Shown here piece after piece: positions 1-64,000 of a stretch of DNA of 64,000 nucleotides. Where the stretch lies: the NCBI GenBank assembly GCA_963841735.1, contig CAWJDT010000001.1:928001-992000 (forward strand), in the 5' to 3' direction. Numbering within the stretch: the stretch's first letter is position 1; every line of letters starts with the position of its first letter. A program made the position numbers and the translations under genes. The notes beneath the pieces were generated by a model. That model worked only from the letters and a program-made list of their open reading frames with translations, made no database searches and was not told the origin of the DNA. Source of the stretch: an uncultured Actinomycetes bacterium (GTDB lineage: Bacteria; Actinomycetota; Thermoleophilia; RBG-16-64-13).

Positions 1-734
1 GCCGCGGGCCGGGCTGTAGGTCCGGCGGCAGGTCCGGCGAGTCCCATCAAGATGTCTGCCAGCAGCCAGTCGTCCTCGGTGTCGATATCAAGGCCGTGGG
101 TCCAGGCTATCTCCCAGCCCGTCCTACCCGGCAGGTGGAAGGTCCCCTCGCGTCGCACCGCGCTGGTTTGTGCCCACCACACGGCGCCAGTGGGGCAGAA
201 GAGCTCCGGCAGGTCTTGACTACGCTGGGTCAAGGACTCCGGAAACAGCGGTTCGAGGGCCATATCCGAGTCGCGACGCAGTGCCCACCAGGGATTCTGC
301 CAGCCGTAGCGCACCACTGAAATCTGAGAGTCTGGGCCGGTGTCGACAAACTGCCTGTAGCTTGCCGCGACATCGTCGGCGGTGCGCAGGGGGCAGTTGG
401 GCATCAACTGGCATACGTGCGCATAGGTCTGTCCGTGGGGATCGAGGCGCTCAAGGACGTCGATAGTGGCGGCCGACACGGGTGTCACATCGTCGGCTAG
501 GGCCGGGTCGCGTACGAAAGGGACCTCCGCTCCGTGGGCGCGGGCCAACTCGGCGATGTCGCTGCTGTCGGTCGTCACCACCACTCGGTCGAAGAGGCCG
601 CTGTCGAGGGCCGCTTCCACGGTGTAGGCGAGCAGGGGCCTTCCGCGCATGGGGCGCACGTTTTTCTTGGGGACTCGTTTTGAGCCCCCTCTCGCCGGGA
701 TAACCGCTAGATTGAGCGCTGCGCCTGGCATCAT
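1..734 (-). CDS. Acylneuraminate (CMP-nonulosonate) cytidylyltransferase, NeuA/PseF/LegF family; 3' end runs off the window
   Basis: Not in the ORF track because it has no stop in the window. Manual translation from ATG 734 gives MMPGAALNLAVIPARGGSKRVPKKN...TTD...PNCPLR...DIDTEDDW, the family motifs. ATGA overlap with the upstream gene. Confidence 0.9.
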   Translation of the reverse strand, partial: MMPGAALNLAVIPARGGSKRVPKKNVRPMRGRPLLAYTVEAALDSGLFDRVVVTTDSSDIAELARAHGAEVPFVRDPALADDVTPVSAATIDVLERLDPHGQTYAHVCQLMPNCPLRTADDVAASYRQFVDTGPDSQISVVRYGWQNPWWALRRDSDMALEPLFPESLTQRSQDLPELFCPTGAVWWAQTSAVRREGTFHLPGRTGWEIAWTHGLDIDTEDDWLLADILMGLAGPAAGPTARPA

Positions 735-2185
735 GCCTGGGATCCCGCCTTTCCGGCCATTTCCTTGACGAGGTCACCTATCAATCGGGCAGATTCGCCA
801 CCGAAAGCGTGGCAGAAGTCAGAGACATAGCCTTCGGCCGCCTCAGACCGCGCCGCGCGGTAGTCGCCGTCTTCCAGCAGCCGGCGGAGCAGGCCTGAGA
901 GTTCCTCGGGGCCGCGGGCATGGGGGCAGCCCGCCCGCTGGACGAGGTCGCGGTCGTTTCCTGCCAGTTCTCCCTCGGGATCGAGTACGATCACAGCACG
1001 TCTCTTCACCAAGGCGTCACTGCCCACGCCGCTACCCCGCACCACCACGACATCGGCTGCCGCCAGCGACTCGTCAAGAGTAGAACCGGTGTTCTCCATG
1101 AAGCGGACCAGCGGGTGGCGCTCAGCCACCTTCGCGTACGTGAGCCTGCTCTCGGCGGGATGAAGGCGGACCATGCCAAGGACGCCGGGCGTGGATTCGA
1201 CAGACGCGCAGAATTGCTCGGCCAGCGTTAGGTGTCCCCGGTCGGGAGAAGTCGCAAGGAGGGCCACGCGTGCGTTCGGCTCAATGCCCAACCGGGTTCT
1301 TGCTTCCTGCCGGGAGCAGGAGAGGTCGCGTGTAAGTCGGGGGCATCCTCCCACGACTATGCGCTCAGGGGGCTCACCGGCGGCCAGGAGTTTCCTCTTG
1401 TCGGCCTCCCCCCAGCAGACGATGCGGTCGGCCAGCACAGGCGCGAAGCCAATCGCCTCGGCACCCATCACGCCGTGGACCAGGGTGACGGTGGGTATCT
1501 GCAGGATCCCAGCTGCCAGGACGAGGCACGACCAGAGCTTGTTGCGGTCGTATTCGGTCAGAATGGCAGCCGGTCTGTTCTCCGTGAGAAAGCCTAGAAA
1601 GCCTTCGATCCGCTGACTCGCGACTGTGAGGGCCAACGACAGCAGGGCGAAAGTCCCGGGTGGCAGGTGATAGCGGCGGCACACGTCCTTGAGTGAGCGG
1701 TGCCACTCTGGACGACAGCTGCGGTATTGCCGCCGCCAATCATCAGTTCGCAGGCCCATTGCCCGCTCCCAGTAGAAAGCCGGGACACCTGGGGGAAGTG
1801 TGGGGGTGGCACCGCTCTGCCCGAGCAGCACCAGTGCGTGTTCGCTCCCGATCTCTCGCAGCACCGGCAGGAGCAACTCGTCGAGGCGGGGGGTCGACGT
1901 GTACCAGGTCATCAATATCCGGTCGCGGGCGTGGGCGGCGGCGACTCGGTCTCCGAGCCGGGGATGCAGCCGGTGCCGCACTCTTCTGGCCTGGGTCAGC
2001 CCCCTTGTACTCAGCCGCTGGTCTGAGTGTCCCCAGAAAAGGTTGATGACCAAGCTTTCGTTGATGGTCTCCCCTATTGGCACGCCCCTGTACTGCAGTC
2101 GCGACAGCTCCGCACACAGTTCACGAAATACCGAGGGCGTTAGACTCGGGGCGTCAGGCTGGGGTCTTTCTCGGTTGCCTATCAC
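731..2185 (-). CDS. Putative glycosyltransferase / capsule biosynthesis protein (GT-B-like; candidate nonulosonate transferase)
   Basis: HG motif, D-x-I-x-CWG, GCPR, RLHP and SGVG.DA motifs. Probable GTG start at 2185 overlaps the upstream stop (GTGA). Confidence 0.6.
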   Translation of the reverse strand: MIGNRERPQPDAPSLTPSVFRELCAELSRLQYRGVPIGETINESLVINLFWGHSDQRLSTRGLTQARRVRHRLHPRLGDRVAAAHARDRILMTWYTSTPRLDELLLPVLREIGSEHALVLLGQSGATPTLPPGVPAFYWERAMGLRTDDWRRQYRSCRPEWHRSLKDVCRRYHLPPGTFALLSLALTVASQRIEGFLGFLTENRPAAILTEYDRNKLWSCLVLAAGILQIPTVTLVHGVMGAEAIGFAPVLADRIVCWGEADKRKLLAAGEPPERIVVGGCPRLTRDLSCSRQEARTRLGIEPNARVALLATSPDRGHLTLAEQFCASVESTPGVLGMVRLHPAESRLTYAKVAERHPLVRFMENTGSTLDESLAAADVVVVRGSGVGSDALVKRRAVIVLDPEGELAGNDRDLVQRAGCPHARGPEELSGLLRRLLEDGDYRAARSEAAEGYVSDFCHAFGGESARLIGDLVKEMAGKAGSQA

Positions 2186-2823
2186 CCGGTCCTCCTGGCG
2201 GGGGCGCCCACGTAGGTGCCTGGGGTGGTCAGATCGGCCGTGACCACTGACCCGGCGCCGATGAGGCAGCCACCGCATATACTCAGGCCTTGGATGACCA
2301 CCGCTCCGGCCCCCACGATGCAGTCACTGCCGATGGTGACACCGCCGCTGATCGTGGCGCCAGGAGCGATGTGAACGTCGTCGCCAAGGCGGCAGTCGTG
2401 CTCGACGGTGGCGTTGGTGTTGACGATGCAGCTCCGGCCGGTGACGGTGCCGGTATTGATCACCGCTCCGTCGAAAACCACGGTGCCGTCACTCAACTCC
2501 ACTCCGGTATTCACCAACCCGTGCGGTGAGACGATAGCCGGGAAGGTGAAACCCAGAGATTCAATATGGAGCTGAAGTCGCGATCTGGTGGTAGATACGC
2601 TGATCTTGCCCACCCCTAGCGCGCCCGCGCAGGCAGGGTGGCTGCGGTAGATGTCCGGAAGGAGCCGGTCGTCGCCCAGGTAGGGCGCCTCCAGAAGGAC
2701 GCCCCGATCCTCGGCGTCTGTATACCCGACGATCTCCCAGGAGGTCTTTCGCAGTACAGTCATGAGGACCCTCGCATGCCCGCCCCCACCGACGACGACG
2801 ATTCTCCCAGCCACATGGCTCAT
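2182..2823 (-). CDS. Sugar acetyltransferase, NeuD/PglD family
   Basis: N-terminal GGGGHA motif, hexapeptide repeats, VEHDC motif, C-terminal GAPA. Confidence 0.9.
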   Translation of the reverse strand: MSHVAGRIVVVGGGGHARVLMTVLRKTSWEIVGYTDAEDRGVLLEAPYLGDDRLLPDIYRSHPACAGALGVGKISVSTTRSRLQLHIESLGFTFPAIVSPHGLVNTGVELSDGTVVFDGAVINTGTVTGRSCIVNTNATVEHDCRLGDDVHIAPGATISGGVTIGSDCIVGAGAVVIQGLSICGGCLIGAGSVVTADLTTPGTYVGAPARRTG

Positions 2824-2934
2824 CGACCACTCTCCTGATCGCGCATCGGATTCGGGCCCCGCTTTGAGAGGCTACTCTGGGACTGATGCTCCAAACCAAC
2901 AGATAACATACCTCGGCCTATCATGCGTGGTTCA

Positions 2935-4296
2935 TTAGAGGACCGGCCGGTTGCCCTGCAACCGCTCCCTGCGCTGCAGGTAGAGGATGAACAGATAGCT
3001 GGCGACCACATAGACCAGTCGGCCCACCAGCATGGCCTGGGGGAAGACGACCAGCTCTACCGTGTGCCGGATCAGCAAGAGCAGGGTGCCGACAAAGGCT
3101 CCTATTGCCAAGATCAAGCCGGCCACGTAGAGGTCTTGGCGCCTGACTACGTTGAAGACCGCGGTAAGAGCTTGGAAGGTTGCTACCCAAGGAATAAGGA
3201 GGCCCCACTGTATCGCCGGCACGGCGTCAACATACTGAGGGATGACCAGGCGTACAAGTGGTCCCGCCGCGAACCAGCCGGCCACTACCACCACGGACAG
3301 ACCCGCGAACGTGGCCAGCATCGGCTTTTGGGCGATCCTGATAAGACGCCTTATGCTGCAACCGGCCCCGTACTCCTGAGCCATGCGGGGGTATATCACC
3401 TGAGAGACCGCCAATGGCACGACCTCCAAGGCCGAGATGGCCACCAGGACCATCGCGTAGAGACCCATCCCCCGGGTACCCGTGAGCCTGAGCACCAGGG
3501 TGGAGGTAGTCACCCCTATCCAGAGTCCGTACACCTGACCGCCGGCGAAGATGGGCGCGCCGATCTTGAGGAGGTGTTTCAGATTGCCCCAGTTCCAGCG
3601 CGGGCCCACCCGCACCGGGCGCCAGCGGTAGAGAAGAGTCGTGCTCACGGCGGCTGCCAGCACCATCCGTACGCACAGGCCGTAGAAGCCCATGAAGGCC
3701 ACAAAGACCAATCCCGCCAGGCTGGCGGCCCCCTCGACCACATTCGCCCGAGCCAACTTGACGAAGTCGTGGGCGCTGCGGAAGGTCATCTGCAGATAGA
3801 GCGAGCCGTAGAAGAGGAACACTGCCAGGATCGCGTTGGTGAACCAGCCGGCCGCCTTCAACATCTCTCCCTCGGCGAGCTGCCATATGGCTACTCCTGT
3901 GAGGGCGACGAAGACAACCGCTCCCACAGCCAGGGCCCAGGCTTGGGCGGCTGAGGCGAGACTTTCGGCCTGCTTCACGTCTCCCTTGCCCATGAAGAAA
4001 GGGAGTTCTCGGTTGAGCCCGTTGAGGATGCCCAGTTGTGCGTTGACCGCGTAACCAAGCACTAGGCCGATGCCGGCGAAGAGACCCAGGGTGGAGGGAG
4101 CCACCATCCGTCCCAGGAGGACCCCACCGATCAGGCGCATGGCCATGGCTACCAGGTTGCCGCCGGCCAGAGAGCCGGCGAGGAAGAACACGGACCGGTG
4201 CTGCGAAGTCTGCGTCGGCAGAGCTTCGGCAGGCAGCTTCGTGGGCTCGGTTGGGTCCACAAAGTCGATGTCGCGACCGTCCATCAGAGGGTCCAT
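2935..4296 (-). CDS. Oligosaccharide flippase (Wzx/MOP family)
   Basis: About 12 hydrophobic segments, G-x-Y and YPRM motifs, location inside the glycan cluster. Confidence 0.8.
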   Translation of the reverse strand: MDPLMDGRDIDFVDPTEPTKLPAEALPTQTSQHRSVFFLAGSLAGGNLVAMAMRLIGGVLLGRMVAPSTLGLFAGIGLVLGYAVNAQLGILNGLNRELPFFMGKGDVKQAESLASAAQAWALAVGAVVFVALTGVAIWQLAEGEMLKAAGWFTNAILAVFLFYGSLYLQMTFRSAHDFVKLARANVVEGAASLAGLVFVAFMGFYGLCVRMVLAAAVSTTLLYRWRPVRVGPRWNWGNLKHLLKIGAPIFAGGQVYGLWIGVTTSTLVLRLTGTRGMGLYAMVLVAISALEVVPLAVSQVIYPRMAQEYGAGCSIRRLIRIAQKPMLATFAGLSVVVVAGWFAAGPLVRLVIPQYVDAVPAIQWGLLIPWVATFQALTAVFNVVRRQDLYVAGLILAIGAFVGTLLLLIRHTVELVVFPQAMLVGRLVYVVASYLFILYLQRRERLQGNRPVL

Positions 4297-4330
4297 TGCG
4301 GCCGCCCTTGCTCTTGCCTTGGTGGAAGAA

Positions 4331-5479
4331 TCAGACCGACGGGGTCTGAGGCCTCGGGTCCGTCTTGTCTATGAGCGCCACGACTTCCGCGATCTGCTCG
4401 GGCGTTAGCGAGAGAGAGCAAGGCAGGTTGAGCAGCGTCTCATAGAAGCGCGGTGCGTTGGTGATCTGGTAGGCCTGCATGCCCTGGTAGGGCTTTTGTA
4501 GGTGGTTGAGATGCCAGAGGGGGCGCACTTGGATGTCGGCGGCCGCAGAGGCCGTCATCAGCTCAGCTTTGGTTTGGGGGCTGGAGCAGAGAAATCCGTA
4601 GAACCAGCGGTTTGACTCGCTCCACGAGGGCTGCTGGACCAAGCGCTCCGGCCCCAAGGACCGCTCGTATTGGGCGAAGTTGGCGCGCTTGGTTACGAGG
4701 CGCTCTTCTAGGGTCTCCAACTGCGCGAGGCCGATGGCGGCCAAGATGTTGTTCATGCGGTAGTTGTATCCCACGCTGTTGTGGACGTATTCCACGCCGT
4801 CCTCCTTGGCCTGGGTGGTGAGGTACCTGGCCTGGCGGGCGACCGCGTCGTCGTTGGTTAGAATGGCGCCGCCACCGCCTGCGGTGACGATCTTGTTGCC
4901 ATTGAAGCTCAAGCAGCCGATAGCCGCGAGGCCTCCGCACTGTCTGCCTCTGTAGAGCGAGCCGAGCGATTCACTGGCGTCTTCCACCACGGCCAGGCCG
5001 TACTCGGCCGCCAATTCCAGGAGAGGGTCCATGTCGACCGAGGTGCCGAAGATGTGCACCGGTACTATGGCGGCGACTCTCCGGCCCGAACCGCGGTTGG
5101 TCGTGCGACCGTTTTGCACGGTGCACTCCTCCGCCAGGAAGCGCCTCACGGCTTCGACGTCCATGTTGCAGTACTCGTCACAGTCGACGAACACCGGCCA
5201 CGCGTTCACATAGCGCACCGCGTTCACGGGCGCGATGAAGGTCACGGTGGGTACTATGACCTCGTCATCGGCGTGTACTCCCGAGAGCAGCAGCGAGATG
5301 TGCAGGGCCGATGTTCCGCAGTTGCAGGCGACCGCGTGCTTCACTCCGATGTGGTCGGTCAGTGCCTCCTCCATGAGGCGGATGTACTCCCCGTTGGAGG
5401 AGATCCACGTGGTGTCTATGCAGCGCGTAACGTACGCCAGTTCATTCTTGCCCAAAAACGGCTCGGAAAGCGGAATCAT
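4331..5479 (-). CDS. LegC-like DegT family PLP aminotransferase
   Basis: GTSALH, EDASESLGS, SFNGNKIVT, GYNYRM and RPLW motifs typical of the LegC subgroup. Confidence 0.85.
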   Translation of the reverse strand: MIPLSEPFLGKNELAYVTRCIDTTWISSNGEYIRLMEEALTDHIGVKHAVACNCGTSALHISLLLSGVHADDEVIVPTVTFIAPVNAVRYVNAWPVFVDCDEYCNMDVEAVRRFLAEECTVQNGRTTNRGSGRRVAAIVPVHIFGTSVDMDPLLELAAEYGLAVVEDASESLGSLYRGRQCGGLAAIGCLSFNGNKIVTAGGGGAILTNDDAVARQARYLTTQAKEDGVEYVHNSVGYNYRMNNILAAIGLAQLETLEERLVTKRANFAQYERSLGPERLVQQPSWSESNRWFYGFLCSSPQTKAELMTASAAADIQVRPLWHLNHLQKPYQGMQAYQITNAPRFYETLLNLPCSLSLTPEQIAEVVALIDKTDPRPQTPSV

Positions 5480-5491
5480 GCCCCGATCCCC

Positions 5492-5616
5492 CTAGGAGTT
5501 CGTGTATCTCGCGGCATAGGGGTCGGTGATCAGGCCGTCCCCGAAAGCGACAGCAGCTCCCGAGAGACCATGGAGCCGATGTATCCGGCGCCTCCTGTGA
5601 CCAATACTGTGCTCAC
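5492..5616 (-). pseudogene. Internally deleted NAD-dependent epimerase/dehydratase remnant
   Basis: GGAGG RBS then GTG gives MSTVLVTGGAGYIGSMVSRELL (GxxGxxG motif) with a stop after 28 aa. A second frame encodes VAFGDGLITDPYAARYTNS*, ending 12 bp before the LegC-like start. Confidence 0.75.
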
Positions 5617-5753
5617 GGTGCCTCCGTCGGTTCATACTGCTGCAATCCCACTACTATCGGTCAGTCTACCAACTAATCGCAAGTGGGCTTTGCTTGACTT
5701 ATACTCGTATATGGGCGGAGCACCTGCTTCTGAAGCGAGGAGACTCACGGGCA

Positions 5754-6335
5754 ATGGCGAGAAGGATCATCGACGTGACGCTGGCTGTTATCGGTGTGGT
5801 GCTGGCGTCCCCCCTCCTGGTCGCCATCGCTGTTCTCGTGCGAGCGAAGGACGGTTCGCCTGTGATCTACAAGGCCATCCGGGTAGGTCAGAACGGGCGG
5901 CTCTTTCACCTCTTCAAGTTCCGTACTATGGTCTCCTCGGAAGGTTCGTTGGTGACCGGCTGGGCCGACCCGCGCGTGACTCAGCTCGGGCGGAAGCTTC
6001 GGCGGCTCAAGCTTGATGAACTGCCTCAGCTGGTGAATGTTCTGCTCGGCGACATGAGCTTCGTAGGGCCTCGTCCGGAAGACCCGGCGTATGTGTCGCT
6101 CTACACCGAGGAGCAGCGTCGAGTGCTCTCCGTTAGGCCCGGGATAACCGGCGTTGCGGCCCTCGAATACTCGGATGAGGAATCTCTGCTGCGCGGCGAT
6201 GATTGGGAAAAGTCATACAGGGAAAGCATCATGCCGGCCAAACTCAAGCTCGAAATGGACTACCTGGCTCGGCGGTCTTTCTTGGCGGATGCGCAGATAG
6301 TGCTTCGGACGCTGGTCAAGCTGGTCGCTCACTAG
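5754..6335 (+). CDS. Initiating sugar phosphotransferase (PglC / Bac_transf family)
   Basis: FKFRTM, DPRVT, LDELPQL and VGPRP motifs. Single N-terminal hydrophobic helix. Start placed at ATG 5754. Confidence 0.92.
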   Translation: MARRIIDVTLAVIGVVLASPLLVAIAVLVRAKDGSPVIYKAIRVGQNGRLFHLFKFRTMVSSEGSLVTGWADPRVTQLGRKLRRLKLDELPQLVNVLLGDMSFVGPRPEDPAYVSLYTEEQRRVLSVRPGITGVAALEYSDEESLLRGDDWEKSYRESIMPAKLKLEMDYLARRSFLADAQIVLRTLVKLVAH

Positions 6336-6355
6336 GGGAGCGCGCGGCGGTGGAC

Positions 6356-7546
6356 TCAGGCTTGAAACGTCCCCACGACATCGGTTACCGCCTCAATGAC
6401 GTCGGCAACATCGCTGTCGGTCATCGCACTGTAGATGGGTAGCGACACTTCCCTCTGGTACTCGCGATTGGCCACGGGGAAGTCGTCTGGCCTCAGATCA
6501 TAAGTATCCCGGTAGTAAGGGTGCAGGTGGAGGGGGATGAAATGTACGCTGGTTCCGATGTTCCTCGCCCGCAACTCCTCGATGAAGCGCCCCCTGTCGA
6601 TGGAGAGCCGTCGCAGTGTCAGCCTCAACGCGTAGAGGTGCCAGGAGTGTTGCACCCAGGGCCGTGCCGTCGGGATCTCCACTTGCGGCAGTTCGGCGAA
6701 CACCTCTGTGTAGCGGGCGGCGATCTCGGTCCGTCGCCGGTTCATGGTGTCGAGCCTCCTGAGCTGCGCTAGGCCCATGGCCGCGGCAACATCGGTCAGG
6801 TTGTACTTGAAGCCTGGGGCGAGGATCTCGTAGTACCAGGAGCCTTCCGCGGTGTACCGGTTCCACGCATTCTTGCTTATGCCGTGCAGGGACATCAAGC
6901 GGCAGCGGTCGGCCAGCGCTTCGTCGTCGGTGCAGATCATGCCGCCTTCGCCCGTCGTCATGGTCTTGGTCGCATAGAAGCTGAAACAGGTCAATTGAGG
7001 CGAGTCGCCCAGGCCAGACCGCCGCGAGCCAATGGTCGTGCCGCGGTAGGTAGCCGGCAGAGAGTGCGCCGCATCTTCGATCATGGCCAGACCATTCGCC
7101 GCGGCGAGTCGGTCGAGAGCGTCCATTTCGGCCGGGTGACCGGCCAGATGCACCGGGAGCAGTGCCCGAGTGCGTGGTCCGATTGCCGCCGCAGCAGCCT
7201 CAGGGTCGATGTTGAGGGTGTCGCTCTCTATGTCGACAAACCGGGGCTGCGCGCCGAAGTACCTGACTACTTCAGCGGTGGCCGCGAACGTGTAGGGTGT
7301 GGTGATGACCTCGTCCCCGGCGCGCAGTCCCGCTGCCTCTAGGGCAAGGTGAAGGGCTGCCGTGCAGGAGTTGACTGCCACGGCATGGGCGGCTCCCACA
7401 CGTGCGGCGAATTCGCGTTCAAGCTCATGAGTCACGGTGCCCGTTGTGATCCAGCCCGACTCGAGCACCTCGGCGATTAGGCGTAGCTCGGACCCATCGA
7501 GGTCCGGTCTCGCAAACGGAAGGAAGCTATCCCTCACGGTGTTCAT
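6356..7546 (-). CDS. DegT/DnrJ/EryC1/StrS aminotransferase
   Basis: [27 protein letters not shown] and GFKYN motifs. Confidence 0.92.
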
Positions 7547-8186
7547 CCTGGGGGAGCCTGTTTCCGGTGCCCACAATCAACTCGCCCAGCGCTGATATGA
7601 CGTACTGCTCTGCGCACCGGCTACAGGTCGTCTCGGCGCCGGGCTGCTCCGCGCCGGCAAACCTCAGCAGTTCGCCACATCGGCATACCCAACCGGTCGG
7701 TCGGGCGGGAACCCCCGCCACCAGCCGGTGAGGCGGGACATCGTGCGTGACCACAGCTCCGGCGGCCACCATCGCGTATTGTCCTATGGTGTTTCCGCAG
7801 AGCACGGTGCAGTTCGCCCCCAGGGTCGCTCCGCGGCGCACTAGTGTGGGGACGAACTCGTCGCGACGATCCACTCCGGCGCGGGGGGTGAGCACGTTGG
7901 TGAATACCATCGACGGGCCGCAAAAGACGTGATCTTCCAACACGATCCCTGCGAAGACGGAGACGTTGTTCTGGACATGGCAGCCATCCCCGATGATCGC
8001 TCCGGCAGCCACGAAACAGTTCTGCCCGAGCACGACGCCCGTCCCTATCATGGCTCCGGCCATCACATGACAAAAATGCCAGATGGTCGTACCCCGGCCG
8101 ATCGACGCGCCTTCGTCTACCACCGCCGAAGGGTGAACGAACGGAGCCGGCATGGGATGCTCCCCTGCCTTGGGGGCACTGCTCAC
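7527..8186 (-). CDS. wbpD: WbpD/WlbB-like N-acetyltransferase
   Basis: [20 protein letters not shown] and GVPA motifs, with a C-terminal CxC...CxxC. Adjacent to wbpB- and wbpE-like genes. Confidence 0.85.
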
Positions 8187-9172
8187 TGCTGACTCCGGCT
8201 CGGGGCGCCCGGGGTTTCCCCGGACCTGCCGGTCTCAGGGGCGCCTGGGGTGACTGGGGTGGTGCGGATGCGGTAGGCGAGCTCGATGGAGGGCCTGGCA
8301 TCGGCAATGCCAAAACCCCTTCCGGCAAGAGTGGCCCGGTAGATCTCTGTGTGGAGATCGGTGAAACCTCCGCTGAACTCCACCTCTGCACCGTCGATGG
8401 TGAGCCCACGGTGGGTGGCGCTGCCCGCTGTGAGGGCCTCCGGGGGGAGGTCGGTGCGGTCGACAGATAGCAGCCAGCGCACGTCCGCCCGTTCTAGTTC
8501 GAGGCTTCCGCTCATGCGGCGGAGACCGGATGAATGTACGCGCACTTCGCGGCAGGGCCCAAACAGCCACAGCAGCAGGTCGAGGAAGTGGATGCCTATG
8601 TTGACCGCGATGCCCCCCGACTTTTCTGGTTGTCCCTTCCACGAGACGTCGTACCAGAGGCCGCGACTTGTGACGTAGCTGAGATCCACTTGGTGACGTG
8701 GGGCAGGGGTACCGGAGGCGAGTTCCGAGGCCAGCCGGGCCTTCAGCGCCACCAATGAGGGGTGAAGTCGGAGCTGCAGCACGGTGTAGATCCGACGGCC
8801 GGTTTCTTGCTCAAGCTCCTCAAGCTGATCGAGGTTCCAGGGATTGACGACCAGGGGCTTCTCGCATATGGCGTCGGCGCCGTTGCGAAGGGCGAGGCGC
8901 ATGTGAGCGTCATGCAGATAGTTGGGCGTGCAGATGCTGACGAAGTCCACGGGCCTGCCCTGCGCTCCGCCACGTTGCTTGTAGAGAAAGCGGTCGAAGC
9001 GTTCTATCTCTGGGAAGTACCGAACGTCAAAACCCATAGAATCAAGGCGGCCGACCGCGTCGTGGGGGTCAGAGGCGGCCACCAGACGGCCGCCCACATC
9101 GCGGATGGCTTGTAGGTGTCGTGGAGCGATATAGCCCGCAACTCCCACCAGCGCAAAACTGAGTTCGCTCAT
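8183..9172 (-). CDS. wbpB: WbpB/WlbA-like UDP-GlcNAcA 3-dehydrogenase (Gfo/Idh/MocA)
   Basis: GYIAPRH, PNYLH, CEKP, WKG..EKSGG, NIGIH and GFTDLH motifs. Confidence 0.9.
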
Positions 9173-10380
9173 CCCCGCCCCTTTCGGTAGAAGTCGGCGA
9201 TGACCGCCACCACCCTTTCCGCTTGGTGGTGGGTGAGCTCAGGGTAGATGGGGAGTGCCAGAGTCTGCTGGGCGGCCAGTTCGGCCTCGGGGAGGTCGCC
9301 GTGCTTGTATCCCAGGTAGGAGAAACACTCCTGAAGATGTAGCGGGATGGGGTAGTAGACCTCGCAGCCCACCCTCGTGGAGTCCAGGTGGGAGCGAAGC
9401 GCGTCGCGATCGCGGACGCGCAGGACGAACTGGTTGTAGATGTGGCGGCGGCCGGGTGCTTCGTAGGGGAGAACCACAGGCTTCGCCTCCAATGCTCGCG
9501 AACCTCCGCCCCCCCCGGGCCCGGACGTGAGCCCGGCTTCCGTGAACAGTGTTCGGTAGCGCGCGGCGTTTGCCTGCCGCGACTCCGTCCACGAGTCCAG
9601 ATGAGGAAGCTTCACCGAGAGTACCGCGGCCTGCAAGGAGTCGAGCCGGAAGTTGGCGCCAATCGTGTGGTGGACGTACTTGGGCCGGGCGCCATGAGTG
9701 CGGGTTACGTCAAGCCTCGAACCCAGATCCGGGTCTTGAGTCGTGACCGCGCCACCATCGCCCAAGCAGCCCAGGTTCTTGGAAGGGAAGAAGCTGAAGC
9801 ACCCCACGTCTCCCATCGAGCCTGCCCGCCGTCCGTCCAGCTCGGCTCCGATGGCCTGCGCGGCATCTTCCACCACCCAGAGGGCCTTATCCCGAGCGAA
9901 AGTCGATATCTGATCCATGTCTGCCATTTGACCGTAGAGATGCACTGGGATGATGCCGCGAGTCGTTGATGTGATCGCCCCGGGCAGTAGGTCTGGGTTG
10001 AGATTGAAGGTGTCGGGGTCGATGTCCACGAACACGGGCGTCGCCTTCATGCGGGCGATGGAGCCGGCTGTAGCGAAGAAGGTGTAGGGGGACGTGATTA
10101 TCGCGTCTCCGGGCTGAGTATCGAGGGCCATCAGAGCGGCCAGCAGAGCGTCGGTTCCGGAGGAGACACCGTAGGCAAAGGCCGACCCGCAGTACTTGGC
10201 AAGCTCAGCCTCAAATCTTTGGACTTCGGGGCCCATGATGAAACGCTGGGTGGCTAGGACGCCGTCGATGGCGGCGCGGATGTCTTGAGCCAAGGGAGCG
10301 TGCTGAGCCCCGAGGTCAAGCAGGGGTATGGGCTCCGTCTCCGCGGGCTGTGGATCTAGCGTGGTTCTTGCCTCACTCAC
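9169..10380 (-). CDS. WbpE/WlbC-like DegT aminotransferase
   Basis: SGTDAL, VHLYGQ, EDAAQA, SFFPSKNLG and YYPIPLHLQ motifs. Probable GTG start at 10380. Confidence 0.88.
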   Translation of the reverse strand: MSEARTTLDPQPAETEPIPLLDLGAQHAPLAQDIRAAIDGVLATQRFIMGPEVQRFEAELAKYCGSAFAYGVSSGTDALLAALMALDTQPGDAIITSPYTFFATAGSIARMKATPVFVDIDPDTFNLNPDLLPGAITSTTRGIIPVHLYGQMADMDQISTFARDKALWVVEDAAQAIGAELDGRRAGSMGDVGCFSFFPSKNLGCLGDGGAVTTQDPDLGSRLDVTRTHGARPKYVHHTIGANFRLDSLQAAVLSVKLPHLDSWTESRQANAARYRTLFTEAGLTSGPGGGGGSRALEAKPVVLPYEAPGRRHIYNQFVLRVRDRDALRSHLDSTRVGCEVYYPIPLHLQECFSYLGYKHGDLPEAELAAQQTLALPIYPELTHHQAERVVAVIADFYRKGRG

Positions 10381-11626
10381 CCTGGAAACCTCGGTGTTCG
10401 GACTCTGAGATGCGGTCAAGGAATGTGCGCGCCAGAACGCCAACGTCGTGATTGAGTCGCACGTACTGCCTCCCTCGCTCGCCCATCAGCTCCCGGTCTT
10501 TGGCCGGCAGCGACGCCAACTTCAGAATGCCGTCACACAGAGCCCCGGCGTCTTCTGGGGGGATCGACAGACCGCACTCTGCTTCCCGCACTGGGTCGTT
10601 AGCCGCTTCTACACCGTGCAGTATCGGGACCCCCGCCATCATGTAGTCGAACAGTTTGTTGGGCGAGATGCCGAATCTGTAGAGCGGGCTGCGAGTCCAC
10701 CCAATATACAGCACGTCGAATAGGCCGAGCAGTTCGGGTACCGACCGTTTTGGCACCGGTGGAAGAAACTGTACAACGCTTCCCAGATCCTGAGCCTTCG
10801 CCTGCAGACGTTCTTTCTCAGGCCCGTCGCCAACGCAGACGATACCGATGTTCGCAAGTCGGGGATCCGCCCCAGCTTCCACAAGAGTGTCCAGCGAGTT
10901 AGACAGGGCATGGCCGCCCAGGTACCCCACCATGCAGCGGGTGCCTCGGCGGATCTCCTGCAGAGCCGCAACATGGCCGTCGGGCGGGGCCTGCCTGTCT
11001 TTCTCCCATTCTTCCAGGACGACCCCGTTGGGTACGTAGATGAATCTGTCGGGGGGTAGCCCGTGTGCCGCAAGGTGCTGCTCCGCACAGGGGAGCATCG
11101 ACACGACTCTGTCGGCATGACGACAGGCGAAGTTCTCGGCGCGCTGAAGCGACCAGATGAAGGGATGTAGGGGACTCATGCCGCCCAGTTCGATAGGAGA
11201 AGTCGGCCAGAGGTCGTGCACTTCGTAGACATAGCGTGCGTTGAATCGCTTTGCGTAGCGCGCAGCCGGCCAGTTGTCCCAGGTGTAGGTAGACGAGGCG
11301 ATTACAACTTCGGGGGCAAAGTCTATGATGAGCTGGGCGCACTCCCGGCGGAGCCCTCGCAGGAAGGCCACCATGTTGCGGACCCGCCCCGCCCCGTTGC
11401 CTCGGTAGGGGGGTGTCTTGACCCAGAGATACTCTACGCCCTCCACCGTCTCCCTTTTGAGTGGGCAAGAACTGCGCGGATTAACGCGTCTCAGATGGCT
11501 GAAGTCAGCTGCGACGATGAGTACGCGATGCCCTGCGCGAACCCACTCGCGTGCGAAATAGAAGGGGCGATACTCCATACCATACTCGGGAGTGCCGGCG
11601 TAGTGATTGATCAGGAGGATGTTCAT
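10373..11626 (-). CDS. GT4 glycosyltransferase (WbuB-like)
   Basis: NHYA, EVHDLWP, VPNG and SPNKLFDYM motifs. Confidence 0.9.
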   Translation of the reverse strand: MNILLINHYAGTPEYGMEYRPFYFAREWVRAGHRVLIVAADFSHLRRVNPRSSCPLKRETVEGVEYLWVKTPPYRGNGAGRVRNMVAFLRGLRRECAQLIIDFAPEVVIASSTYTWDNWPAARYAKRFNARYVYEVHDLWPTSPIELGGMSPLHPFIWSLQRAENFACRHADRVVSMLPCAEQHLAAHGLPPDRFIYVPNGVVLEEWEKDRQAPPDGHVAALQEIRRGTRCMVGYLGGHALSNSLDTLVEAGADPRLANIGIVCVGDGPEKERLQAKAQDLGSVVQFLPPVPKRSVPELLGLFDVLYIGWTRSPLYRFGISPNKLFDYMMAGVPILHGVEAANDPVREAECGLSIPPEDAGALCDGILKLASLPAKDRELMGERGRQYVRLNHDVGVLARTFLDRISESEHRGFQGE

Positions 11627-11635
11627 GTCCGTCGG

Positions 11636-14176
11636 CTATTCCGCTGCGGTGATCTCCGCTAGGACCGCCAGAGTGACATCGATCTGAAGGGCCAAGGGAT
11701 TGCGTTCTTTAGCGGCTTGCAGGAATTCCTGCGCCAGGCCGGCGAGTTGCTCTCTGTTCATGCCTCGGTAGTATTCGGCATCGTCCCGGGTAAGTTCGTC
11801 CTTTGCCAACGAGGCGGCTGCCTGCCCGGTTTCGGGGATCGCGCCTCCGCCGGCCAAGCTTGACCAGTCACCGAGTCCCGTAAGACTGACGGACAGGTCG
11901 TCGTATTGAAAACGGAAGGCCCTACCTTCCACATAGCCTGTAGCCAGAAGCAGATCGACTACCGCGACGCCCGCATGGAAGCGTAGTGTCCAGTCCGCCG
12001 GCTCGAGTGCTATGGCTTTCTCACAACTCTTGATGGCTAGGGCGAGATCATCCAGCACCGCGCCCTCTCTGTCGGGTGCTTCTGTTACCAGGGCTTCTAC
12101 GGCCGCTCTGTGGTAGATCGTGGCCTGGGTCGAATAGGGCGCTGGGTCGGTGGGCATCAGCGACAGGGCAGACTTCGCGCGTTTGACGGCTCGGGCGGGA
12201 TCGCTGCCGGCCAAAGCGAGTGCGGAGTCCTGGTACAGAAGGGAGGCGTACGGCAATACGGTGGAGATAATCACCAGTAGTGACAGCGCCACCATGACGA
12301 TGCGGAACGCCTGGGATAGAGGTCCGGGCGGGTGGAACATCTCCTTCGCCCGGCTTCTGCGATGCTCTCGATGTCTGCGCCGGCGGTGCTTGTTCTCATA
12401 CTGCGCCGCTCGGGGAGGGATCATCATCAGGACTTCGAGCTCCCCGGACTCGTTCAAGGCCGCGGACTCTTGCCGTAGGGCGACCTCGTCCGGTTGTGGG
12501 TCCGTAGGGGCGGTCGGCACGCGCAGCCGCAGCCGCTGGTTCATCCGGGGCCACAACACTCCGACTCGGGCGTCCACGCCGGCTACGCCGGCGGCGGCGA
12601 GCAGCACGGCAGGGATGCTGACCCCGGCCATCTGCCACAGCCAATCAACACTTGTGTGGATAAGCCAGTAGGCAGCGCCGGCGAGTAGAGCCATGTCCCA
12701 ACCGTAGGCCAGGGAACTGCTCCCCCAACGGGAGTCAGTTCTCGGGTGGGTCTCCGTGGCTTGAACGCCGCCGGCCCGCTGCCGCCTGCGCAACCATGTC
12801 TGCTTCATCCCCCGCCAGCCGGCAATGCAGCGGGGCCACAGCATCCCCCCCAAGATGAGAAGGATGCCCCCGAAGGCGAACACCCCTCCCACTATCCCTG
12901 TCTCGCCCAACACCTGCAGCTCGAATGAGTGCGCCTGTCGAGGTTTGTATGTCTCAGCGCTACGGAGGCGGTCATACTGGAAGACAAAGTTGTCGGCTCC
13001 CACGCCCAGAACGGGAGATCCTTCCAACTCCTGCACGGCGACCTTCCAGATGCCCACTCGGCCGCTGGAGCTAAGCAACGCGAACCGGGTGTGGCTTTCG
13101 GTAGCGGTTTCCGGCGCTTGCCCGGTGAATTGGCGCCAGGTCTGTGAGGTCCACTTGATCGGACCGCCCGCATCGTGCGTTAGGGTGATCGAGCCGTATA
13201 CGAGGCCACCCACGGCCGCGACCAATACGACGGTTCCGAAGATCACCTTCATCAGCCGGCTGACGCGCACCCATTTCTCGAGTAAGGCCAGGATCATGCC
13301 GATAAGCGCGGCCGTGAGGGCGGCGGCCAGCAACGTGCGTACCGCGAGTGCTCCTCCTACTGCGTCCGGCCCTTCGAGCCAGTAACGGTTGAGGCGCGGG
13401 AACACATACGCCATGAGTAGGGCGGGCACCAGCAGGTAGAAGAGAGTACGCAGGCGGGCGGGGGATATGACGAACATGAAGATGAGAGTGATTGCGAGAG
13501 TCCATACGGCCCCGCGTGACTGAGTCATGAAGGACAGTCCCAGAAGACCGGTCGCCAGTCCCAGCGCGATGCCACGCACCGGCGCCCGCTCTTCGGGTCC
13601 GGCCGCCAGCCACATGAGCGGCCAGAATGTGACCAGAAGGAGGGCGGCGGCGTGGTTGGGGGCGCTCACCGGGTAGCCGAGGCGATTGGTGTAGAAGAGC
13701 CCGGCGATGTTCTCCGTAGTGCCGAGTTTCCACATACAGACGGCAAACAGGACACACCCCCCGGCCATCACCAGGTAGCGGAAGACCCTTCTGGCCCCCT
13801 GGTCGCTGAGGTAGACGATGGCCAGCGCAAAGACCAGCAGGTAGGTGAAGGTGCGGCCGCTCTCCAGCCACACCCTGGTGGGAGAGTCTGCCCATATGGC
13901 GGATACGGCTACCCAAAGGCTGTAGCCGCCGAACAGGAGGAGGGCAGTGAGGGACAGCTGTCCCGGGCGGCGCGGATACGCCACCAACAGCGAGACGATC
14001 AGGCCGAAGACTCCCAGACCCAGACTAGGCGGCAACCACTGATGCGCGATGAAACCGCCCGAAGAGTAGACCAGCCACAACCAGACGGCAAAGACTACGG
14101 CGAGTGGTGCTCCCCAGATCCCAGCTCTACGAAGCCGGCTGCCGCTCTCAGGAACGGTGCTGCCGGCAGGTGACAA
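11636..14176 (-). CDS. O-antigen ligase / Wzy_C-domain membrane protein with a TPR-like C-terminus
   Basis: Many TM helices, TQSRG, R..IW, PVLGVGADNF, AHS...ETG and H..VDW motifs. C-terminal helical repeats (AIALEP). Confidence 0.8.
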   Translation of the reverse strand: MSPAGSTVPESGSRLRRAGIWGAPLAVVFAVWLWLVYSSGGFIAHQWLPPSLGLGVFGLIVSLLVAYPRRPGQLSLTALLLFGGYSLWVAVSAIWADSPTRVWLESGRTFTYLLVFALAIVYLSDQGARRVFRYLVMAGGCVLFAVCMWKLGTTENIAGLFYTNRLGYPVSAPNHAAALLLVTFWPLMWLAAGPEERAPVRGIALGLATGLLGLSFMTQSRGAVWTLAITLIFMFVISPARLRTLFYLLVPALLMAYVFPRLNRYWLEGPDAVGGALAVRTLLAAALTAALIGMILALLEKWVRVSRLMKVIFGTVVLVAAVGGLVYGSITLTHDAGGPIKWTSQTWRQFTGQAPETATESHTRFALLSSSGRVGIWKVAVQELEGSPVLGVGADNFVFQYDRLRSAETYKPRQAHSFELQVLGETGIVGGVFAFGGILLILGGMLWPRCIAGWRGMKQTWLRRRQRAGGVQATETHPRTDSRWGSSSLAYGWDMALLAGAAYWLIHTSVDWLWQMAGVSIPAVLLAAAGVAGVDARVGVLWPRMNQRLRLRVPTAPTDPQPDEVALRQESAALNESGELEVLMMIPPRAAQYENKHRRRRHREHRRSRAKEMFHPPGPLSQAFRIVMVALSLLVIISTVLPYASLLYQDSALALAGSDPARAVKRAKSALSLMPTDPAPYSTQATIYHRAAVEALVTEAPDREGAVLDDLALAIKSCEKAIALEPADWTLRFHAGVAVVDLLLATGYVEGRAFRFQYDDLSVSLTGLGDWSSLAGGGAIPETGQAAASLAKDELTRDDAEYYRGMNREQLAGLAQEFLQAAKERNPLALQIDVTLAVLAEITAAE

Positions 14177-14202
14177 TCTCTATCACTCGCCCGCTATGGA
14201 GT

Positions 14203-14571
14203 CTAGTTCTTCTCGGCGGGTTTGTTAGGCCGTGAAAGCTTTCTGAGGGCCACGCCACCGCCGACCAAGGCGACCACCACGACCACCAGGATCGCGATCT
14301 GGAAGCCGGTGAACGGGTACTCGTCCCGGCTGAGCCGGTCTTTCACCACGTCATCCAGCCGTTTCTTGAAGTCACCGTCAGAGTACTGGGCCAAGGTGGC
14401 GTCATTGAGATAGGCGTTCAGCTCGGCATCGGTGTAGCTCCGGGTGAGCTTGCCGTTGGCCACGAAATCGTCGTAGATGTCTTGGGGAGTCCAGCCGGCC
14501 AAGGCCACAGTGGTCAGTAGAAGATTGATGACTATCGCACCAATGAACAGAAGTACCAGTTTCTTGACCAT
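14203..14571 (-). CDS. Small exported protein with a C-terminal YPFTG sortase-like sorting signal
   Basis: Strong RBS (GAGGAGG), signal peptide ending ALA, then YPFTG, a TM helix and a basic tail RKLSRPNK. Confidence 0.75.
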   Translation of the reverse strand: MVKKLVLLFIGAIVINLLLTTVALAGWTPQDIYDDFVANGKLTRSYTDAELNAYLNDATLAQYSDGDFKKRLDDVVKDRLSRDEYPFTGFQIAILVVVVVALVGGGVALRKLSRPNKPAEKN

Positions 14572-14713
14572 GGCCCCTCCTCAAGTTCACTATGACCGTC
14601 TGATGACGGGTCTGTCTGCCTTGAAGCCGTAAATCCAATGTAACAGTATACCATACTCAGAGTCTATACTATCACTAGAGTCTATCACCTCTACCCACAG
14701 TCAAAAGCGGCCT

Positions 14714-16771
14714 CTATTTTACCTTCACCGGCTTCTCCGCGGGCAAACCCTGCAGAGAAGCATACTCCGGGACGCATTCTTGGAGGGCAAGCATGATGCC
14801 CCGCCGGTCTCCATGTTGCTCGGCGAGGGCGATCAGATCCCTGAGCGCTTGTTTGAAGTGATGGCTATCACCGTTGTTTGTCGCGCTACTGGCCCGAGCG
14901 CAGACCTGCTTGACCAAGGGATGGCTGGTCGGCAGGGCTTCCTCATACGCGTAGGTTAGGCTCTCGTCCAGTTTCTCTCCAGGGCGAAGTCCTGAGAACT
15001 CCACACCGAGAGAACGTGCCTCGTCCTTCCAGTAGAAATCGATCATTCGCTGGGCCAGGTCGATGATTGAAACCGGGGCGCCCATCTCGAGCACGAAGGT
15101 GTTCAGAGAGCGCTCTCGATCCCGCTCTGTTCCGTCGAGCATGATGGCCGCCTGCAGAACTAATTGAACGGCCTCTTCGATAAGCATGAAGTAGCGGGTC
15201 ATCTCCGGATGGGTGATAACCAAAGGGCCACCATTCTCTATCTGGCTCCTGAAGATGGGGATGACACTCCCCTGACTACCCAGCACGTTGCCGAACCGGA
15301 CCGAAGCGAACAGAGTCCCTGGGTGTCGCGCACCGAGGTCGCGCACGATGAGCTCGCCTATCCGCTTGGTCGCGCCCATGACGTTGCAGGGCTCGACCGC
15401 CTTGTCGGTGGAGATGTTGATGAAACGTTCAGTGCCGTATCGGGCCGCCATCTCGGCTACCGAGAGAGTGCCTTTGACGTTGTTGAGAACAGCTTCGTCG
15501 GGGCTCAACTCCATCAGGGGCACGTGTTTGTATGCCGCCGCATGGAAGACCAGCCGGGGACGGTGGAGGGCGAATATCTTCTCCAACTTATCCTTTTGCA
15601 GGATGCTGGCGGGGTACAGAACGTAGTGCCGGTAACCCTGGCTTTGCAGTCGCTCGTGCAGGTCGTACAGAGATGATTCGTCGTGGTCGACCATCACCAG
15701 CCGCCCAGGATCGAATCGGGCGATCTGTCGGCACAGTTCCGAGCCTATGGAGCCACCCGCGCCTGTGACCAGCACGGTATGTCCCTGGATGAACTCAGAC
15801 AGGGCGCCGATATCCGTCTCGACGCTGGGTCTGCCGAGAAGGTCTCTGATGTCGAGATCGCGGGCGTCGTCCAGACTGACCTTACCCGATACGAGCTCGG
15901 CTAGGCTCGGCAGGATCTTCAGGGGCACACCCGCCGGTTTGCAGAGGCGATAGATGGAGACGACCTCCTCGGCCGTAGCCGAGGGGATGGCAACGATGAC
16001 CTGCGTTATCCCCTGCTTCTTGACCAGTGCGGGGGTATCGGCCACCCTACCCAAGACGGGCAGGCCCTGGATAGTCATGTACTGCAGGTCGCTGCGGTCG
16101 TCGACAAGGCCTACTACCCGCAGCCCCAGCGACGGAGTGCGCTTGATCTCGCGGATCAACATGTCCGCGGCCTGCCCGGCCCCGACCAGCAGAAGGCGCT
16201 CGCTGGGCTGCTCGGGTTGCTGGGTGATCTCAGCCTTGACCCGGTGGGAGAAGCGGGATCCGACCATCAGGGTGATAGTGAGTGCGCTGCCGCCGACGAC
16301 CACCGACCGGGGAGCGAGATAGCCCACTCCGTCGGAGAAGAGCGGCCAGACCACCACGATCAGGAGAAGGGAGGCAAAAGCCAATAGGCCCGACTCCACA
16401 AGCCGCATCGCTTGGGCTAGGCCCATATAGCGTCCCACGATCGAGTAGACGCCGGTAAACCAGTTGACCACCACATGCATGACCACGGCGATCACAGCAA
16501 AGACGGCGAAGTCCGCCGACCAGCTCTTCCAGTCGGCGAAGCTCCCTGCTGAGCGGAAATTGAGCATCAGGTAGTACGAGAGCAAGACGATGGCGACGTC
16601 AGTCATCATCGCTCGTATGTGACGAGCGCGCGGGAGTCCAAACCGCTTGCCACCCATCAGAGGACCTTGCCTCTGCGTAGTGCCGGCAATGAAGTCGGGC
16701 TCATCGGAGTTCCGCGCAGGCATTGCTCTCTCCGCTGAAGACTTTTCGTGATCGTGGACAAGATATCCCAT
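14714..16771 (-). CDS. Membrane-bound nucleotide-sugar 4,6-dehydratase (PglF/WbpM/CapD family)
   Basis: Four N-terminal TMs, GAGQA, GAGGSIG, HAAAYKHVP, STDKA, RFGNVLGS and RPGEK motifs. Exact start uncertain. Confidence 0.92.
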   Translation of the reverse strand: MGYLVHDHEKSSAERAMPARNSDEPDFIAGTTQRQGPLMGGKRFGLPRARHIRAMMTDVAIVLLSYYLMLNFRSAGSFADWKSWSADFAVFAVIAVVMHVVVNWFTGVYSIVGRYMGLAQAMRLVESGLLAFASLLLIVVVWPLFSDGVGYLAPRSVVVGGSALTITLMVGSRFSHRVKAEITQQPEQPSERLLLVGAGQAADMLIREIKRTPSLGLRVVGLVDDRSDLQYMTIQGLPVLGRVADTPALVKKQGITQVIVAIPSATAEEVVSIYRLCKPAGVPLKILPSLAELVSGKVSLDDARDLDIRDLLGRPSVETDIGALSEFIQGHTVLVTGAGGSIGSELCRQIARFDPGRLVMVDHDESSLYDLHERLQSQGYRHYVLYPASILQKDKLEKIFALHRPRLVFHAAAYKHVPLMELSPDEAVLNNVKGTLSVAEMAARYGTERFINISTDKAVEPCNVMGATKRIGELIVRDLGARHPGTLFASVRFGNVLGSQGSVIPIFRSQIENGGPLVITHPEMTRYFMLIEEAVQLVLQAAIMLDGTERDRERSLNTFVLEMGAPVSIIDLAQRMIDFYWKDEARSLGVEFSGLRPGEKLDESLTYAYEEALPTSHPLVKQVCARASSATNNGDSHHFKQALRDLIALAEQHGDRRGIMLALQECVPEYASLQGLPAEKPVKVK

Positions 16772-16946
16772 TCGGTCTCGGAAATAAACTATCTATATGG
16801 AGTTATCGGCGTCTTCTGTCAAACTATGAATCCTGCTAGTGGCCTGTCGCCGCGCCCCCCGAGCGAGAGCGAGGGCGGCGGGATTGACAGGTTGAGCGGG
16901 GGAACGTACCGTGTAGTTGTGAGACGATCCAGATAGAGGAGGCGCC

Positions 16947-17498
16947 GTGACTGACGTCATGAAGAGTTGCGCAAGCTGCGGAAACACTCAGGCAGCCGGA
17001 GACTTCTGCGAAAAATGTGGCAACCGCTTGGCGGCGCCGGCGGCTGAGGCAGCGGCACCCGCGGCGACCGCGGCGTTTCAGGCACCGCCGGCCCCGGCTG
17101 CCTACCCGCCCGGAGCATATGCCCCCGGCGCGTACCCGCCCGGCGCCTACCCGCCCGGCGCCTACCCGCCCGGCACCCAGCCCCCCTATGGCTATGCGCC
17201 GCAGTACGCTCCGCCGCGTGAGCCGGGGCCGTGGAACAAGCTGTTCGACCTCTCCTTCCAGGGGTTTGTCACGCCCGCCACTCTGAAGGTCCTGTACTTC
17301 ATCATCCTGGGTACGATCGGTCTCTTCTTTGTGTTCAGCATCGTCTGGGGCTTTATGTTCCACGACGGCGCCATCGGGGCCATGTGGCTGTTTGTCACTG
17401 TGGCAATGACCGCCTTCCTGTTCTTCATGACCCGCATTCTGTTTGAGTTGGTTTCCACAACGTTGCGGCACAGCGGTGAAGTCAAGAAGGACGTCTAG
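16947..17498 (+). CDS. DUF4282-like membrane protein with a zinc ribbon and AYPPG repeats
   Basis: CxxC...CxxC, Pro/Gly/Tyr repeats, LFDLSF..FVTP motif, TM pair, R...E motif. Confidence 0.75.
   Translation: MTDVMKSCASCGNTQAAGDFCEKCGNRLAAPAAEAAAPAATAAFQAPPAPAAYPPGAYAPGAYPPGAYPPGAYPPGTQPPYGYAPQYAPPREPGPWNKLFDLSFQGFVTPATLKVLYFIILGTIGLFFVFSIVWGFMFHDGAIGAMWLFVTVAMTAFLFFMTRILFELVSTTLRHSGEVKKDV
17100..17174 (+). repeat. Five 15-bp tandem repeats (GCCTACCCGCCCGGC) encoding AYPPG
   Basis: Read directly; some copies are slightly diverged. Confidence 0.9.
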
Positions 17499-17554
17499 TC
17501 TCGGTCCTGAGGTTAGATAGGCTCGACCGCTGAGACGGTGGAGCGGTGAGCGCG

Positions 17555-17586
17555 AAAAGAAGGGGCCGCCTGGGGGCGGCCCCTTT
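17555..17586. terminator. Intrinsic terminator between convergent genes
   Basis: AGGGGCCGCC-TGGG-GGCGGCCCCT stem with flanking A and T tracts. Confidence 0.8.
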
Positions 17587-17604
17587 GCGTCTCCGCGGGT
17601 TGGT

Positions 17605-18900
17605 TCAGCGGGCCGGTGTGTGGATGCCCATTCCTTCGTAGGCGAAACCCAGCCGTACCAGTGCATCTCCGTCCAGCGCATTGCGCCCGTCGATGACGAT
17701 GGGCTGGGCCATGCGCTGTTTCACCACTGCCCAATCGAGATCCAGGAACTCGCTCCACTCGGTCACCAACACGCAGGCATCGGCGTGTTCCAGGGCGGCA
17801 GTGGCAGAAACGGCAAACTCCATGGCCGGGAGGATGGCCCTCACAGCGTCCATTGCCAGGGGGTCGTAGCCGACCACTCTGGCGTCTTCGGCTAGGAGCC
17901 GGCCACCCAGGACTATCGAAGAGGCCTGGCGGATGTCGTCGGTGTTGGGCTTGAACGAAAGCCCAAGGAGCGCGATGCGCCTGCCGCGCAGGTCGTCACC
18001 TAGGTGACGCTTGAGCTTTCCTATCACCCGTCGCTTCTGGAGTTCGTTCACCTCGATAACAGCGCTGAGGAGCTGGAAGTGGTAGCCCGAATTGGAGGCG
18101 ATCTGCTTGAGGGCAGATACGTCTTTGGGGAAGCAACTGCCGCCATAGCCTATGCCGGCCTGCAGGAAATGCGGGCCGATGCGCCGGTCGAGGCCCATTC
18201 CGTGGGCGACGACGGTGACGTCCGCGCCTGTCATCTCGCAGACGTTGGCGATCTCGTTGATGAAGCTGATCTTGGTGGCCAGAAAGGCGTTGCTGGCGTA
18301 CTTGATCATTTCCGCCGAGGCCACGTCGGTAGCGAGGATGGGGCAGTCGAGGCCCGCATAAAGAGCGGCTACCCGTTCGGCGATGCCCGGGCTGTCGGCA
18401 CCGATCACCACACGGTCGGCCCGAGTGAAATCGTCGAGGGCTGAGCCTTCGCGCAGGAACTCAGGATTGGACGCATAGCGGATGCCGTGTAGGCCGCGCT
18501 CGGCCAGCTTCGCCTGCACCAGCGCTCCGGTGCCGACGGGCACCGTAGACTTGACGACGAGGACGTGGTCCCCGTCGGGGGAGGACAGGTTGTCGAGGGC
18601 CTGCCAGATGCGGGAGAGATCGGCGTCCCCGGAGGGACTGGGCGGAGTGTCCACGCAGATGAATATGAACTCGCCCGTCGAGTACGCTTGGGCAGCGTCA
18701 GTGGTGAACTCGATGCGCTGACGGTTGGCCGCGATCAGCTCGGCAAGCCCCGGCTCGTAGATGGGGACTCCACCCTCGCGGAGCACCCGGATCTTGTCGG
18801 CGTCAACGTCCATGGCCACCACGTCATGGCCGAGAGCGGCCATGCAGGCGGCTGTGACCAGGCCCACATACCCGGTGCCGACTATCGTCAGTTTGTTCAC
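17605..18900 (-). CDS. ugd: UDP-glucose 6-dehydrogenase
   Basis: GTGYVG, KSTVPVG, NPEFLREG, GYGGSCFPKD, FKPNTDD and DGRN motifs. Confidence 0.95.
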   Translation of the reverse strand: MNKLTIVGTGYVGLVTAACMAALGHDVVAMDVDADKIRVLREGGVPIYEPGLAELIAANRQRIEFTTDAAQAYSTGEFIFICVDTPPSPSGDADLSRIWQALDNLSSPDGDHVLVVKSTVPVGTGALVQAKLAERGLHGIRYASNPEFLREGSALDDFTRADRVVIGADSPGIAERVAALYAGLDCPILATDVASAEMIKYASNAFLATKISFINEIANVCEMTGADVTVVAHGMGLDRRIGPHFLQAGIGYGGSCFPKDVSALKQIASNSGYHFQLLSAVIEVNELQKRRVIGKLKRHLGDDLRGRRIALLGLSFKPNTDDIRQASSIVLGGRLLAEDARVVGYDPLAMDAVRAILPAMEFAVSATAALEHADACVLVTEWSEFLDLDWAVVKQRMAQPIVIDGRNALDGDALVRLGFAYEGMGIHTPAR

Positions 18901-18959
18901 ACCAGTCTCCTCCTCGTCGATTTCACGGCATCACGTTCTGCGAGAACAGTCTAACTAGT

Positions 18960-20033
18960 CTAACTCACACCCAGGAACGCCAATATGGCCCGAGTGAGCG
19001 CCTGCGCGATCTTGTCTTGATAGGCCCCCGTGGCAAGCAGCTTGTCTTCGGTGGCATTTGTCATGAACCCGATCTCGGGAAGGATCACGGGTACGTCGGA
19101 CCAATTGAAACCGGTCATGTCGCTCCTAGCATCTATGCCGCGGTTCTTGGCCCCTGTCGCTGCTATCAGCGCGTCTTGGGCGATGGCAGCCGCTTGTTTG
19201 GAGGCGGCGGCGATGTCGTCGGTCCAGCCTGCGATGGACGCGGGATACAAGACGTGGATACCGTGGACGGCCGAGTCGGCGTTGCCGTCGGCGTGTACGC
19301 GCACGAAGAGATCGGCACCGGCCTCGTTGGCCATCTGCGCCCGCTGGATGTTGGAGATGCTGACGTTCTGACTCGTGCGGGTCATCACCACCTTGATGCC
19401 GTGAGCCTCGAGGGAGTCCCTCAGCTTCAGCGCCACAGCCAGCACCAGTTCGCTCTCGGGGGTACCTGTGACCACACCGGCGGTGCCGCTGCTGACCTTC
19501 GCCTTCTGCTCTGAGGCGCCGGGTCCGATGGGCTCCAAAGTGGAGTCGGCTTTGGCTTGATGGCCGGGATCGATCACCACTACTAGGCCGGCGGACCGGC
19601 GGATCGTGGTGGAAGTCGTAGGAACCGCGGTGGTTGTCGTGACCTTGGAGGTGGTGGTGGCCGCGGCAGTGGTGGGCGGAGCCGTCGTGGCCGTGGAGGT
19701 TGCCGGTGGGGTGGTGACGTCTTCGCCTGAGCCTGCTCCACTGCCGTCGGTGGTGGCTTTGGCCGGCGTTGAGGTGCCGGTGGCGTCCGCTGGGTCTGGA
19801 GAGGAGTTTGCCGGCATACTGACCGCGGCGGAGAGGACTTCTGTCGAACCCGCGGTGGTCTTGTCCCCGTCCCCCTGTGAGGCGAGTACCACCAGCGCTG
19901 TGATCAGGCCCACGAGGGCGATAGCGCTCAGAGAAGCCAGTAGCAGGCGTAGTCTACGCCGGCGCCTTCTTCTGGCCTGGAAGCGCTGGATCATCTCTCT
20001 TGTTTGTCTGTCGCGTGTGGGCGGTGTTCTCAC
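18960..20033 (-). CDS. Membrane-anchored N-acetylmuramoyl-L-alanine amidase (Amidase_3) with a Thr-rich linker
   Basis: Arg-rich N-terminus plus TM helix, IDPGH, E..L, VHAD and EIGFMTN motifs. Confidence 0.9.
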   Translation of the reverse strand: MRTPPTRDRQTREMIQRFQARRRRRRRLRLLLASLSAIALVGLITALVVLASQGDGDKTTAGSTEVLSAAVSMPANSSPDPADATGTSTPAKATTDGSGAGSGEDVTTPPATSTATTAPPTTAAATTTSKVTTTTAVPTTSTTIRRSAGLVVVIDPGHQAKADSTLEPIGPGASEQKAKVSSGTAGVVTGTPESELVLAVALKLRDSLEAHGIKVVMTRTSQNVSISNIQRAQMANEAGADLFVRVHADGNADSAVHGIHVLYPASIAGWTDDIAAASKQAAAIAQDALIAATGAKNRGIDARSDMTGFNWSDVPVILPEIGFMTNATEDKLLATGAYQDKIAQALTRAILAFLGVS

Positions 20034-20533
20034 CGGATCTCCTCGGCGGTGTGGCCGGTTTTCTGTGCGAACGCCTCATTGGCAAGGCGCAAGGCCTCGG
20101 CCGCGGACGACGCATATCTGAAGTCGCCCGGTTCTCCGGAGTTCTCCAGTCGCCATCCCCCGAGTATCACCACCGGGCGGCCGATTTTGGCAGCCAGGCC
20201 GATCTCTGATAGGGTTCCGCAGCCACCGCCGATGGCGATGATCGCATCGCCGGAGCTCACGACGGCCAGATTGCGGGCGTGTCCCATCCCCGTAGTGAGG
20301 ACGTAATCGATATATGGATTGGCGAGGGCACGATGGTGGCCGGGAAGGATGCCGATGGTGGTTCCGCCCTCTTGTTTCGCGCCGCGGGCCGCGGCCTCCA
20401 TGACTCCCCCCAGCCCGCCGCAGACCAGCGTGGTCCCCTGTAGGGCCACCAATCGGCCCACTTCCTCGGCTAGCGCTTTCTCGGCGGCTCCGCAGACACC
20501 ACCGCCGATCACCGCGATATACCCGAGTTTCAT
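20030..20533 (-). CDS. TIGR00725 / LOG (SLOG) family protein
   Basis: CGGLGGVMEA, GILPG, ARN and GG..GTLSE motifs. ATGA overlap with the helicase stop. Confidence 0.88.
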   Translation of the reverse strand: MKLGYIAVIGGGVCGAAEKALAEEVGRLVALQGTTLVCGGLGGVMEAAARGAKQEGGTTIGILPGHHRALANPYIDYVLTTGMGHARNLAVVSSGDAIIAIGGGCGTLSEIGLAAKIGRPVVILGGWRLENSGEPGDFRYASSAAEALRLANEAFAQKTGHTAEEIR

Positions 20534-22836
20534 GGACCTAGGATAACATCGTCCCGCAGCATGGCCCCCAGTAGCCGCAGTGCCGCCTCCTTGTCGAGAG
20601 GCTCGTTCCAGTTGCCGCATTTGGGCGACTGGATGCACGAAGGACAACCGGATTCGCAGGGGCAGTCTCTTACGAGGTTGCGGGCGTCGCGCAACCATTC
20701 CGCGAAGCGCTGGAAGCCCTGGCGGGAGATCCCCACTCCGCCCGCGTGACCGTCGTACACGAAAATGGTGGGTTGTTCGGTCTGGCTGTGAACCGGCGTC
20801 GACAACCCGCCGATGTCCCAGCGGTCACACATGGCGAAGAGGGGTAGTAGCGCGATGAGGGCATGCTCCATCGCATGTATGGCCCCGGGTAGCCGAACCA
20901 GGTCTTCCGGCGAAGAGAGGAGATCAGCCGGGATTGTGAACCACATGGCTTCGGTGACGAACTCCTGCTTGGGAAGGTCGAGTTCTTCAGTGCCAAGCGC
21001 CTCGTTGCTGCCCAGTCGCTTCTTCTGGAACGCGACCACCTGACTACTCACCGTGATCTCACCCAGATGGAGAGAAACGGGGCCGCATGTCGTCTGCAGG
21101 TCTTCCCGGATGATGCGGGTATCGGTCTCGCGACGCGGTAGGGTCTGGTAGCTGTCCCAGAACGGCCGGACCAGAGCGGTGTGTCCGTCGAGATCGAGAG
21201 CGGTGACCAGGTAGGAATCGCCCATGTGCAGGTAGACCGCGCCCGGGTGGAGCGCTGAGAACGCGGTCTCAGCGCTCTCGGTGCCCACGATAGCCCCCGT
21301 GTCTTCTTCGACGATGGTGTACTGCTCCCCCGCGGCCGACCGCAGCCCGATGCGGGCCGCCGGGAAGTCGCTGCCGTTGTAGAACCAGGTGTCGTTCTTC
21401 GCACGCAGCAGTCCCTGGGCCTCGCCTTTCTCCAGCGCGGCCGTGAGCCGCGGACCGAAGAACTTCTGGTCATCGGCTGTGAGGGGGCCTTCGTAGGCTG
21501 CCGCGGCCAGATGATGGGAGTGGATGAAGGGGTTGGTGAAATCCACGGTGGCCGCCTCTACCTCGCGCCCAAGCAACTCGTTCGGATGCTTGACGAAGAA
21601 CTGCTCAAGAGCGTCGTTGCCGGCTATGAAGACGGCCAGGCTCTCTCCCTTGCTCCGGCCCGCTCGCCCCCACTGCTGCCATAGACTGGCCATGGTCCCC
21701 GGGTATCCCACGGTGATGGCGGCGTCGAGGGCACCGATGTCGATGCCCAGTTCGAGCGCGCTGGTGCTAACGACGGCCAGCATATCTCCCCCAAAAAGCT
21801 TGGTCTCGAGGCTGCGTCGCTGCTCAGGGGTGTATCCCGCTCGATAGGGCGTCACCCGTTCGGCCAGGCGGGGGTCGGTGTCCTTGAGGAGGTCCACCGT
21901 CTGCTGGTATATGACCTCCGCGGCCCGGCGCGACTTGGTGAAGCAGATGGTTCGGACACCGTTGCGCACGAGTTCCGCGAGCAACTCGGCGGCTTCGTTG
22001 CCGGAACTCCTCCTGATGTTGGCTTGGTCTTCCACCAGGGGGGGCTGCCAGAAGACTATCTTGCGCCGGCCGACGGGAGCACCGTCGCCGCTGATGTGGT
22101 CGAACTCCAGTCCGGTGAGATTCCCGGCGTGCTCTCGCGCGTTGCGGATAGTGGCCGAGGCCAGGATGAAACGGGGCTCGGCACCGTAGAACGAAGCTAC
22201 TCTCCGCAGCCTCCGCAAGACGTTGGCGACGTTGCTGCCGAACACGCCTCGATAAGTGTGGGCCTCGTCGATGACCACGTAGCGGAGGTTGTAGAAGAAG
22301 TCGTCCCAATGCTCATGGCGGGGGAGAAGGCTGACGTGGATCATGTCGGGGTTGGTCAGCAGCACGCGGGCCTTCCGGCGGGCTACTTGGCGGGCCGCGG
22401 TTGGAGTGTCGCCGTCGTACGTCGCGATCTCCACATCTCTGCCGGACAGGAGCCGCAGCCGGCGGAGCTGATCTTGTGCCAAAGCCTTGGTGGGGTACAG
22501 GTACAGCGCGCGGGCATGCGGATCGCGCAGCAGGCCGTCGACCACAGGCAGGTTGAAACAGAGGCTTTTGCCCGAGGCCGTGCCGGTGGTCACCATGACG
22601 TGTTGGCCCCGCTGCGAAGACTCCCAGCACTCCGCCTGATGGGTCCACAACTGAGTGATACCCTGAGCGGCCAGCGCATCGGCCAGTTGTAGGTGTAGGC
22701 CAGAAGGTACCGGAAGCGCCCTGCCAAGGCGGCTGGGGAGCACGGTGTCGGTCTCGACCTGCGGAAAACGGTCGTGAGACAGTAGGTCGAACAATCCCAG
22801 CTTCACCCGCGCCTGCCTTGAGAAGAGCGCTGCCAC
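20530..22836 (-). CDS. MrfA/YprA/Hrq1-family DEAH helicase with DUF1998
   Basis: TGTASGKS, PTKALAQDQ, DEAH, SAT and GRAGR motifs, with C-terminal CPCESGCPSC and CGN.N. Confidence 0.93.
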   Translation of the reverse strand: MAALFSRQARVKLGLFDLLSHDRFPQVETDTVLPSRLGRALPVPSGLHLQLADALAAQGITQLWTHQAECWESSQRGQHVMVTTGTASGKSLCFNLPVVDGLLRDPHARALYLYPTKALAQDQLRRLRLLSGRDVEIATYDGDTPTAARQVARRKARVLLTNPDMIHVSLLPRHEHWDDFFYNLRYVVIDEAHTYRGVFGSNVANVLRRLRRVASFYGAEPRFILASATIRNAREHAGNLTGLEFDHISGDGAPVGRRKIVFWQPPLVEDQANIRRSSGNEAAELLAELVRNGVRTICFTKSRRAAEVIYQQTVDLLKDTDPRLAERVTPYRAGYTPEQRRSLETKLFGGDMLAVVSTSALELGIDIGALDAAITVGYPGTMASLWQQWGRAGRSKGESLAVFIAGNDALEQFFVKHPNELLGREVEAATVDFTNPFIHSHHLAAAAYEGPLTADDQKFFGPRLTAALEKGEAQGLLRAKNDTWFYNGSDFPAARIGLRSAAGEQYTIVEEDTGAIVGTESAETAFSALHPGAVYLHMGDSYLVTALDLDGHTALVRPFWDSYQTLPRRETDTRIIREDLQTTCGPVSLHLGEITVSSQVVAFQKKRLGSNEALGTEELDLPKQEFVTEAMWFTIPADLLSSPEDLVRLPGAIHAMEHALIALLPLFAMCDRWDIGGLSTPVHSQTEQPTIFVYDGHAGGVGISRQGFQRFAEWLRDARNLVRDCPCESGCPSCIQSPKCGNWNEPLDKEAALRLLGAMLRDDVILGP

Positions 22837-22914
22837 TCGGCCTCCCTGCTGGTGCTCATGTTGCCATCATCGGTGGGAGAAGCGTAGTCCCCCGCCGCAG
22901 CCGGCGATATGCGA

Positions 22915-23811
22915 CTAAGGTTGCAGAGCGGCAGACGGGGTGCTGTGTAGGGTGATCACCACGATCTGCGGCCGGGCCAGGATGCGGAAGGGAAGTATCG
23001 TGCTCGTCCCGACGCCGTTGGAGACGATCACGGTCGTGGCGTCGTTGGGCACGACACCCGTGAGGTACTTCTGCCCGTAGCCAGAGGGAACGTAGGGAGC
23101 CCATAGCCCGAAGATATTGACCTGGCCTCCGTGAGTGTGACCGGATAGAGTCAGGTCCACAGCCCCAGGCGGGAGGCTCTCGCTGAAGTCAGGGTTGTGA
23201 GACACGAGCAGGACGAAGTCCTCCGGCCGAGCGTCCCCGAGAGCGGGGGCAAGTCGCGGCTCGTCCTCTTGGTAGTCGCTCACTCCGCCGATGCGGATGC
23301 GCCCGCCGTTATTCTCGATCCAAGCGCCGTCGTTGCGTAGCAGCGGAATGCCGGCGTCGTTCACTGCCCTGATGGCCTCGTCGGGACCGGCATCACCGTC
23401 GGCATCACCGTCGTAGTCATGGTTGCCAAGCACCGCGAACCGGCCCAAGGGAGCCCGCAATCGCGCCAGTTCGGCGAAGCACGATGCCTCGAAGTCGACG
23501 TTGCCAAACACGTAGTCGCCGCCCAAGACGATGAGGTCAGGCTCAAGCGCGTTGACCCGATCTACCAGAGCGGTCACCCGCTTCTGCGAAAAGAGCGTTC
23601 TCCGATGGATGTCAGTGAGCAGGACTACTCGGACGCCGTCGAACTCTTTCGGGAGGTCGGAGCTCGTGAACGTGTACTCCTTGACCTCAAGCCGGTAGGT
23701 CTCGGCAAAGCCATACGCGAGCGTCAGCGCCGCCAAAAGCAGAACACAGATACCTGCCCTCAGCCACCGCTTCCGACGCCGGCCGCGGGCCGGCAGAAAT
23801 CTAGGAGACAC
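22915..23811 (-). CDS. Metallophosphoesterase (YkuE/YaeI-like)
   Basis: DIH, GGD, GNHD, SHNPD and GHTHGGQ motifs, with an N-terminal TM. Confidence 0.9.
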   Translation of the reverse strand: MSPRFLPARGRRRKRWLRAGICVLLLAALTLAYGFAETYRLEVKEYTFTSSDLPKEFDGVRVVLLTDIHRRTLFSQKRVTALVDRVNALEPDLIVLGGDYVFGNVDFEASCFAELARLRAPLGRFAVLGNHDYDGDADGDAGPDEAIRAVNDAGIPLLRNDGAWIENNGGRIRIGGVSDYQEDEPRLAPALGDARPEDFVLLVSHNPDFSESLPPGAVDLTLSGHTHGGQVNIFGLWAPYVPSGYGQKYLTGVVPNDATTVIVSNGVGTSTILPFRILARPQIVVITLHSTPSAALQP

Positions 23812-23826
23812 GTCGGCGGGCAGTCC

Positions 23827-24855
23827 CTACCGAGGCACGCGAACGAGGTCGCGCTCGGCCAGCAGTTCAGCGATCTGCACTGCGTTCAGCGCGGCACCCT
23901 TGCGCAGGTTGTCGGCCACCACCCAGAAGTTCAATGCGTTCTCCACCGTAGGGTCGCGGCGGACGCGGCCCACAAAGGTATCGTCCAGGCCTGAGGCCAA
24001 GATGGGCATTGGGTAGACCTTGTTGCCGGGGTCGTCCATCAAGGTGACGCCTGGCGCCGCGGCAAGCAGTTCCCGGGCGCGCTCGACGCTGAGCGGACGA
24101 GCGAACTGGAGGTTGATCGCTTCGGAGTGACTGTTCTGCACGGGCACGCGTACGCAGGTGGCAGTGACCGCGATGCTGCTGTCGCCCATGATCTTCTTGG
24201 TCTCGTCGACCATCTTCTGCTCTTCTTTGGTGGAGCCGTCTTCAAGAAAGACGTCGATCTGTGGCAGACAGTTGAACGCTATCTGGTATGGGTAGACGTT
24301 GGCCTCTGCCGGTTCGCCAGCGAGGACGCGCGGGGTCTGCTCGAGCAGCTCCCGGACAGCTTTGGCTCCGGTGCCAGAAACAGCCTGGTATGTGGAGACC
24401 ACTACTCGTGTGATCTTGGCCTCGTCGTGTAGGGGCTTCATCATCACCACCATCTGGATGGTGGAACAATTGGGATTGGCGATGATGCCCTTGTGCCACA
24501 GGACGTCGTCCGGGTTGACCTCAGGGACAACCAAGGGGACGTCGGCATCCATGCGCCAGGCCGAGGAATTGTCAACAACGACGCAGCCGGCGTCGCGGGC
24601 TATGGGGGCGAATTTGAGCGAAGTCCCGCCCCCTGCCGAAAAAAGGGCCAGGTCGATCCCCTTGAAACTGTCGGGGGTGAGTTCTTGGCAGATGACTTCC
24701 TCGCCCCTGTAGTCAAGCCGGGTGCCGGCGGATTTGGCCGTGGCAAGCGCAGTAAGCTCCTTGACCGGGAAATCCCGCTCGGCCAGGATGCTCCGCATGG
24801 CTCTTCCCACTGCGCCTGTGGCGCCCACTACCGCGACTCGATACTCGGTCTTCAC
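23827..24855 (-). CDS. asd: Aspartate-semialdehyde dehydrogenase
   Basis: GATGAVG, DNSSAWR, NPNCST and DNLRKGAA motifs. RBS AAGGAGG before GTG 24855. Confidence 0.97.
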   Translation of the reverse strand: MKTEYRVAVVGATGAVGRAMRSILAERDFPVKELTALATAKSAGTRLDYRGEEVICQELTPDSFKGIDLALFSAGGGTSLKFAPIARDAGCVVVDNSSAWRMDADVPLVVPEVNPDDVLWHKGIIANPNCSTIQMVVMMKPLHDEAKITRVVVSTYQAVSGTGAKAVRELLEQTPRVLAGEPAEANVYPYQIAFNCLPQIDVFLEDGSTKEEQKMVDETKKIMGDSSIAVTATCVRVPVQNSHSEAINLQFARPLSVERARELLAAAPGVTLMDDPGNKVYPMPILASGLDDTFVGRVRRDPTVENALNFWVVADNLRKGAALNAVQIAELLAERDLVRVPR

Positions 24856-25050
24856 GACTCCTCCTTGCTTCACTGATAGCCGGGAGATTCTAGCATCGGG
24901 GGCAGGGTTCCGTGCCATGGAGTATCGTTATACTAAGCGGGACTCGGATTGCGAAGGGGGTCAGCGGGGTATTGAGGACAGAGTAGGCAGCGTAAGCTAT
25001 CAGCAGTATAGATTCGACAGGCACCAGGTGCATATCAGGGAGGTGGGATC

Positions 25051-26409
25051 GTGTCAGAATTCGCAGAACGCTCGGTAAGTCGTCGTGAGTTTCTCAAGAT
25101 CGCCGGTCTGGCGGGCGCGACTGTTGGCGTGGGCGCGGGCCTTGGTGGTCTGCTGGCCGCTTGCGGTGGAGACACCGAAAGCACGGGCACGACGGTGGTC
25201 GCCGACGCGGAGATGGGCGAAGAGGTCAAGGCCGGATATGTCATCCCCATCACGGGCAGCATGGCCGCTTTCGGTGTCGCCGCGCAGTGGCACATCGACT
25301 ACTTCAACAAGAACGTCTGGAAAGACGGCTTGGTCATGGGCGACGGCAAGAAGCACAAGTTCACCGTCATAGCTCAGGATATGCAGTCCGACTCCAACCG
25401 CGCCGCCCAGGTCACGGGCGACCTGGTCCAGAACCAGGGCGTGCAGCTCATTGGCGCCAGCGCCAGCGCGTCCAACGTAGTGCCGGTGCGCGATACCTGT
25501 GAGGCTATGGCATGCCCGTGCGTCACCTATGACTGCCCGGGCGACGCTTGGAACGCCGGCCAGCCCGCGGGCGGCTGGAAGTGGTCCTGGCACACCTGGT
25601 TCATCTTCAAGGACTTGGCGGCCAACTTCATCGCCATGTGGGACATGATTCCCACCAACAAGAAGGTCGGCGGTCTGTATCCCAACGACGCGGACGGCCA
25701 GGCTTTCTCCGGAGGCCTTCCGGCTGCCTTCCAGGCTCTGGGCTACGGCTACGTGGACCCGGGCCGGTACGAAAACAACACCGAGGACTACACGGCCATC
25801 ATCAGCAAGTTCCGCTCGGAGGGTGTGGAGATCGTGAACGGGGTGCCCACCCCGCCCGACTTCTCCAACTTCTGGAAGCAGGCCGTGCAGCAGGGCTTCC
25901 GGCCGAGGATCTCTACTGAAGCCAAAGCCATGTTGTTCCCCGACGGCGTGAACGCGTTGGGCGAACTGGGTGACGGGCAGACGGTGGAATGCTGGTTCCA
26001 CAACACCTATCCGTTCGTAAGCGAACTCACGGGTCTGAAGGCCCAGGACATCTGCGACATGTGGGAGGCCGAGACCAGCACGCAGTGGACCCAGCCCCTC
26101 TGTTTCTTTGGGCAGTTCGAGGTATGGACCGACATCATGAAGCGGTGCACCAACCCGCTCGACAAGCTCGCCATCATCGAGGCCACCAAGCAGACCAACG
26201 TGATGACAATCGGCGGCCCGGTCAACTGGACGGTGAATCCGGAGCCCTACTCTGGGTGGAACAACTTCTCCACCAAGGCCATGACCGGTGGTCAGTGGGT
26301 GAAGGATCCGAGCGGCAAGTTCCCCTACAAGCTCGAAATCGTTGCCAGCGTGACCCAGCCTGAGATAAAGACCACGGCTACGATCAAGGAAGTACAGTAC
26401 CCGGCGTAG
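25051..26409 (+). CDS. Tat-exported lipoprotein ABC substrate-binding protein (LivJ-like, type 1 PBP)
   Basis: SRREFLK twin-arginine motif, LAAC lipobox, P.TG and D.QS motifs. Confidence 0.85.
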   Translation: MSEFAERSVSRREFLKIAGLAGATVGVGAGLGGLLAACGGDTESTGTTVVADAEMGEEVKAGYVIPITGSMAAFGVAAQWHIDYFNKNVWKDGLVMGDGKKHKFTVIAQDMQSDSNRAAQVTGDLVQNQGVQLIGASASASNVVPVRDTCEAMACPCVTYDCPGDAWNAGQPAGGWKWSWHTWFIFKDLAANFIAMWDMIPTNKKVGGLYPNDADGQAFSGGLPAAFQALGYGYVDPGRYENNTEDYTAIISKFRSEGVEIVNGVPTPPDFSNFWKQAVQQGFRPRISTEAKAMLFPDGVNALGELGDGQTVECWFHNTYPFVSELTGLKAQDICDMWEAETSTQWTQPLCFFGQFEVWTDIMKRCTNPLDKLAIIEATKQTNVMTIGGPVNWTVNPEPYSGWNNFSTKAMTGGQWVKDPSGKFPYKLEIVASVTQPEIKTTATIKEVQYPA

Positions 26410-26435
26410 GCCGCGGCGAGAGACTGAGAAGCACC

Positions 26436-26473
26436 ACGGCGCGGGCCGGCGTTCACACGCCGGCCCGCGCCGT
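26436..26473. terminator. GC-rich hairpin terminator between convergent genes
   Basis: 17-bp perfect stem ACGGCGCGGGCCGGCGT-TCAC-ACGCCGGCCCGCGCCGT. Confidence 0.8.
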
Positions 26474-26529
26474 ACCTGTTTAGAGGCTGCGAGGGGTCGC
26501 CCGGCTCCCACAACGCCGGGACGTGTTGG

Positions 26530-28110
26530 TCAGCGTGTTCCGTGGAGCGCCATTCCGAGGGCTTCGGCGACCGCCTCGGCTTGGTATGGGCGCTTGAGGA
26601 CGGCAGCGAAGCCGTGTTGCTGATATCCCCGGACGTCCGCGTCGGAGGTCAATACCACGGGGGCTTTGAAGCCCAGCCCGCGTAGGGCGGTGGTCTGCAG
26701 TATGCCGCTGTAGCCGGAAGGGGTCACCAGATCGACTACCGCGACCGCGTAGGGGGAATGTTCTGCTTCGGCGCCCACCAGGGCAGCAGCGGCCTCGTCC
26801 ATAGAGGCGCGATGGTCAGTCACACAGCCCAAAGCGGAGAGGATGGTCTCTAGTTCGGCCCCCCAGGGCTCGCCCGCATCGATGATCAGTACTCGCGGAG
26901 GGGGCGAGCCGCCCTCGCCGGTGCTATCAGGGCCGTTCGGTGCCACTGTCGCATTGGTTCCGGACTCGGACACGGCGAGTCGTTGCTCGAGTTCGTAGAT
27001 GCGCTTCTGGAGAGAGAGGTCTTCCGCGGTGATGATGGTCGCCGAAGCGTTGCCTACGATGTCACGGAACTGAGCGATCTTGAGGCGGATATCCACCTGG
27101 CCCCCGTCCTTGCAGGTAACGGTGGTCGGGCCGGGGTCCGGGTGTAACGGGGCGAAAGGCTGGGTATGTCCCAGGACCTCGGCCGCCTGCCAGCCCAGTA
27201 GGTTCTCGGCGGCCCTGTTCCACATGGTGATGTGGCCTTGACGGTCCAACACCCAGGCAGCCACGGGCGCGATGGTGATGAAGGCCTCCAAGTCGGCCAC
27301 TGCGTCGCCGCGAGACTGCTCGGCGCGGATGCGCGAGATGGCGTTGCCGGTGATGGCTCCCAGACTGCGCAGAGCCGCCTTCGTCGCCGGGACGATCTCT
27401 TGAGCGGTCGAAGTGCCCATCACAAGGACGGCGACCCTGTCTCCTTTGTGAACAATGGGCACTACCTCAAGCGGGGGCCGACCATCCTTGGTGTCATCGG
27501 CCGGGCTCGCCGCATCCAGCTGGCCGGCGGTCGCTAGGAGTTCCAGCTTGTCGGGAGGGACCTGCCGCTGGGCCACTAGGTCGCATCCACCGGTCTCCCG
27601 GTTGATGGAGAAGACGCAGCCCCACTCGACGCCCTCCACGCGCATGGCCGCGTCGAGGGCCTCTCGAAGGGCCTTTTGCATGTTCTTGGTGCCCACGAGC
27701 GTGACCTGAAGGTCGGTTTCGACCAGGGCGAGGCTCTCGGCCAGCTTCTGCTCGGTGATGTCCTCGACCACTTCGATGAAGCCGGCGGGCTGGTTGTCGG
27801 GGCCGACAACGGGGCTGGCTCGTATCCGGGCGTAGTACCGGGTGCCGTTGTCTCTCCGCCCCATCGTCTCGATCTCGTGTGACTCCCCGGTGGCCAAGCA
27901 GAGGCGGCCGGGACAGTGGGGGCACGGTTCATCACGTCTCTCGAACTCCCGGTAGCACTTCTTGCCAAGCAGGGCCGTGATCGACTTGCCGTACAACCGC
28001 TCGTTGGCCCTATTGACCATGACCAGGTCGAAATCTATCGAGATGAAGTTCATTCCCGGCTCGACGCCGGGAGCGACGACCTCGGTTATGTCTTTTGGCT
28101 TTTCGCTCAT
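26530..28110 (-). CDS. PAS-GAF-PAS-receiver signalling protein with no kinase core
   Basis: Two PAS domains (N.A...EDITE; WNRAAE..GW), a GAF-like middle region, and a C-terminal receiver-like VLIID...VVDL...LTS...KRPY. Confidence 0.7.
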   Translation of the reverse strand: MSEKPKDITEVVAPGVEPGMNFISIDFDLVMVNRANERLYGKSITALLGKKCYREFERRDEPCPHCPGRLCLATGESHEIETMGRRDNGTRYYARIRASPVVGPDNQPAGFIEVVEDITEQKLAESLALVETDLQVTLVGTKNMQKALREALDAAMRVEGVEWGCVFSINRETGGCDLVAQRQVPPDKLELLATAGQLDAASPADDTKDGRPPLEVVPIVHKGDRVAVLVMGTSTAQEIVPATKAALRSLGAITGNAISRIRAEQSRGDAVADLEAFITIAPVAAWVLDRQGHITMWNRAAENLLGWQAAEVLGHTQPFAPLHPDPGPTTVTCKDGGQVDIRLKIAQFRDIVGNASATIITAEDLSLQKRIYELEQRLAVSESGTNATVAPNGPDSTGEGGSPPPRVLIIDAGEPWGAELETILSALGCVTDHRASMDEAAAALVGAEAEHSPYAVAVVDLVTPSGYSGILQTTALRGLGFKAPVVLTSDADVRGYQQHGFAAVLKRPYQAEAVAEALGMALHGTR

Positions 28111-28123
28111 GCTCTGATTCTAC

Positions 28124-29308
28124 CTAGTCTGGACGGTATCGCCATACGCCTAGGGCAAAGAGAGCCAATATCCAGATCCAGACGATGCCCATTGGGTAGA
28201 GAACGTCTCCTATTCCCCAGTCCTTCAAGATGATCCCATGCAGCGAGTCCATCACCCAAGCCGAGGGCAGGAAATGGGCCACCTGCGAGAACGAGGCGCC
28301 GGTTATCTCGAGAGGGAACCACGCTCCTCCCATGGCAGCAAGTAGCTGGGCGGAGATGACGGTGGTCGCGATGACGGCCTGCTCCGAGCGGAAGACCGAC
28401 GATATCAGCAGGCCGAAAGCTGAGGCCAGCATGGACAAGGAGATCATGGTGACCAACAGGGCGAGGGGGCTGTTGAAGTAGTCTACTCCGAAGGCAAACT
28501 GGCCCAGAAGCACCAGGAGCAGCTGCTGGAGAAAGGTGATGATCACCATGGCCGTCATCTTGCCGGCGACGATGTCACGGGCGCGCACTCCGGCGACGCT
28601 GAGCCGGCGGAGCAGTCCCTGGCGTCGCTCCCAGGTCATGGCCGCGGCTATGCCTAGCAGGCTGAAGAGCACCCAGTTGACCATGGAGCCTGAGGAGGAT
28701 TGGTCGAACCCGCCCGCGATGGTCTCTCCGCTGCTGCCGGAGTTGACAGTCTCCACCACCACAACCGGGTTGTCCAACTGGGCATCGGCCAGCGGGCGGG
28801 CGGAGGCGAGCAGAGCCTCGTCGACGGTGGCACCTGTCGCGAGGGAGACCTTCTCCGCGGCCGTCTGGGCCGCCAGCATCCCGGCGTTAAGTTGTGACAC
28901 GGCGTCCTGGACGGCCTCTATGATGGAGAGAGCTCCAGTGGAGGTCTCGGCGCGCACCAGAGCGAGGGTCACCGGCTGCCCGGCTATGACAGCGGCCCCA
29001 AAGCCTTCGGGGATGATGAGCCCGGCAGCGGCCTTCTCGTCATGGACGGCCTTGTCGACCTCGTCCGCAGTCATCAGTTTGAGATCGAGCAGGGACGACT
29101 CCTCCAGTCTCTGCACCAGCCGCTGCGCCGAAGGAGACCCATCGCCATCGGCGAGGGCAAGCGGCAGACCGGCGCTTTCAGCCTGGCCGATGACCACACC
29201 AAGGACCACGGTGAAGATCACCGGGAGCACGAGGGTGAAGAGCGTGGCCAGTTTGTCGCGCCGGTTTTCCAGGAGGTCCTTGGTGGCGATGTACCAGACG
29301 TGTCTCAC
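28124..29308 (-). CDS. ABC-2 exporter permease
   Basis: KDL N-terminus, large external loop, ERRQG.L.RL and GGAWFP motifs. GTG start overlaps the upstream stop. Confidence 0.9.
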   Translation of the reverse strand: MRHVWYIATKDLLENRRDKLATLFTLVLPVIFTVVLGVVIGQAESAGLPLALADGDGSPSAQRLVQRLEESSLLDLKLMTADEVDKAVHDEKAAAGLIIPEGFGAAVIAGQPVTLALVRAETSTGALSIIEAVQDAVSQLNAGMLAAQTAAEKVSLATGATVDEALLASARPLADAQLDNPVVVVETVNSGSSGETIAGGFDQSSSGSMVNWVLFSLLGIAAAMTWERRQGLLRRLSVAGVRARDIVAGKMTAMVIITFLQQLLLVLLGQFAFGVDYFNSPLALLVTMISLSMLASAFGLLISSVFRSEQAVIATTVISAQLLAAMGGAWFPLEITGASFSQVAHFLPSAWVMDSLHGIILKDWGIGDVLYPMGIVWIWILALFALGVWRYRPD

Positions 29309-30558
29309 GCGTAGCGCCTTCTGAAGAGGAACGTGGCGATGCCGAAGAAGACCAGGGAGAAGCCCAGGACCACAACCACCGGAGCGGCGATACTTGCCCA
29401 AGACCCGCCGTATAGCAGGTCGTTCCAGGCTCGTATCAGCCAGCCGAGCGGACTCACCCGCTGAACGACGGAGTAGGCCCCGTCGAGGTTCACGCCCCCG
29501 GTGAAGTTTCCGCTGATGAGGCCGAGGAACACGAAGATCGCTGAGCTCACGGCTCCGGCCTGGGCCGGCGTCTTGGCGAAGGACATCGTGAGAAGCCCCA
29601 GTGAGGCTGAGACAAGCGCGCTGGCCAAAATGAGTATCACCACTGGTCCCGGCTCGCCCCAGCGAGCCCCCAGCAGGAGCCACCCGGCTATGGTCAAGAC
29701 GACCGCCTGCACGAGAACCACCAGGAATACCGCCAGGTACTTGCCTCCCAGGATCACGCTCCGCGGCGTAGGCGTGGTGAACAGGCGGGGGAGGGTGCCC
29801 TCGCGATGCTCGTCCAAGATGCTGCGTGCGGGAGTGGCGGCGCCGAAGAGCATGAAGAAGAGCATCATGCCCACCAGCACCTGGCTGGCCACGTTGGGGT
29901 GCTTCTGATCCAGCAGGCCGGGTATCTCCGGCGCCCGCTCCGCCAGCGCGACGAGGGTATCGGTCTGCGACTTGCCGGCGTAGGCTTGGGCGGCATCTGC
30001 AGCTAGGGTGGAGAGAGTTTGGGGGTCGGTGATGCCCGCCGAGGCGGCCAACTGGGCCGTGGCGGTTGCCGCTGCCCGCGCGCCGTTGAGCGACTGAACC
30101 GCCGACCGCACGATCGCGGTCACGATGGCGGGGCCAACGTTAAGAGTGGGGTCTTTGTAGATCTGCACCGTGCCCCCGGTGGGGTTCTTACCGGTGTCGA
30201 CCAGGTCCGCTGTCAGCCCGGTGGGGATGATGACGGCCACATCGGCCTCGCCCCCGTCGACCAAAGCCCTGGCCTCCTCCGCGGTTTTGGTCTGAGTCAC
30301 CGTCAAGAGGTTGGACAGGCCGGGACCGGTGAGGACGGCCGTGAGGGTGGCTCCGGCGGCGGGTGTGCCTGTGTCCGCTCCCTGGTCGAGATCAGCTATC
30401 GCGGTCTTCACAGCCGGCAACGAGTAGCTACTTCCCGTGCCGAAAGCAGCTCCCAGAACGAAGGCCAGCAACAGAGGGGCCACCAGCATCATGGCCACAC
30501 CGGCGGGGCTGCGGTAGGTGTGCCGCAGGTCTTTCCAGGCGATACTCAGGGCGCGCAC
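29305..30558 (-). CDS. ABC-2 exporter permease
   Basis: AWKDL, E...GTL.RL.TTP and GK motifs. Confidence 0.9.
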   Translation of the reverse strand: MRALSIAWKDLRHTYRSPAGVAMMLVAPLLLAFVLGAAFGTGSSYSLPAVKTAIADLDQGADTGTPAAGATLTAVLTGPGLSNLLTVTQTKTAEEARALVDGGEADVAVIIPTGLTADLVDTGKNPTGGTVQIYKDPTLNVGPAIVTAIVRSAVQSLNGARAAATATAQLAASAGITDPQTLSTLAADAAQAYAGKSQTDTLVALAERAPEIPGLLDQKHPNVASQVLVGMMLFFMLFGAATPARSILDEHREGTLPRLFTTPTPRSVILGGKYLAVFLVVLVQAVVLTIAGWLLLGARWGEPGPVVILILASALVSASLGLLTMSFAKTPAQAGAVSSAIFVFLGLISGNFTGGVNLDGAYSVVQRVSPLGWLIRAWNDLLYGGSWASIAAPVVVVLGFSLVFFGIATFLFRRRYA

Positions 30559-30580
30559 GGCAGGGGCTCCAGTGCCTACC

Positions 30581-31528
30581 CTAGTCGCGGAGTGCTCGGC
30601 CGGTGAGGTGCAGAAACACCATTTCCAGGTTGGGTTCGGCCAGGCTGACCTCGGTGATGCGGGCGCCTGCCGCCCGGGCGCCGTCGAAGAGCCGCGGAAT
30701 CAGGGTGTTCGCGTCATCGACCCCCAGCCACATCCGTCCGTCCTCGGGCTCGGACACGGTAGAAACGCCCGGAAGGTCGCGCCACTGCCGGGCCAGGGTA
30801 TCGGCTTCACGGTCGAGGGCTAGGTCGATGCGGGTCCGCTCTCCCACCAGGCGAACGAGCTCGTCTTGGGTGCCGGTCGCTTTCATGACTCCGTGGTCCA
30901 TGATGCCGATGCGATGCGACAGTTCCTGAGCCTCTTCCATGTAGTGAGTGGTGTAGAGAACCGTGACCCCGCCCGCGTTAAGGTCTTTGATCCCATCGAG
31001 GATAGAGCGGCGGCTCTGTGGGTCGATGCCCACGGTGGGCTCGTCCAGGTAGAGTATTCTGGGCTTGTGTAAGAGGGCCGCGCCGATGTTCACCCGGCGT
31101 TTCATGCCTCCTGAGTACTTATCGACCCGGTCCTTCTGCCGGTCGAGGAGGCCTATCAGCTCTAAGACCTCATCGACACGCTTGCTGAGTTCCGCCCCGC
31201 CGAGACCATACATCCTTCCCCAGAAGAGCAGGTTCTCCCGGCCGCTCAGGTGGTCGTACAGCGCGATGTCCTGCGGCACCACTCCGATGAGGGCTTTGAC
31301 CTTCTCCGCCTCGCTGGTGACCGAGAATCCCCCCACCCTGGCTTCGCCTTTGTCAGGCTTGAGCAGGCAAGAAAGCATGGAGATCGTGGTGGTCTTTCCC
31401 GCGCCGTTTGGGCCCAGCAGGCTGAAGATCTCGCCCTCTCCGATTGAGAACGAGACCTCGTCGACAGCCACCGGCCCTTTCGGAGGGTCGAACTGCTTTC
31501 GAAGCCCTTCAACGAGAATAGCCGCCAT
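30581..31528 (-). CDS. ABC exporter ATP-binding protein (LnrL/DrrA-like)
   Basis: GPNGAGKT, YSGGMKRR, LDEPT and TTHYMEEA motifs. Confidence 0.95.
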   Translation of the reverse strand: MAAILVEGLRKQFDPPKGPVAVDEVSFSIGEGEIFSLLGPNGAGKTTTISMLSCLLKPDKGEARVGGFSVTSEAEKVKALIGVVPQDIALYDHLSGRENLLFWGRMYGLGGAELSKRVDEVLELIGLLDRQKDRVDKYSGGMKRRVNIGAALLHKPRILYLDEPTVGIDPQSRRSILDGIKDLNAGGVTVLYTTHYMEEAQELSHRIGIMDHGVMKATGTQDELVRLVGERTRIDLALDREADTLARQWRDLPGVSTVSEPEDGRMWLGVDDANTLIPRLFDGARAAGARITEVSLAEPNLEMVFLHLTGRALRD

Positions 31529-31584
31529 GCTCCCCTCGCCCTGTCGCTGCGTCGGACTACCCTGCTCTGACAGACCGCCTTGTT

Positions 31585-32964
31585 CTAGCTGAAGACTTCC
31601 TCGCGACTGGCCATGCCGTCGTGAAGCTTGAAGGCCGCGTGCAGGGCCTGGACCGCCGTGTCCGCGTCCTGTTTGCGGATCACGCAGCTGATCTTGATGG
31701 AACTGGTGGAGATCATCGCGATGTTGATGCGATTCTCGGCCAGCACCTCGAACATCTTGGCCGCGATTCCGGGGTAGGTCTTCATGCCAGCGCCGACCAG
31801 GGTGATTTTGGCCACCTCTTTGTCCAGGTCAAACGACTCGAATCCCAACTCCGGCTGGAGTGCGTCTAGGACCGTGGTGACGTTGGGCAAGTCGGCTTCG
31901 GACGCCGTGAACGAAATATCGGCTGCCCCGTCCGCCGAGACATTCTGGATGATCACGTCCACGTTGACATTGGCCCGAGCCAGGGCGGCGAAGACCTTGG
32001 CGGCCACGCCCACTCTGTCGGGCAGGTGATGGACGGTGACCTTCGCGTCGTCGAGAGCGTAGGTGATTCCAGAGATTATTGCCTGTTCCATACCTTCTTC
32101 TTCCTGTCCGATCAGGGTACCGGGGGCATTGGTGAAGCTAGAGCGCACCCACAGAGGGACATTGAAGCGGCGGGCCACTTCAATGCTGCGCAGCATCATC
32201 ACTTTGGCGCCTCCCGCGGTCAGCTCCAGCATCTCGTCGTTGGAGATGAAGTCCAGCTTGCGGGCCTCGGGAACGATGCGAGGGTCGGTAGTGTAGATGC
32301 CGTCCACATCGGTGAAGATGACACAGGCCTCGGCGCCAAGGGCCGCCGCCAGAGCGACGGCGCTGGTGTCGGAGCCGCCTCGGCCGAGCGTGGTGACGTC
32401 CTGCTCGGTGGAGACTCCCTGAAAGCCGGCCACCAGCACGATCTTGTCCTCGTCGAGGGCTTGACGGATGCGGTGCGGCCGGATATCGAGGATCTTGGCC
32501 TTGGTGTGGACGTTGTCGGTGACGATGCCGGCCTGCGACCCGGTGAGGGAGATGGCGTTGTAGCCCAGCTCGTGGATGGCCATGGCGAGGAGGGCGGCCG
32601 AGATGCGCTCGCCCGTGGAGAGGAGCATGTCCATCTCTCGGGCGGGCGGGTTGTCTGTGATCTCCCTGGCGAGCTCTATTAGTTCGTCGGTAGTGTCGCC
32701 GCGGGCGGAGACGACGGCCACCACTGGATGCCCGTCTTTGCGGGCCTCGACGATGCGGCTGGCCACCCGTTTGATGCAGGTGGCGTCTGCCACCGAGCTA
32801 CCCCCGAATTTCATCACTATGATGTTCGTTCGCTCGGACTTCGTTTCAGGTCCGCCGATAACGACGTACTGCGAGCCTAGGGCGTCTTCCGGCGCACTTG
32901 CCTGGCCGCTCTGGGGATGATCTTCGTCCGCCACCTGGATCAGCGCTCCACTTTGGTAGGTCAT
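31585..32964 (-). CDS. lysC: Aspartate kinase
   Basis: KFGGSS, TLGRGGSD and TDVDG motifs, two ACT domains, internal MEQA typical of the beta-subunit start. N-terminal start uncertain. Confidence 0.95.
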   Translation of the reverse strand: MTYQSGALIQVADEDHPQSGQASAPEDALGSQYVVIGGPETKSERTNIIVMKFGGSSVADATCIKRVASRIVEARKDGHPVVAVVSARGDTTDELIELAREITDNPPAREMDMLLSTGERISAALLAMAIHELGYNAISLTGSQAGIVTDNVHTKAKILDIRPHRIRQALDEDKIVLVAGFQGVSTEQDVTTLGRGGSDTSAVALAAALGAEACVIFTDVDGIYTTDPRIVPEARKLDFISNDEMLELTAGGAKVMMLRSIEVARRFNVPLWVRSSFTNAPGTLIGQEEEGMEQAIISGITYALDDAKVTVHHLPDRVGVAAKVFAALARANVNVDVIIQNVSADGAADISFTASEADLPNVTTVLDALQPELGFESFDLDKEVAKITLVGAGMKTYPGIAAKMFEVLAENRINIAMISTSSIKISCVIRKQDADTAVQALHAAFKLHDGMASREEVFS

Positions 32965-33041
32965 ACGGGCCGAAGAATTCTAGCTGATTTCCGCGAGCCT
33001 AACACGGTCTCGGCGGTTGATCCGACATGCCGAACCGCGCC

Positions 33042-33647
33042 TCAGAGATCTCGCCGTCCGGTGAGGGCTCGGCCCAGGGTGACCTCGTCTGCGTATTCCA
33101 GGTCTCCGCCCATGGGGAGTCCGGCGGCCGGCCGGGTGATCCGCAGCGTCCCGGCTGAGGTGAGCCCCCTCAGCTCCTCGGCGATGTAGAGAGCCGTGGC
33201 TTCTCCGGCCATGTTCGGGTTGGTGGCGACGATGACCTCGCGCACCTCACCCGTGCGCACCCGCTCGAAGAGCTCGGCAAGGTGGAGCTTCTTGGGGCCG
33301 ATGCCGTCAAGGGGGGACAGGGCGCCACCCAAGACGTGATAGAGGCCCCGGTACTCGTGGGTCCTCTCGACGCTCACGATGTCGTTCGGCTCCTCCACCA
33401 CACAGATCGCGGTGAGGTCGCGCCCCCCGTCCAAACAGATATCGCAGAGCTCTTGCTCGGTGAGGTTGAAGCACGTGGCACAGAAGTGCACCGACTCCTT
33501 GACGTCGATGAGGGCCTGAGCCAAGGGCAGCGCTTCCTGCGGAGTTAGCTTGAGCAGGTGGAACGTCAAGCGCTGAGCGGTCTTGGGCCCTATGCCCGGT
33601 AGCTTGCCCAGCTCGTCGATGAGCTTCTGGACCGTCGGGCTGAACAC
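33042..33647 (-). CDS. recR: Recombination mediator RecR
   Basis: LPGIGPKTAQR, C4 zinc finger, YHVLGG..SP and EGEAT-like motifs. Confidence 0.97.
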   Translation of the reverse strand: MFSPTVQKLIDELGKLPGIGPKTAQRLTFHLLKLTPQEALPLAQALIDVKESVHFCATCFNLTEQELCDICLDGGRDLTAICVVEEPNDIVSVERTHEYRGLYHVLGGALSPLDGIGPKKLHLAELFERVRTGEVREVIVATNPNMAGEATALYIAEELRGLTSAGTLRITRPAAGLPMGGDLEYADEVTLGRALTGRRDL

Positions 33648-33702
33648 GCGCGTACTACCGGGTCGGCTTTGAGAACCGAGCGACGGAGGGGGTCGTCACC
33701 GG

Positions 33703-34026
33703 CTAGAAGGGCAGGCCGGGGATGTTGAGGCCCGAGGTCACTCCGCCCATGCGTTTGTTGGCCAATTCTTGAGCCGAACGCAGAGCTTCGTTCGCCGCGG
33801 CAAGAATCAGGTCTTCGAGCATCTCCACGTCGTTCGGGTCGATGGCTTCGGGGTCGATCTTGATGCTCTTGAGTTCTACCGCTCCCGTGACCTGGACGGT
33901 GACCATTCCGCCGCCCGCCGAAGCTTCGACGATCTCGTTGGCGAGATCGTCCTGCACCTTGGCCATGTCGGCCTGCATCTTCTGGACCTGCTTCATCATC
34001 TTCTGATAATTGGCGTTGGGGTTCAC
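33703..34026 (-). CDS. ybaB: YbaB/EbfC nucleoid-associated protein
   Basis: AGGGMV and MLEDLI.AA.N motifs; lies between dnaX and recR. Confidence 0.95.
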   Translation of the reverse strand: MNPNANYQKMMKQVQKMQADMAKVQDDLANEIVEASAGGGMVTVQVTGAVELKSIKIDPEAIDPNDVEMLEDLILAAANEALRSAQELANKRMGGVTSGLNIPGLPF

Positions 34027-34044
34027 CGGCTTCTCCTCAGTATC

Positions 34045-35808
34045 CTAGCGGGAAGGACCGTCGTCGATGACTTCGGCGTCGAACACTTGTTTCAGTGCCC
34101 TAATCAACTCGTCGTTGCTGAGGATTCTAGCATCTTGCCCCGTAGCCGCCGCCGTCGACTCCGACTCGGTCGCCAGTCTGGTGGTTATCCTCATATCTTT
34201 GCCGGTGACCTCTTGCAGCGCCTCGCGGATCACCTTGGGGTTATCCCCGTGAGTCACTTGATTCGCCTGAAAGCTGTATCCGGCTGGGAACTCGATTACC
34301 AACTCGTTACCGTTAAGGCTCTCGGGATGTCCCTCTGCCAGCACCGCTGCCAGACTGTTCTGACGCTTGCGCACGGCCTCTACGACCACGAGCCAAGCCC
34401 GGCGGAGATGGTCCAGGTCGGGCTTCACTTTCGCCGACGCCGGATCACGGGGCGACGTGCTCGTCATGGCGTCTGCGGTGTCGCTCGTGATACCGGCCTG
34501 TGAGGCGGTGTCGGTGCTTTCGGGAGCGCTCCGTGGCGTCGCCGCGGCTGGCGCAGGGTCCGGCGCAGGGGCAGTCACGGCAGATGTGGCAGGGGCCGCC
34601 GGGGCCGGCACGGGCGGACCACCAGCTTGAAAGCGCGCAGCCGGCTCGGCAGGAGCGACCGGAGTCTGCGGAGCCATCGCCGGCTCGAGCACCTGGGTGT
34701 CTCTCGTCGGCTGCGTGCGGGCAGCGGTTACCTTGATGAGCACCAGCTCCAGCTCCAACCTGGGGTCGGATCCCTGGCGGATGGCGCGGAGTGCTTCTCC
34801 CAGAAGGTCGATGAACACCACCAGGTGAGCGGCCGAGGACTTGGCGGCCTGGCTGCGCAGGCGGTCCAGCTGCTCCTCGGTGGCGGCGATGCTCGCGGGC
34901 GTGTCGGCGGCGTGCTTGGTGACGTACAGGTCGCGCAGGTGACCGAGCAGGTCTTTGATGAACTGGCTGTAGTCGGTGCCCCCCTGGCTCAGTCGGTCCA
35001 CGAAGAGAAGCGCACCCCTGGTGTCGCCCTCGCGTACCGAGTCGACTATCTCGAAGAGCAGGTCATGCTGGACGATGCCCAAGATGTCCAGGGTCACTTC
35101 AAGGGTGATCTTGCCTCCTGAGTAGGTGGCGAGCTGGTCCAGGATGCCCAGTGCGTCGCGAAAGCTCCCGCCTGCCGCCCGAGCGATGACCAGAAGCGAC
35201 ATCTCGGGCACCTCGATAGCCTCCTGGGCCGCGACTTTGGCCAGGACCTCCACTACTTCCATGATCGAGGGCCGTCGGAAGTCGAAGCGCTGGCAGCGCG
35301 AAAGGATGGTGGCGGGCACTTTGTGCGGCTCGGTGGTGGCCAGCACGAAGACGGCGTGCACCGGGGGCTCCTCTAGCGTCTTGAGCAGCGCGTTGAACGC
35401 CTCCGGGGTGAGCATATGGACCTCGTCTACGATGTAGACCTTCATACGCCCTTCAACCGGCGAGAAGTGCACCTTGTCGCGCAGGTCGCGGATGTCGTCG
35501 ATGCCCCTGTTGGAGGCGGCGTCCATCTCCACAACGTCCATGGCGCCGCCCCTGCGGATGGCCTCGCAGTGCGGGCAGGTGCCGTCGGGTGTGGGTGTTG
35601 CCTTGCCTTGGCCCGCGTCGCAGTTGAGGGCCATGGCCAGGATCTTGGCGGTGGACGTTTTGCCTGTGCCGCGCGGTCCCGTGAACAGATAGGCATGGCT
35701 GACGCGGTCTTGCTTGATGGCGTTCACCAGCGTGCGGGCTACGTGGTCCTGCCCGATGATGTCCTCGAAGCGTGCCGGCCGGTACTTGCGATAGAGAGAG
35801 ACTGCCAT
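34045..35808 (-). CDS. dnaX: DNA polymerase III subunit gamma/tau
   Basis: LYRKYRP, GPRGTGKT, DAASN, DEVHML and SRC motifs. Confidence 0.97.
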   Translation of the reverse strand: MAVSLYRKYRPARFEDIIGQDHVARTLVNAIKQDRVSHAYLFTGPRGTGKTSTAKILAMALNCDAGQGKATPTPDGTCPHCEAIRRGGAMDVVEMDAASNRGIDDIRDLRDKVHFSPVEGRMKVYIVDEVHMLTPEAFNALLKTLEEPPVHAVFVLATTEPHKVPATILSRCQRFDFRRPSIMEVVEVLAKVAAQEAIEVPEMSLLVIARAAGGSFRDALGILDQLATYSGGKITLEVTLDILGIVQHDLLFEIVDSVREGDTRGALLFVDRLSQGGTDYSQFIKDLLGHLRDLYVTKHAADTPASIAATEEQLDRLRSQAAKSSAAHLVVFIDLLGEALRAIRQGSDPRLELELVLIKVTAARTQPTRDTQVLEPAMAPQTPVAPAEPAARFQAGGPPVPAPAAPATSAVTAPAPDPAPAAATPRSAPESTDTASQAGITSDTADAMTSTSPRDPASAKVKPDLDHLRRAWLVVVEAVRKRQNSLAAVLAEGHPESLNGNELVIEFPAGYSFQANQVTHGDNPKVIREALQEVTGKDMRITTRLATESESTAAATGQDARILSNDELIRALKQVFDAEVIDDGPSR

Positions 35809-35858
35809 GCGCCGGGGGGCTCCTTGATCCTAGCTGAAGGAGAAGTGGCGCGATTATA

Positions 35859-37607
35859 TCAGTCGTCCCGGCGGGCTCCGCGGCTGCGGCCACCGGCCTC
35901 GTTCTCCTGATCCCTGCGGAGCAGTACGTAGTGGTCGTCGCGGATGGTGTCCTCGAGACGCTGCACCTCGTCCTCGGGGAGGTCGAAGTGGCGGGCGGTG
36001 CGGCGGAAGATCTCGATGGACGTCTCGAATTCCTCGGGCACCACGTCGCTGGCTCCAAGATCGTAGAGGGGCTGCACTTCGGAGAGGAAACGGGTGCGGG
36101 CGATGATGTGAAGCGTAGGATTCAAGAGCCGCAGTTGCGTCACGATGCCGCGGGTCGCCACCGGATCGCCGATGACGACGGCCGCTGCCCTGGCTCGCTC
36201 GGCCCCGGCCTGGGTAAGCACGGCCTGGTTGGCGGCGTCGCCAAAGTGCATCGGCTCGTTTCGGGCGACCTCTTCTCGCACGGTCTGAGGATTCATCTCC
36301 ACTATGGCGTAGGGAAAGCCGAACTCGCGAGCCACCCGGGCGAGGTTCTTGCCGTTGATGCCGTAGCCGATGATGAGCAGGTGATCGGAGTGAGCACGTT
36401 TCTCGGTCACGTGGATGCGGCGCTCGGCAGTGATCCACCGCGGCAAGTGCGCTCTCGCCACCAGGCGATAGGCCCGTTCGGACTGTTTCATCACGATGGG
36501 AGTCACCGCCATGGTGAGGACCGCCACCGTCAGGACGCCTTGCCGCAGGTGTTCGGGGAGGAGCGAGTTGCTGGTGGCCACCGCCGCGAGCACGAAGGAG
36601 AACTCTCCCACCTGGCTCAGGGCTAGACCAGTCGCGAGTGATACCCGCAGGGGGTAGCGCAGTGACTGGACGGCGATCGTGCCGGTGATTGTTTTGACCA
36701 ACATCAGCCCGATAGCCCCCAGGAGCACCATCCACCAGTGGTCGGCAAGGAAGCCCGGGTTGAGGAGCATCCCTATCGAGATGAAGAAGAAGCTCACCAG
36801 AAGATTCCGGAACGGCATGACGAGACCGAGGGAGTGGTGCCCGTACTCAGATCCAGAGATTATGAGCCCTGCCAGAAACGCACCCAAGGCAAGCGACAGG
36901 CCCAGTTTGGCGGAAAGGGCGGCTACGGCGAAACAGATGGTTACCACGACCATTAGGAAGACGTCGGCGTTACGGCTCCGGGCCGCCTCGTAAAGAATCC
37001 GGGGTACCACCCATTTGGTCAATACGACAACCAGCACGACCATGCCTGCCGCGACGGCTGCGAGGAACGGTGCGCTCATCGAGATCTCGCGCTCTCCACC
37101 CCCGAGCAAGGGGAGAACCAGCATCATAGGCACGACTAGGATGTCCTGGAAAATGAGGATGCCCAGCACGTTCCTGCCCAACGGTGTGTCGATCTCGGCC
37201 CGCTCGGTCATGGTCTTGAGCACGACCGCGGTGCTGGAGAGAGCCACCAGCATTCCCAGGACCACAGCCTGAGAAGCGGGGAGGCCGAAGGCAAAGCCCA
37301 CTCCGGTCCCAGCGGCCCCAGTAAGCACCACCTGCAAAGGTCCGGCGATAAAGAGTACTCGGGCGAGACGCGCCATCCGCTTGAACGACAGCTCAAGTCC
37401 AAGCGTGAAGAGAAGGAATATCACGCCGACGTCGGCCAGCTGCTCCACGCTCTTGGGGCTATTGACCAAGCCTAGGGCGTTGGGACCGATAAGGACTCCC
37501 GCCACGAACAGCCCCACTAGGGCGGGAAAACGCAACCGGCCAAAGACGAGGGTGACCACGGCGGCCACAGCCATCACGATGATGATGTCGGTCAGCGTGC
37601 CGGTCAT
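35859..37607 (-). CDS. CPA2 cation:proton antiporter with a TrkA_N domain (KefC/YbaL-like)
   Basis: LSSTA, FQD, GAFLAG, SQVGEFSF and GYGING motifs. Confidence 0.92.
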   Translation of the reverse strand: MTGTLTDIIIVMAVAAVVTLVFGRLRFPALVGLFVAGVLIGPNALGLVNSPKSVEQLADVGVIFLLFTLGLELSFKRMARLARVLFIAGPLQVVLTGAAGTGVGFAFGLPASQAVVLGMLVALSSTAVVLKTMTERAEIDTPLGRNVLGILIFQDILVVPMMLVLPLLGGGEREISMSAPFLAAVAAGMVVLVVVLTKWVVPRILYEAARSRNADVFLMVVVTICFAVAALSAKLGLSLALGAFLAGLIISGSEYGHHSLGLVMPFRNLLVSFFFISIGMLLNPGFLADHWWMVLLGAIGLMLVKTITGTIAVQSLRYPLRVSLATGLALSQVGEFSFVLAAVATSNSLLPEHLRQGVLTVAVLTMAVTPIVMKQSERAYRLVARAHLPRWITAERRIHVTEKRAHSDHLLIIGYGINGKNLARVAREFGFPYAIVEMNPQTVREEVARNEPMHFGDAANQAVLTQAGAERARAAAVVIGDPVATRGIVTQLRLLNPTLHIIARTRFLSEVQPLYDLGASDVVPEEFETSIEIFRRTARHFDLPEDEVQRLEDTIRDDHYVLLRRDQENEAGGRSRGARRDD

Positions 37608-37637
37608 CACCCAACCATCTGTTTGAAAGTGAAAACG

Positions 37638-37903
37638 ACCGTGCACCCACCTCCGAAGACAGGCCTCCGGGCGCCCGCCGGCAGCCAGCTCAAGCCAAGC
37701 GACCCCGCGGCACATGAAAGAGTCCGCTTAGGGCTGCTACCTTCCGGTCCTGACCCGGTTCACGGAGTTCCATTGCGCGGGACCTGGCCGTCAACACCAC
37801 ACACCAGCGTCAGACCCCACAGACTCGCTCCTCGGGTGGGAATTCAGCCCCGCTAAAGCGGATTGCGGGAACAGGGCACCGCTGGCTCCCCACCTAGCAC
37901 GGT
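37638..37903 (-). ncRNA. ffs: Signal recognition particle RNA, large (Alu-containing) bacterial type
   Basis: Minus strand reads ACCGTGCTAGGTGGGGAG...GGTGCCCTG and helix 8 TCAGGACCGGAAGGTAGCAGC. Ends are complementary, length about 266 nt, and TATACT lies at 37912-37917. Confidence 0.95.
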
Positions 37904-37933
37904 CGCCCGGGAGTATACAGCAGGCAGCAAGAT

Positions 37934-38314
37934 GGCGGAGTGGGAGGGATTCGTCGCGCTTGCTTCGCAATCGCTGTCCTCGCCTCGCCTCCGGCTCGGC
38001 TCAGACCGCTCGCTACTCGACAGTCCACCGGACTGTCTCGTTGACGCTCGCGCCCTCGCGGGTTCGGAATCCAGGCCTGGTGAGAGGTACTTCCTACCCT
38101 GTCTGAGGGTCTAAGGCGGAGTGGGAGGGATTCGCCGCGCTTGCTTCGCAATCGCCGTCCTCGCCTCGCCTCTGGCTCGGCTCAGACCGCTCGCTACTCG
38201 ACAGTCCAGCGGACTGTCTCGTTGACGCTCGCGCCCTCGCGGGTTCGGAATCCAGGCCTGGTGAGAGGTACTTGCTACCCTACTTGAGAATCAAGGCGGA
38301 GTGGGAGGGATTCG
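37934..38314 (-). repeat. Two ~180-bp tandem tRNA-linked repeat units, each bounded by the 20-nt tRNA-Ser 3' end
   Basis: GGCGGAGTGGGAGGGATTCG starts at 37934, 38115 and 38295. The intervening units are nearly identical. Confidence 0.95.
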
Positions 38315-38387
38315 AACCCTCGAGACGAGTTGACCCCGCCTACACGATTTCCAGTCGTGCTCCTTCAGCCAGCTCGGACACCACTCC
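38297..38387 (-). tRNA. tRNA-Ser(GGA)
   Basis: GGAGTGG acceptor stem, CACGA-CTGGAAA-TCGTG anticodon arm, long variable arm, GGTTCGAATCC T-arm. CCA is not fully encoded (CCT). Confidence 0.97.
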
Positions 38388-38466
38388 GCGCAGCGCATTG
38401 GCCCAAAGCAGGGCGCGATTATAGCCTAAGCGGGCCGGTGATGGCCCTACGGCTCCGAGTCTGGCG

Positions 38467-39216
38467 CTAGGGCCAGGTGGGCTGTCCCCCGACCACCAGG
38501 GCCCAGGCGATCAGGGCGACCCCGGCCAGGAAGGTGCCCGGCACTACGAAGGCTCCGATGGGATCGCGCGTTACCTCAGAAGGGGGCAACGACCAGAGAC
38601 CGACCGCGCTCAGGATGACGCTCGCGACGATGGCCACGATGATCTGTTGCGCTCCCACTCCCAGGTAGACGATGACAAAGCCATACGTTGCCAGGGAGCC
38701 AATGATGAACAGTCCCCGCTGGATGCCGGCGATGCGCTGGCCCGCCCCTTGCCCGACGATGATCAGGGCTGTGGTGGCCAGGAAGAAGCCCAGGGCCAGC
38801 AGCATATAGCCCACCCGGGTGTCCAGGAAGGCGATCTTGGTGGCGAACTCCCCCCGCAAGAAGGTCTCAGGGAGCGACTGTCTGATGGCGTGAGCGGCCA
38901 CGTGCATGCCGTGTCCTATAAGGCCGATGCCCAAGCCGATCCAGAATATCCAGGCGAAAGGACTGGATAGAGCCGAGTAGACGTTCAGAGTGCCCCGGGC
39001 AGACTGGGTCAACATGAGGAACAGTCTGGCGAAGGCCAAGGAGCTCAAGGCAGGCAACAGCACCAAGAAGATCAGGTCGACGGGCCCGATGGGCCATGAT
39101 CCCTTCGGGGCCACATTCCCAGAGGTCAACCCTTGGAAGAGTATCCAGGCGACAACAGAAAGCATCAGCCAGAAAACGTTTCGGGCAACGGGGGCCGTCG
39201 TTCTCGACTGGGTCAT
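38467..39216 (-). CDS. Uncharacterised polytopic membrane protein with a GHGMHVAAH motif
   Basis: About 7 hydrophobic segments and GC3-rich codon usage. Confidence 0.7.
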   Translation of the reverse strand: MTQSRTTAPVARNVFWLMLSVVAWILFQGLTSGNVAPKGSWPIGPVDLIFLVLLPALSSLAFARLFLMLTQSARGTLNVYSALSSPFAWIFWIGLGIGLIGHGMHVAAHAIRQSLPETFLRGEFATKIAFLDTRVGYMLLALGFFLATTALIIVGQGAGQRIAGIQRGLFIIGSLATYGFVIVYLGVGAQQIIVAIVASVILSAVGLWSLPPSEVTRDPIGAFVVPGTFLAGVALIAWALVVGGQPTWP

Positions 39217-39322
39217 GCCTGCTCTCACTCGGTGGGCTCCTCGTGGTAGGTATCGGTATGCTGGGTCGCCGCGGCAATTCTAGCGCGCCCTGGAGCCTGG
39301 AGCCATCGGCGCTCCGGGTGGC

Positions 39323-40084
39323 TTACAGGATGAAGGGGAGGATGGCCTTGCGTTCGGGGGGATAGGCGGGGAATTTCTCTCGGTACCAGCGATGGGTTTT
39401 GATGGCGCGCGGAGCCAGATTGGCGACCGTCCAGACCAAGAAGGCGAGAGCTCCAAGGTTCCAGCACGCGAGCGCCCAGCCTGCCCACTCCAGCATCTCG
39501 CCCAGATAGTTGGGACAGCTCACATACCTGTACGCACCTCCGTAGGGGATCTTGTAGCCGGACTCGCCTCCAGTACGCAGTCCGATGAGCACCTTGTCGG
39601 AGTGTTGGTTTAGGGCATACCCGGTCCAGAAGAGGAGCGCCCCGATCACGAAGCGAGGGTCCCACAGCCAGGACACTCCCAATTCTGGCCCCAAGGTGAA
39701 GAGATAACGCCCGTTCAGGTAGCCGTTGCCCACGTTGAAGATCGCTCCCATCAGGATGACCGAGACGGTGATGCTGGGCCGGCTGCTGTGCACGCGGAAG
39801 GGGTAGATGAGAGAGCGGTGCACGTAGTGAGCTATGAAGAACATGAGCAGCACTACGCTCACGGGGTTGGACTTGCGCTCGCTGAGTCCGTAGAGGACCA
39901 GAAAGGTGATGAGGACGGGAGTCTCCATGAGTATCCAACCCCGGCGCGCGCTGATCTTCGGCCCCCATCCACTACGGGTGAAGCGGCCATAGGGCGCGTT
40001 GACGAAGAATAGGGCGACGAAGGTGACCACGGCAAGCGCCATCCAGGCTATGACTAACCAGTGGCAGAAAGTTATCTCACTCAT
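39323..40084 (-). CDS. Steroid 5-alpha-reductase family protein (3-oxo-5-alpha-steroid 4-dehydrogenase-like)
   Basis: APYGR, W..ME, HY.HR, NGYL, N.HSD, Y.IP.GG, PNYLGE and H.WY motifs. Confidence 0.9.
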   Translation of the reverse strand: MSEITFCHWLVIAWMALAVVTFVALFFVNAPYGRFTRSGWGPKISARRGWILMETPVLITFLVLYGLSERKSNPVSVVLLMFFIAHYVHRSLIYPFRVHSSRPSITVSVILMGAIFNVGNGYLNGRYLFTLGPELGVSWLWDPRFVIGALLFWTGYALNQHSDKVLIGLRTGGESGYKIPYGGAYRYVSCPNYLGEMLEWAGWALACWNLGALAFLVWTVANLAPRAIKTHRWYREKFPAYPPERKAILPFIL

Positions 40085-40149
40085 AGCCCGCACTTATACC
40101 ACTTGGCACGTTCTGGCGCGCGACCGTGTGCGCATGTAACCTGACAGGG

Positions 40150-41041
40150 GTGCAGCAGATCATCAACATCATCGGCCCCACGTTCTTCGCTATCGCGCTG
40201 GGCTATCTGCTCAGAAGAGTAACGCAATGCCCGGCCCGGAATGCTCATCGATGTGGCCATGTACGTCGCCACGCCTTGCCTGGTCTTCGTCTCCATGTAC
40301 TCCACCGTGGTCGTTATGGGTGAGGCCGCGCGTCTCTGGGCGGCTTACCTGATTATCGGGGCAGGGACTTTCGTCATCGGTTGGCTGGCGTTCGGTCTTT
40401 TCGGCAAGCGCCGCTCTTGGCGCTCGGGCATCTATTTGCCGATCGTTTTCGCGAACTCCATCAACATCCCCCTGCCCATCATCTACCTGGCCTTCGGGGA
40501 TGAGGGGGTGGCCAAGGCCGTGCTCATGTACATCCCGAATGCGCTCATCATCTACTCGCTCGGCATCTACATGGCGTCCGGTCACGCCGGGTTCAGGCAA
40601 GGTCTGGTTACCGTGCTCCGCACCCCCCTGATCTACGCTGCCATCCTGGGCTTGGTACTCAACGTCACCGGCGCGGCAATGCCGGAAGTGGTGACCACCG
40701 CCTTCAAGTTCGTGGGCCAGTCCGCGGTGCCCCTGATGTTGCTGGTGTTGGGGATGACTATCGGTGACGTCCGCTTCAAGCAGATGCCTTTGACTCTCGG
40801 CGCGAGTGTGGTCCGCATGGGTGGGGGTTTTGTCATGGGGTTGTTGGCGGTGTGGCTACTGGGTCTCAGCGGTCTTCCCCGGGCCGTCGTGCTCTTCGAG
40901 GCGGCCATGCCCAGCGCGGTCCTCGTCTCGCTACTGGCCACCAAGTACAAGAATGAAGCCGAACTGGTTTCCTCAGTGGTGTTGACCAGCACTCTGATGA
41001 GCATCGCCGTCATCCCCGCCTTGCTCTACTATCTGACTTAA
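40150..41041 (+). CDS. AEC (auxin efflux carrier) family transporter, frameshift near 40230
   Basis: N-terminus VQQIINIIGPTF is in one frame and the remainder (PCLVF, N...PLP, AMPSA) in another. Confidence 0.8.
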
Positions 41042-41061
41042 GCGTAGTCCGGCCGAAGGCC

Positions 41062-42060
41062 ATGGATGCGACGCGGGGAGGTTTCGTTTTGGCTGAAGAC
41101 GTTAGGGATCGCAGCATCGTCGCTGAGGGGATAGCTCGCTATTTCGCCGATGTCAAAGCGGTGGACGGGGTGGATCTCAACATCGAGTCGGGCCGAGTCT
41201 TCGGGTTCTTGGGGCCGAATGGCTCGGGCAAGACGACTACCGTGAAGATGCTCACCACCATCCTCGCTCCGACGGCCGGTACCGCCAGGGTGGGTGGCTT
41301 CGACGTGGTGCGGGAGCAGGAACGGGTGCGCTCGCGTATCGGCGTCGCGCTTCAAGAGGTCGGTCTTGACGGGCTCATGACCGCCCGGGAGATGCTGACG
41401 CTCCAGGCTCGCTTGTTCACCGCCGATGCTGCCGGCGCGCGCGCGGCCGCAGAGCGCCTGCTCAAGACGGTGGCTCTGGACGACGTCGATCCAAAGAAGA
41501 AGGTCGGGCAATTCTCGGGCGGTATGAAGCGGAGGCTTGACCTTGCCCTCGCTCTCGTCAACGACCCGGACATTCTTTTCCTCGACGAGCCCACCACCGG
41601 CCTTGATCCGGTGAGCCGCCTGGCCATCTGGGAGGAGGTCCGGCGCTTGAACTCCGAACGCGGCATGACGATCTTCCTGACCACGCAGTACCTCGAGGAG
41701 GCCGACCGGCTGGCCGATGAGGTGGCCATCATCGACAAGGGCAAGATCGTGGCCCAGGGCTCACCGAGCGCCCTCAAGCGGGAGATCGGCAACGAGGTGG
41801 TGACACTGACTTTCGCGACGGCCGAGGTGGCCGGTCGGGCCGCGGCGGTGCTGGCGCCCCTGGCCCCCCGGCAGCAACAGTCGGGCCGCGATCTGCTCTG
41901 CTACTTCACGGCCGCCGCCGACAAGCTGCCAGGTATCGTCCGGGCCTTGGATGAGGCTGGAGTATCGCTTGAGGCCCTCACTGTCAGCGAGCCGACCTTG
42001 GACGACGTGTTCCTGCGGGCCACCGGTCAGCGCATCGCCGCCCGGGAGGAGGAGGCGTGA
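41062..42060 (+). CDS. DrrA-like ABC ATP-binding protein
   Basis: GPNGSGKT, FSGGMKRR, LDEPTTGLDP and TTQYLEEAD motifs. Confidence 0.95.
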   Translation: MDATRGGFVLAEDVRDRSIVAEGIARYFADVKAVDGVDLNIESGRVFGFLGPNGSGKTTTVKMLTTILAPTAGTARVGGFDVVREQERVRSRIGVALQEVGLDGLMTAREMLTLQARLFTADAAGARAAAERLLKTVALDDVDPKKKVGQFSGGMKRRLDLALALVNDPDILFLDEPTTGLDPVSRLAIWEEVRRLNSERGMTIFLTTQYLEEADRLADEVAIIDKGKIVAQGSPSALKREIGNEVVTLTFATAEVAGRAAAVLAPLAPRQQQSGRDLLCYFTAAADKLPGIVRALDEAGVSLEALTVSEPTLDDVFLRATGQRIAAREEEA

Positions 42061-42819
42061 TCGAGATCCTACTTCTCGTGCGACGGTCGTTGCGCAACAG
42101 TCTGCGCGTCCCGGCGGCGCTTATCCCCAACGTCGCCATCAGCGTCTTCTTCCTGTTCGTCTTCAACGCGGGGTTGTCTTCGGTGGCGAACCTGCCGGGC
42201 TTCAAAGGCACTTACTTGGCCTTCATCATCCCGGTTTCTATCGTGTCGGCCTCGGTCGGCGGCGCGGGCAGCGCCGGGCAGTCGCTGGTGCGCGACCTGG
42301 AGTCGGGGTACTTCACCAAGCTGCTCTTGACCCCGGCCTCGCGGCTGGCCCTCGTCTGGGGTCCCGATGATCGCGGGGGCCATTTTGCTGGTGGGGCAAG
42401 TGGTGCTCATCTTGGCCTTGGGACTGGCTCTGGGTCTGAAGCCCGCGGCCGGTCCGGCCGGTCTGCTCTTGGTCTTGGGCTTCGCCTTCCTCTGGGGCAT
42501 GGCTTTCGCCGGGTATGCGGTGTTCGTGGCTCTCAAGACCAAGAACGGAGCGGCGGCCGAGGCGGCCACGTTCGCCTTCTTTCCGCTGATCTTCCTCTCG
42601 ACTACGTTCGTGCCCAAGGAGTACATCACCGCTACATGGCTCAAGTGGCTGGCCACCGTCAATCCCACCACGTACATCTATGACGCGATGCGCTCGCTGC
42701 TGATCGAAGGATGGCAAGGGCAGCCACTTCTGATAGGTCTGGGGGTGGTGCTTGCCTTCGGCACCCTGACGGGGGCAATGGCTCTGCGCCAGGCGCGACG
42801 GGCGACCCGGTTGGGATAG
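42057..42819 (+). CDS. DrrB-like ABC-2 permease, frameshift near 42365
   Basis: Two consecutive ORFs join if one C is removed from GGTCCCGATG. D..SG, P..FLS and NP motifs. Confidence 0.85.
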
Positions 42820-42830
42820 GGGGACGAGCG

Positions 42831-44510
42831 GTGACAGACGAACGGTCGCGTGCGGCGGTGCCTAGCCTGGCGGCGCCCAGTCCATACCTGCACGACGGCC
42901 GGCCGTTCCGGGTGGGCGCCGTCGTCTTCGATTTCGACGGCACGCTGACCGCTCCGGGTGAGATCGATTTCGCGGCCCTTCACGAGGCCCTCGGCTGTCC
43001 GCGAGATGTGGGACTGCTGGAATTCCTCCAGGCCATCGCCGATCCGGAGGAGCGGCGGCGCAAAGAGGAGATACTGGCGGAAGCTGAGACGGAAGCTGCC
43101 GGCCGGTGCCGGGCGAACGCAGGAGCCCAAGAGCTGGTGGCCCTTCTACGAGAGCACGCGATCCCCATGGCCATCCTCACGCGCAACCGGCGCGAGGCTG
43201 TGGACGTGGCGTTCGCGCGCTTGGACGGCATCGAGCCGGGCGACTTTGCCCTGGTGGTCACCCGGGACCTCCCCTTGAGCCCCAAGCCTTCCCCAGACGG
43301 CGCGCAGTTCATCGCTCGGGAACTGGGGCTGGATGTAGGCGAGATGCTTGTGCTCGGCGATCATGCCTTCGACGTGGAGGCGGGGCAGCGGGCGGGGGCG
43401 TTGACCATGTTCCTTCAGAACGATCCGCGCGAAGCCTCGCAGCCGTCGGGCGCCGATTTGACGGTGCACACTCTGAGCGAGGCCGTCCGCATCATCCGCT
43501 ACGGTCTGCCCCTCCCGGTGGGCAAGTTGCCGCCTGAGTTCTTGGGGGTGGGCCTGACCGGCATAGCCCTCACCGATCCGGCCGTGCTGATCGGGGCCGG
43601 CATCGGAGAAGATGCGGCCGCCATCGATGTGCGGGCGGCCGAGGTGCTGGTCTTGGCGGCGGACCCTATCACCATGGCCGCGGATTCCCTGGCCCGGTAC
43701 GTCGTCTTGGCCAACGCCAACGACGTGGCCACCAGTGGGGCCACCCCGCGTTGGCTTCTCAGCACCCTGCTCTTCCCTTGTGGCACCAGCGCGTCGGAGA
43801 TCCTTGCTGTCATGCGTGACATCCAGGCGGTGTGCGCTGAATGTGGGATCTCTCTGTGCGGGGGCCATACCGAGATCACCGATGCGGTGTCGCGCCCCCT
43901 GGCAGTCGGCACCGTGGCAGGCACGGCGGTGGCGGCGGAACTCCTCGACAAAAGGCAGATGCGGGAGGGTGACCTGGTGCTGTTGACCAAGGGTGTGGCC
44001 GTGGAAGGCACCGGCCTCCTCGCCCGGGAGTTCGGTGGACGCTTGACCAAGGCCGGTATCACCGCTGCCGAGATAGCCAAGGCGGCTCGTTTCTTGGACA
44101 GAATAGGGATCTTGGAGGAAGCGCGGGTCGCCCGCTCCTTTAGGGGAGTGAGCGCACTCCACGACGTCACCGAGGGGGGGTTGGCCACCGCGGTGCGGGA
44201 ACTGGGCGCAGCCGGCGGCCGCCGGCTGCGCCTCCACATGGAAAAGATCCCCGTGTACCCGCAGACCCGGCGCGTGTGCGAGGCTCTTGGCCTCGACCCC
44301 CTCGGTCTGATCGGGTCGGGAAGCCTCCTCATCACCTGCTCCCCAAGCGACGCGGGATCGCTGGTCACCGCCATGGGTGCGGCCGGCATCGAGATCACCG
44401 AGATCGGCGAAGTGCTGGGCTTGGGTGAGGGGATCGAGGCGCTCAAGGAGGGTGCCTCAGTGGAGTGGCCCCTTTTCACTCGAGACGAGGTCTCCCGTCT
44501 AAGTAGTTAG
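42831..44510 (+). CDS. HAD phosphatase fused to an AIR-synthase-related (PurM/HypE/ThiL superfamily) domain
   Basis: DFDGT, TRN, KPSP and GD...D, followed by GEDAA, DPIT, NDVA, GGHTE and HDVTEGG. Confidence 0.85.
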   Translation: MTDERSRAAVPSLAAPSPYLHDGRPFRVGAVVFDFDGTLTAPGEIDFAALHEALGCPRDVGLLEFLQAIADPEERRRKEEILAEAETEAAGRCRANAGAQELVALLREHAIPMAILTRNRREAVDVAFARLDGIEPGDFALVVTRDLPLSPKPSPDGAQFIARELGLDVGEMLVLGDHAFDVEAGQRAGALTMFLQNDPREASQPSGADLTVHTLSEAVRIIRYGLPLPVGKLPPEFLGVGLTGIALTDPAVLIGAGIGEDAAAIDVRAAEVLVLAADPITMAADSLARYVVLANANDVATSGATPRWLLSTLLFPCGTSASEILAVMRDIQAVCAECGISLCGGHTEITDAVSRPLAVGTVAGTAVAAELLDKRQMREGDLVLLTKGVAVEGTGLLAREFGGRLTKAGITAAEIAKAARFLDRIGILEEARVARSFRGVSALHDVTEGGLATAVRELGAAGGRRLRLHMEKIPVYPQTRRVCEALGLDPLGLIGSGSLLITCSPSDAGSLVTAMGAAGIEITEIGEVLGLGEGIEALKEGASVEWPLFTRDEVSRLSS

Positions 44511-44524
44511 GCAGTACCAAATAG

Positions 44525-44543
44525 TACGGCGATGCCGTATAAT
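44525..44543 (+). promoter_or_regulatory. Palindromic operator overlapping the -10 box of the marR-MFS operon
   Basis: TACGGC-GAT-GCCGTA overlaps TATAAT (44538-44543), which is 8 nt before the ATG. Confidence 0.6.
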
Positions 44544-44551
44544 ATGGCACC

Positions 44552-45001
44552 ATGAGTACTCATACCCCCCTCTCCCTGAGTGATCGCTTCCGCACCGCCT
44601 ACTGGCGGGCGCTGCAGGAGTTGGATACCTTGCGCCTACATCAGTGGGAGCGATCGCAACTGACCATGCCGCAATTGCGGGTGCTGTTCCAGGTGCGGCG
44701 TTCGCCGGGCATCACCACCGGCCAGCTCAGCCGCAACGTGGGCATCACCATGTCGACCACTAGTGGTCTTGTCACGAAGTTGGTGGATGGAGGCCTGATC
44801 GCTCGGAATACCAGCCAAGAGGATCGGCGACAGATCCCCCTGGAGCTGACTGAGACGGGCAGGCAACTCGCTGGAGAACTGTCCGAATACTCGCGCCCCT
44901 TCCTGGAGGGCCTGGCCGAAGAGCTGGGGCAAGATCTCGAGTCGGTGGTCGCGGCTCTCGAGGCCTTGACGGCAGCGGCGGCGCGGGTGAGACCGCGATG
45001 A
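44552..45001 (+). CDS. MarR family regulator
   Basis: LTMPQLRVL, winged HTH, DRR and LTETG motifs. Confidence 0.93.
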   Translation: MSTHTPLSLSDRFRTAYWRALQELDTLRLHQWERSQLTMPQLRVLFQVRRSPGITTGQLSRNVGITMSTTSGLVTKLVDGGLIARNTSQEDRRQIPLELTETGRQLAGELSEYSRPFLEGLAEELGQDLESVVAALEALTAAAARVRPR

Positions 45002-46278
45002 GGATCCCCCGCCCCCGCGTGGCGAACCTAACGCACACGTTCCGCTCGCTTAAGAACAGGAACTACCGGCTCTTTTGGTTTGGCCAACTGATATCCCTGG
45101 CCGGTACGTGGATGCAGGATGTCGCCCTGGGCTGGCTGGTGCTGGAAATCACCGGTTCCGCTGTGGCCCTTGGCTTGACCATGACCATCCGGTTCTTTCC
45201 CGCGCTTCTCTTCTCTTTGCACGGGGGAGTGCTGGCCGACCGCCTGCCCAAGCGGCAGACCCTCGTCATCGCCCAATCGACGCAGTTGGTGGTCGCCCTC
45301 ATTTTGGCAGTGCTCACCTCCGCTGAGATCTTGACTGTGACTATCATCTATGTGCTCGCTGGGCTGCGGGGGATGGTGGATGCCATCGAGGGCCCCACTC
45401 GACAGGCCTTTGTTCCTGAGATGGTCGGCATGGCCGACCTGCCGAACGCCGTGGGCCTCAACTCCATGCTGTTCAACTCCGCGCGTATCGTCGGCCCGGC
45501 CATCGGGGCGGCTGTTATCGGCATCCTGGGTATGGCGGCGTGCTTCTACCTGAACGCGGCGACTTTTGTTGCCGTCATCGTCGCTCTGGCCCTGATGCGC
45601 CCGAGCGAGTTGTATGAGGTCCCCCGCGCTCCCAGGGACAAGGTCTGGCGTCAGTTGCGCGAAGGTCTTGGCTACGCCCGGAGGACCCCCGAGGTGATGG
45701 TGATCTTCTTAGTAATGAGCGGCATGGGCGCTTTTGGCATGAACTTCCAGACCCTGCTGCCGCTGGTCACCAAGCGTGTTCTCCTTGCGGGACCTTCCAC
45801 CCTGTCGCTGCTCTTCGCGGCAATGGGGGTGGGGTCGGTGATGGCCGGATTGGTGGCTGCCTACCGGGCCAAGCCCAGTCGGAAGCTGCTACTGGGCGCA
45901 GCGGGCTGTTTCGTGATCTTTCTGGCGCTGACAGGGCTCTCGCCGTGGCGAGCCAGCACGGTAGCGCTGCTCTTTCTCTGTGGCGTCACGGCCAACCTCT
46001 GCATGACCGCCGCGAACACGCGGCTGCAGATGCGGGTGCCGGGACACTTACGGGGCCGGGTCATGGGCATCTACATCCTGCTCTTCATCGGCACTACACC
46101 CATTGGCAGCTATATCTGCGGGCAAATGGCCGACAATGCCCATCTGGGGGTGCGGGGCACAGTGCTGATCACGGCCGGTCTGTGTGGTGCCTTCATAGCC
46201 ACGGCGTGGGTCTACGCTCGGCGGGCTACCCCGGCGGATGAGAGCGAAGCTCAGATGGAGCCGGCAATCGGCGCGTGA
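44998..46278 (+). CDS. MFS transporter (MFS_3 / H+ antiporter type)
   Basis: G..IS..GTWMQ, GVLADR.PK and RGRVMG motifs. Confidence 0.92.
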   Translation: MRIPRPRVANLTHTFRSLKNRNYRLFWFGQLISLAGTWMQDVALGWLVLEITGSAVALGLTMTIRFFPALLFSLHGGVLADRLPKRQTLVIAQSTQLVVALILAVLTSAEILTVTIIYVLAGLRGMVDAIEGPTRQAFVPEMVGMADLPNAVGLNSMLFNSARIVGPAIGAAVIGILGMAACFYLNAATFVAVIVALALMRPSELYEVPRAPRDKVWRQLREGLGYARRTPEVMVIFLVMSGMGAFGMNFQTLLPLVTKRVLLAGPSTLSLLFAAMGVGSVMAGLVAAYRAKPSRKLLLGAAGCFVIFLALTGLSPWRASTVALLFLCGVTANLCMTAANTRLQMRVPGHLRGRVMGIYILLFIGTTPIGSYICGQMADNAHLGVRGTVLITAGLCGAFIATAWVYARRATPADESEAQMEPAIGA

Positions 46279-46291
46279 CCGGAGGAGGCGC

Positions 46292-46762
46292 CTATTCCGA
46301 GGCCCTGGTGGGCTGCTCCCGGGGCGCCAAGACCGGGAGGTCCCGCTTCTCGAGGGTCAAGATCGCGTCCCTCAGGTCGGGCGGGAGCGAGGTTCGCCGG
46401 CCGGTAACGTAATCGTACGAGACGACCACCGCGTCACTCTCCGCGGCCACCCTGTCCAGCTTGTGGCTGAAGGCGGCATGCTCCATCAACACGCGGTCCT
46501 CTCCCAGAGCAGCCACCCTTGTTGCGACCGAGAGCGTGTCGGGATAGGTTACCGGCACTTTGAACCGGCAGCTTAGGCTCGCCAGGATAAGACCGTACTC
46601 CTGCCACGAGGGGCCGGGAGGGTCCATCCCCAGCGCCACCAGATATTCGATGCGGGCCGTCTCGAAGTACTGCAGGTAGAGGGTGTTGTTCACGTGCCCG
46701 AGGGAGTCCATATCGCCCCAGCGCACGACCACATCCACTACCACCGGGTAATCCTTAAGCAT
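46292..46762 (-). CDS. Acyl-CoA thioesterase (4HBT/YbgC family)
   Basis: VRWGDMDSLGHVNN..Y..YFE.AR motif. Confidence 0.92.
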   Translation of the reverse strand: MLKDYPVVVDVVVRWGDMDSLGHVNNTLYLQYFETARIEYLVALGMDPPGPSWQEYGLILASLSCRFKVPVTYPDTLSVATRVAALGEDRVLMEHAAFSHKLDRVAAESDAVVVSYDYVTGRRTSLPPDLRDAILTLEKRDLPVLAPREQPTRASE

Positions 46763-46886
46763 GACTTCTCCTGCCTCTTGCGGCTGAACGGTGGGATTGT
46801 ACTCCGAGAGTCAGAGGTGTATCCGGTCGTCAATACCGGTACTCTAGTGGGTAGAAGCAGAGGTCCCCACGAGAAAGGAACCGACT

Positions 46887-47994
46887 ATGAAAGATCCGCG
46901 GGTGGAGGCCTTAGCCGGTAACCTTCTGGACTATTCGCTCAAGATCAAGCCGGGCGAGAAGCTGCTCATCGAGGGGGAGACGGGCTCGCTCGAGCTGATG
47001 ATGGCGCTGGTCGAAGCGACGTACAAGCGGGATGCCATGCCCTTTGTCCATTTGGGCGACGCCCGTTTGCAGCGGGCCTGGCTGCTTGGGGCCACGCGGC
47101 CGCAGATGGACCTCCGAGTCTTCTGGGAGCTGCATAGGGTCAAGGATGCTGATGCCGTTCTTTCGATAATGGCCGGAGACAATGCCGCCGAGCTTGTTGA
47201 CGTCCCAGGGGCCGCGCTGGAAGACGCTCGTCTGGCGTCAAAGCCGCTCATGGACATATACCTGTCGAAGAAGTGGGTGCTTCTTCGCTTTCCTACCCCT
47301 TCTGCCGCTCAGGCGGCAGGCATGTCCACGGAGGGGTTCGAGGACTTCTGCCTGGCGGTCTCCACTCTGGACTACGCCCGCATGGCCAAGGCCATGGACC
47401 CCTTGGTGCAGCTCATGGAGCGCACCGACCGCGTGCGGGTGACAGGGCCGGGCACCGACATCAGTTTCTCCATCAAAGGGATCCCGGTGCTCAAGGCGTC
47501 CGGTCAAAACAACATCCCCGACGGGGAGGTGTTCACCGCTCCCGTGCGCGACTCGGCCAACGGCACGATTCTGTTCAACACGCCTTCGCTTGAAGACGGC
47601 ACCACGTTCGAGCGCGTCAGCCTCACCTTGAAGGACGGACGGGTGGTCGACGCCGACTGCAACGAGCCGGAGAAGCTCCGGCAGAGATTGGACACCGACG
47701 AGGGGGCCCGCTACCTCGGCGAGTTCGCCTTGGGACTGAATCCTCTGATCGAGAAACCGATGAAGGACACTCTGTACGACGAGAAGATCGGCGGGAGCCT
47801 GCATCTGACTCCGGGCCGGGCCTACGATGACGCCGACAACGGCAACCGTTCCGGCATCCACTGGGATCTCGTGCTGATCCAGACGCCAGAATGGGGCGGG
47901 GGCGAGATCTTCTTCGACGGAGTGCTGGTACGCAAGGACGGCCGCTTCGTTCTTGCCGGAGCTCGACGGGCTTAATCCCGAGAACTTGGTGTAG
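46887..47994 (+). CDS. M29 aminopeptidase (AmpS/PepS type), frameshift near 47950
   Basis: NIPDGEVFT, GEFALG, DEKIGG..H and SGIHWD motifs. The expected tail LPELDGLNPENLV* is in a shifted frame. Confidence 0.9.
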
Positions 47995-48012
47995 GCGGAG
48001 GGCCGATAGGGG

Positions 48013-49480
48013 ATGACTACCCGTATGGCCACAGGTACGAACGACATCGGCATCATAGGACTGGGCGTCATGGGCAGCAACTTGGCGCTCAACATGGCAG
48101 ACCACGGGTTCGCGGTGGCGGTCTACAACCGCACCGCTTCTGTGACCCAGGAGTTCGCCGCTTCGCTCGGCCGGGGACAACGGGTGCAGCCCTGCTACTC
48201 CCTCGAAGAGTTCGTCGAGTCGCTCGCATTGCCGCGCAGGGTCATGATCATGGTCAAGGCGGGGAGCCCCGGTGGACGCGGTGATCACCGAACTGGAGGC
48301 TCTGCTCGAACCCGGAGACGTGCTGATCGACGGCGGCAACTCCCATTTTGCCGACACCGAGCGGCGAGACGAAGTCTCTGGCGGCTAAAGGCATCGCCTT
48401 CTTGGGAGTGGGAATCTCGGGCGGGGAGTCCGGCGCCAGAACTGGACCGAGCATAATGCCGGGAGGGCCCAAGGAAGCCTACGAGTCGGTGCGCGCCATA
48501 TTCGAGGCCATCGCCGCCAAGGTGGACGGCGAGCCCTGCGTGTCATATCTCGGGGTGGGCGCCGCGGGCCACTACGTGAAGATGGTCCACAACGGCATCG
48601 AGTACGGCTTCATGCAACTCATCGCCGATTCATACGCGCTCATGAGGCAGGCGCTCGGCCTCTCGAACGACGAGTTGGCCGCGGTCTATGCCGGCTGGGA
48701 CGAGGCGGAGCTGGACTCCTACCTTGTGGAGATAACGGCGCAGATCTTCCGACGGCGCGACGACAAGACCGGAGGCTACCTGGTCGATCTCATACTTGGC
48801 GAGGCCGGACAGCTCGGCACCGGGATGTGGGCCTCGCAAAGCGCCATGAGCCTGCAGATGCCCGTGCCCAACATCGACATCGCCGTCGCCATGCGGAACC
48901 TGTCCGCTCTTGAGGAAGAGAGACATGAGGCGCGGACTCTGCTAGGGCCGGCAGACTCTGCTGAGAAGACGGCCGCGAGGGTGTCGCCCGGCGGCGAGGG
49001 CCCAGTGGGGATGCGCAGCCTCAAGAGCGAGAACGTGCGCGGCGCTCTGTACGCCGCCATGGTGATCACCTACGCGCAGGGCTTCGCTCAGCTGCAGGCC
49101 GCCTCCAAGGCTATGGGTTGGACTCTGCAGGCTGGAAGACGTGGCTTCGATCTGGCGGGGAGGCTGCATAGTGAGGGCGGCCCTGCTGCGGGACATCAGG
49201 GCGGCATTCCAGCCGTCGGCCGGAACTGCCGAACCTCCTTCTCGACCCCCACTTCTCTCGAGTCCTGCGCGCTCCAGGCGGGACGATCTGGCCTGTGCCA
49301 TCGCTGCCGGGATGTCGGCCGGTGTCCCCGTCCCGGGCCTGATGACTGCGCTGGCCTATCTGGACAGCTATCGAGCACGAGTGGTTGCCGTCCAACCTCA
49401 TCCAGGCCCAACGCGACTACTTCGGCGCGCATACCTACCGGCGCGTCGACGAGGGCGGGGTATTTCACACCGACTGGTAG
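48013..49480 (+). CDS. gndA: NADP-dependent 6-phosphogluconate dehydrogenase, several frameshifts
   Basis: [37 protein letters not shown] and [12 protein letters not shown] motifs spread over several frames. Confidence 0.9.
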
Positions 49481-49513
49481 GCGGGCCGAGAACGATGGCA
49501 GGTGGAGGGCTCT

Positions 49514-50398
49514 ATGCCGGACTCGATGATCGCGCACGGTGGGGCCACGCGAGGCCGGTTCCTGGTGAATGTCTACCCCGATCCGGCTACCATGGCGCTC
49601 GTGACGGCCGGGCTCATCGTCGTGGAAGCCCGGCGGGCGGTCAGGAAGCGCGGCCGCTTTCACGCTGGCCCTCGCGGGCGGGACGACGCCTAGAGAGACG
49701 TATGCGCTTCTGGCGGGCCCTCCCTTTGCGGATCTCGTGCCCTGGGAGAACGTGGAGGTCTTCTGGACAGACGAGAGATGTGTGGGCCCGGATGATGCTG
49801 CGCAGCAACGAGCGGATGGTCCGCGACAGCCCTGCTTGATCACGTGCCTATCCCGCCCGCCCACGTTCACCCGATGAGATGCCCGACGGACGGCGTCGAC
49901 TGTGGTGATCTAGATCCGGCAAGCGCCGACCGCGTCGCCTTGGCTGCTGCCGACCGCTACGACGAGCTGCTTGACGCCGCCTTTCCGGCACGCGGCGCAC
50001 CCGGCGCATGTGGCGCACCCGGCGTCGACCTGGTGCTCCTCGGACTGGGTGAGAACGGGCACACCGCGTCGCTCTTCCCCGGTTCAGTTGCACTTGGCGA
50101 GAGCGAGCGAGTGGCCGCTGCGGCGCTGGTCGATGCTGCTGCCGGTCGCGGCACGACCGCAGCCGGTGAGGATCTCTGGCGCATCACGATGACGGCTTCG
50201 TTCATCAACAGGGCTGCCTCGGTGGTCTTTCTTGTCAGCGGCGCTGCCAAGGCGGAGATCGTCAAGGAAGTCCTTGAGGGACCGCTCGCTGCCACCCGCC
50301 TGCCGGCGCAACTGATATGGCCGCAAGGCGGGACTCTGCGCTGGCATCTAGATGACGACGCGGCCGCGCTACTTCACCAGGAAACGGAGGCGAGTTGA
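49514..50398 (+). CDS. pgl: 6-phosphogluconolactonase, frameshifted
   Basis: LAGGTTP, W.DERCV, LLGLGENGHTASLFP, RIT and LPA motifs in different frames. Confidence 0.85.
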
Positions 50399-51794
50399 GC
50401 AAGGCACCTCTCTCAGACGCGTTTGTCTTCTTTGGCGCCACCGGCGATCTTGTGTTCAAAGAGATTTTTCCGGCGCTCCAGGGGCTCATCCGCGATGGAG
50501 GCATCGGTGTGCCGATGATCGGGGTCGCCCGCTCACCCTGGGACGTGGACAAGCTGCGGGCGCGCGCCAAGGAAAGCCTCAAGAACAAAGGGATATACGA
50601 ACCCGAGGCCTTCAAGAAGCTGGCGGGTCTGTTGCACTACGTCTCCGGTGACTACGGAGCTCCCGAGACCTATGCCAGGATATGCGAGGCCCTTGGCTCG
50701 GCGCGCCGGCCGCTCTTCTACCTGGCGATCCCGCCCAGCGTCTTCCCTGTGGTCACGGCCGCTCTGGCCGCTTCGGGTTGCGCAAAGCAGGCCCGGGTGG
50801 TGGTGGAGAAGCCCTTTGGACGGGATCTTGCCTCGGCCCGGGCGCTGAATAGGACTCTTCTCGAGCACTTTCCCGAGGAGGCGATATTCCGCATCGACCA
50901 CTTCCTGAGCAAGGAGCCGGTGCAGAACATCACCTACACACGCTTTGCCAACCCGTTGCTGGAGCCCATCTGGAACCGCGACCACATCCGCAGTGTGCAG
51001 ATCACGCTCGCGGAGGACTTCGGCGTCAAGGAGCGGGGCGGCTACTACGAAGAGGCGGGAGCTATCCGGGACGTCGTCCAGAACCATCTGCTGCAGTTGC
51101 TGGCCATCGTGGCGATGGATCCACCGGGTGCAGGGCAGTCTCGACGCCTATCGGGACGAGAAGGCAAGAGTGCTGCAGGCCGTCCAGGCCTTGGAGCCAC
51201 GACGACGTGGTGAGAGGCCAGTACCAGGGCTACCGGTCGGCGCCCCACGTCGCGCCCGGTTCGACCGTGGAGACGTATGCGGCCTTGAAGCTTTCGATCG
51301 ACAACTGGCGTTGGGCCGGCGTGCCCTTCTACATCCGTGCCGGCAAGGAACTTGCCACTACCTGCACCGAGGTCTTCGTCGAGTTCCGGCGGCCTCCCCG
51401 AGAGACTTTCGGCGAGGTGGTGCCGCCCGGTTCAAGCCACGTGCGCATGAGGATAAGCCCGGATATCGCCATAGGCATAGGCATGCGCGTCAAAGCGCCG
51501 GGTGAGCACATGGTGGGCAGAGACGTGGAGCTCATGCTCACCTCGTGCCCGGCCGACGCGATGCCGCCCTACCAGCGTCTGTTCTCCGATGCCATCCAAG
51601 GCAATCCGGAGTTGTTCGCCCGGCAGGACGGGGTGGAGGAATCGTGGCGCATCGTGGACAAGGTGCTGGATGACGCCCGGTCAGGTCTACCCGTACGAGC
51701 CCGGCACCTGGGGACCCAAGGAGGCCGCGCGCCTCATCGGGAAGAGACGATCACTGGATCGATCCGGTGCCTGCGGGACGACACCATCTGCTGA
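50395..51794 (+). CDS. zwf: Glucose-6-phosphate 1-dehydrogenase, frameshifted
   Basis: GATGDL, EKPFG, RIDHFLSKE, RDVVQNH and RWAGVPFYIRAGK motifs. End coordinate approximate. Confidence 0.9.
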
Positions 51795-51806
51795 CCGTCG
51801 CCGAGG

Positions 51807-54287
51807 CTATTCCTCGACAGGGGCGTCGCCAGCGGGCTCGCTGACTCTGGGCCGCCGCTTCGCGCCAGAACGGCAGGCGCCTGCCGATGCGCCAGCCGAG
51901 CCCGACGAAGAGCCAGGCGAACACGCAGAATCCGGCGGTCGCGCCGGCGATAGCTCCGCCCGGCAGGTCGAGGGCGAAGAAGTCGCGCGTGAAGGGTATG
52001 ACGAACCCCAGCGCGAGCACTACCACCATGGCGACCACCAGGCCCAGGCGCCAGCCACGCAACGGTCGCTCGATGGCCGCGATCACTCGCCAGCCGACGA
52101 CGCAGAAGATCATCGTCTCCATGGTCTGGGCCTCGTCTACCGACGCCCCCATCTTTCGCAGCACTACATAGGAAAGCAGCAGAGTGATCGGCGGCCAGGA
52201 GCCCGGTGGGAAGTACGAAGCGCGCCACTCGAAAGACGAAGCCGGGGATGAAACGGCGCGGGTTGGGTGCGAGAGCCAAGAAGAAGCCGGGTATGCCGAT
52301 GACCAGACCGTCGATGATGGTGAGATGGCGGGGCAGGATGGGGTAGTCGATGGCAAGTGCAGCGACGGAGATGGCCAGGAGGGCCGCCCACACGCTCTTG
52401 GTGGTGAACAAGTTCGCCACCCTCTCGATGTTGGCCGTGACCCGCCTCCCCTCGGCCACCACACCGGGCAGGGTCGAGAAGCGCGAATCGACCAGCACCA
52501 GTTGCGACACGGCCCGGGCGGCCGCGGTGCCGGTGCCCATGGCGATGCCCATGTCGGCCTTCTTGAGGGCGAGCACGTCGTTGACCCCGTCACCGGTCAT
52601 GGCTACGACGTGGCCCCGGCTTTGCAGAGCCTCGACCATGGCCGCCTTCTGGTCGGGGTTCACCCGGCCGAAGACGGTGGTGGTCTCCATGATCTCCGCC
52701 AGCTCCTCGCCCTCGGGGAGCGAGCGGGCGTCGACGGCCTTCTCTGCCCCGGGGACCCCCGCCTTGGCGGCGATGGTGGCCACGGTAGCCGGATTGTCGC
52801 CGGAGATGACCTTGATCTGCACGCCCTGTTCCCGGAAGTAGGCCAGAGTCTGGGGAGCGTCGGAGCGGACCCGCTCGCTCAGTATCACCAGGCCGGCCGG
52901 CTCTAGGCCCTCGGGCAGGACCTCGCCCCGGAGCGGCGCTTCGGTGTGGGAGAGCAGCAGCACCCGCAGCCCCTCGTCGGCCAGAGTGGCGGCTTGGGCG
53001 CGAGCGTGTGCGGCTGGGACATCGGCGGGGTCTTCTGTCGCCACGATCTCCGGTGCCCCGAGTACCCAGGATCCGCGGCCGGCTATGCGCGTCGCGCTCC
53101 ACTTGCGGGCCGACGAGAACGGCACCGCGTCGTCGACGGTCCACCCGGCCGGCGCCGGCAACATCTTGGCGATGGCGTCAAAGGTGGAGTTGCGGCCGGC
53201 GGCGCTCGCCGCCATGGAACCGAGGACCTCCAGCGCGAGGGTCTCGTCGACCGGGGTCGGTGTCAGCCGCGGCGCCGTCCGCTCCGCGAGACGGGGTGCC
53301 GACCGAGCGCGAGCGGTTCGAACCGCTCAAAGGCCGGATGCGGCTCGGTGATGGTGCCGGTCTTGTCGATGCAGAGCACGTCCACCCTGGCCAGGCCTTC
53401 CACCGCGGGCAACTCGCTGGTGAGGACCTTGCGCCGCGCCAGGGTCATGGCCGACACGGCGAAGGCTATGCTGGTCAGGAGCACCAGGCCCTGCGGCACC
53501 ATCGCCACCAGCGCCGCCACCGTGTTGTTGACACCTTGCGCCATGTCGGCTCCCATGCGGAACTGCGCCCACACCAAGAAGGCGCCCACCGGGACGATGC
53601 CGATGCCGATCACCCGCAGGATGTCGTTGATGCCGGCCACCAGGTCGGAGCGCAGACGCACGTAGCGTTTGCCCTCGCCCGTCAAGCGCTGCGCGTACGA
53701 GTCGGCACCAACGGCGGTGGCGCGAACACCCCGCTCCCCGCCACCACGAAGCTGCCCGAAAGCAGACGGTCCCCCGGCTCCTTGATGACCGGCAGCGACT
53801 CGCCGGTGAGCAGCGATTCGTCCACTTCCAGGCTGCGAGACTCCAGGGTCTCGCCGTCGGCCACTACCTGGTCTCCGGCCGAAAGGCGGACGACGTCGTC
53901 CAGCACGACCGCGGCCACTGGAATCTCCTGGTCTCTGCCGTCTCGGATCACCTTGGCCGCAGGGGCTGTCAGCACCGCCAGCCGGTCGAGGGCCATCTTG
54001 GCCCGCATCTCCTGGACGATGCCGATACAGGCATTGATGACGATGATGCTGCCGAACAGACCGTCCTGCCACGAGCCGAACACCATCACGGCGACGAACA
54101 GGACGCTTAGAATGAGGTTGAACCAGGTGAAGACGTTGCTGCGGACGATGTCCCAGACACTGCGGCCGGCAGCCCGGGGGGCGGCATTGGTTTGGCCGGC
54201 GGCCTGCCGTTCACGGACAGCGGTGGAGGTGAGTCCCGTCAAGACCGAGCCGCTGTCTTCCGTGGTCTGCGTTGCCTCTATATTCAA
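51807..54287 (-). CDS. P-type ATPase (CtpE-like), frameshifted
   Basis: LTGES, VPQGL, DKTGT, FSSARKW, SGDN and MTGDGVND motifs across four ORFs. End coordinate approximate. Confidence 0.88.
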
Positions 54288-54506
54288 GGAGTCCTCCTAC
54301 TTGAGGGATATGCGGGCCCGCCGCCGAGCACACCCGCTAGAGGGTACCATCTGGCGTAGGCAGGTCCATGACGAGGAAGACCCCCACATGATCTGCGCAG
54401 ACCGCACGCCGGCACGTCGTCCAGAGAGCCTCATCTGGACTCAGCACGAGCGCGGGGCCTGGGCGTATGTCGCCAACTGGGGTCTTTCTGAAGGCGCACC
54501 GACGGA

Positions 54507-54536
54507 TGTAAACCGCCTGGCCCGGCTCAGGCGTAT
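54507..54536 (+). promoter_or_regulatory. Putative ECF-type autoregulatory promoter
   Basis: TGTAAACC followed by GCGTAT (AAC and CGT cores) directly before ATG 54541. Confidence 0.5.
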
Positions 54537-54540
54537 TAAC

Positions 54541-55200
54541 ATGTGGAGTAGCGTTCACTCAAGGGTCTGGGGGCTGGTGGACCGGCTAGCGACAGTGGGG
54601 GATAGGTTCGGGGCTCCGGACGACGAGGTTAGCGCGGCCGCGTCAGTCCGGGTAGCTGCGGGCGTCAATGCCGCGGCCGCCGCATCTGTCGATGGCGCCG
54701 CGGCTGCCCCTATCCGTCGCCTAGAGCAGATCGTGAGAGAGCAGTCGGTCCCCCTTGCGCGGGCGTTGGCACTGGTGGTGCTCGACCGGCAGGTGGCCGC
54801 CGACATCGCCCAGGAGACCTTCTTGCGGCTCTACATGCATTGGGACGAGGTTGCGAAACACCCGGACCTCACCGCGTGGCTATACCGAGTTGCTTTCAAT
54901 AGGGCCAAGGACCACCGGCGGGCACTGGCTCGGGCTGCCCGCACCTTGGAGCGCCTGAAGGCCGGTGCGGCAGCCCATGCGACTCAGGTTGGGAGCGCGC
55001 CGCCGTGGGAACCCGACCCGGACTTCATAGGCGTGTTTCGAAGTCTCCCGAGGCAGCAGCGGACGGCGGTGGTGTTGCACTACGTGGGTGATCTCACGGT
55101 GTCGCAAACGGCACGAGTAATGAGGATCTCGGAGGGGGCCGCAAAGAGTCACCTCCACCGGGCGCATCAAACGCTCAGGGAACTCTTGGAGGGAATGTGA
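54541..55200 (+). CDS. ECF sigma factor
   Basis: DIAQETF, AWLYRVAFN, LP..QR, A..M.IS.G..KS.L.RA motifs. Start inferred from the promoter. Confidence 0.85.
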   Translation: MWSSVHSRVWGLVDRLATVGDRFGAPDDEVSAAASVRVAAGVNAAAAASVDGAAAAPIRRLEQIVREQSVPLARALALVVLDRQVAADIAQETFLRLYMHWDEVAKHPDLTAWLYRVAFNRAKDHRRALARAARTLERLKAGAAAHATQVGSAPPWEPDPDFIGVFRSLPRQQRTAVVLHYVGDLTVSQTARVMRISEGAAKSHLHRAHQTLRELLEGM

Positions 55201-56924
55201 TGGAAGACCATTCCACAGACGAGCATGTCACAGACGCGGACGTTCGGGCACTGTGCGGGCGGAACGCACCGCGATTCACCAGCGACGAGATATGGGAGGG
55301 TGTGCGCGCCCGGGTCGCGGGTGAGACAAAGGCATCTCGTACCCGCCATAGCGATCGGAGAAAGCTCGTCCGGGTCGTAGCGCTCGCGACGGCCGGGGTC
55401 GCCCTGGCCGGCGGGATTGTTCTCGGCGTCTACGAAGCGGTGGGGCATTTGAGCGGACCAGGAAAGATCCTCCTGATAGGCGACGACACGACCGGTCTAC
55501 CGACGGCCGAGACAGGAAGGCCCCTCCTGGCTGAGCTCACAGGTGCCTTCCCAGACGACATCGCCTCAGCCGGCTCGATCATCCATTCGCGCGCCGTGAT
55601 CACTCGCGCCGGGCAGCCGTTCTCGGTGGTCTTCGACCTCTGGTGGGAAGTCTCGTCTGGTCGCTACCGCCTTGAGCGAAGGTTCGGCCCCTCAGCGGTA
55701 CCGGCTGAGGCGCAGGTGTTCACCGGCGGCCGGCTGATGGGGTTCGTGGCCACGGGGTTCAGCCGGCGTGCTTTCGACTGGACCATCTCGGCGTACAAGG
55801 ACTTCCGCGCGGAATACCAGAGCCGAGACTGGACTGCGGAAGAGATGGGCGCGAAGTCGTTCCATGTCAACCCGAGATCGTTCGCCGTCGATCCGGTTGC
55901 GGTCGCCGAGATGGAATCGGCTCGTGTGGTTGAGGCCGCAAGGCTTGTGGCCACCGGGGCGCTACGCGAGGTGGCACGTGACGAGAGCGACGGGCGCGTC
56001 TTCATAGGGTACTGGGGTGCCGCGTCCACTCCCGAAGGGGGAACGGAGCAGACAGACTCGGCGCCTGAGCGGGAGATCCGAGTGGACGAGCGCACCGGGC
56101 TCGTGGTCGAGGAGTCGATAGTCGAGCAGGGTGAGGCGGTCTACCACGTATCTCGAGGGTACGAGACGGTCGACAGCGAAGCGTTCGAGAGCCTGATGAA
56201 GCTTGCCATCCCGTCCGACTACAGCGTCTACACCGACTCCGACATCGCTCCGGGGAGTTCGCTCGCTGAGAAGGCGATGGGGCCGGAGGCCTGCTTGACC
56301 GCGCTCTCCGACCTGAGCGGATGGCTGCCCTTCCCGCTCTACTGGTTGGGGGAGAGTTACACGGGCACCGATGGTCGGCGGTTGCTGATCGGCAATGTGG
56401 AATCCAACGCACCATACGAGTACTGGACCAGCCTCTCGCCCGCGATGGAAGACATCGGGGGCTTGGGTGGCGATCCCGCGGTTGCACCTCTCGGTTGCGG
56501 AATCGGCTACCCGCTTGAGGCTTCGGCCGAGCAGGCCTTCCTCGAGGAACCGCTCCCACAAGCTACGGAACATTTCGGTCTCAGTCTGTTGGAGCAGGGC
56601 TCGGTGCCGGTGCCCGGCCAGACAGGCGTCTACCCGTTCGTCTCCGACTTGGAGGGGCGGCAGGGGAGCCGAGATATCGAGGTGGACGGCAGGACCGACA
56701 CCCTCCACGTGATGGATACCTCCGGCATGGGAGTGCGATACCTCCACTACTTGGCCCGTCGAGGGGCCGCTACCATCTTGGTAGCGTCCTTGACTACTAT
56801 GCTGTCCGCGTCCCAGTCCGATCTGGCCACGCAGCGCTTGATTGCGGCGGGCGCAGCGCTGCACCCGTTTGATCGCACGGAACAGTCCGGCTCCACACCG
56901 GCAGGTGCAGCTTCGGGGCGGTGA
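55197..56924 (+). CDS. Single-TM protein with a large extracellular domain (probable anti-sigma factor)
   Basis: Overlaps the sigma stop codon. Short N-terminus, basic patch plus TM, LolA-like VDERTGL strand motif, PLYWLG motif. Confidence 0.6.
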   Translation: MMEDHSTDEHVTDADVRALCGRNAPRFTSDEIWEGVRARVAGETKASRTRHSDRRKLVRVVALATAGVALAGGIVLGVYEAVGHLSGPGKILLIGDDTTGLPTAETGRPLLAELTGAFPDDIASAGSIIHSRAVITRAGQPFSVVFDLWWEVSSGRYRLERRFGPSAVPAEAQVFTGGRLMGFVATGFSRRAFDWTISAYKDFRAEYQSRDWTAEEMGAKSFHVNPRSFAVDPVAVAEMESARVVEAARLVATGALREVARDESDGRVFIGYWGAASTPEGGTEQTDSAPEREIRVDERTGLVVEESIVEQGEAVYHVSRGYETVDSEAFESLMKLAIPSDYSVYTDSDIAPGSSLAEKAMGPEACLTALSDLSGWLPFPLYWLGESYTGTDGRRLLIGNVESNAPYEYWTSLSPAMEDIGGLGGDPAVAPLGCGIGYPLEASAEQAFLEEPLPQATEHFGLSLLEQGSVPVPGQTGVYPFVSDLEGRQGSRDIEVDGRTDTLHVMDTSGMGVRYLHYLARRGAATILVASLTTMLSASQSDLATQRLIAAGAALHPFDRTEQSGSTPAGAASGR

Positions 56925-57005
56925 AATCGAACTCGGGCTTCATGTAGCCCGCGATCAGAGTGAGCACCGCCGACGGCTCGTCGCCGCGGGCGGGGGGATG
57001 TTCGG

Positions 57006-57467
57006 CTAGAGACCCAAGCCCCTCGAGAAGCGGCGGGCCCGTTCGCTCTGGTCGCCCTCCCGGCCGGTGATGTCCAGGTGGAACCAGCGCCGGCGCTGAG
57101 CGACGGCCACCGCTTCGTCCAGCAACTGCCGCTCTATGTCCTGGCCCCTATACTCGGGCCGCACGTACATCTCGTCGATGACCCCGTATTCGCCGCCGGC
57201 GTAGAGGGCGAAGCTCTGAGTCATGGTGAGGACCCCCACCGCCACGCCGTTGGGGTCTTTGGCTAGGACGGCCAGCAGCCGACCGGGTCCTTCTCTCAGC
57301 CCTTGCTCGGTGTCCAGGTTTCTCCGGATGTCCGCATGGAGTTTCTCGCGGCTGACCCAAGGGATCTTCACTCCCTCGTCTTCCAGCTCCATGAGCAATT
57401 CCTCGATGAGCTCGAGGATGGCGTAGACCTCATGCGGCTGAGCTACTTCTATGCTGAGTTCGGTCAT
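57006..57467 (-). CDS. GNAT acetyltransferase (3' end probably frameshifted)
   Basis: IDEMYVRPEYRGQ motif A. Extended -10 TGCTAGCAT lies 7 nt upstream of the start. Confidence 0.85.
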   Translation of the reverse strand: MTELSIEVAQPHEVYAILELIEELLMELEDEGVKIPWVSREKLHADIRRNLDTEQGLREGPGRLLAVLAKDPNGVAVGVLTMTQSFALYAGGEYGVIDEMYVRPEYRGQDIERQLLDEAVAVAQRRRWFHLDITGREGDQSERARRFSRGLGL

Positions 57468-57560
57468 GGTATCTATGCTAGCACCTAGCCGGGCGACCCC
57501 GTGAGGGCACCGCCCGGCGCTGAGTGCTGAAGGAAGCGGGACCGGCTGTCGCCGGCGGGG

Positions 57561-58532
57561 TTAGAGGCCGGTCGGCGGTTCGACGTGGACGTCGGCCCCG
57601 TAGTCGTAGAGATCCAAGGTCGTGAGAGTGCGGAAGTCCCCGGCGTTGTTTGTCAGCCAGTCATCGGGGGCAGAGTCCTCGGGGTTCTCGAGCATTTGAT
57701 CGATCGTCCAGCGGACAATTACTCCATCCGACACCCATACGTCCACAGTGAACCGCTCGTGCTCGGCTCCGGCTCTCTCGAGACCGAACCATCCCAGCAC
57801 GGACTTTGGAAGCTGCGCGAGGGGGCCACTTCCGCCCATGGTGTCCACCTGGTCAAGGCGGTAGTGGGTGGCCGGCTGGTCGCGCACCTCTTCGGATGCT
57901 ACCTCGACGACGCTTGCGTCCGCGAGCGCGGCTTCTAGGATAGTCCTTGAGGCCTCAGCGAAGGGAGCGAGGCGCTCTTCCTCGGGGTAGGAGAGTTCAG
58001 AGGTCGTGCCGTCAGGTTTCGTACCCCACATGTGGCCTTCCCCCATGACGAACGAGGAGTAGTCCGATGAGGAATATCCGGCTGGCGTGTCACCCTCTAT
58101 CACCTGTATGTAGTCCCCGTCCACTGCCAACGTGGTGGTCCACTCACTGGTGCTGAGTTCGCCACTCTGGATGCACGAGTAGTCTCGCTCGACTCTCGTG
58201 CCCCTCAGGGTGGTCGCGTTACCGAGATTCGTGGCGGCCTCGGCGAGCGCCGCCTGTGGGGTTAGGGAGTGTTGGGGTTGGGCGAGGACGATGGCGACGG
58301 CCACCGCGGCTACTACTACCACGGCAGCGGCGGCGACCAAGAGGCGCTGCCTGAATCGGAGCCGGGCGGGTGGACGATGGGCAGGGGCGGTCGAACCGGG
58401 GTCTTGGGCAGTGCTCATGGCGGCCTCCAATATCGAGTGATAGCGGCGCGACCCCTTAGCCGGTTCCGGATCGGTCCTGGTAGGGTCGATCTCGGAGAGG
58501 CACTCTAGAAGATTGTCACTACGATCGCTCAT
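57561..58532 (-). CDS. Single-TM probable anti-sigma factor with a LppX/LolA-like extracellular domain
   Basis: Overlaps the sigma gene. RR-AAAAVVV TM, E.V....THY, VWV..G and YDYG..V.V.PP motifs. Confidence 0.6.
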   Translation of the reverse strand: MSDRSDNLLECLSEIDPTRTDPEPAKGSRRYHSILEAAMSTAQDPGSTAPAHRPPARLRFRQRLLVAAAAVVVVAAVAVAIVLAQPQHSLTPQAALAEAATNLGNATTLRGTRVERDYSCIQSGELSTSEWTTTLAVDGDYIQVIEGDTPAGYSSSDYSSFVMGEGHMWGTKPDGTTSELSYPEEERLAPFAEASRTILEAALADASVVEVASEEVRDQPATHYRLDQVDTMGGSGPLAQLPKSVLGWFGLERAGAEHERFTVDVWVSDGVIVRWTIDQMLENPEDSAPDDWLTNNAGDFRTLTTLDLYDYGADVHVEPPTGL

Positions 58533-59109
58533 GACATTGCTCCCGTGCTCCAAGGGGTTCTACCGCTACATGTCCTTTTGCGGCCGGTTCTTTCCACCCC
58601 AACTCCGCGGCCAGCCGGCGCCGCGCTTTGTAGAGACGCAGTGAAACGGCATTGGGAGTGCAGTGAAGCAGGATGGCAATATCGCTTACCGGCAGATCGT
58701 CCCAGGCTCGCATCATGAGGAGTTCGCGATCTTCCTCTGACAGAGCGGCCAGAGCGTCGCGCAGGCGACCGTCGGCTTCCGGTACCCCGCCGTCCGCCGG
58801 ACCCACACCGGGTTCTCGGGCCATTTGAGCCCAGAGGCGAGCCTGCCGGCCCACGGTGCGCCGATGGTTGGCGAGCACTCGGCGGGCTACGCCGAATAGC
58901 CAGAGCCGGGCTTGGTCGGTAGGGAGATCTTCCCGCCGGCGCCAGGCAATGGCGAATACCTCGGCGGAGATATCGTCGGCGTCGGCGCTGCATGCGCAGC
59001 GCCGACGCGCAAAACACCAGACATCGCGGAAGTGGGCGTCGAAAACAGCCCGGAACTCCCGCTCCCCCGTCGAAGCCTCCCGCGTGATCGATGATCGGGC
59101 CATAGCCAT
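58519..59109 (-). CDS. ECF sigma factor
   Basis: ADDISAEVF..AWRR, WLFGVARR..AN, DRE.L...AW and RL..ARRRL motifs. Confidence 0.93.
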   Translation of the reverse strand: MAMARSSITREASTGEREFRAVFDAHFRDVWCFARRRCACSADADDISAEVFAIAWRRREDLPTDQARLWLFGVARRVLANHRRTVGRQARLWAQMAREPGVGPADGGVPEADGRLRDALAALSEEDRELLMMRAWDDLPVSDIAILLHCTPNAVSLRLYKARRRLAAELGWKEPAAKGHVAVEPLGAREQCHERS

Positions 59110-59162
59110 ATTATGTCCGGCTTGGCCCGAATCTTTCCGGCGCGTATGGCCGGGAGCGACTG

Positions 59163-60386
59163 CTACCTGCTGCGCCTGCGCGCGCTGCCGTTGTAGACCA
59201 AGCGGGGTTTGAGCTTGGTGGCAGTGCGGTCCGGGCTGGGGATGAGCCGCTGCATGTAGGCGAAGCCCTCCAGGTCACGGCAGGGAAGGGTCTGCCCAAG
59301 CATGACCTCGATCTCCCGCAACTCGCCGGCCTGCTCAGCCGCCAGGAAGCTGATGGCGTGGCCGGAAGCGCCCGCGCGGGCGGTGCGGCCAATGCGGTGA
59401 ACGTAGTCCTCGGCCTGCGAGGGCAGGTCGTAATTGATGACGTGAGAGATGCTGTCGACGTCGATGCCGCGCGACACGATGTCGGTGGCTACCAGCACGC
59501 GGTAGGTGCCGTTCTTGAAGCCGTCGAGAGCGTGCTGACGCTGCGACTGGCTGCGGTTTGAGTGGATGGCGGTGCCTTTGATGCGGTTGCGCTCCAGATG
59601 GTGGCAGACTCGGTCGGCCCTATGTTTGGTGCGGGTGAAGACGAGCACTCGGTCGAGCTTCTCCTCTTCGAGCAGGCGGACGAGCAGGTCGGTCTTCTGG
59701 GTCTCGGCCACTGGGTAGATGGTCTGAGTGATGGACTCGATCGGAGTGGCGCTGGGGGCCACCTCCACCTTGACGGGATCGGTCAGCGTCGGTCCGGCGA
59801 CACGCAGGACGTCCCTGGACAGCGTCGCCGAGAAGAGCATGTTCTGGCGCTTGGTAGGCAGCAGTGCAAGGATCCGGCGCACATCGGGCCAAAAACCCAT
59901 GTCGAGCATGCGGTCGGCCTCGTCCAGCACCAGTATGCCCACGTGGGAGAGGTCGATGTTCCCGCGCTGTTGCAGGTCGAGCAGGCGACCGGGAGTCGCC
60001 ACCAGAAGGTCGACCCCTCTGCGCAGTTTTCTAAGCTGGGGTTCGTAGCCCACGCCTCCGTACACGGCCGCGATGCGCTGGCCGGTGTACTTAGAGCAGT
60101 CGCGTGCCACTTCTTCGATCTGGCCGGCGAGCTCTCGTGTGGGGGTGACCACCAGGGTACCGATGTACCGGGAGGCACGGGGGTCGGTGCGGGCACCCAT
60201 GACCTGCAAGGCAGGTAGGATGAAGGCGGCAGTCTTGCCGGTGCCGGTTTGGGCGCATCCCAAGAGATCGCGCCCGGCGAGCGCAAAGGGGATGGACTGT
60301 GCTTGGATGGGGGTGGGTTCTGTGTAGCCGAGGCTTTCGACAGCCTTCAGTAGGCCTGGTGTCAGGCCGAGTTCGGCAAACGTCAT
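59163..60386 (-). CDS. rhlE: DEAD-box RNA helicase (RhlE-like)
   Basis: Q motif, AQTGTGKT, PTRELA, DEAD, SAT and HRIGRTAR motifs. Confidence 0.93.
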   Translation of the reverse strand: MTFAELGLTPGLLKAVESLGYTEPTPIQAQSIPFALAGRDLLGCAQTGTGKTAAFILPALQVMGARTDPRASRYIGTLVVTPTRELAGQIEEVARDCSKYTGQRIAAVYGGVGYEPQLRKLRRGVDLLVATPGRLLDLQQRGNIDLSHVGILVLDEADRMLDMGFWPDVRRILALLPTKRQNMLFSATLSRDVLRVAGPTLTDPVKVEVAPSATPIESITQTIYPVAETQKTDLLVRLLEEEKLDRVLVFTRTKHRADRVCHHLERNRIKGTAIHSNRSQSQRQHALDGFKNGTYRVLVATDIVSRGIDVDSISHVINYDLPSQAEDYVHRIGRTARAGASGHAISFLAAEQAGELREIEVMLGQTLPCRDLEGFAYMQRLIPSPDRTATKLKPRLVYNGSARRRSR

Positions 60387-60659
60387 ATGTTAATAGCTCC
60401 TTGCCGTGCGTCTCAAAAGATGCACTGCGGTCATAGACGCAGTTGATCCATTTGAGCGTTCGACAAAAGAGCGCGGGACAACAACGTCTGTAATATTGTT
60501 CGCTGAGTATACAGCATGTATGCAGCCGCGGCGAATAGGCGCCGGCAAGAGACATGCAGCCCCAGCGGAAGGACACTAGCATCTGCCGGGGAAAGAGCAT
60601 AGGCTAAGCATACGCGTGCACCGGCGTCAGCCGGTCACTTCCGGACGGAGGGGAACATC

Positions 60660-61364
60660 ATGAGGGTACCATCAAGACATGGGTACTCGGGAGCGATAGC
60701 AGCCATACTCATCTTGGTGGTGGCCGTGGTGGCCGTGGTGGCCGTGGTGGCCGTGGTGGCCGTGGTGGGTGCGGCCTGCGACGATTTGGGCGGCCCCGAT
60801 AGCACGAGCACTGCACCGACCACCAGCGCGCTCACCACCAGCGATGCGTTTGAGACCACAACCTCCGTGGGCCCGCCCACGACTATGGGTGTTTCCACAA
60901 CCGCGACGTCGCCCGGCGACACAACCACCACGGAGCCTCTCCCCAGCTCCGAGGAGATCCTGCACACCGGGAATATCGCCGCTACATGCCGCATGGTCGC
61001 GGCGGTCGAATACGGCGTACGTAGCATCAGCGTCGACTACATCGACTTTCTCACCGGCGACGCGGCTAGGGACGCGGCTATCGCCGCCGGCGAGTTGGGC
61101 CCCGGCGAGGATCTGCCCAACGACTACTACATCAGTAACAGCAATCCGAAGATCCGGGACTTCGAGGTCTCCGACTCGGTGGTCATAACTACCACAAGCC
61201 GCGGCGGTGGCCCGGACGAGCCCGCCACCTGGGCTGAGTTCATGACTTGGTTCAGTCCCTCGCCGCCGCAGGGCACGGCGCACCTTCGCGATATGCCCTG
61301 GGTGATAGAGCGCGAGGCCGGCACTGATCTGGTAGTGAGGATCGACGAGAAGTACATCCCTTAG
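60660..61364 (+). CDS. Lipoprotein with a Thr-rich linker and an unknown C-terminal domain
   Basis: GAAC lipobox and TT-rich stalk; paralog of the next gene. Confidence 0.75.
   Translation: MRVPSRHGYSGAIAAILILVVAVVAVVAVVAVVAVVGAACDDLGGPDSTSTAPTTSALTTSDAFETTTSVGPPTTMGVSTTATSPGDTTTTEPLPSSEEILHTGNIAATCRMVAAVEYGVRSISVDYIDFLTGDAARDAAIAAGELGPGEDLPNDYYISNSNPKIRDFEVSDSVVITTTSRGGGPDEPATWAEFMTWFSPSPPQGTAHLRDMPWVIEREAGTDLVVRIDEKYIP
60717..60767 (+). repeat. 9-bp tandem repeat (GTGGTGGCC) x5.7 in the signal peptide
   Basis: Perfect copies read directly; encodes (VVA)n. Confidence 0.95.
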
Positions 61365-61417
61365 ATAGCGATTGGGCCGACGATGCGAGCAGATCATCCG
61401 AGACTGGAGGTATCAGC

Positions 61418-62119
61418 ATGAAAACGACACTGCATCGCAGGTATTGGAGCTTGGTGGCGGCCGTATCCACTTTGTTGGTCATCGGAACGGCTGTGAGCTG
61501 CTCGGACCTCCCCGGCACCGAAACCACCGCGGGGGGGGACACAACCATTGTCGGTGACACCACCACCCTGGGGGTGGGCGACACGACCACGGAAGCCGTG
61601 ACCACGACCACACTCGTCCCCTCCACCACCCTTGCTCCTACTACCACCTTGCTTCCCGCTACGACCACGACCACCGAACATCTTTCCACCTCTGAAGAGA
61701 GGCTGCCGAGCGGCCACATCAAGGCCTTGGGCTTCATAAAGGATGTGTGGGTGGACGCCAGCGGGCGGCACTTGAAGATCGACTACGTGGACATCATCTC
61801 AGGCGAGGCAGCGGCGACCGCCGCGGCGATCGAGGATGGCGTCATCTTGCCGGGAGAGACCTGGGACGCGGAATTCTACGTCAACAACGACAACCCGTTT
61901 ATCCGCCCGTTCAGCATCTCCAATTCGGTCGAGATATACACTCAGTTCCGGGACCACATGGTGAACCTGGACGGAGAACCTTGCACTTGGAACGATTTCC
62001 TGAGCTTCTGGGCGCCTGGGCCCCTGTTAGAGGGTGACTCCCATCTGCCCGACTCGCTGTGGTGGATCGAGCGCGATGGTAATACCGTCGTCTGGACTAT
62101 GCAGATGTTCACGCCGTAG
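61418..62119 (+). CDS. Lipoprotein with a Thr-rich linker, paralog of 60660-61364
   Basis: AVSC lipobox, GGAGG RBS, shared DY.D, AAI..G...PGE, N.NP.IR.F and TW..F motifs. Confidence 0.75.
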   Translation: MKTTLHRRYWSLVAAVSTLLVIGTAVSCSDLPGTETTAGGDTTIVGDTTTLGVGDTTTEAVTTTTLVPSTTLAPTTTLLPATTTTTEHLSTSEERLPSGHIKALGFIKDVWVDASGRHLKIDYVDIISGEAAATAAAIEDGVILPGETWDAEFYVNNDNPFIRPFSISNSVEIYTQFRDHMVNLDGEPCTWNDFLSFWAPGPLLEGDSHLPDSLWWIERDGNTVVWTMQMFTP

Positions 62120-62201
62120 GCCTGCCGGGTCGCGCCGGGCGGGTGTCGCGAGCCAGGGCCCCCGCTGCCTGCCTGCGTCGCCCGGGCGGCCTTGTTGTTG
62201 G

Positions 62202-64000
62202 CTAGCTCCGGTTAGCCCTCTTGCGGTCCACAGCAGCCAATATGGCTTTGCGGACCCGCACCGTCTTGGGGGTGATTTCCACCAGTTCGTCGTCGGCGAT
62301 CCACTCCAGGGCCTGGTCGAGGGTCATCTCTCGTGGCACCTTGAGGCCTACGTCGATCTCCTTGTTCTCGGAGCGGTAGTTACCCAGCTTCTTGGTCTTG
62401 GTGGGGTTGCAGTCCATGTCGCCCGAGCGGGAGTGCTCGCCGATGATCATGCCGGCGTAGACTGGTTCCATGGGCGAGATGAACAGGGTGCCTCGGGCCT
62501 GGAGATTCTCCAGCGAGTACCCGGTGGCGGGCCCCTCTTCCATGCTGACCAACGAGCCTCGCTCGCGATGCGCGACATCGCCGCGCCACGGCTCATATCC
62601 AACAAAACGTGAGGCCATGATGCCGAGCCCGCGGGTGTCGGTGAGGAAGTCGCCCCGGTAGCCGATTAGTCCCCGGGTGGGGATGTTCAACTCCAACCGT
62701 ACGATCCCGGTGCCCGTGTTGTGCATGCCCACCAGGTCGCCTTTTCTCTGGGCCAGCTTCTCGATGACGATGCCTTGGTACTCATCGGGGACGTCGATGG
62801 TGAGTTGTTCCATGGGCTCTAGCACGTGGCCCTTGGCATCGGTGTGGGTGATCACCTCAGGTCTGGAGACGCAGAGTTCTACACCCTCGCGGCGCATCTC
62901 CTCGATGAGGATGCCCAGGTGCAGCTCACCCCGGCCGGAGACCTTTACCCCGTCGGGACGCCCCAGGTCTTCCACCCGCAGAGACACGTTCACTCGCAGT
63001 TCGCGGTCGAGCCTGTCCTTGATCTGCCGGAGGGTGATGGCTGTGCCATCCCGGCCGGAGAAGGGACCGTTGTTTGTCAGGAAGAACATGGAGACGGTGG
63101 GCTCCTCGATCTCCAGAGGTGGGAGCGCCGGATCGGCCATGTCTGGCTCGGAAAGCGTGTCGCCGATGGTGACGTCGGTCGGGCAGTTCATCCACACGAT
63201 GTCGCCGGCATGGATGTCGTCAACCTCCTGGCGTTCGAGGCCGCGGGTGACCCATAGGTGGGCGCTACGCGTGTTCTCGGTGCCGGTGACCTCCCAGTCG
63301 GAGTCGGTGCGCTCCTGGCCGGTCCACTGGGTGGAGGTGCGGACGAGTTCGTCGCCTCGCTTGTGTGTGCCCTCGAGCACCCGGCCGCAGCCGATGCGAC
63401 CCAGGTAGTCGCTCCAAGCCAGGGTGGAGATCTGCATGCGGAAGGGGGCTTCCATCTTCGCCTTAGGCGGAGGGACCTCATTCACAATGGTCTCGAAAAG
63501 GGCGTTCATGCCCTTGTGCGGGTCCTTGTCGGGATCGCGGACGATCCAGCCTTCCAGAGCCGAGCCGTAGACCACTGAGAAATCCGCCTGATGATCGGTG
63601 GCCCCCAGCTCGAAGAAGAGGTCAAAGGTCTTGTCCAGCGCGCCGTGTGGATCGGACTGGGGCCGGTCGACCTTGTTGACCACCACGATGGGGCGGAGCC
63701 CCAGGCGCAGGGCTCGCATGAGCACGTAGCGGGTCTGGGGCATGGGGCCTTCATTGGCGTCGACCAACAGGAGCACGGAGTCGACCATGGAGAGCACTCG
63801 CTCCACCTCTCCGGAGAAGTCGGCGTGCCCAGGAGTGTCGACGATGTTGATGAGGTATCCGTCCCATTCCACCGTGCAGTGCTTGGAGCGGATGGTGATG
63901 CCCCGCTCTCGCTCCAAGTCGTTGTTGTCCATCACGCGCTCTTCCATACGCTGGTTGTCGCGGAAGACGTGGGCCTCGCGGAAGATGGCGTCGATCAATG
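62202..64000 (-). CDS. typA: Translational GTPase TypA/BipA (5' end outside the window)
   Basis: [34 protein letters not shown] and DELVEITP motifs. Confidence 0.97.

Follow-up and report, generated by a model that had tools for sequence, protein, structure and literature searches.

Gene content of the locus

The window, that is the whole stretch of 64,000 nucleotides that was analysed, contains on its minus strand a gene for a protein of 122 amino acids, followed by a gene for a Wzy_C membrane protein of 846 amino acids. The small gene lies 26 bp upstream of the long one (gap 14177-14202), as the first-pass annotation had it. Both are part of a glycan gene cluster of ~38 kb, which extends ~20 kb past the left edge of the window. 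The genes and their features are the following.

3..2823, minus strand: cytidylyltransferase (gene cut by the window edge), 515-aa soluble protein without known family, PglD-like acetyltransferase
2935..4296, minus strand: 453-aa protein with ~10-11 hydrophobic segments and no family match (hydropathy)
5694..6335, plus strand: small Bac_transf phosphoglycosyl transferase of 213 aa, initiating enzyme (Bac_transf, 6.2e-54)
7527..10443, minus strand: DegT aminotransferase, GFO/IDH/MocA oxidoreductase, hexapeptide acetyltransferase
10373..11626, minus strand: GT4 glycosyltransferase (Pfam)
11636..14176, minus strand: Wzy_C membrane enzyme of 846 aa, proposed O-oligosaccharyltransferase (Pfam Wzy_C, 8.5e-12)
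11639..12322, minus strand: C-terminal helical-repeat (TPR-like) domain of the enzyme, residues 619-846, predicted to be extramembrane (structure model, Foldseek)
12875..13339, minus strand: Wzy_C domain of the enzyme, residues 280-434, with the outer catalytic loop (Pfam)
14203..14571, minus strand: small protein with a sortase signal, proposed glycan carrier (122-aa ORF)
14206..14244, minus strand: basic tail of the small protein, residues 110-122, opening with Arg-Lys (sequence; R110 in 126 of 141 representatives)
14245..14304, minus strand: residues 90-109, the hydrophobic part of the sorting signal that spans the membrane (hydropathy; helix 89-112 in the model)
14305..14319, minus strand: YPFTG, variant LPXTG-type sortase motif, residues 85-89 (motif kept in relatives)
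14323..14496, minus strand: acidic head domain of four short helices, residues 26-83 (structure model)
14383..14385, minus strand: Tyr63 codon, candidate O-glycosylation site (conservation, predicted interface)
14497..14571, minus strand: signal peptide, residues 1-25 (hydropathy; A23 and A25 conserved)
14714..16771, minus strand: PglF-like sugar-nucleotide 4,6-dehydratase, membrane-bound, the next gene upstream of the small one (Polysacc_synt_2, 5.9e-98)
17605..18900, minus strand: UDP-sugar 6-dehydrogenase (UGDH; Pfam)

The pair had been placed at the head of the glycan cluster, which proved incorrect, as it is preceded by the UGDH gene, a DUF4282 gene and the PglF-like dehydratase gene, in this order. 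The DegT, GFO/IDH/MocA and hexapeptide acetyltransferase genes probably represent a diacetamido-uronic-acid-type pathway, and the 453-aa membrane protein is a candidate flippase. A separate short Wzy_C gene (486 aa) is found in the same cluster beside a CbiA/ParA-type kinase-like gene and could encode the polymerase of the cluster. Unlike in a typical Wzx/Wzy polymerase arrangement, the long Wzy_C protein is not the sole Wzy-like protein of its cluster.

The host had been taken for a monoderm without lipid A, and the envelope genes agree with this: no match to LpxC or Omp85 was found in the assembly, which is 89.7% complete, and four LCP genes are present. The nearest of these (C1:1027003) lies ~85 kb from the pair, and no LCP gene was detected in the window cluster or in the 20 kb by which it continues to the left. 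The genome also has the sortase that the earlier proposal called for, a single one, closest to class E with 110.6 bits, below the cut-off of 160.

The small protein and its sorting signal

The ATG start codon of the 122-aa ORF is preceded by GGAGG as ribosome-binding site. The ORF and its hydropathy agree with the architecture given in the first-pass annotation, namely a signal peptide, a mature domain of about 60 residues (~58 found here), YPFTG, a transmembrane (TM) segment and a basic tail. In the signal peptide, the hydrophobic core (residues 5-23, by hydropathy) is followed by A-L-A, after which cleavage is likely to occur. The head was predicted with pLDDT blocks of 81-91 across residues 31-80. 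By manual count it contains 11 Asp, 4 Tyr and 4 Thr, and its residues D35, Y46 and Y63 are near-invariant among 141 representatives. The family comprises 132 clusters at E ≤ 0.01. Searches of Pfam and NCBIfam assigned the small protein to no family, and the head was unrelated to any curated family in them.

The tail of the small protein is a sortase signal, and its motif did not arise by chance. P86, T88 and G89 are invariant across 30 aligned relatives, and all 121 close family members have xPxTG (FPFTG in 98, YPFTG in 20, others in 3). A wider survey covered the best 150 representatives from 1.84 billion proteins, among which LPFTG is the commonest form (86), with F/Y/V-P-x-T-G in another 43. 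The motif to which the first-pass annotation had drawn attention is thus widely kept, as LPFTG-type in 129 of these 150; the remainder consists of one spurious match and 20 representatives without the motif, mostly fragments. In a sister family, full-length homologues carry LAFTG, which is given as a class E sortase motif in the source consulted (PMC8225981). In YPFTG itself the first position, Tyr, is non-canonical, and the motif departs from both LPXTG and LAXTG. The anchor models Gram_pos_anchor (Pfam) and TIGR01167 (NCBIfam) did not match the small protein of the window; TIGR01167 matches 1 of 61 relatives, and other sortase-substrate models match 3-18 of the 61, in the tail only and all under cut-off. 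The sortase probably cuts the small protein between Thr and Gly.

The same combination of LPFTG, TM segment and Arg tail is borne by unrelated proteins of 248-328 aa. The conserved features of the tail helix are therefore those of the sorting signal rather than of a specific partner contact. Homologues of the head domain also occur in family f2 (n = 11); 10 of these 11 end in a TM segment and Arg tail, none has the motif, and a sortase match is absent from 8 of the 11 genomes that hold them. A sortase was found in 27 of 29 genomes holding the small-protein family and in 28 of 28 sampled genomes of the same taxonomic family with the small protein. As 159 of 201 genomes of the class have a sortase, this co-occurrence says little. 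The mature part of one tiny relative (L089) measures ~12 aa and is without Tyr.

The long Wzy_C enzyme

The 846-aa protein matched Pfam PF04932 (Wzy_C) with 45.5 bits, against a gathering score of 31.7. H416 and S417 start an H-S-x9-G-x-x-G word, which we take to be the ligase motif. Among 39 homologues H416 is nearly invariant, and S417, T426, G427 and G430 are invariant. According to the structure model (pLDDT 82, pTM 0.82), the enzyme is folded like a WaaL ligase, with a TPR-like outer domain. The top Foldseek match was WaaL 7tpg (E 1.7e-4, probability 1.00, TMt 0.61), and the best solved relative by sequence profile was 9rmk, an 'Oligosaccharyltransferase', with E 2e-4 over the catalytic loop only.

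Paired helices are seen at residues 619-845 of the model, and hydropathy places an Arg-rich loop and a TM segment at 623-641 ahead of the helical-repeat domain. Foldseek matches include the TPR proteins MamA, RPAP3-TPR, IFIT5 and SPY, with probabilities of 0.93-1.0 but E values of 0.3-0.5. The profile match of the domain to the SGT1 TPR was weak (E 0.67), and no Pfam TPR family was detected in the protein at E ≤ 0.01. Of the earlier designation as a Wzy_C/TPR ligase, the Wzy_C part therefore holds, above the Pfam cut-off, whereas the TPR part is reduced to a TPR-like helical repeat in the model.

Curated models of O-oligosaccharyltransferases were not reached, with 19.7 bits against 600 for TfpM and 25.8 against 188.1 for PEP_O_lig_1 (TIGR03097), the latter being, far under its cut-off, the best NCBIfam match. 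Wzy_C spans ligases and polymerases, the latter being included in the Pfam family description, and sequence alone does not tell them apart here. The earlier choice of a ligase over a plain polymerase is favoured by the separate 486-aa Wzy_C protein of the cluster.

Conservation of the gene pair

The pair is conserved in surface-sugar clusters of a group of uncultured actinobacteria. Of 37 related loci, 28 have a Wzy_C homologue at ≤1.2 kb from the small gene, in two gene orders, so that the adjacency proposed from the window alone extends to the relatives. Two more loci have it at 2.8-4.1 kb. The other seven have no Wzy_C gene nearby; one of them lies at a contig edge, and in six the small gene follows only the PglF-like gene. 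In most close loci, the first gene upstream of the small gene encodes a homologue of the PglF-like dehydratase.

The genome of the window (2.8 Mb) contains six Wzy_C genes, and only the two long ones are paired. The second pair (locus L039) consists of a Wzy_C gene (814 aa) and a gene for a small FPMTG protein, followed by Bac_transf. It adjoins a Wzz/kinase gene, and the argument against a polymerase role is therefore weaker for this second pair. By eye, the two small paralogues were the only proteins of the genome with xPxTG, a TM segment and a basic tail.

In four other families (f4, f5, f7 and f10), non-homologous low-complexity LPFTG mini-peptides adjoin Wzy_C and/or Bac_transf, and in two loci (L074 and L107) a sortase gene is present in the same locus as the mini-peptide. 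Two copies of the sister family sit among GDP-sugar genes, without Wzy_C.

Predicted complex and the conserved tyrosine

The predicted complex of the small protein and the long enzyme scored 0.84, against 0.01 for the best of three controls. In a benchmark, which is approximate because our own alignments were used, 116 of 157 solved complexes scored this high, as did 2 of 215 mismatched pairs. The runs agreed in at least 68% of contacts, with a partner pLDDT of at least 71. In the model, residues 55-67 of the small protein contact the enzyme loops 38-46, 155-175, 410-414 and 512-516 as well as the TPR-like domain, residues 61-67 being beside enzyme residues 410-414, and the interface also takes in residues 98-103 of the membrane helix. 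The loop with Tyr63 is placed between the TPR-like domain and the catalytic loop. The model supports a direct binding of the small protein by the Wzy_C enzyme; its score expresses how confident the model itself is and does not distinguish between a substrate and a stable subunit.

Position 63 is Tyr in 136 of the 141 representatives, and together with its place in the predicted interface this makes Tyr63 the candidate acceptor residue. Exactly one Tyr is present in 16 of 17 mini-peptides beside Wzy_C or Bac_transf. This count was reached in 2 of 200,000 composition shuffles, a test that overstates independence, as the mini-peptides are partly related to each other.

Proposed mechanism and alternatives

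The reading to which we incline, on balance, is that the pair serves protein O-glycosylation and display in a monoderm actinobacterium: an O-oligosaccharyltransferase loads a glycan onto the small carrier, and a sortase then links the carrier to peptidoglycan. The computational checks suggested in the first-pass annotation all favoured its interpretation. The cluster would make an undecaprenyl-pyrophosphate (Und-PP)-linked glycan and flip it outward. The signal peptide would direct the 122-aa protein to export, and the C-terminal helix with the basic tail would keep it in the membrane. The 846-aa enzyme would grip the small head between its TPR-like domain and its outer loops and move the glycan en bloc onto it, most likely to Tyr63. 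The single class-E-like sortase would finally cut YPFTG between Thr and Gly and join the loaded carrier to peptidoglycan. The analysis shows the gene pair and its conservation, the nature of the tail, the enzyme fold and a predicted complex that passed its controls, whereas the glycan transfer, the acceptor residue and the cut by sortase are inferred.

An alternative, which we regard as unlikely, is that the small protein is not a substrate but assists the Wzy_C enzyme as an accessory or regulatory subunit with one membrane pass, acting for example in chain length, active-site gating or wall positioning, with the motif serving only for later release or turnover. The predicted interface is indeed large and confident and includes part of the membrane helix (98-103), and the helix positions L102, G106 and R110 are conserved in 126-135 of 141 representatives; however, these helix features are common to the LPFTG tails of unrelated proteins in the class. 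The f2 homologues, in which the head is retained on a plain membrane anchor that lacks the motif, indicate that a membrane-bound form can exist, but they adjoin Wzy_C in 0 of 11 loci examined, and the sortase motif is kept in 129 of the best 150 representatives. Moreover, unrelated low-complexity mini-peptides of 30-51 aa, which share just one Tyr and the tail, replace the small protein beside Wzy_C, and a folded regulatory subunit is hard to square with this exchange.

Rather improbable, in our judgement, is that the small protein is a sortase-anchored glycoprotein glycosylated by an LCP phosphotransferase, the Wzy_C enzyme polymerising or trimming the lipid-linked glycan and binding the carrier only within a shared assembly complex. 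An LCP enzyme could be the transferase, since in Actinomyces oris the glycosylation of GspA, a sortase substrate, is carried out by the LCP enzyme LcpA, whose gene adjoins that of GspA (PMC6381275), and since two sister-family loci (L092 and L093) have an LCP gene at a distance of two genes from the small one. The Wzy_C family, as noted, includes polymerases, and the window genome has its four LCP genes. These are, however, absent from the cluster and its left extension, and the gene that recurs beside the small one from family to family is that of Wzy_C and/or Bac_transf rather than of LCP. The separate short Wzy_C protein can act as polymerase, and in the complex model the loop with the conserved Tyr lies beside the Wzy_C catalytic loop. 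It is scarcely credible that the adjacency is meaningless and the small gene an ordinary sortase substrate travelling with envelope genes: surface-protein genes often cluster with glycan genes and 7 of 37 loci lack a nearby Wzy_C, but the pair is kept within 1.2 kb in 28 of the 37 in two gene orders, two independent pairs occur in one genome with six Wzy_C genes in 2.8 Mb, non-homologous mini-peptides hold the same position in other families, and the complex scored 0.84 against 0.01 in controls.

If glycan transfer to the carrier is accepted as the preferred reading, it may tentatively be extended to a third route from glycan to wall, in which a dedicated Wzy_C/TPR O-oligosaccharyltransferase loads a lipid-linked glycan onto the one conserved Tyr of a disposable carrier peptide, otherwise marked just by its sortase signal, and the sortase stitches the glycopeptide into peptidoglycan. 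Such a route would stand besides LCP ligation and non-covalent binding in monoderm actinobacteria of this class, and the carrier would play the part for wall glycans that lipid A-core plays for O-antigen. LCP enzymes would then not be the sole means of polysaccharide attachment to the Gram-positive wall, and the final step of a glycan-display pathway would be added to the roles of sortase. The minimal versions of 30-50 aa would define a natural Tyr 'sequon' for the enzyme class. Glycoengineering would gain a naturally minimal single-Tyr acceptor peptide together with the O-oligosaccharyltransferase that fits it, from an actinobacterial class that is little studied and mostly uncultured. The conserved pairing suggests a way of fastening glycan to the wall through a short protein stalk of which we found no description in print; full-text literature searches found no paper linking Wzy_C proteins to sortase substrates.

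Comparison with known systems

Among Wzy_C proteins, WsfB has a C-terminal TPR and is predicted to act as O-oligosaccharyltransferase in a monoderm whose S-layer glycans are Tyr-linked (PMC2943079). A C-terminal TPR is shared by WsfB and PglL, and here the model has a TPR-like helical repeat in its place. Like WsfB/WsaB, which serve S-layer proteins, PglL, and PilO/TfpO and TfpM, which serve pilins, the long enzyme has the Wzy_C domain. Those enzymes transfer an Und-PP-linked glycan en bloc to a protein hydroxyl, and the same is proposed here. Presumably the pilin gene adjoins tfpO as well. The acceptors of these enzymes are S-layer proteins or pilins, whereas the proposed acceptor here is a mini-protein in which, apart from this, just a sortase signal is conserved. 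WaaL (7tpg) matches the membrane domain best in structure and has the same His-containing outer loop, but its acceptor is lipid A-core, and the genome here is without LpxC or Omp85 match; in addition, WaaL has ~400 aa and no TPR-like domain, whereas the enzyme here has 846 aa and one such domain.

The first-pass annotation had likened the pair to PEP-CTERM/EPS pairings. The PEP-CTERM/exosortase system (TIGR03097) does combine a C-terminal sorting signal on small or low-complexity proteins, tied to polysaccharide loci, with a Wzy_C-type protein. It differs in having an exosortase, another motif and diderm hosts, and the TIGR03097 match was far below cut-off. By analogy, the GspA/LcpA/SrtA system of A. 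oris is the closest counterpart and nearer than PEP-CTERM. As that system is reported, an actinobacterial surface protein is likewise glycosylated at the membrane and then linked to peptidoglycan by a class E housekeeping sortase, and the acceptor gene likewise adjoins the transferase gene (PMC6381275). From the same description, the transferase there is an LCP phosphotransferase whose gene lies beside that of the acceptor, whereas the cluster here has no LCP gene and it is a Wzy_C/WaaL-like enzyme, bearing a TPR-like domain, whose gene is conserved beside that of the carrier. Compared by description, the GspA monomer is ~25 kDa, whereas the carrier here has 122 aa and its relatives have mature parts down to 30-50 aa.

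Chaplins and the NF058583 'LAXTG motif-containing small protein' are similarly small secreted proteins anchored by class E sortases. We know of no link between chaplins and glycan genes. NF058583 gave weak matches in 18 of 61 relatives, at the C-terminal signal only, with 26.6 bits against a cut-off of 65.

A small gene adjoining a long Wzy_C gene

The 122-aa protein is likely to be a sortase substrate that partners with the ligase-like Wzy_C enzyme encoded next to it. The two ORFs, separated by a 26-bp spacer, lie where the first-pass annotation had placed them:

14203..14571, minus strand: small protein, 122 aa, ATG start, GGAGG 7 bases 5' of the ATG
11636..14176, minus strand: Wzy_C enzyme, 846 aa

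The architecture described there for the small protein (signal peptide, short mature part, YPFTG, TM helix, basic tail) was likewise recognised in the sequence and its hydropathy. The hydrophobic N-terminus closes with A-L-A; the acidic head (~58 residues) comes next, and residues 85-89 are YPFTG, behind which lie a hydrophobic segment of 20 residues and the basic tail. The protein belongs to no family in Pfam or NCBIfam, and its matches in the protein atlas are solely unnamed Actinomycetota clusters. DUF7248 was rejected as its family (E 0.008; score 16.6 bits, cut-off 27; signal peptide alone covered). Foldseek with the model of the small protein returned nothing at E ≤ 0.001, and the S100 rows (E > 6) carry no meaning. 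An EF-hand-like calcium loop suggested by eye in the head is degenerate in the window protein, was supported by no tool and was dropped.

The 142-bp spacer 5' of the small gene (14572-14713) is AT-rich relative to the genome and contains repeated GATAGACT-like words, and a similar word is also found directly ahead of the Wzy_C start. The spacer could be a promoter or operator; a consensus scan of it gave no match.

Association with Wzy_C genes in related loci

The pairing on which the first-pass annotation was built recurs elsewhere. Among 37 related loci compared, 28 have a homologue of the 846-aa protein no more than 1.2 kb from the small gene and 2 more have one at 2.8-4.1 kb, the gene order being PglF-like, small, Wzy_C or Wzy_C, small. 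No Wzy_C gene was seen near the small gene in the other 7 loci, one of which ends at a contig edge; in the remaining six the upstream neighbour is the PglF-like gene alone. The related records are labelled Actinomycetota MAGs, many of them Thermoleophilia or Gaiellales.

The host genome has six Wzy_C matches, and a gene of the small family lies beside no more than two of them, the long ones of 846 and 814 aa. The second pair is located outside the window (L039 6092-9061 = G000:C1:591092-594061) and consists of the 814-aa Wzy_C gene followed by that of a 118-aa FPMTG paralogue, after which the locus continues with genes for a 508-aa Bac_transf protein, a Wzz/tyrosine kinase and a CpsB phosphatase. 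In other families of the class (f4, f5, f7 and f10), the spot beside Wzy_C and/or Bac_transf is filled by LPFTG-tailed mini-peptides, short secreted proteins whose low-complexity mature parts of 30-51 aa have no detectable kinship to the head domain. Two of these loci read Wzy_C, mini-peptide, Bac_transf, second mini-peptide, sortase (L074) and Wzy_C, mini-peptide, sortase (L107), the L074 sortase being 35% identical to that of the host.

Several loci showed other arrangements. In two loci of a sister family (L092 and L093 of f3), the order is LCP, a 565-587-aa protein with no Pfam match at E ≤ 1e-6, a small LAFTG protein (divergent), Wzy_C and UGDH. A tiny ORF between UGDH and Wzy_C in another genome (L089 3756-3863, minus strand, G123) encodes a signal peptide and a mature part of ~12 residues that lacks Tyr, then FPVTG and the usual tail; it could be a carrier that is minimal or has decayed. 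In three loci of same-genus genomes (L086-L088) that are without a PglF or Wzy_C match, a short ORF beside UGDH and DUF4282 matches the C-terminal part of the family only; its motif is decayed, its basic tail is different and it looks like a remnant. At L014 7324-8012, the alignment of a Wzy_C homologue beside a small gene with the window enzyme covers only residues 5-87 and 631-781 of the latter, and the homologue seems to be without the catalytic core, by deletion or assembly fault.

The C-terminal tail as a sorting signal

The tail of the small protein is a sortase signal. The small-protein family comprises 132 clusters at E ≤ 0.01, every one of 112-138 aa, and P86, T88 and G89 do not vary among 30 members that were aligned. 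All of the 121 close members examined contain an xPxTG word (FPFTG in 98, YPFTG in 20 and three others in one each), which upholds the motif as a conserved feature of the homologues. When 1.84 billion representatives were searched by profile, 424 relatives were obtained at E ≤ 0.001; among the best 150 of these, 86 carry canonical LPFTG, 43 F/Y/V-P-x-T-G, one a spurious match and 20 no motif, these last being mostly fragments or near-misses. Full-length homologues in the sister family carry LAFTG, which is the class E sortase motif (PMC8225981). The C-terminal part of the profile alone matches LPFTG, hydrophobic segment and Arg tails of unrelated 248-328-aa proteins, which makes the tail a portable module. 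The conserved helix positions L102, G106 and R110 belong to the sorting signal.

A natural control for this reading is provided by the head-domain homologues of family f2, in which sortase was found in 12 of 36 sampled genomes and in none of 13 in one genus. The 11 homologues (L130-L140) have a Pro-rich linker ahead of a membrane helix and Arg tail, which end the protein in 10 of them, and none contains an xPxTG word. No sortase match was obtained in the genomes of 8 of the 11, and no Wzy_C was seen near any of them in the 4.6-9 kb fetched.

The host genome was scanned in six frames with a loose pattern for C-terminal xPxTG, hydrophobic and basic segments, which gave 119 ORF tails. Judged by eye, nearly all were in non-coding frames or polytopic membrane proteins, and only the window protein and the FPMTG paralogue were small secreted proteins. 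A further scan, in which a filter for coding frames lost the paralogue, gave 95 ORFs that end in a helix and a basic tail, among which, again by eye, only the window protein had the motif. In a phylum-wide sample of 301 genomes, the wider alignment had a match in at least 9; this count, for which only 13 candidates were scored in each genome, is uninformative.

The host assembly (2.82 Mb, 8 contigs) encodes one sortase, nearest to class E yet under the cut-off of that model, and four LCP proteins. LpxC and Omp85 gave no match in it, which means 'not found' because the assembly is 89.7% complete. These observations fit a monoderm host, and the sortase and the lack of an LpxC match agree with the envelope assumed in the first-pass annotation. 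Co-occurrence with sortase is weak evidence, because 159 of 201 genomes of the class have one.

The enzyme and its predicted contact with the small protein

The 846-aa protein scored 45.5 bits against Pfam Wzy_C (cut-off 31.7). Its predicted structure (pLDDT 82, pTM 0.82) had as best solved fold match the WaaL O-antigen ligase 7tpg (Foldseek E 1.7e-4, probability 1.00, TM-score 0.61 on target). By sequence profile, the best solved relative was 9rmk (E 2e-4), deposited as 'Oligosaccharyltransferase' and absent among the Foldseek matches; the alignment spans an outer loop with the nearly invariant H416. H416 and S417 open an H-S-x9-G-x-x-G word, which we take to be a ligase signature. The enzyme had been annotated as Wzy_C/TPR, of which the Wzy_C part stood; no Pfam TPR was matched, although residues 619-845 are predicted to form paired helices, and TPR proteins were among the fold matches with high probability and poor E-values. 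This TPR-like domain should be outside the membrane, because it comes after an Arg-rich loop and a membrane helix (623-641). A monoderm precedent for such a combination is WsfB of Paenibacillus alvei, a Wzy_C protein with C-terminal TPR that is predicted to be the O-oligosaccharyltransferase serving a tyrosine-linked S-layer glycan (PMC2943079).

A complex of the 846-aa protein with residues 26-122 of the small protein was predicted, with a separate alignment for each. The scores were 0.82, 0.85 and 0.84, and the best of three controls reached 0.01. Of 157 solved complexes, 116 reach the mark of the tool, as do 2 of 215 mismatched pairs; these counts apply only roughly here because the alignments were our own. 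Contact agreement between runs was at least 68% and the partner pLDDT at least 71. In the complex model, residues 55-67 of the small protein form a confident interface with enzyme loops 38-46, 155-175, 410-414 (immediately ahead of H416) and 512-516, and also contact the TPR-like domain (647-656, 682-686, 730-734, 764-767 and 829-831). The model thus supports binding of the small protein to the Wzy_C enzyme.

A conserved tyrosine and the proposed glycan transfer

Few positions of the head are kept among 141 representatives (I32, D35, G40, L42, Y46, [TS]47 and Y63). Y63 is Tyr in 136 of them and lies within the interface loop of the complex model, with Y46 and T47 outside it; an equivalent Tyr is retained in 6 of the 11 motif-less f2 homologues. 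Exactly one Tyr is present in 16 of 17 mini-peptides beside Wzy_C or Bac_transf, the 17th having two, one near the signal-peptide boundary. The Tyr always lies in the first 8-55% of the mature part, and none of the other residue types in the 17 peptides has a similar pattern. Only 2 of 200,000 composition-preserving shuffles reached 16 single-Tyr peptides in 17, a test that overstates independence because the peptides are partly kin and were found with one of them as query.

We lean slightly towards a scheme in which the Wzy_C enzyme would load an Und-PP-linked glycan onto the small protein as carrier, probably at Tyr63, and the sortase would then fix the loaded carrier to peptidoglycan. One of its two main rivals is that an LCP protein acts as the glycan transferase, by analogy with Actinomyces oris, where the sortase substrate GspA is glycosylated by the LCP enzyme LcpA (PMC6381275); an LCP gene also lies two genes off in the sister-family loci, and the predicted complex and the WsfB precedent speak for the Wzy_C enzyme. 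The other is that the small protein is a subunit and not a substrate, two roles that the complex prediction does not tell apart. The idea that absence of LCP forces another attachment route is ruled out, because the genome has four LCP genes. Full-text searches found no literature linking Wzy_C proteins with sortase substrates and surfaced one unrelated S. aureus paper, the GspA papers and reviews.

The surrounding glycan cluster

The cluster runs ~20 kb past the left edge of the window (L141 = G000:C1:908001-928000), where it contains:

Left extension: NeuB-type synthase, radical SAM/SPASM enzyme, NTP transferase with CBS domains, DUF4910 gene
Left extension: pyruvyl transferase, RmlABCD, glycosyltransferases, beta-helix protein
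Left extension: short Wzy_C, 486 aa, beside a kinase-like gene

Nucleotidyl transferases follow the radical SAM enzyme and glycosyltransferases follow the four Rml genes. The natural candidate for the polymerase is the 486-aa Wzy_C. A nonulosonic-acid branch is suggested by the genes of the left extension taken with the cytidylyltransferase at window positions 3-734. The window itself contains sets of dehydratase, aminotransferase and acetyltransferase genes, those of a small initiating Bac_transf enzyme and a GT4, and that of this cytidylyltransferase, and a 453-aa protein with ~10 hydrophobic segments could be the flippase. A divergent gene between the UGDH and PglF-like genes (16947-17498, plus strand) occupies the same place in many related loci. 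Its 183-aa product combines a zinc-ribbon-like CxxC pair at the N-terminus with a Pro/Gly/Ala/Tyr repeat and the DUF4282 membrane domain.
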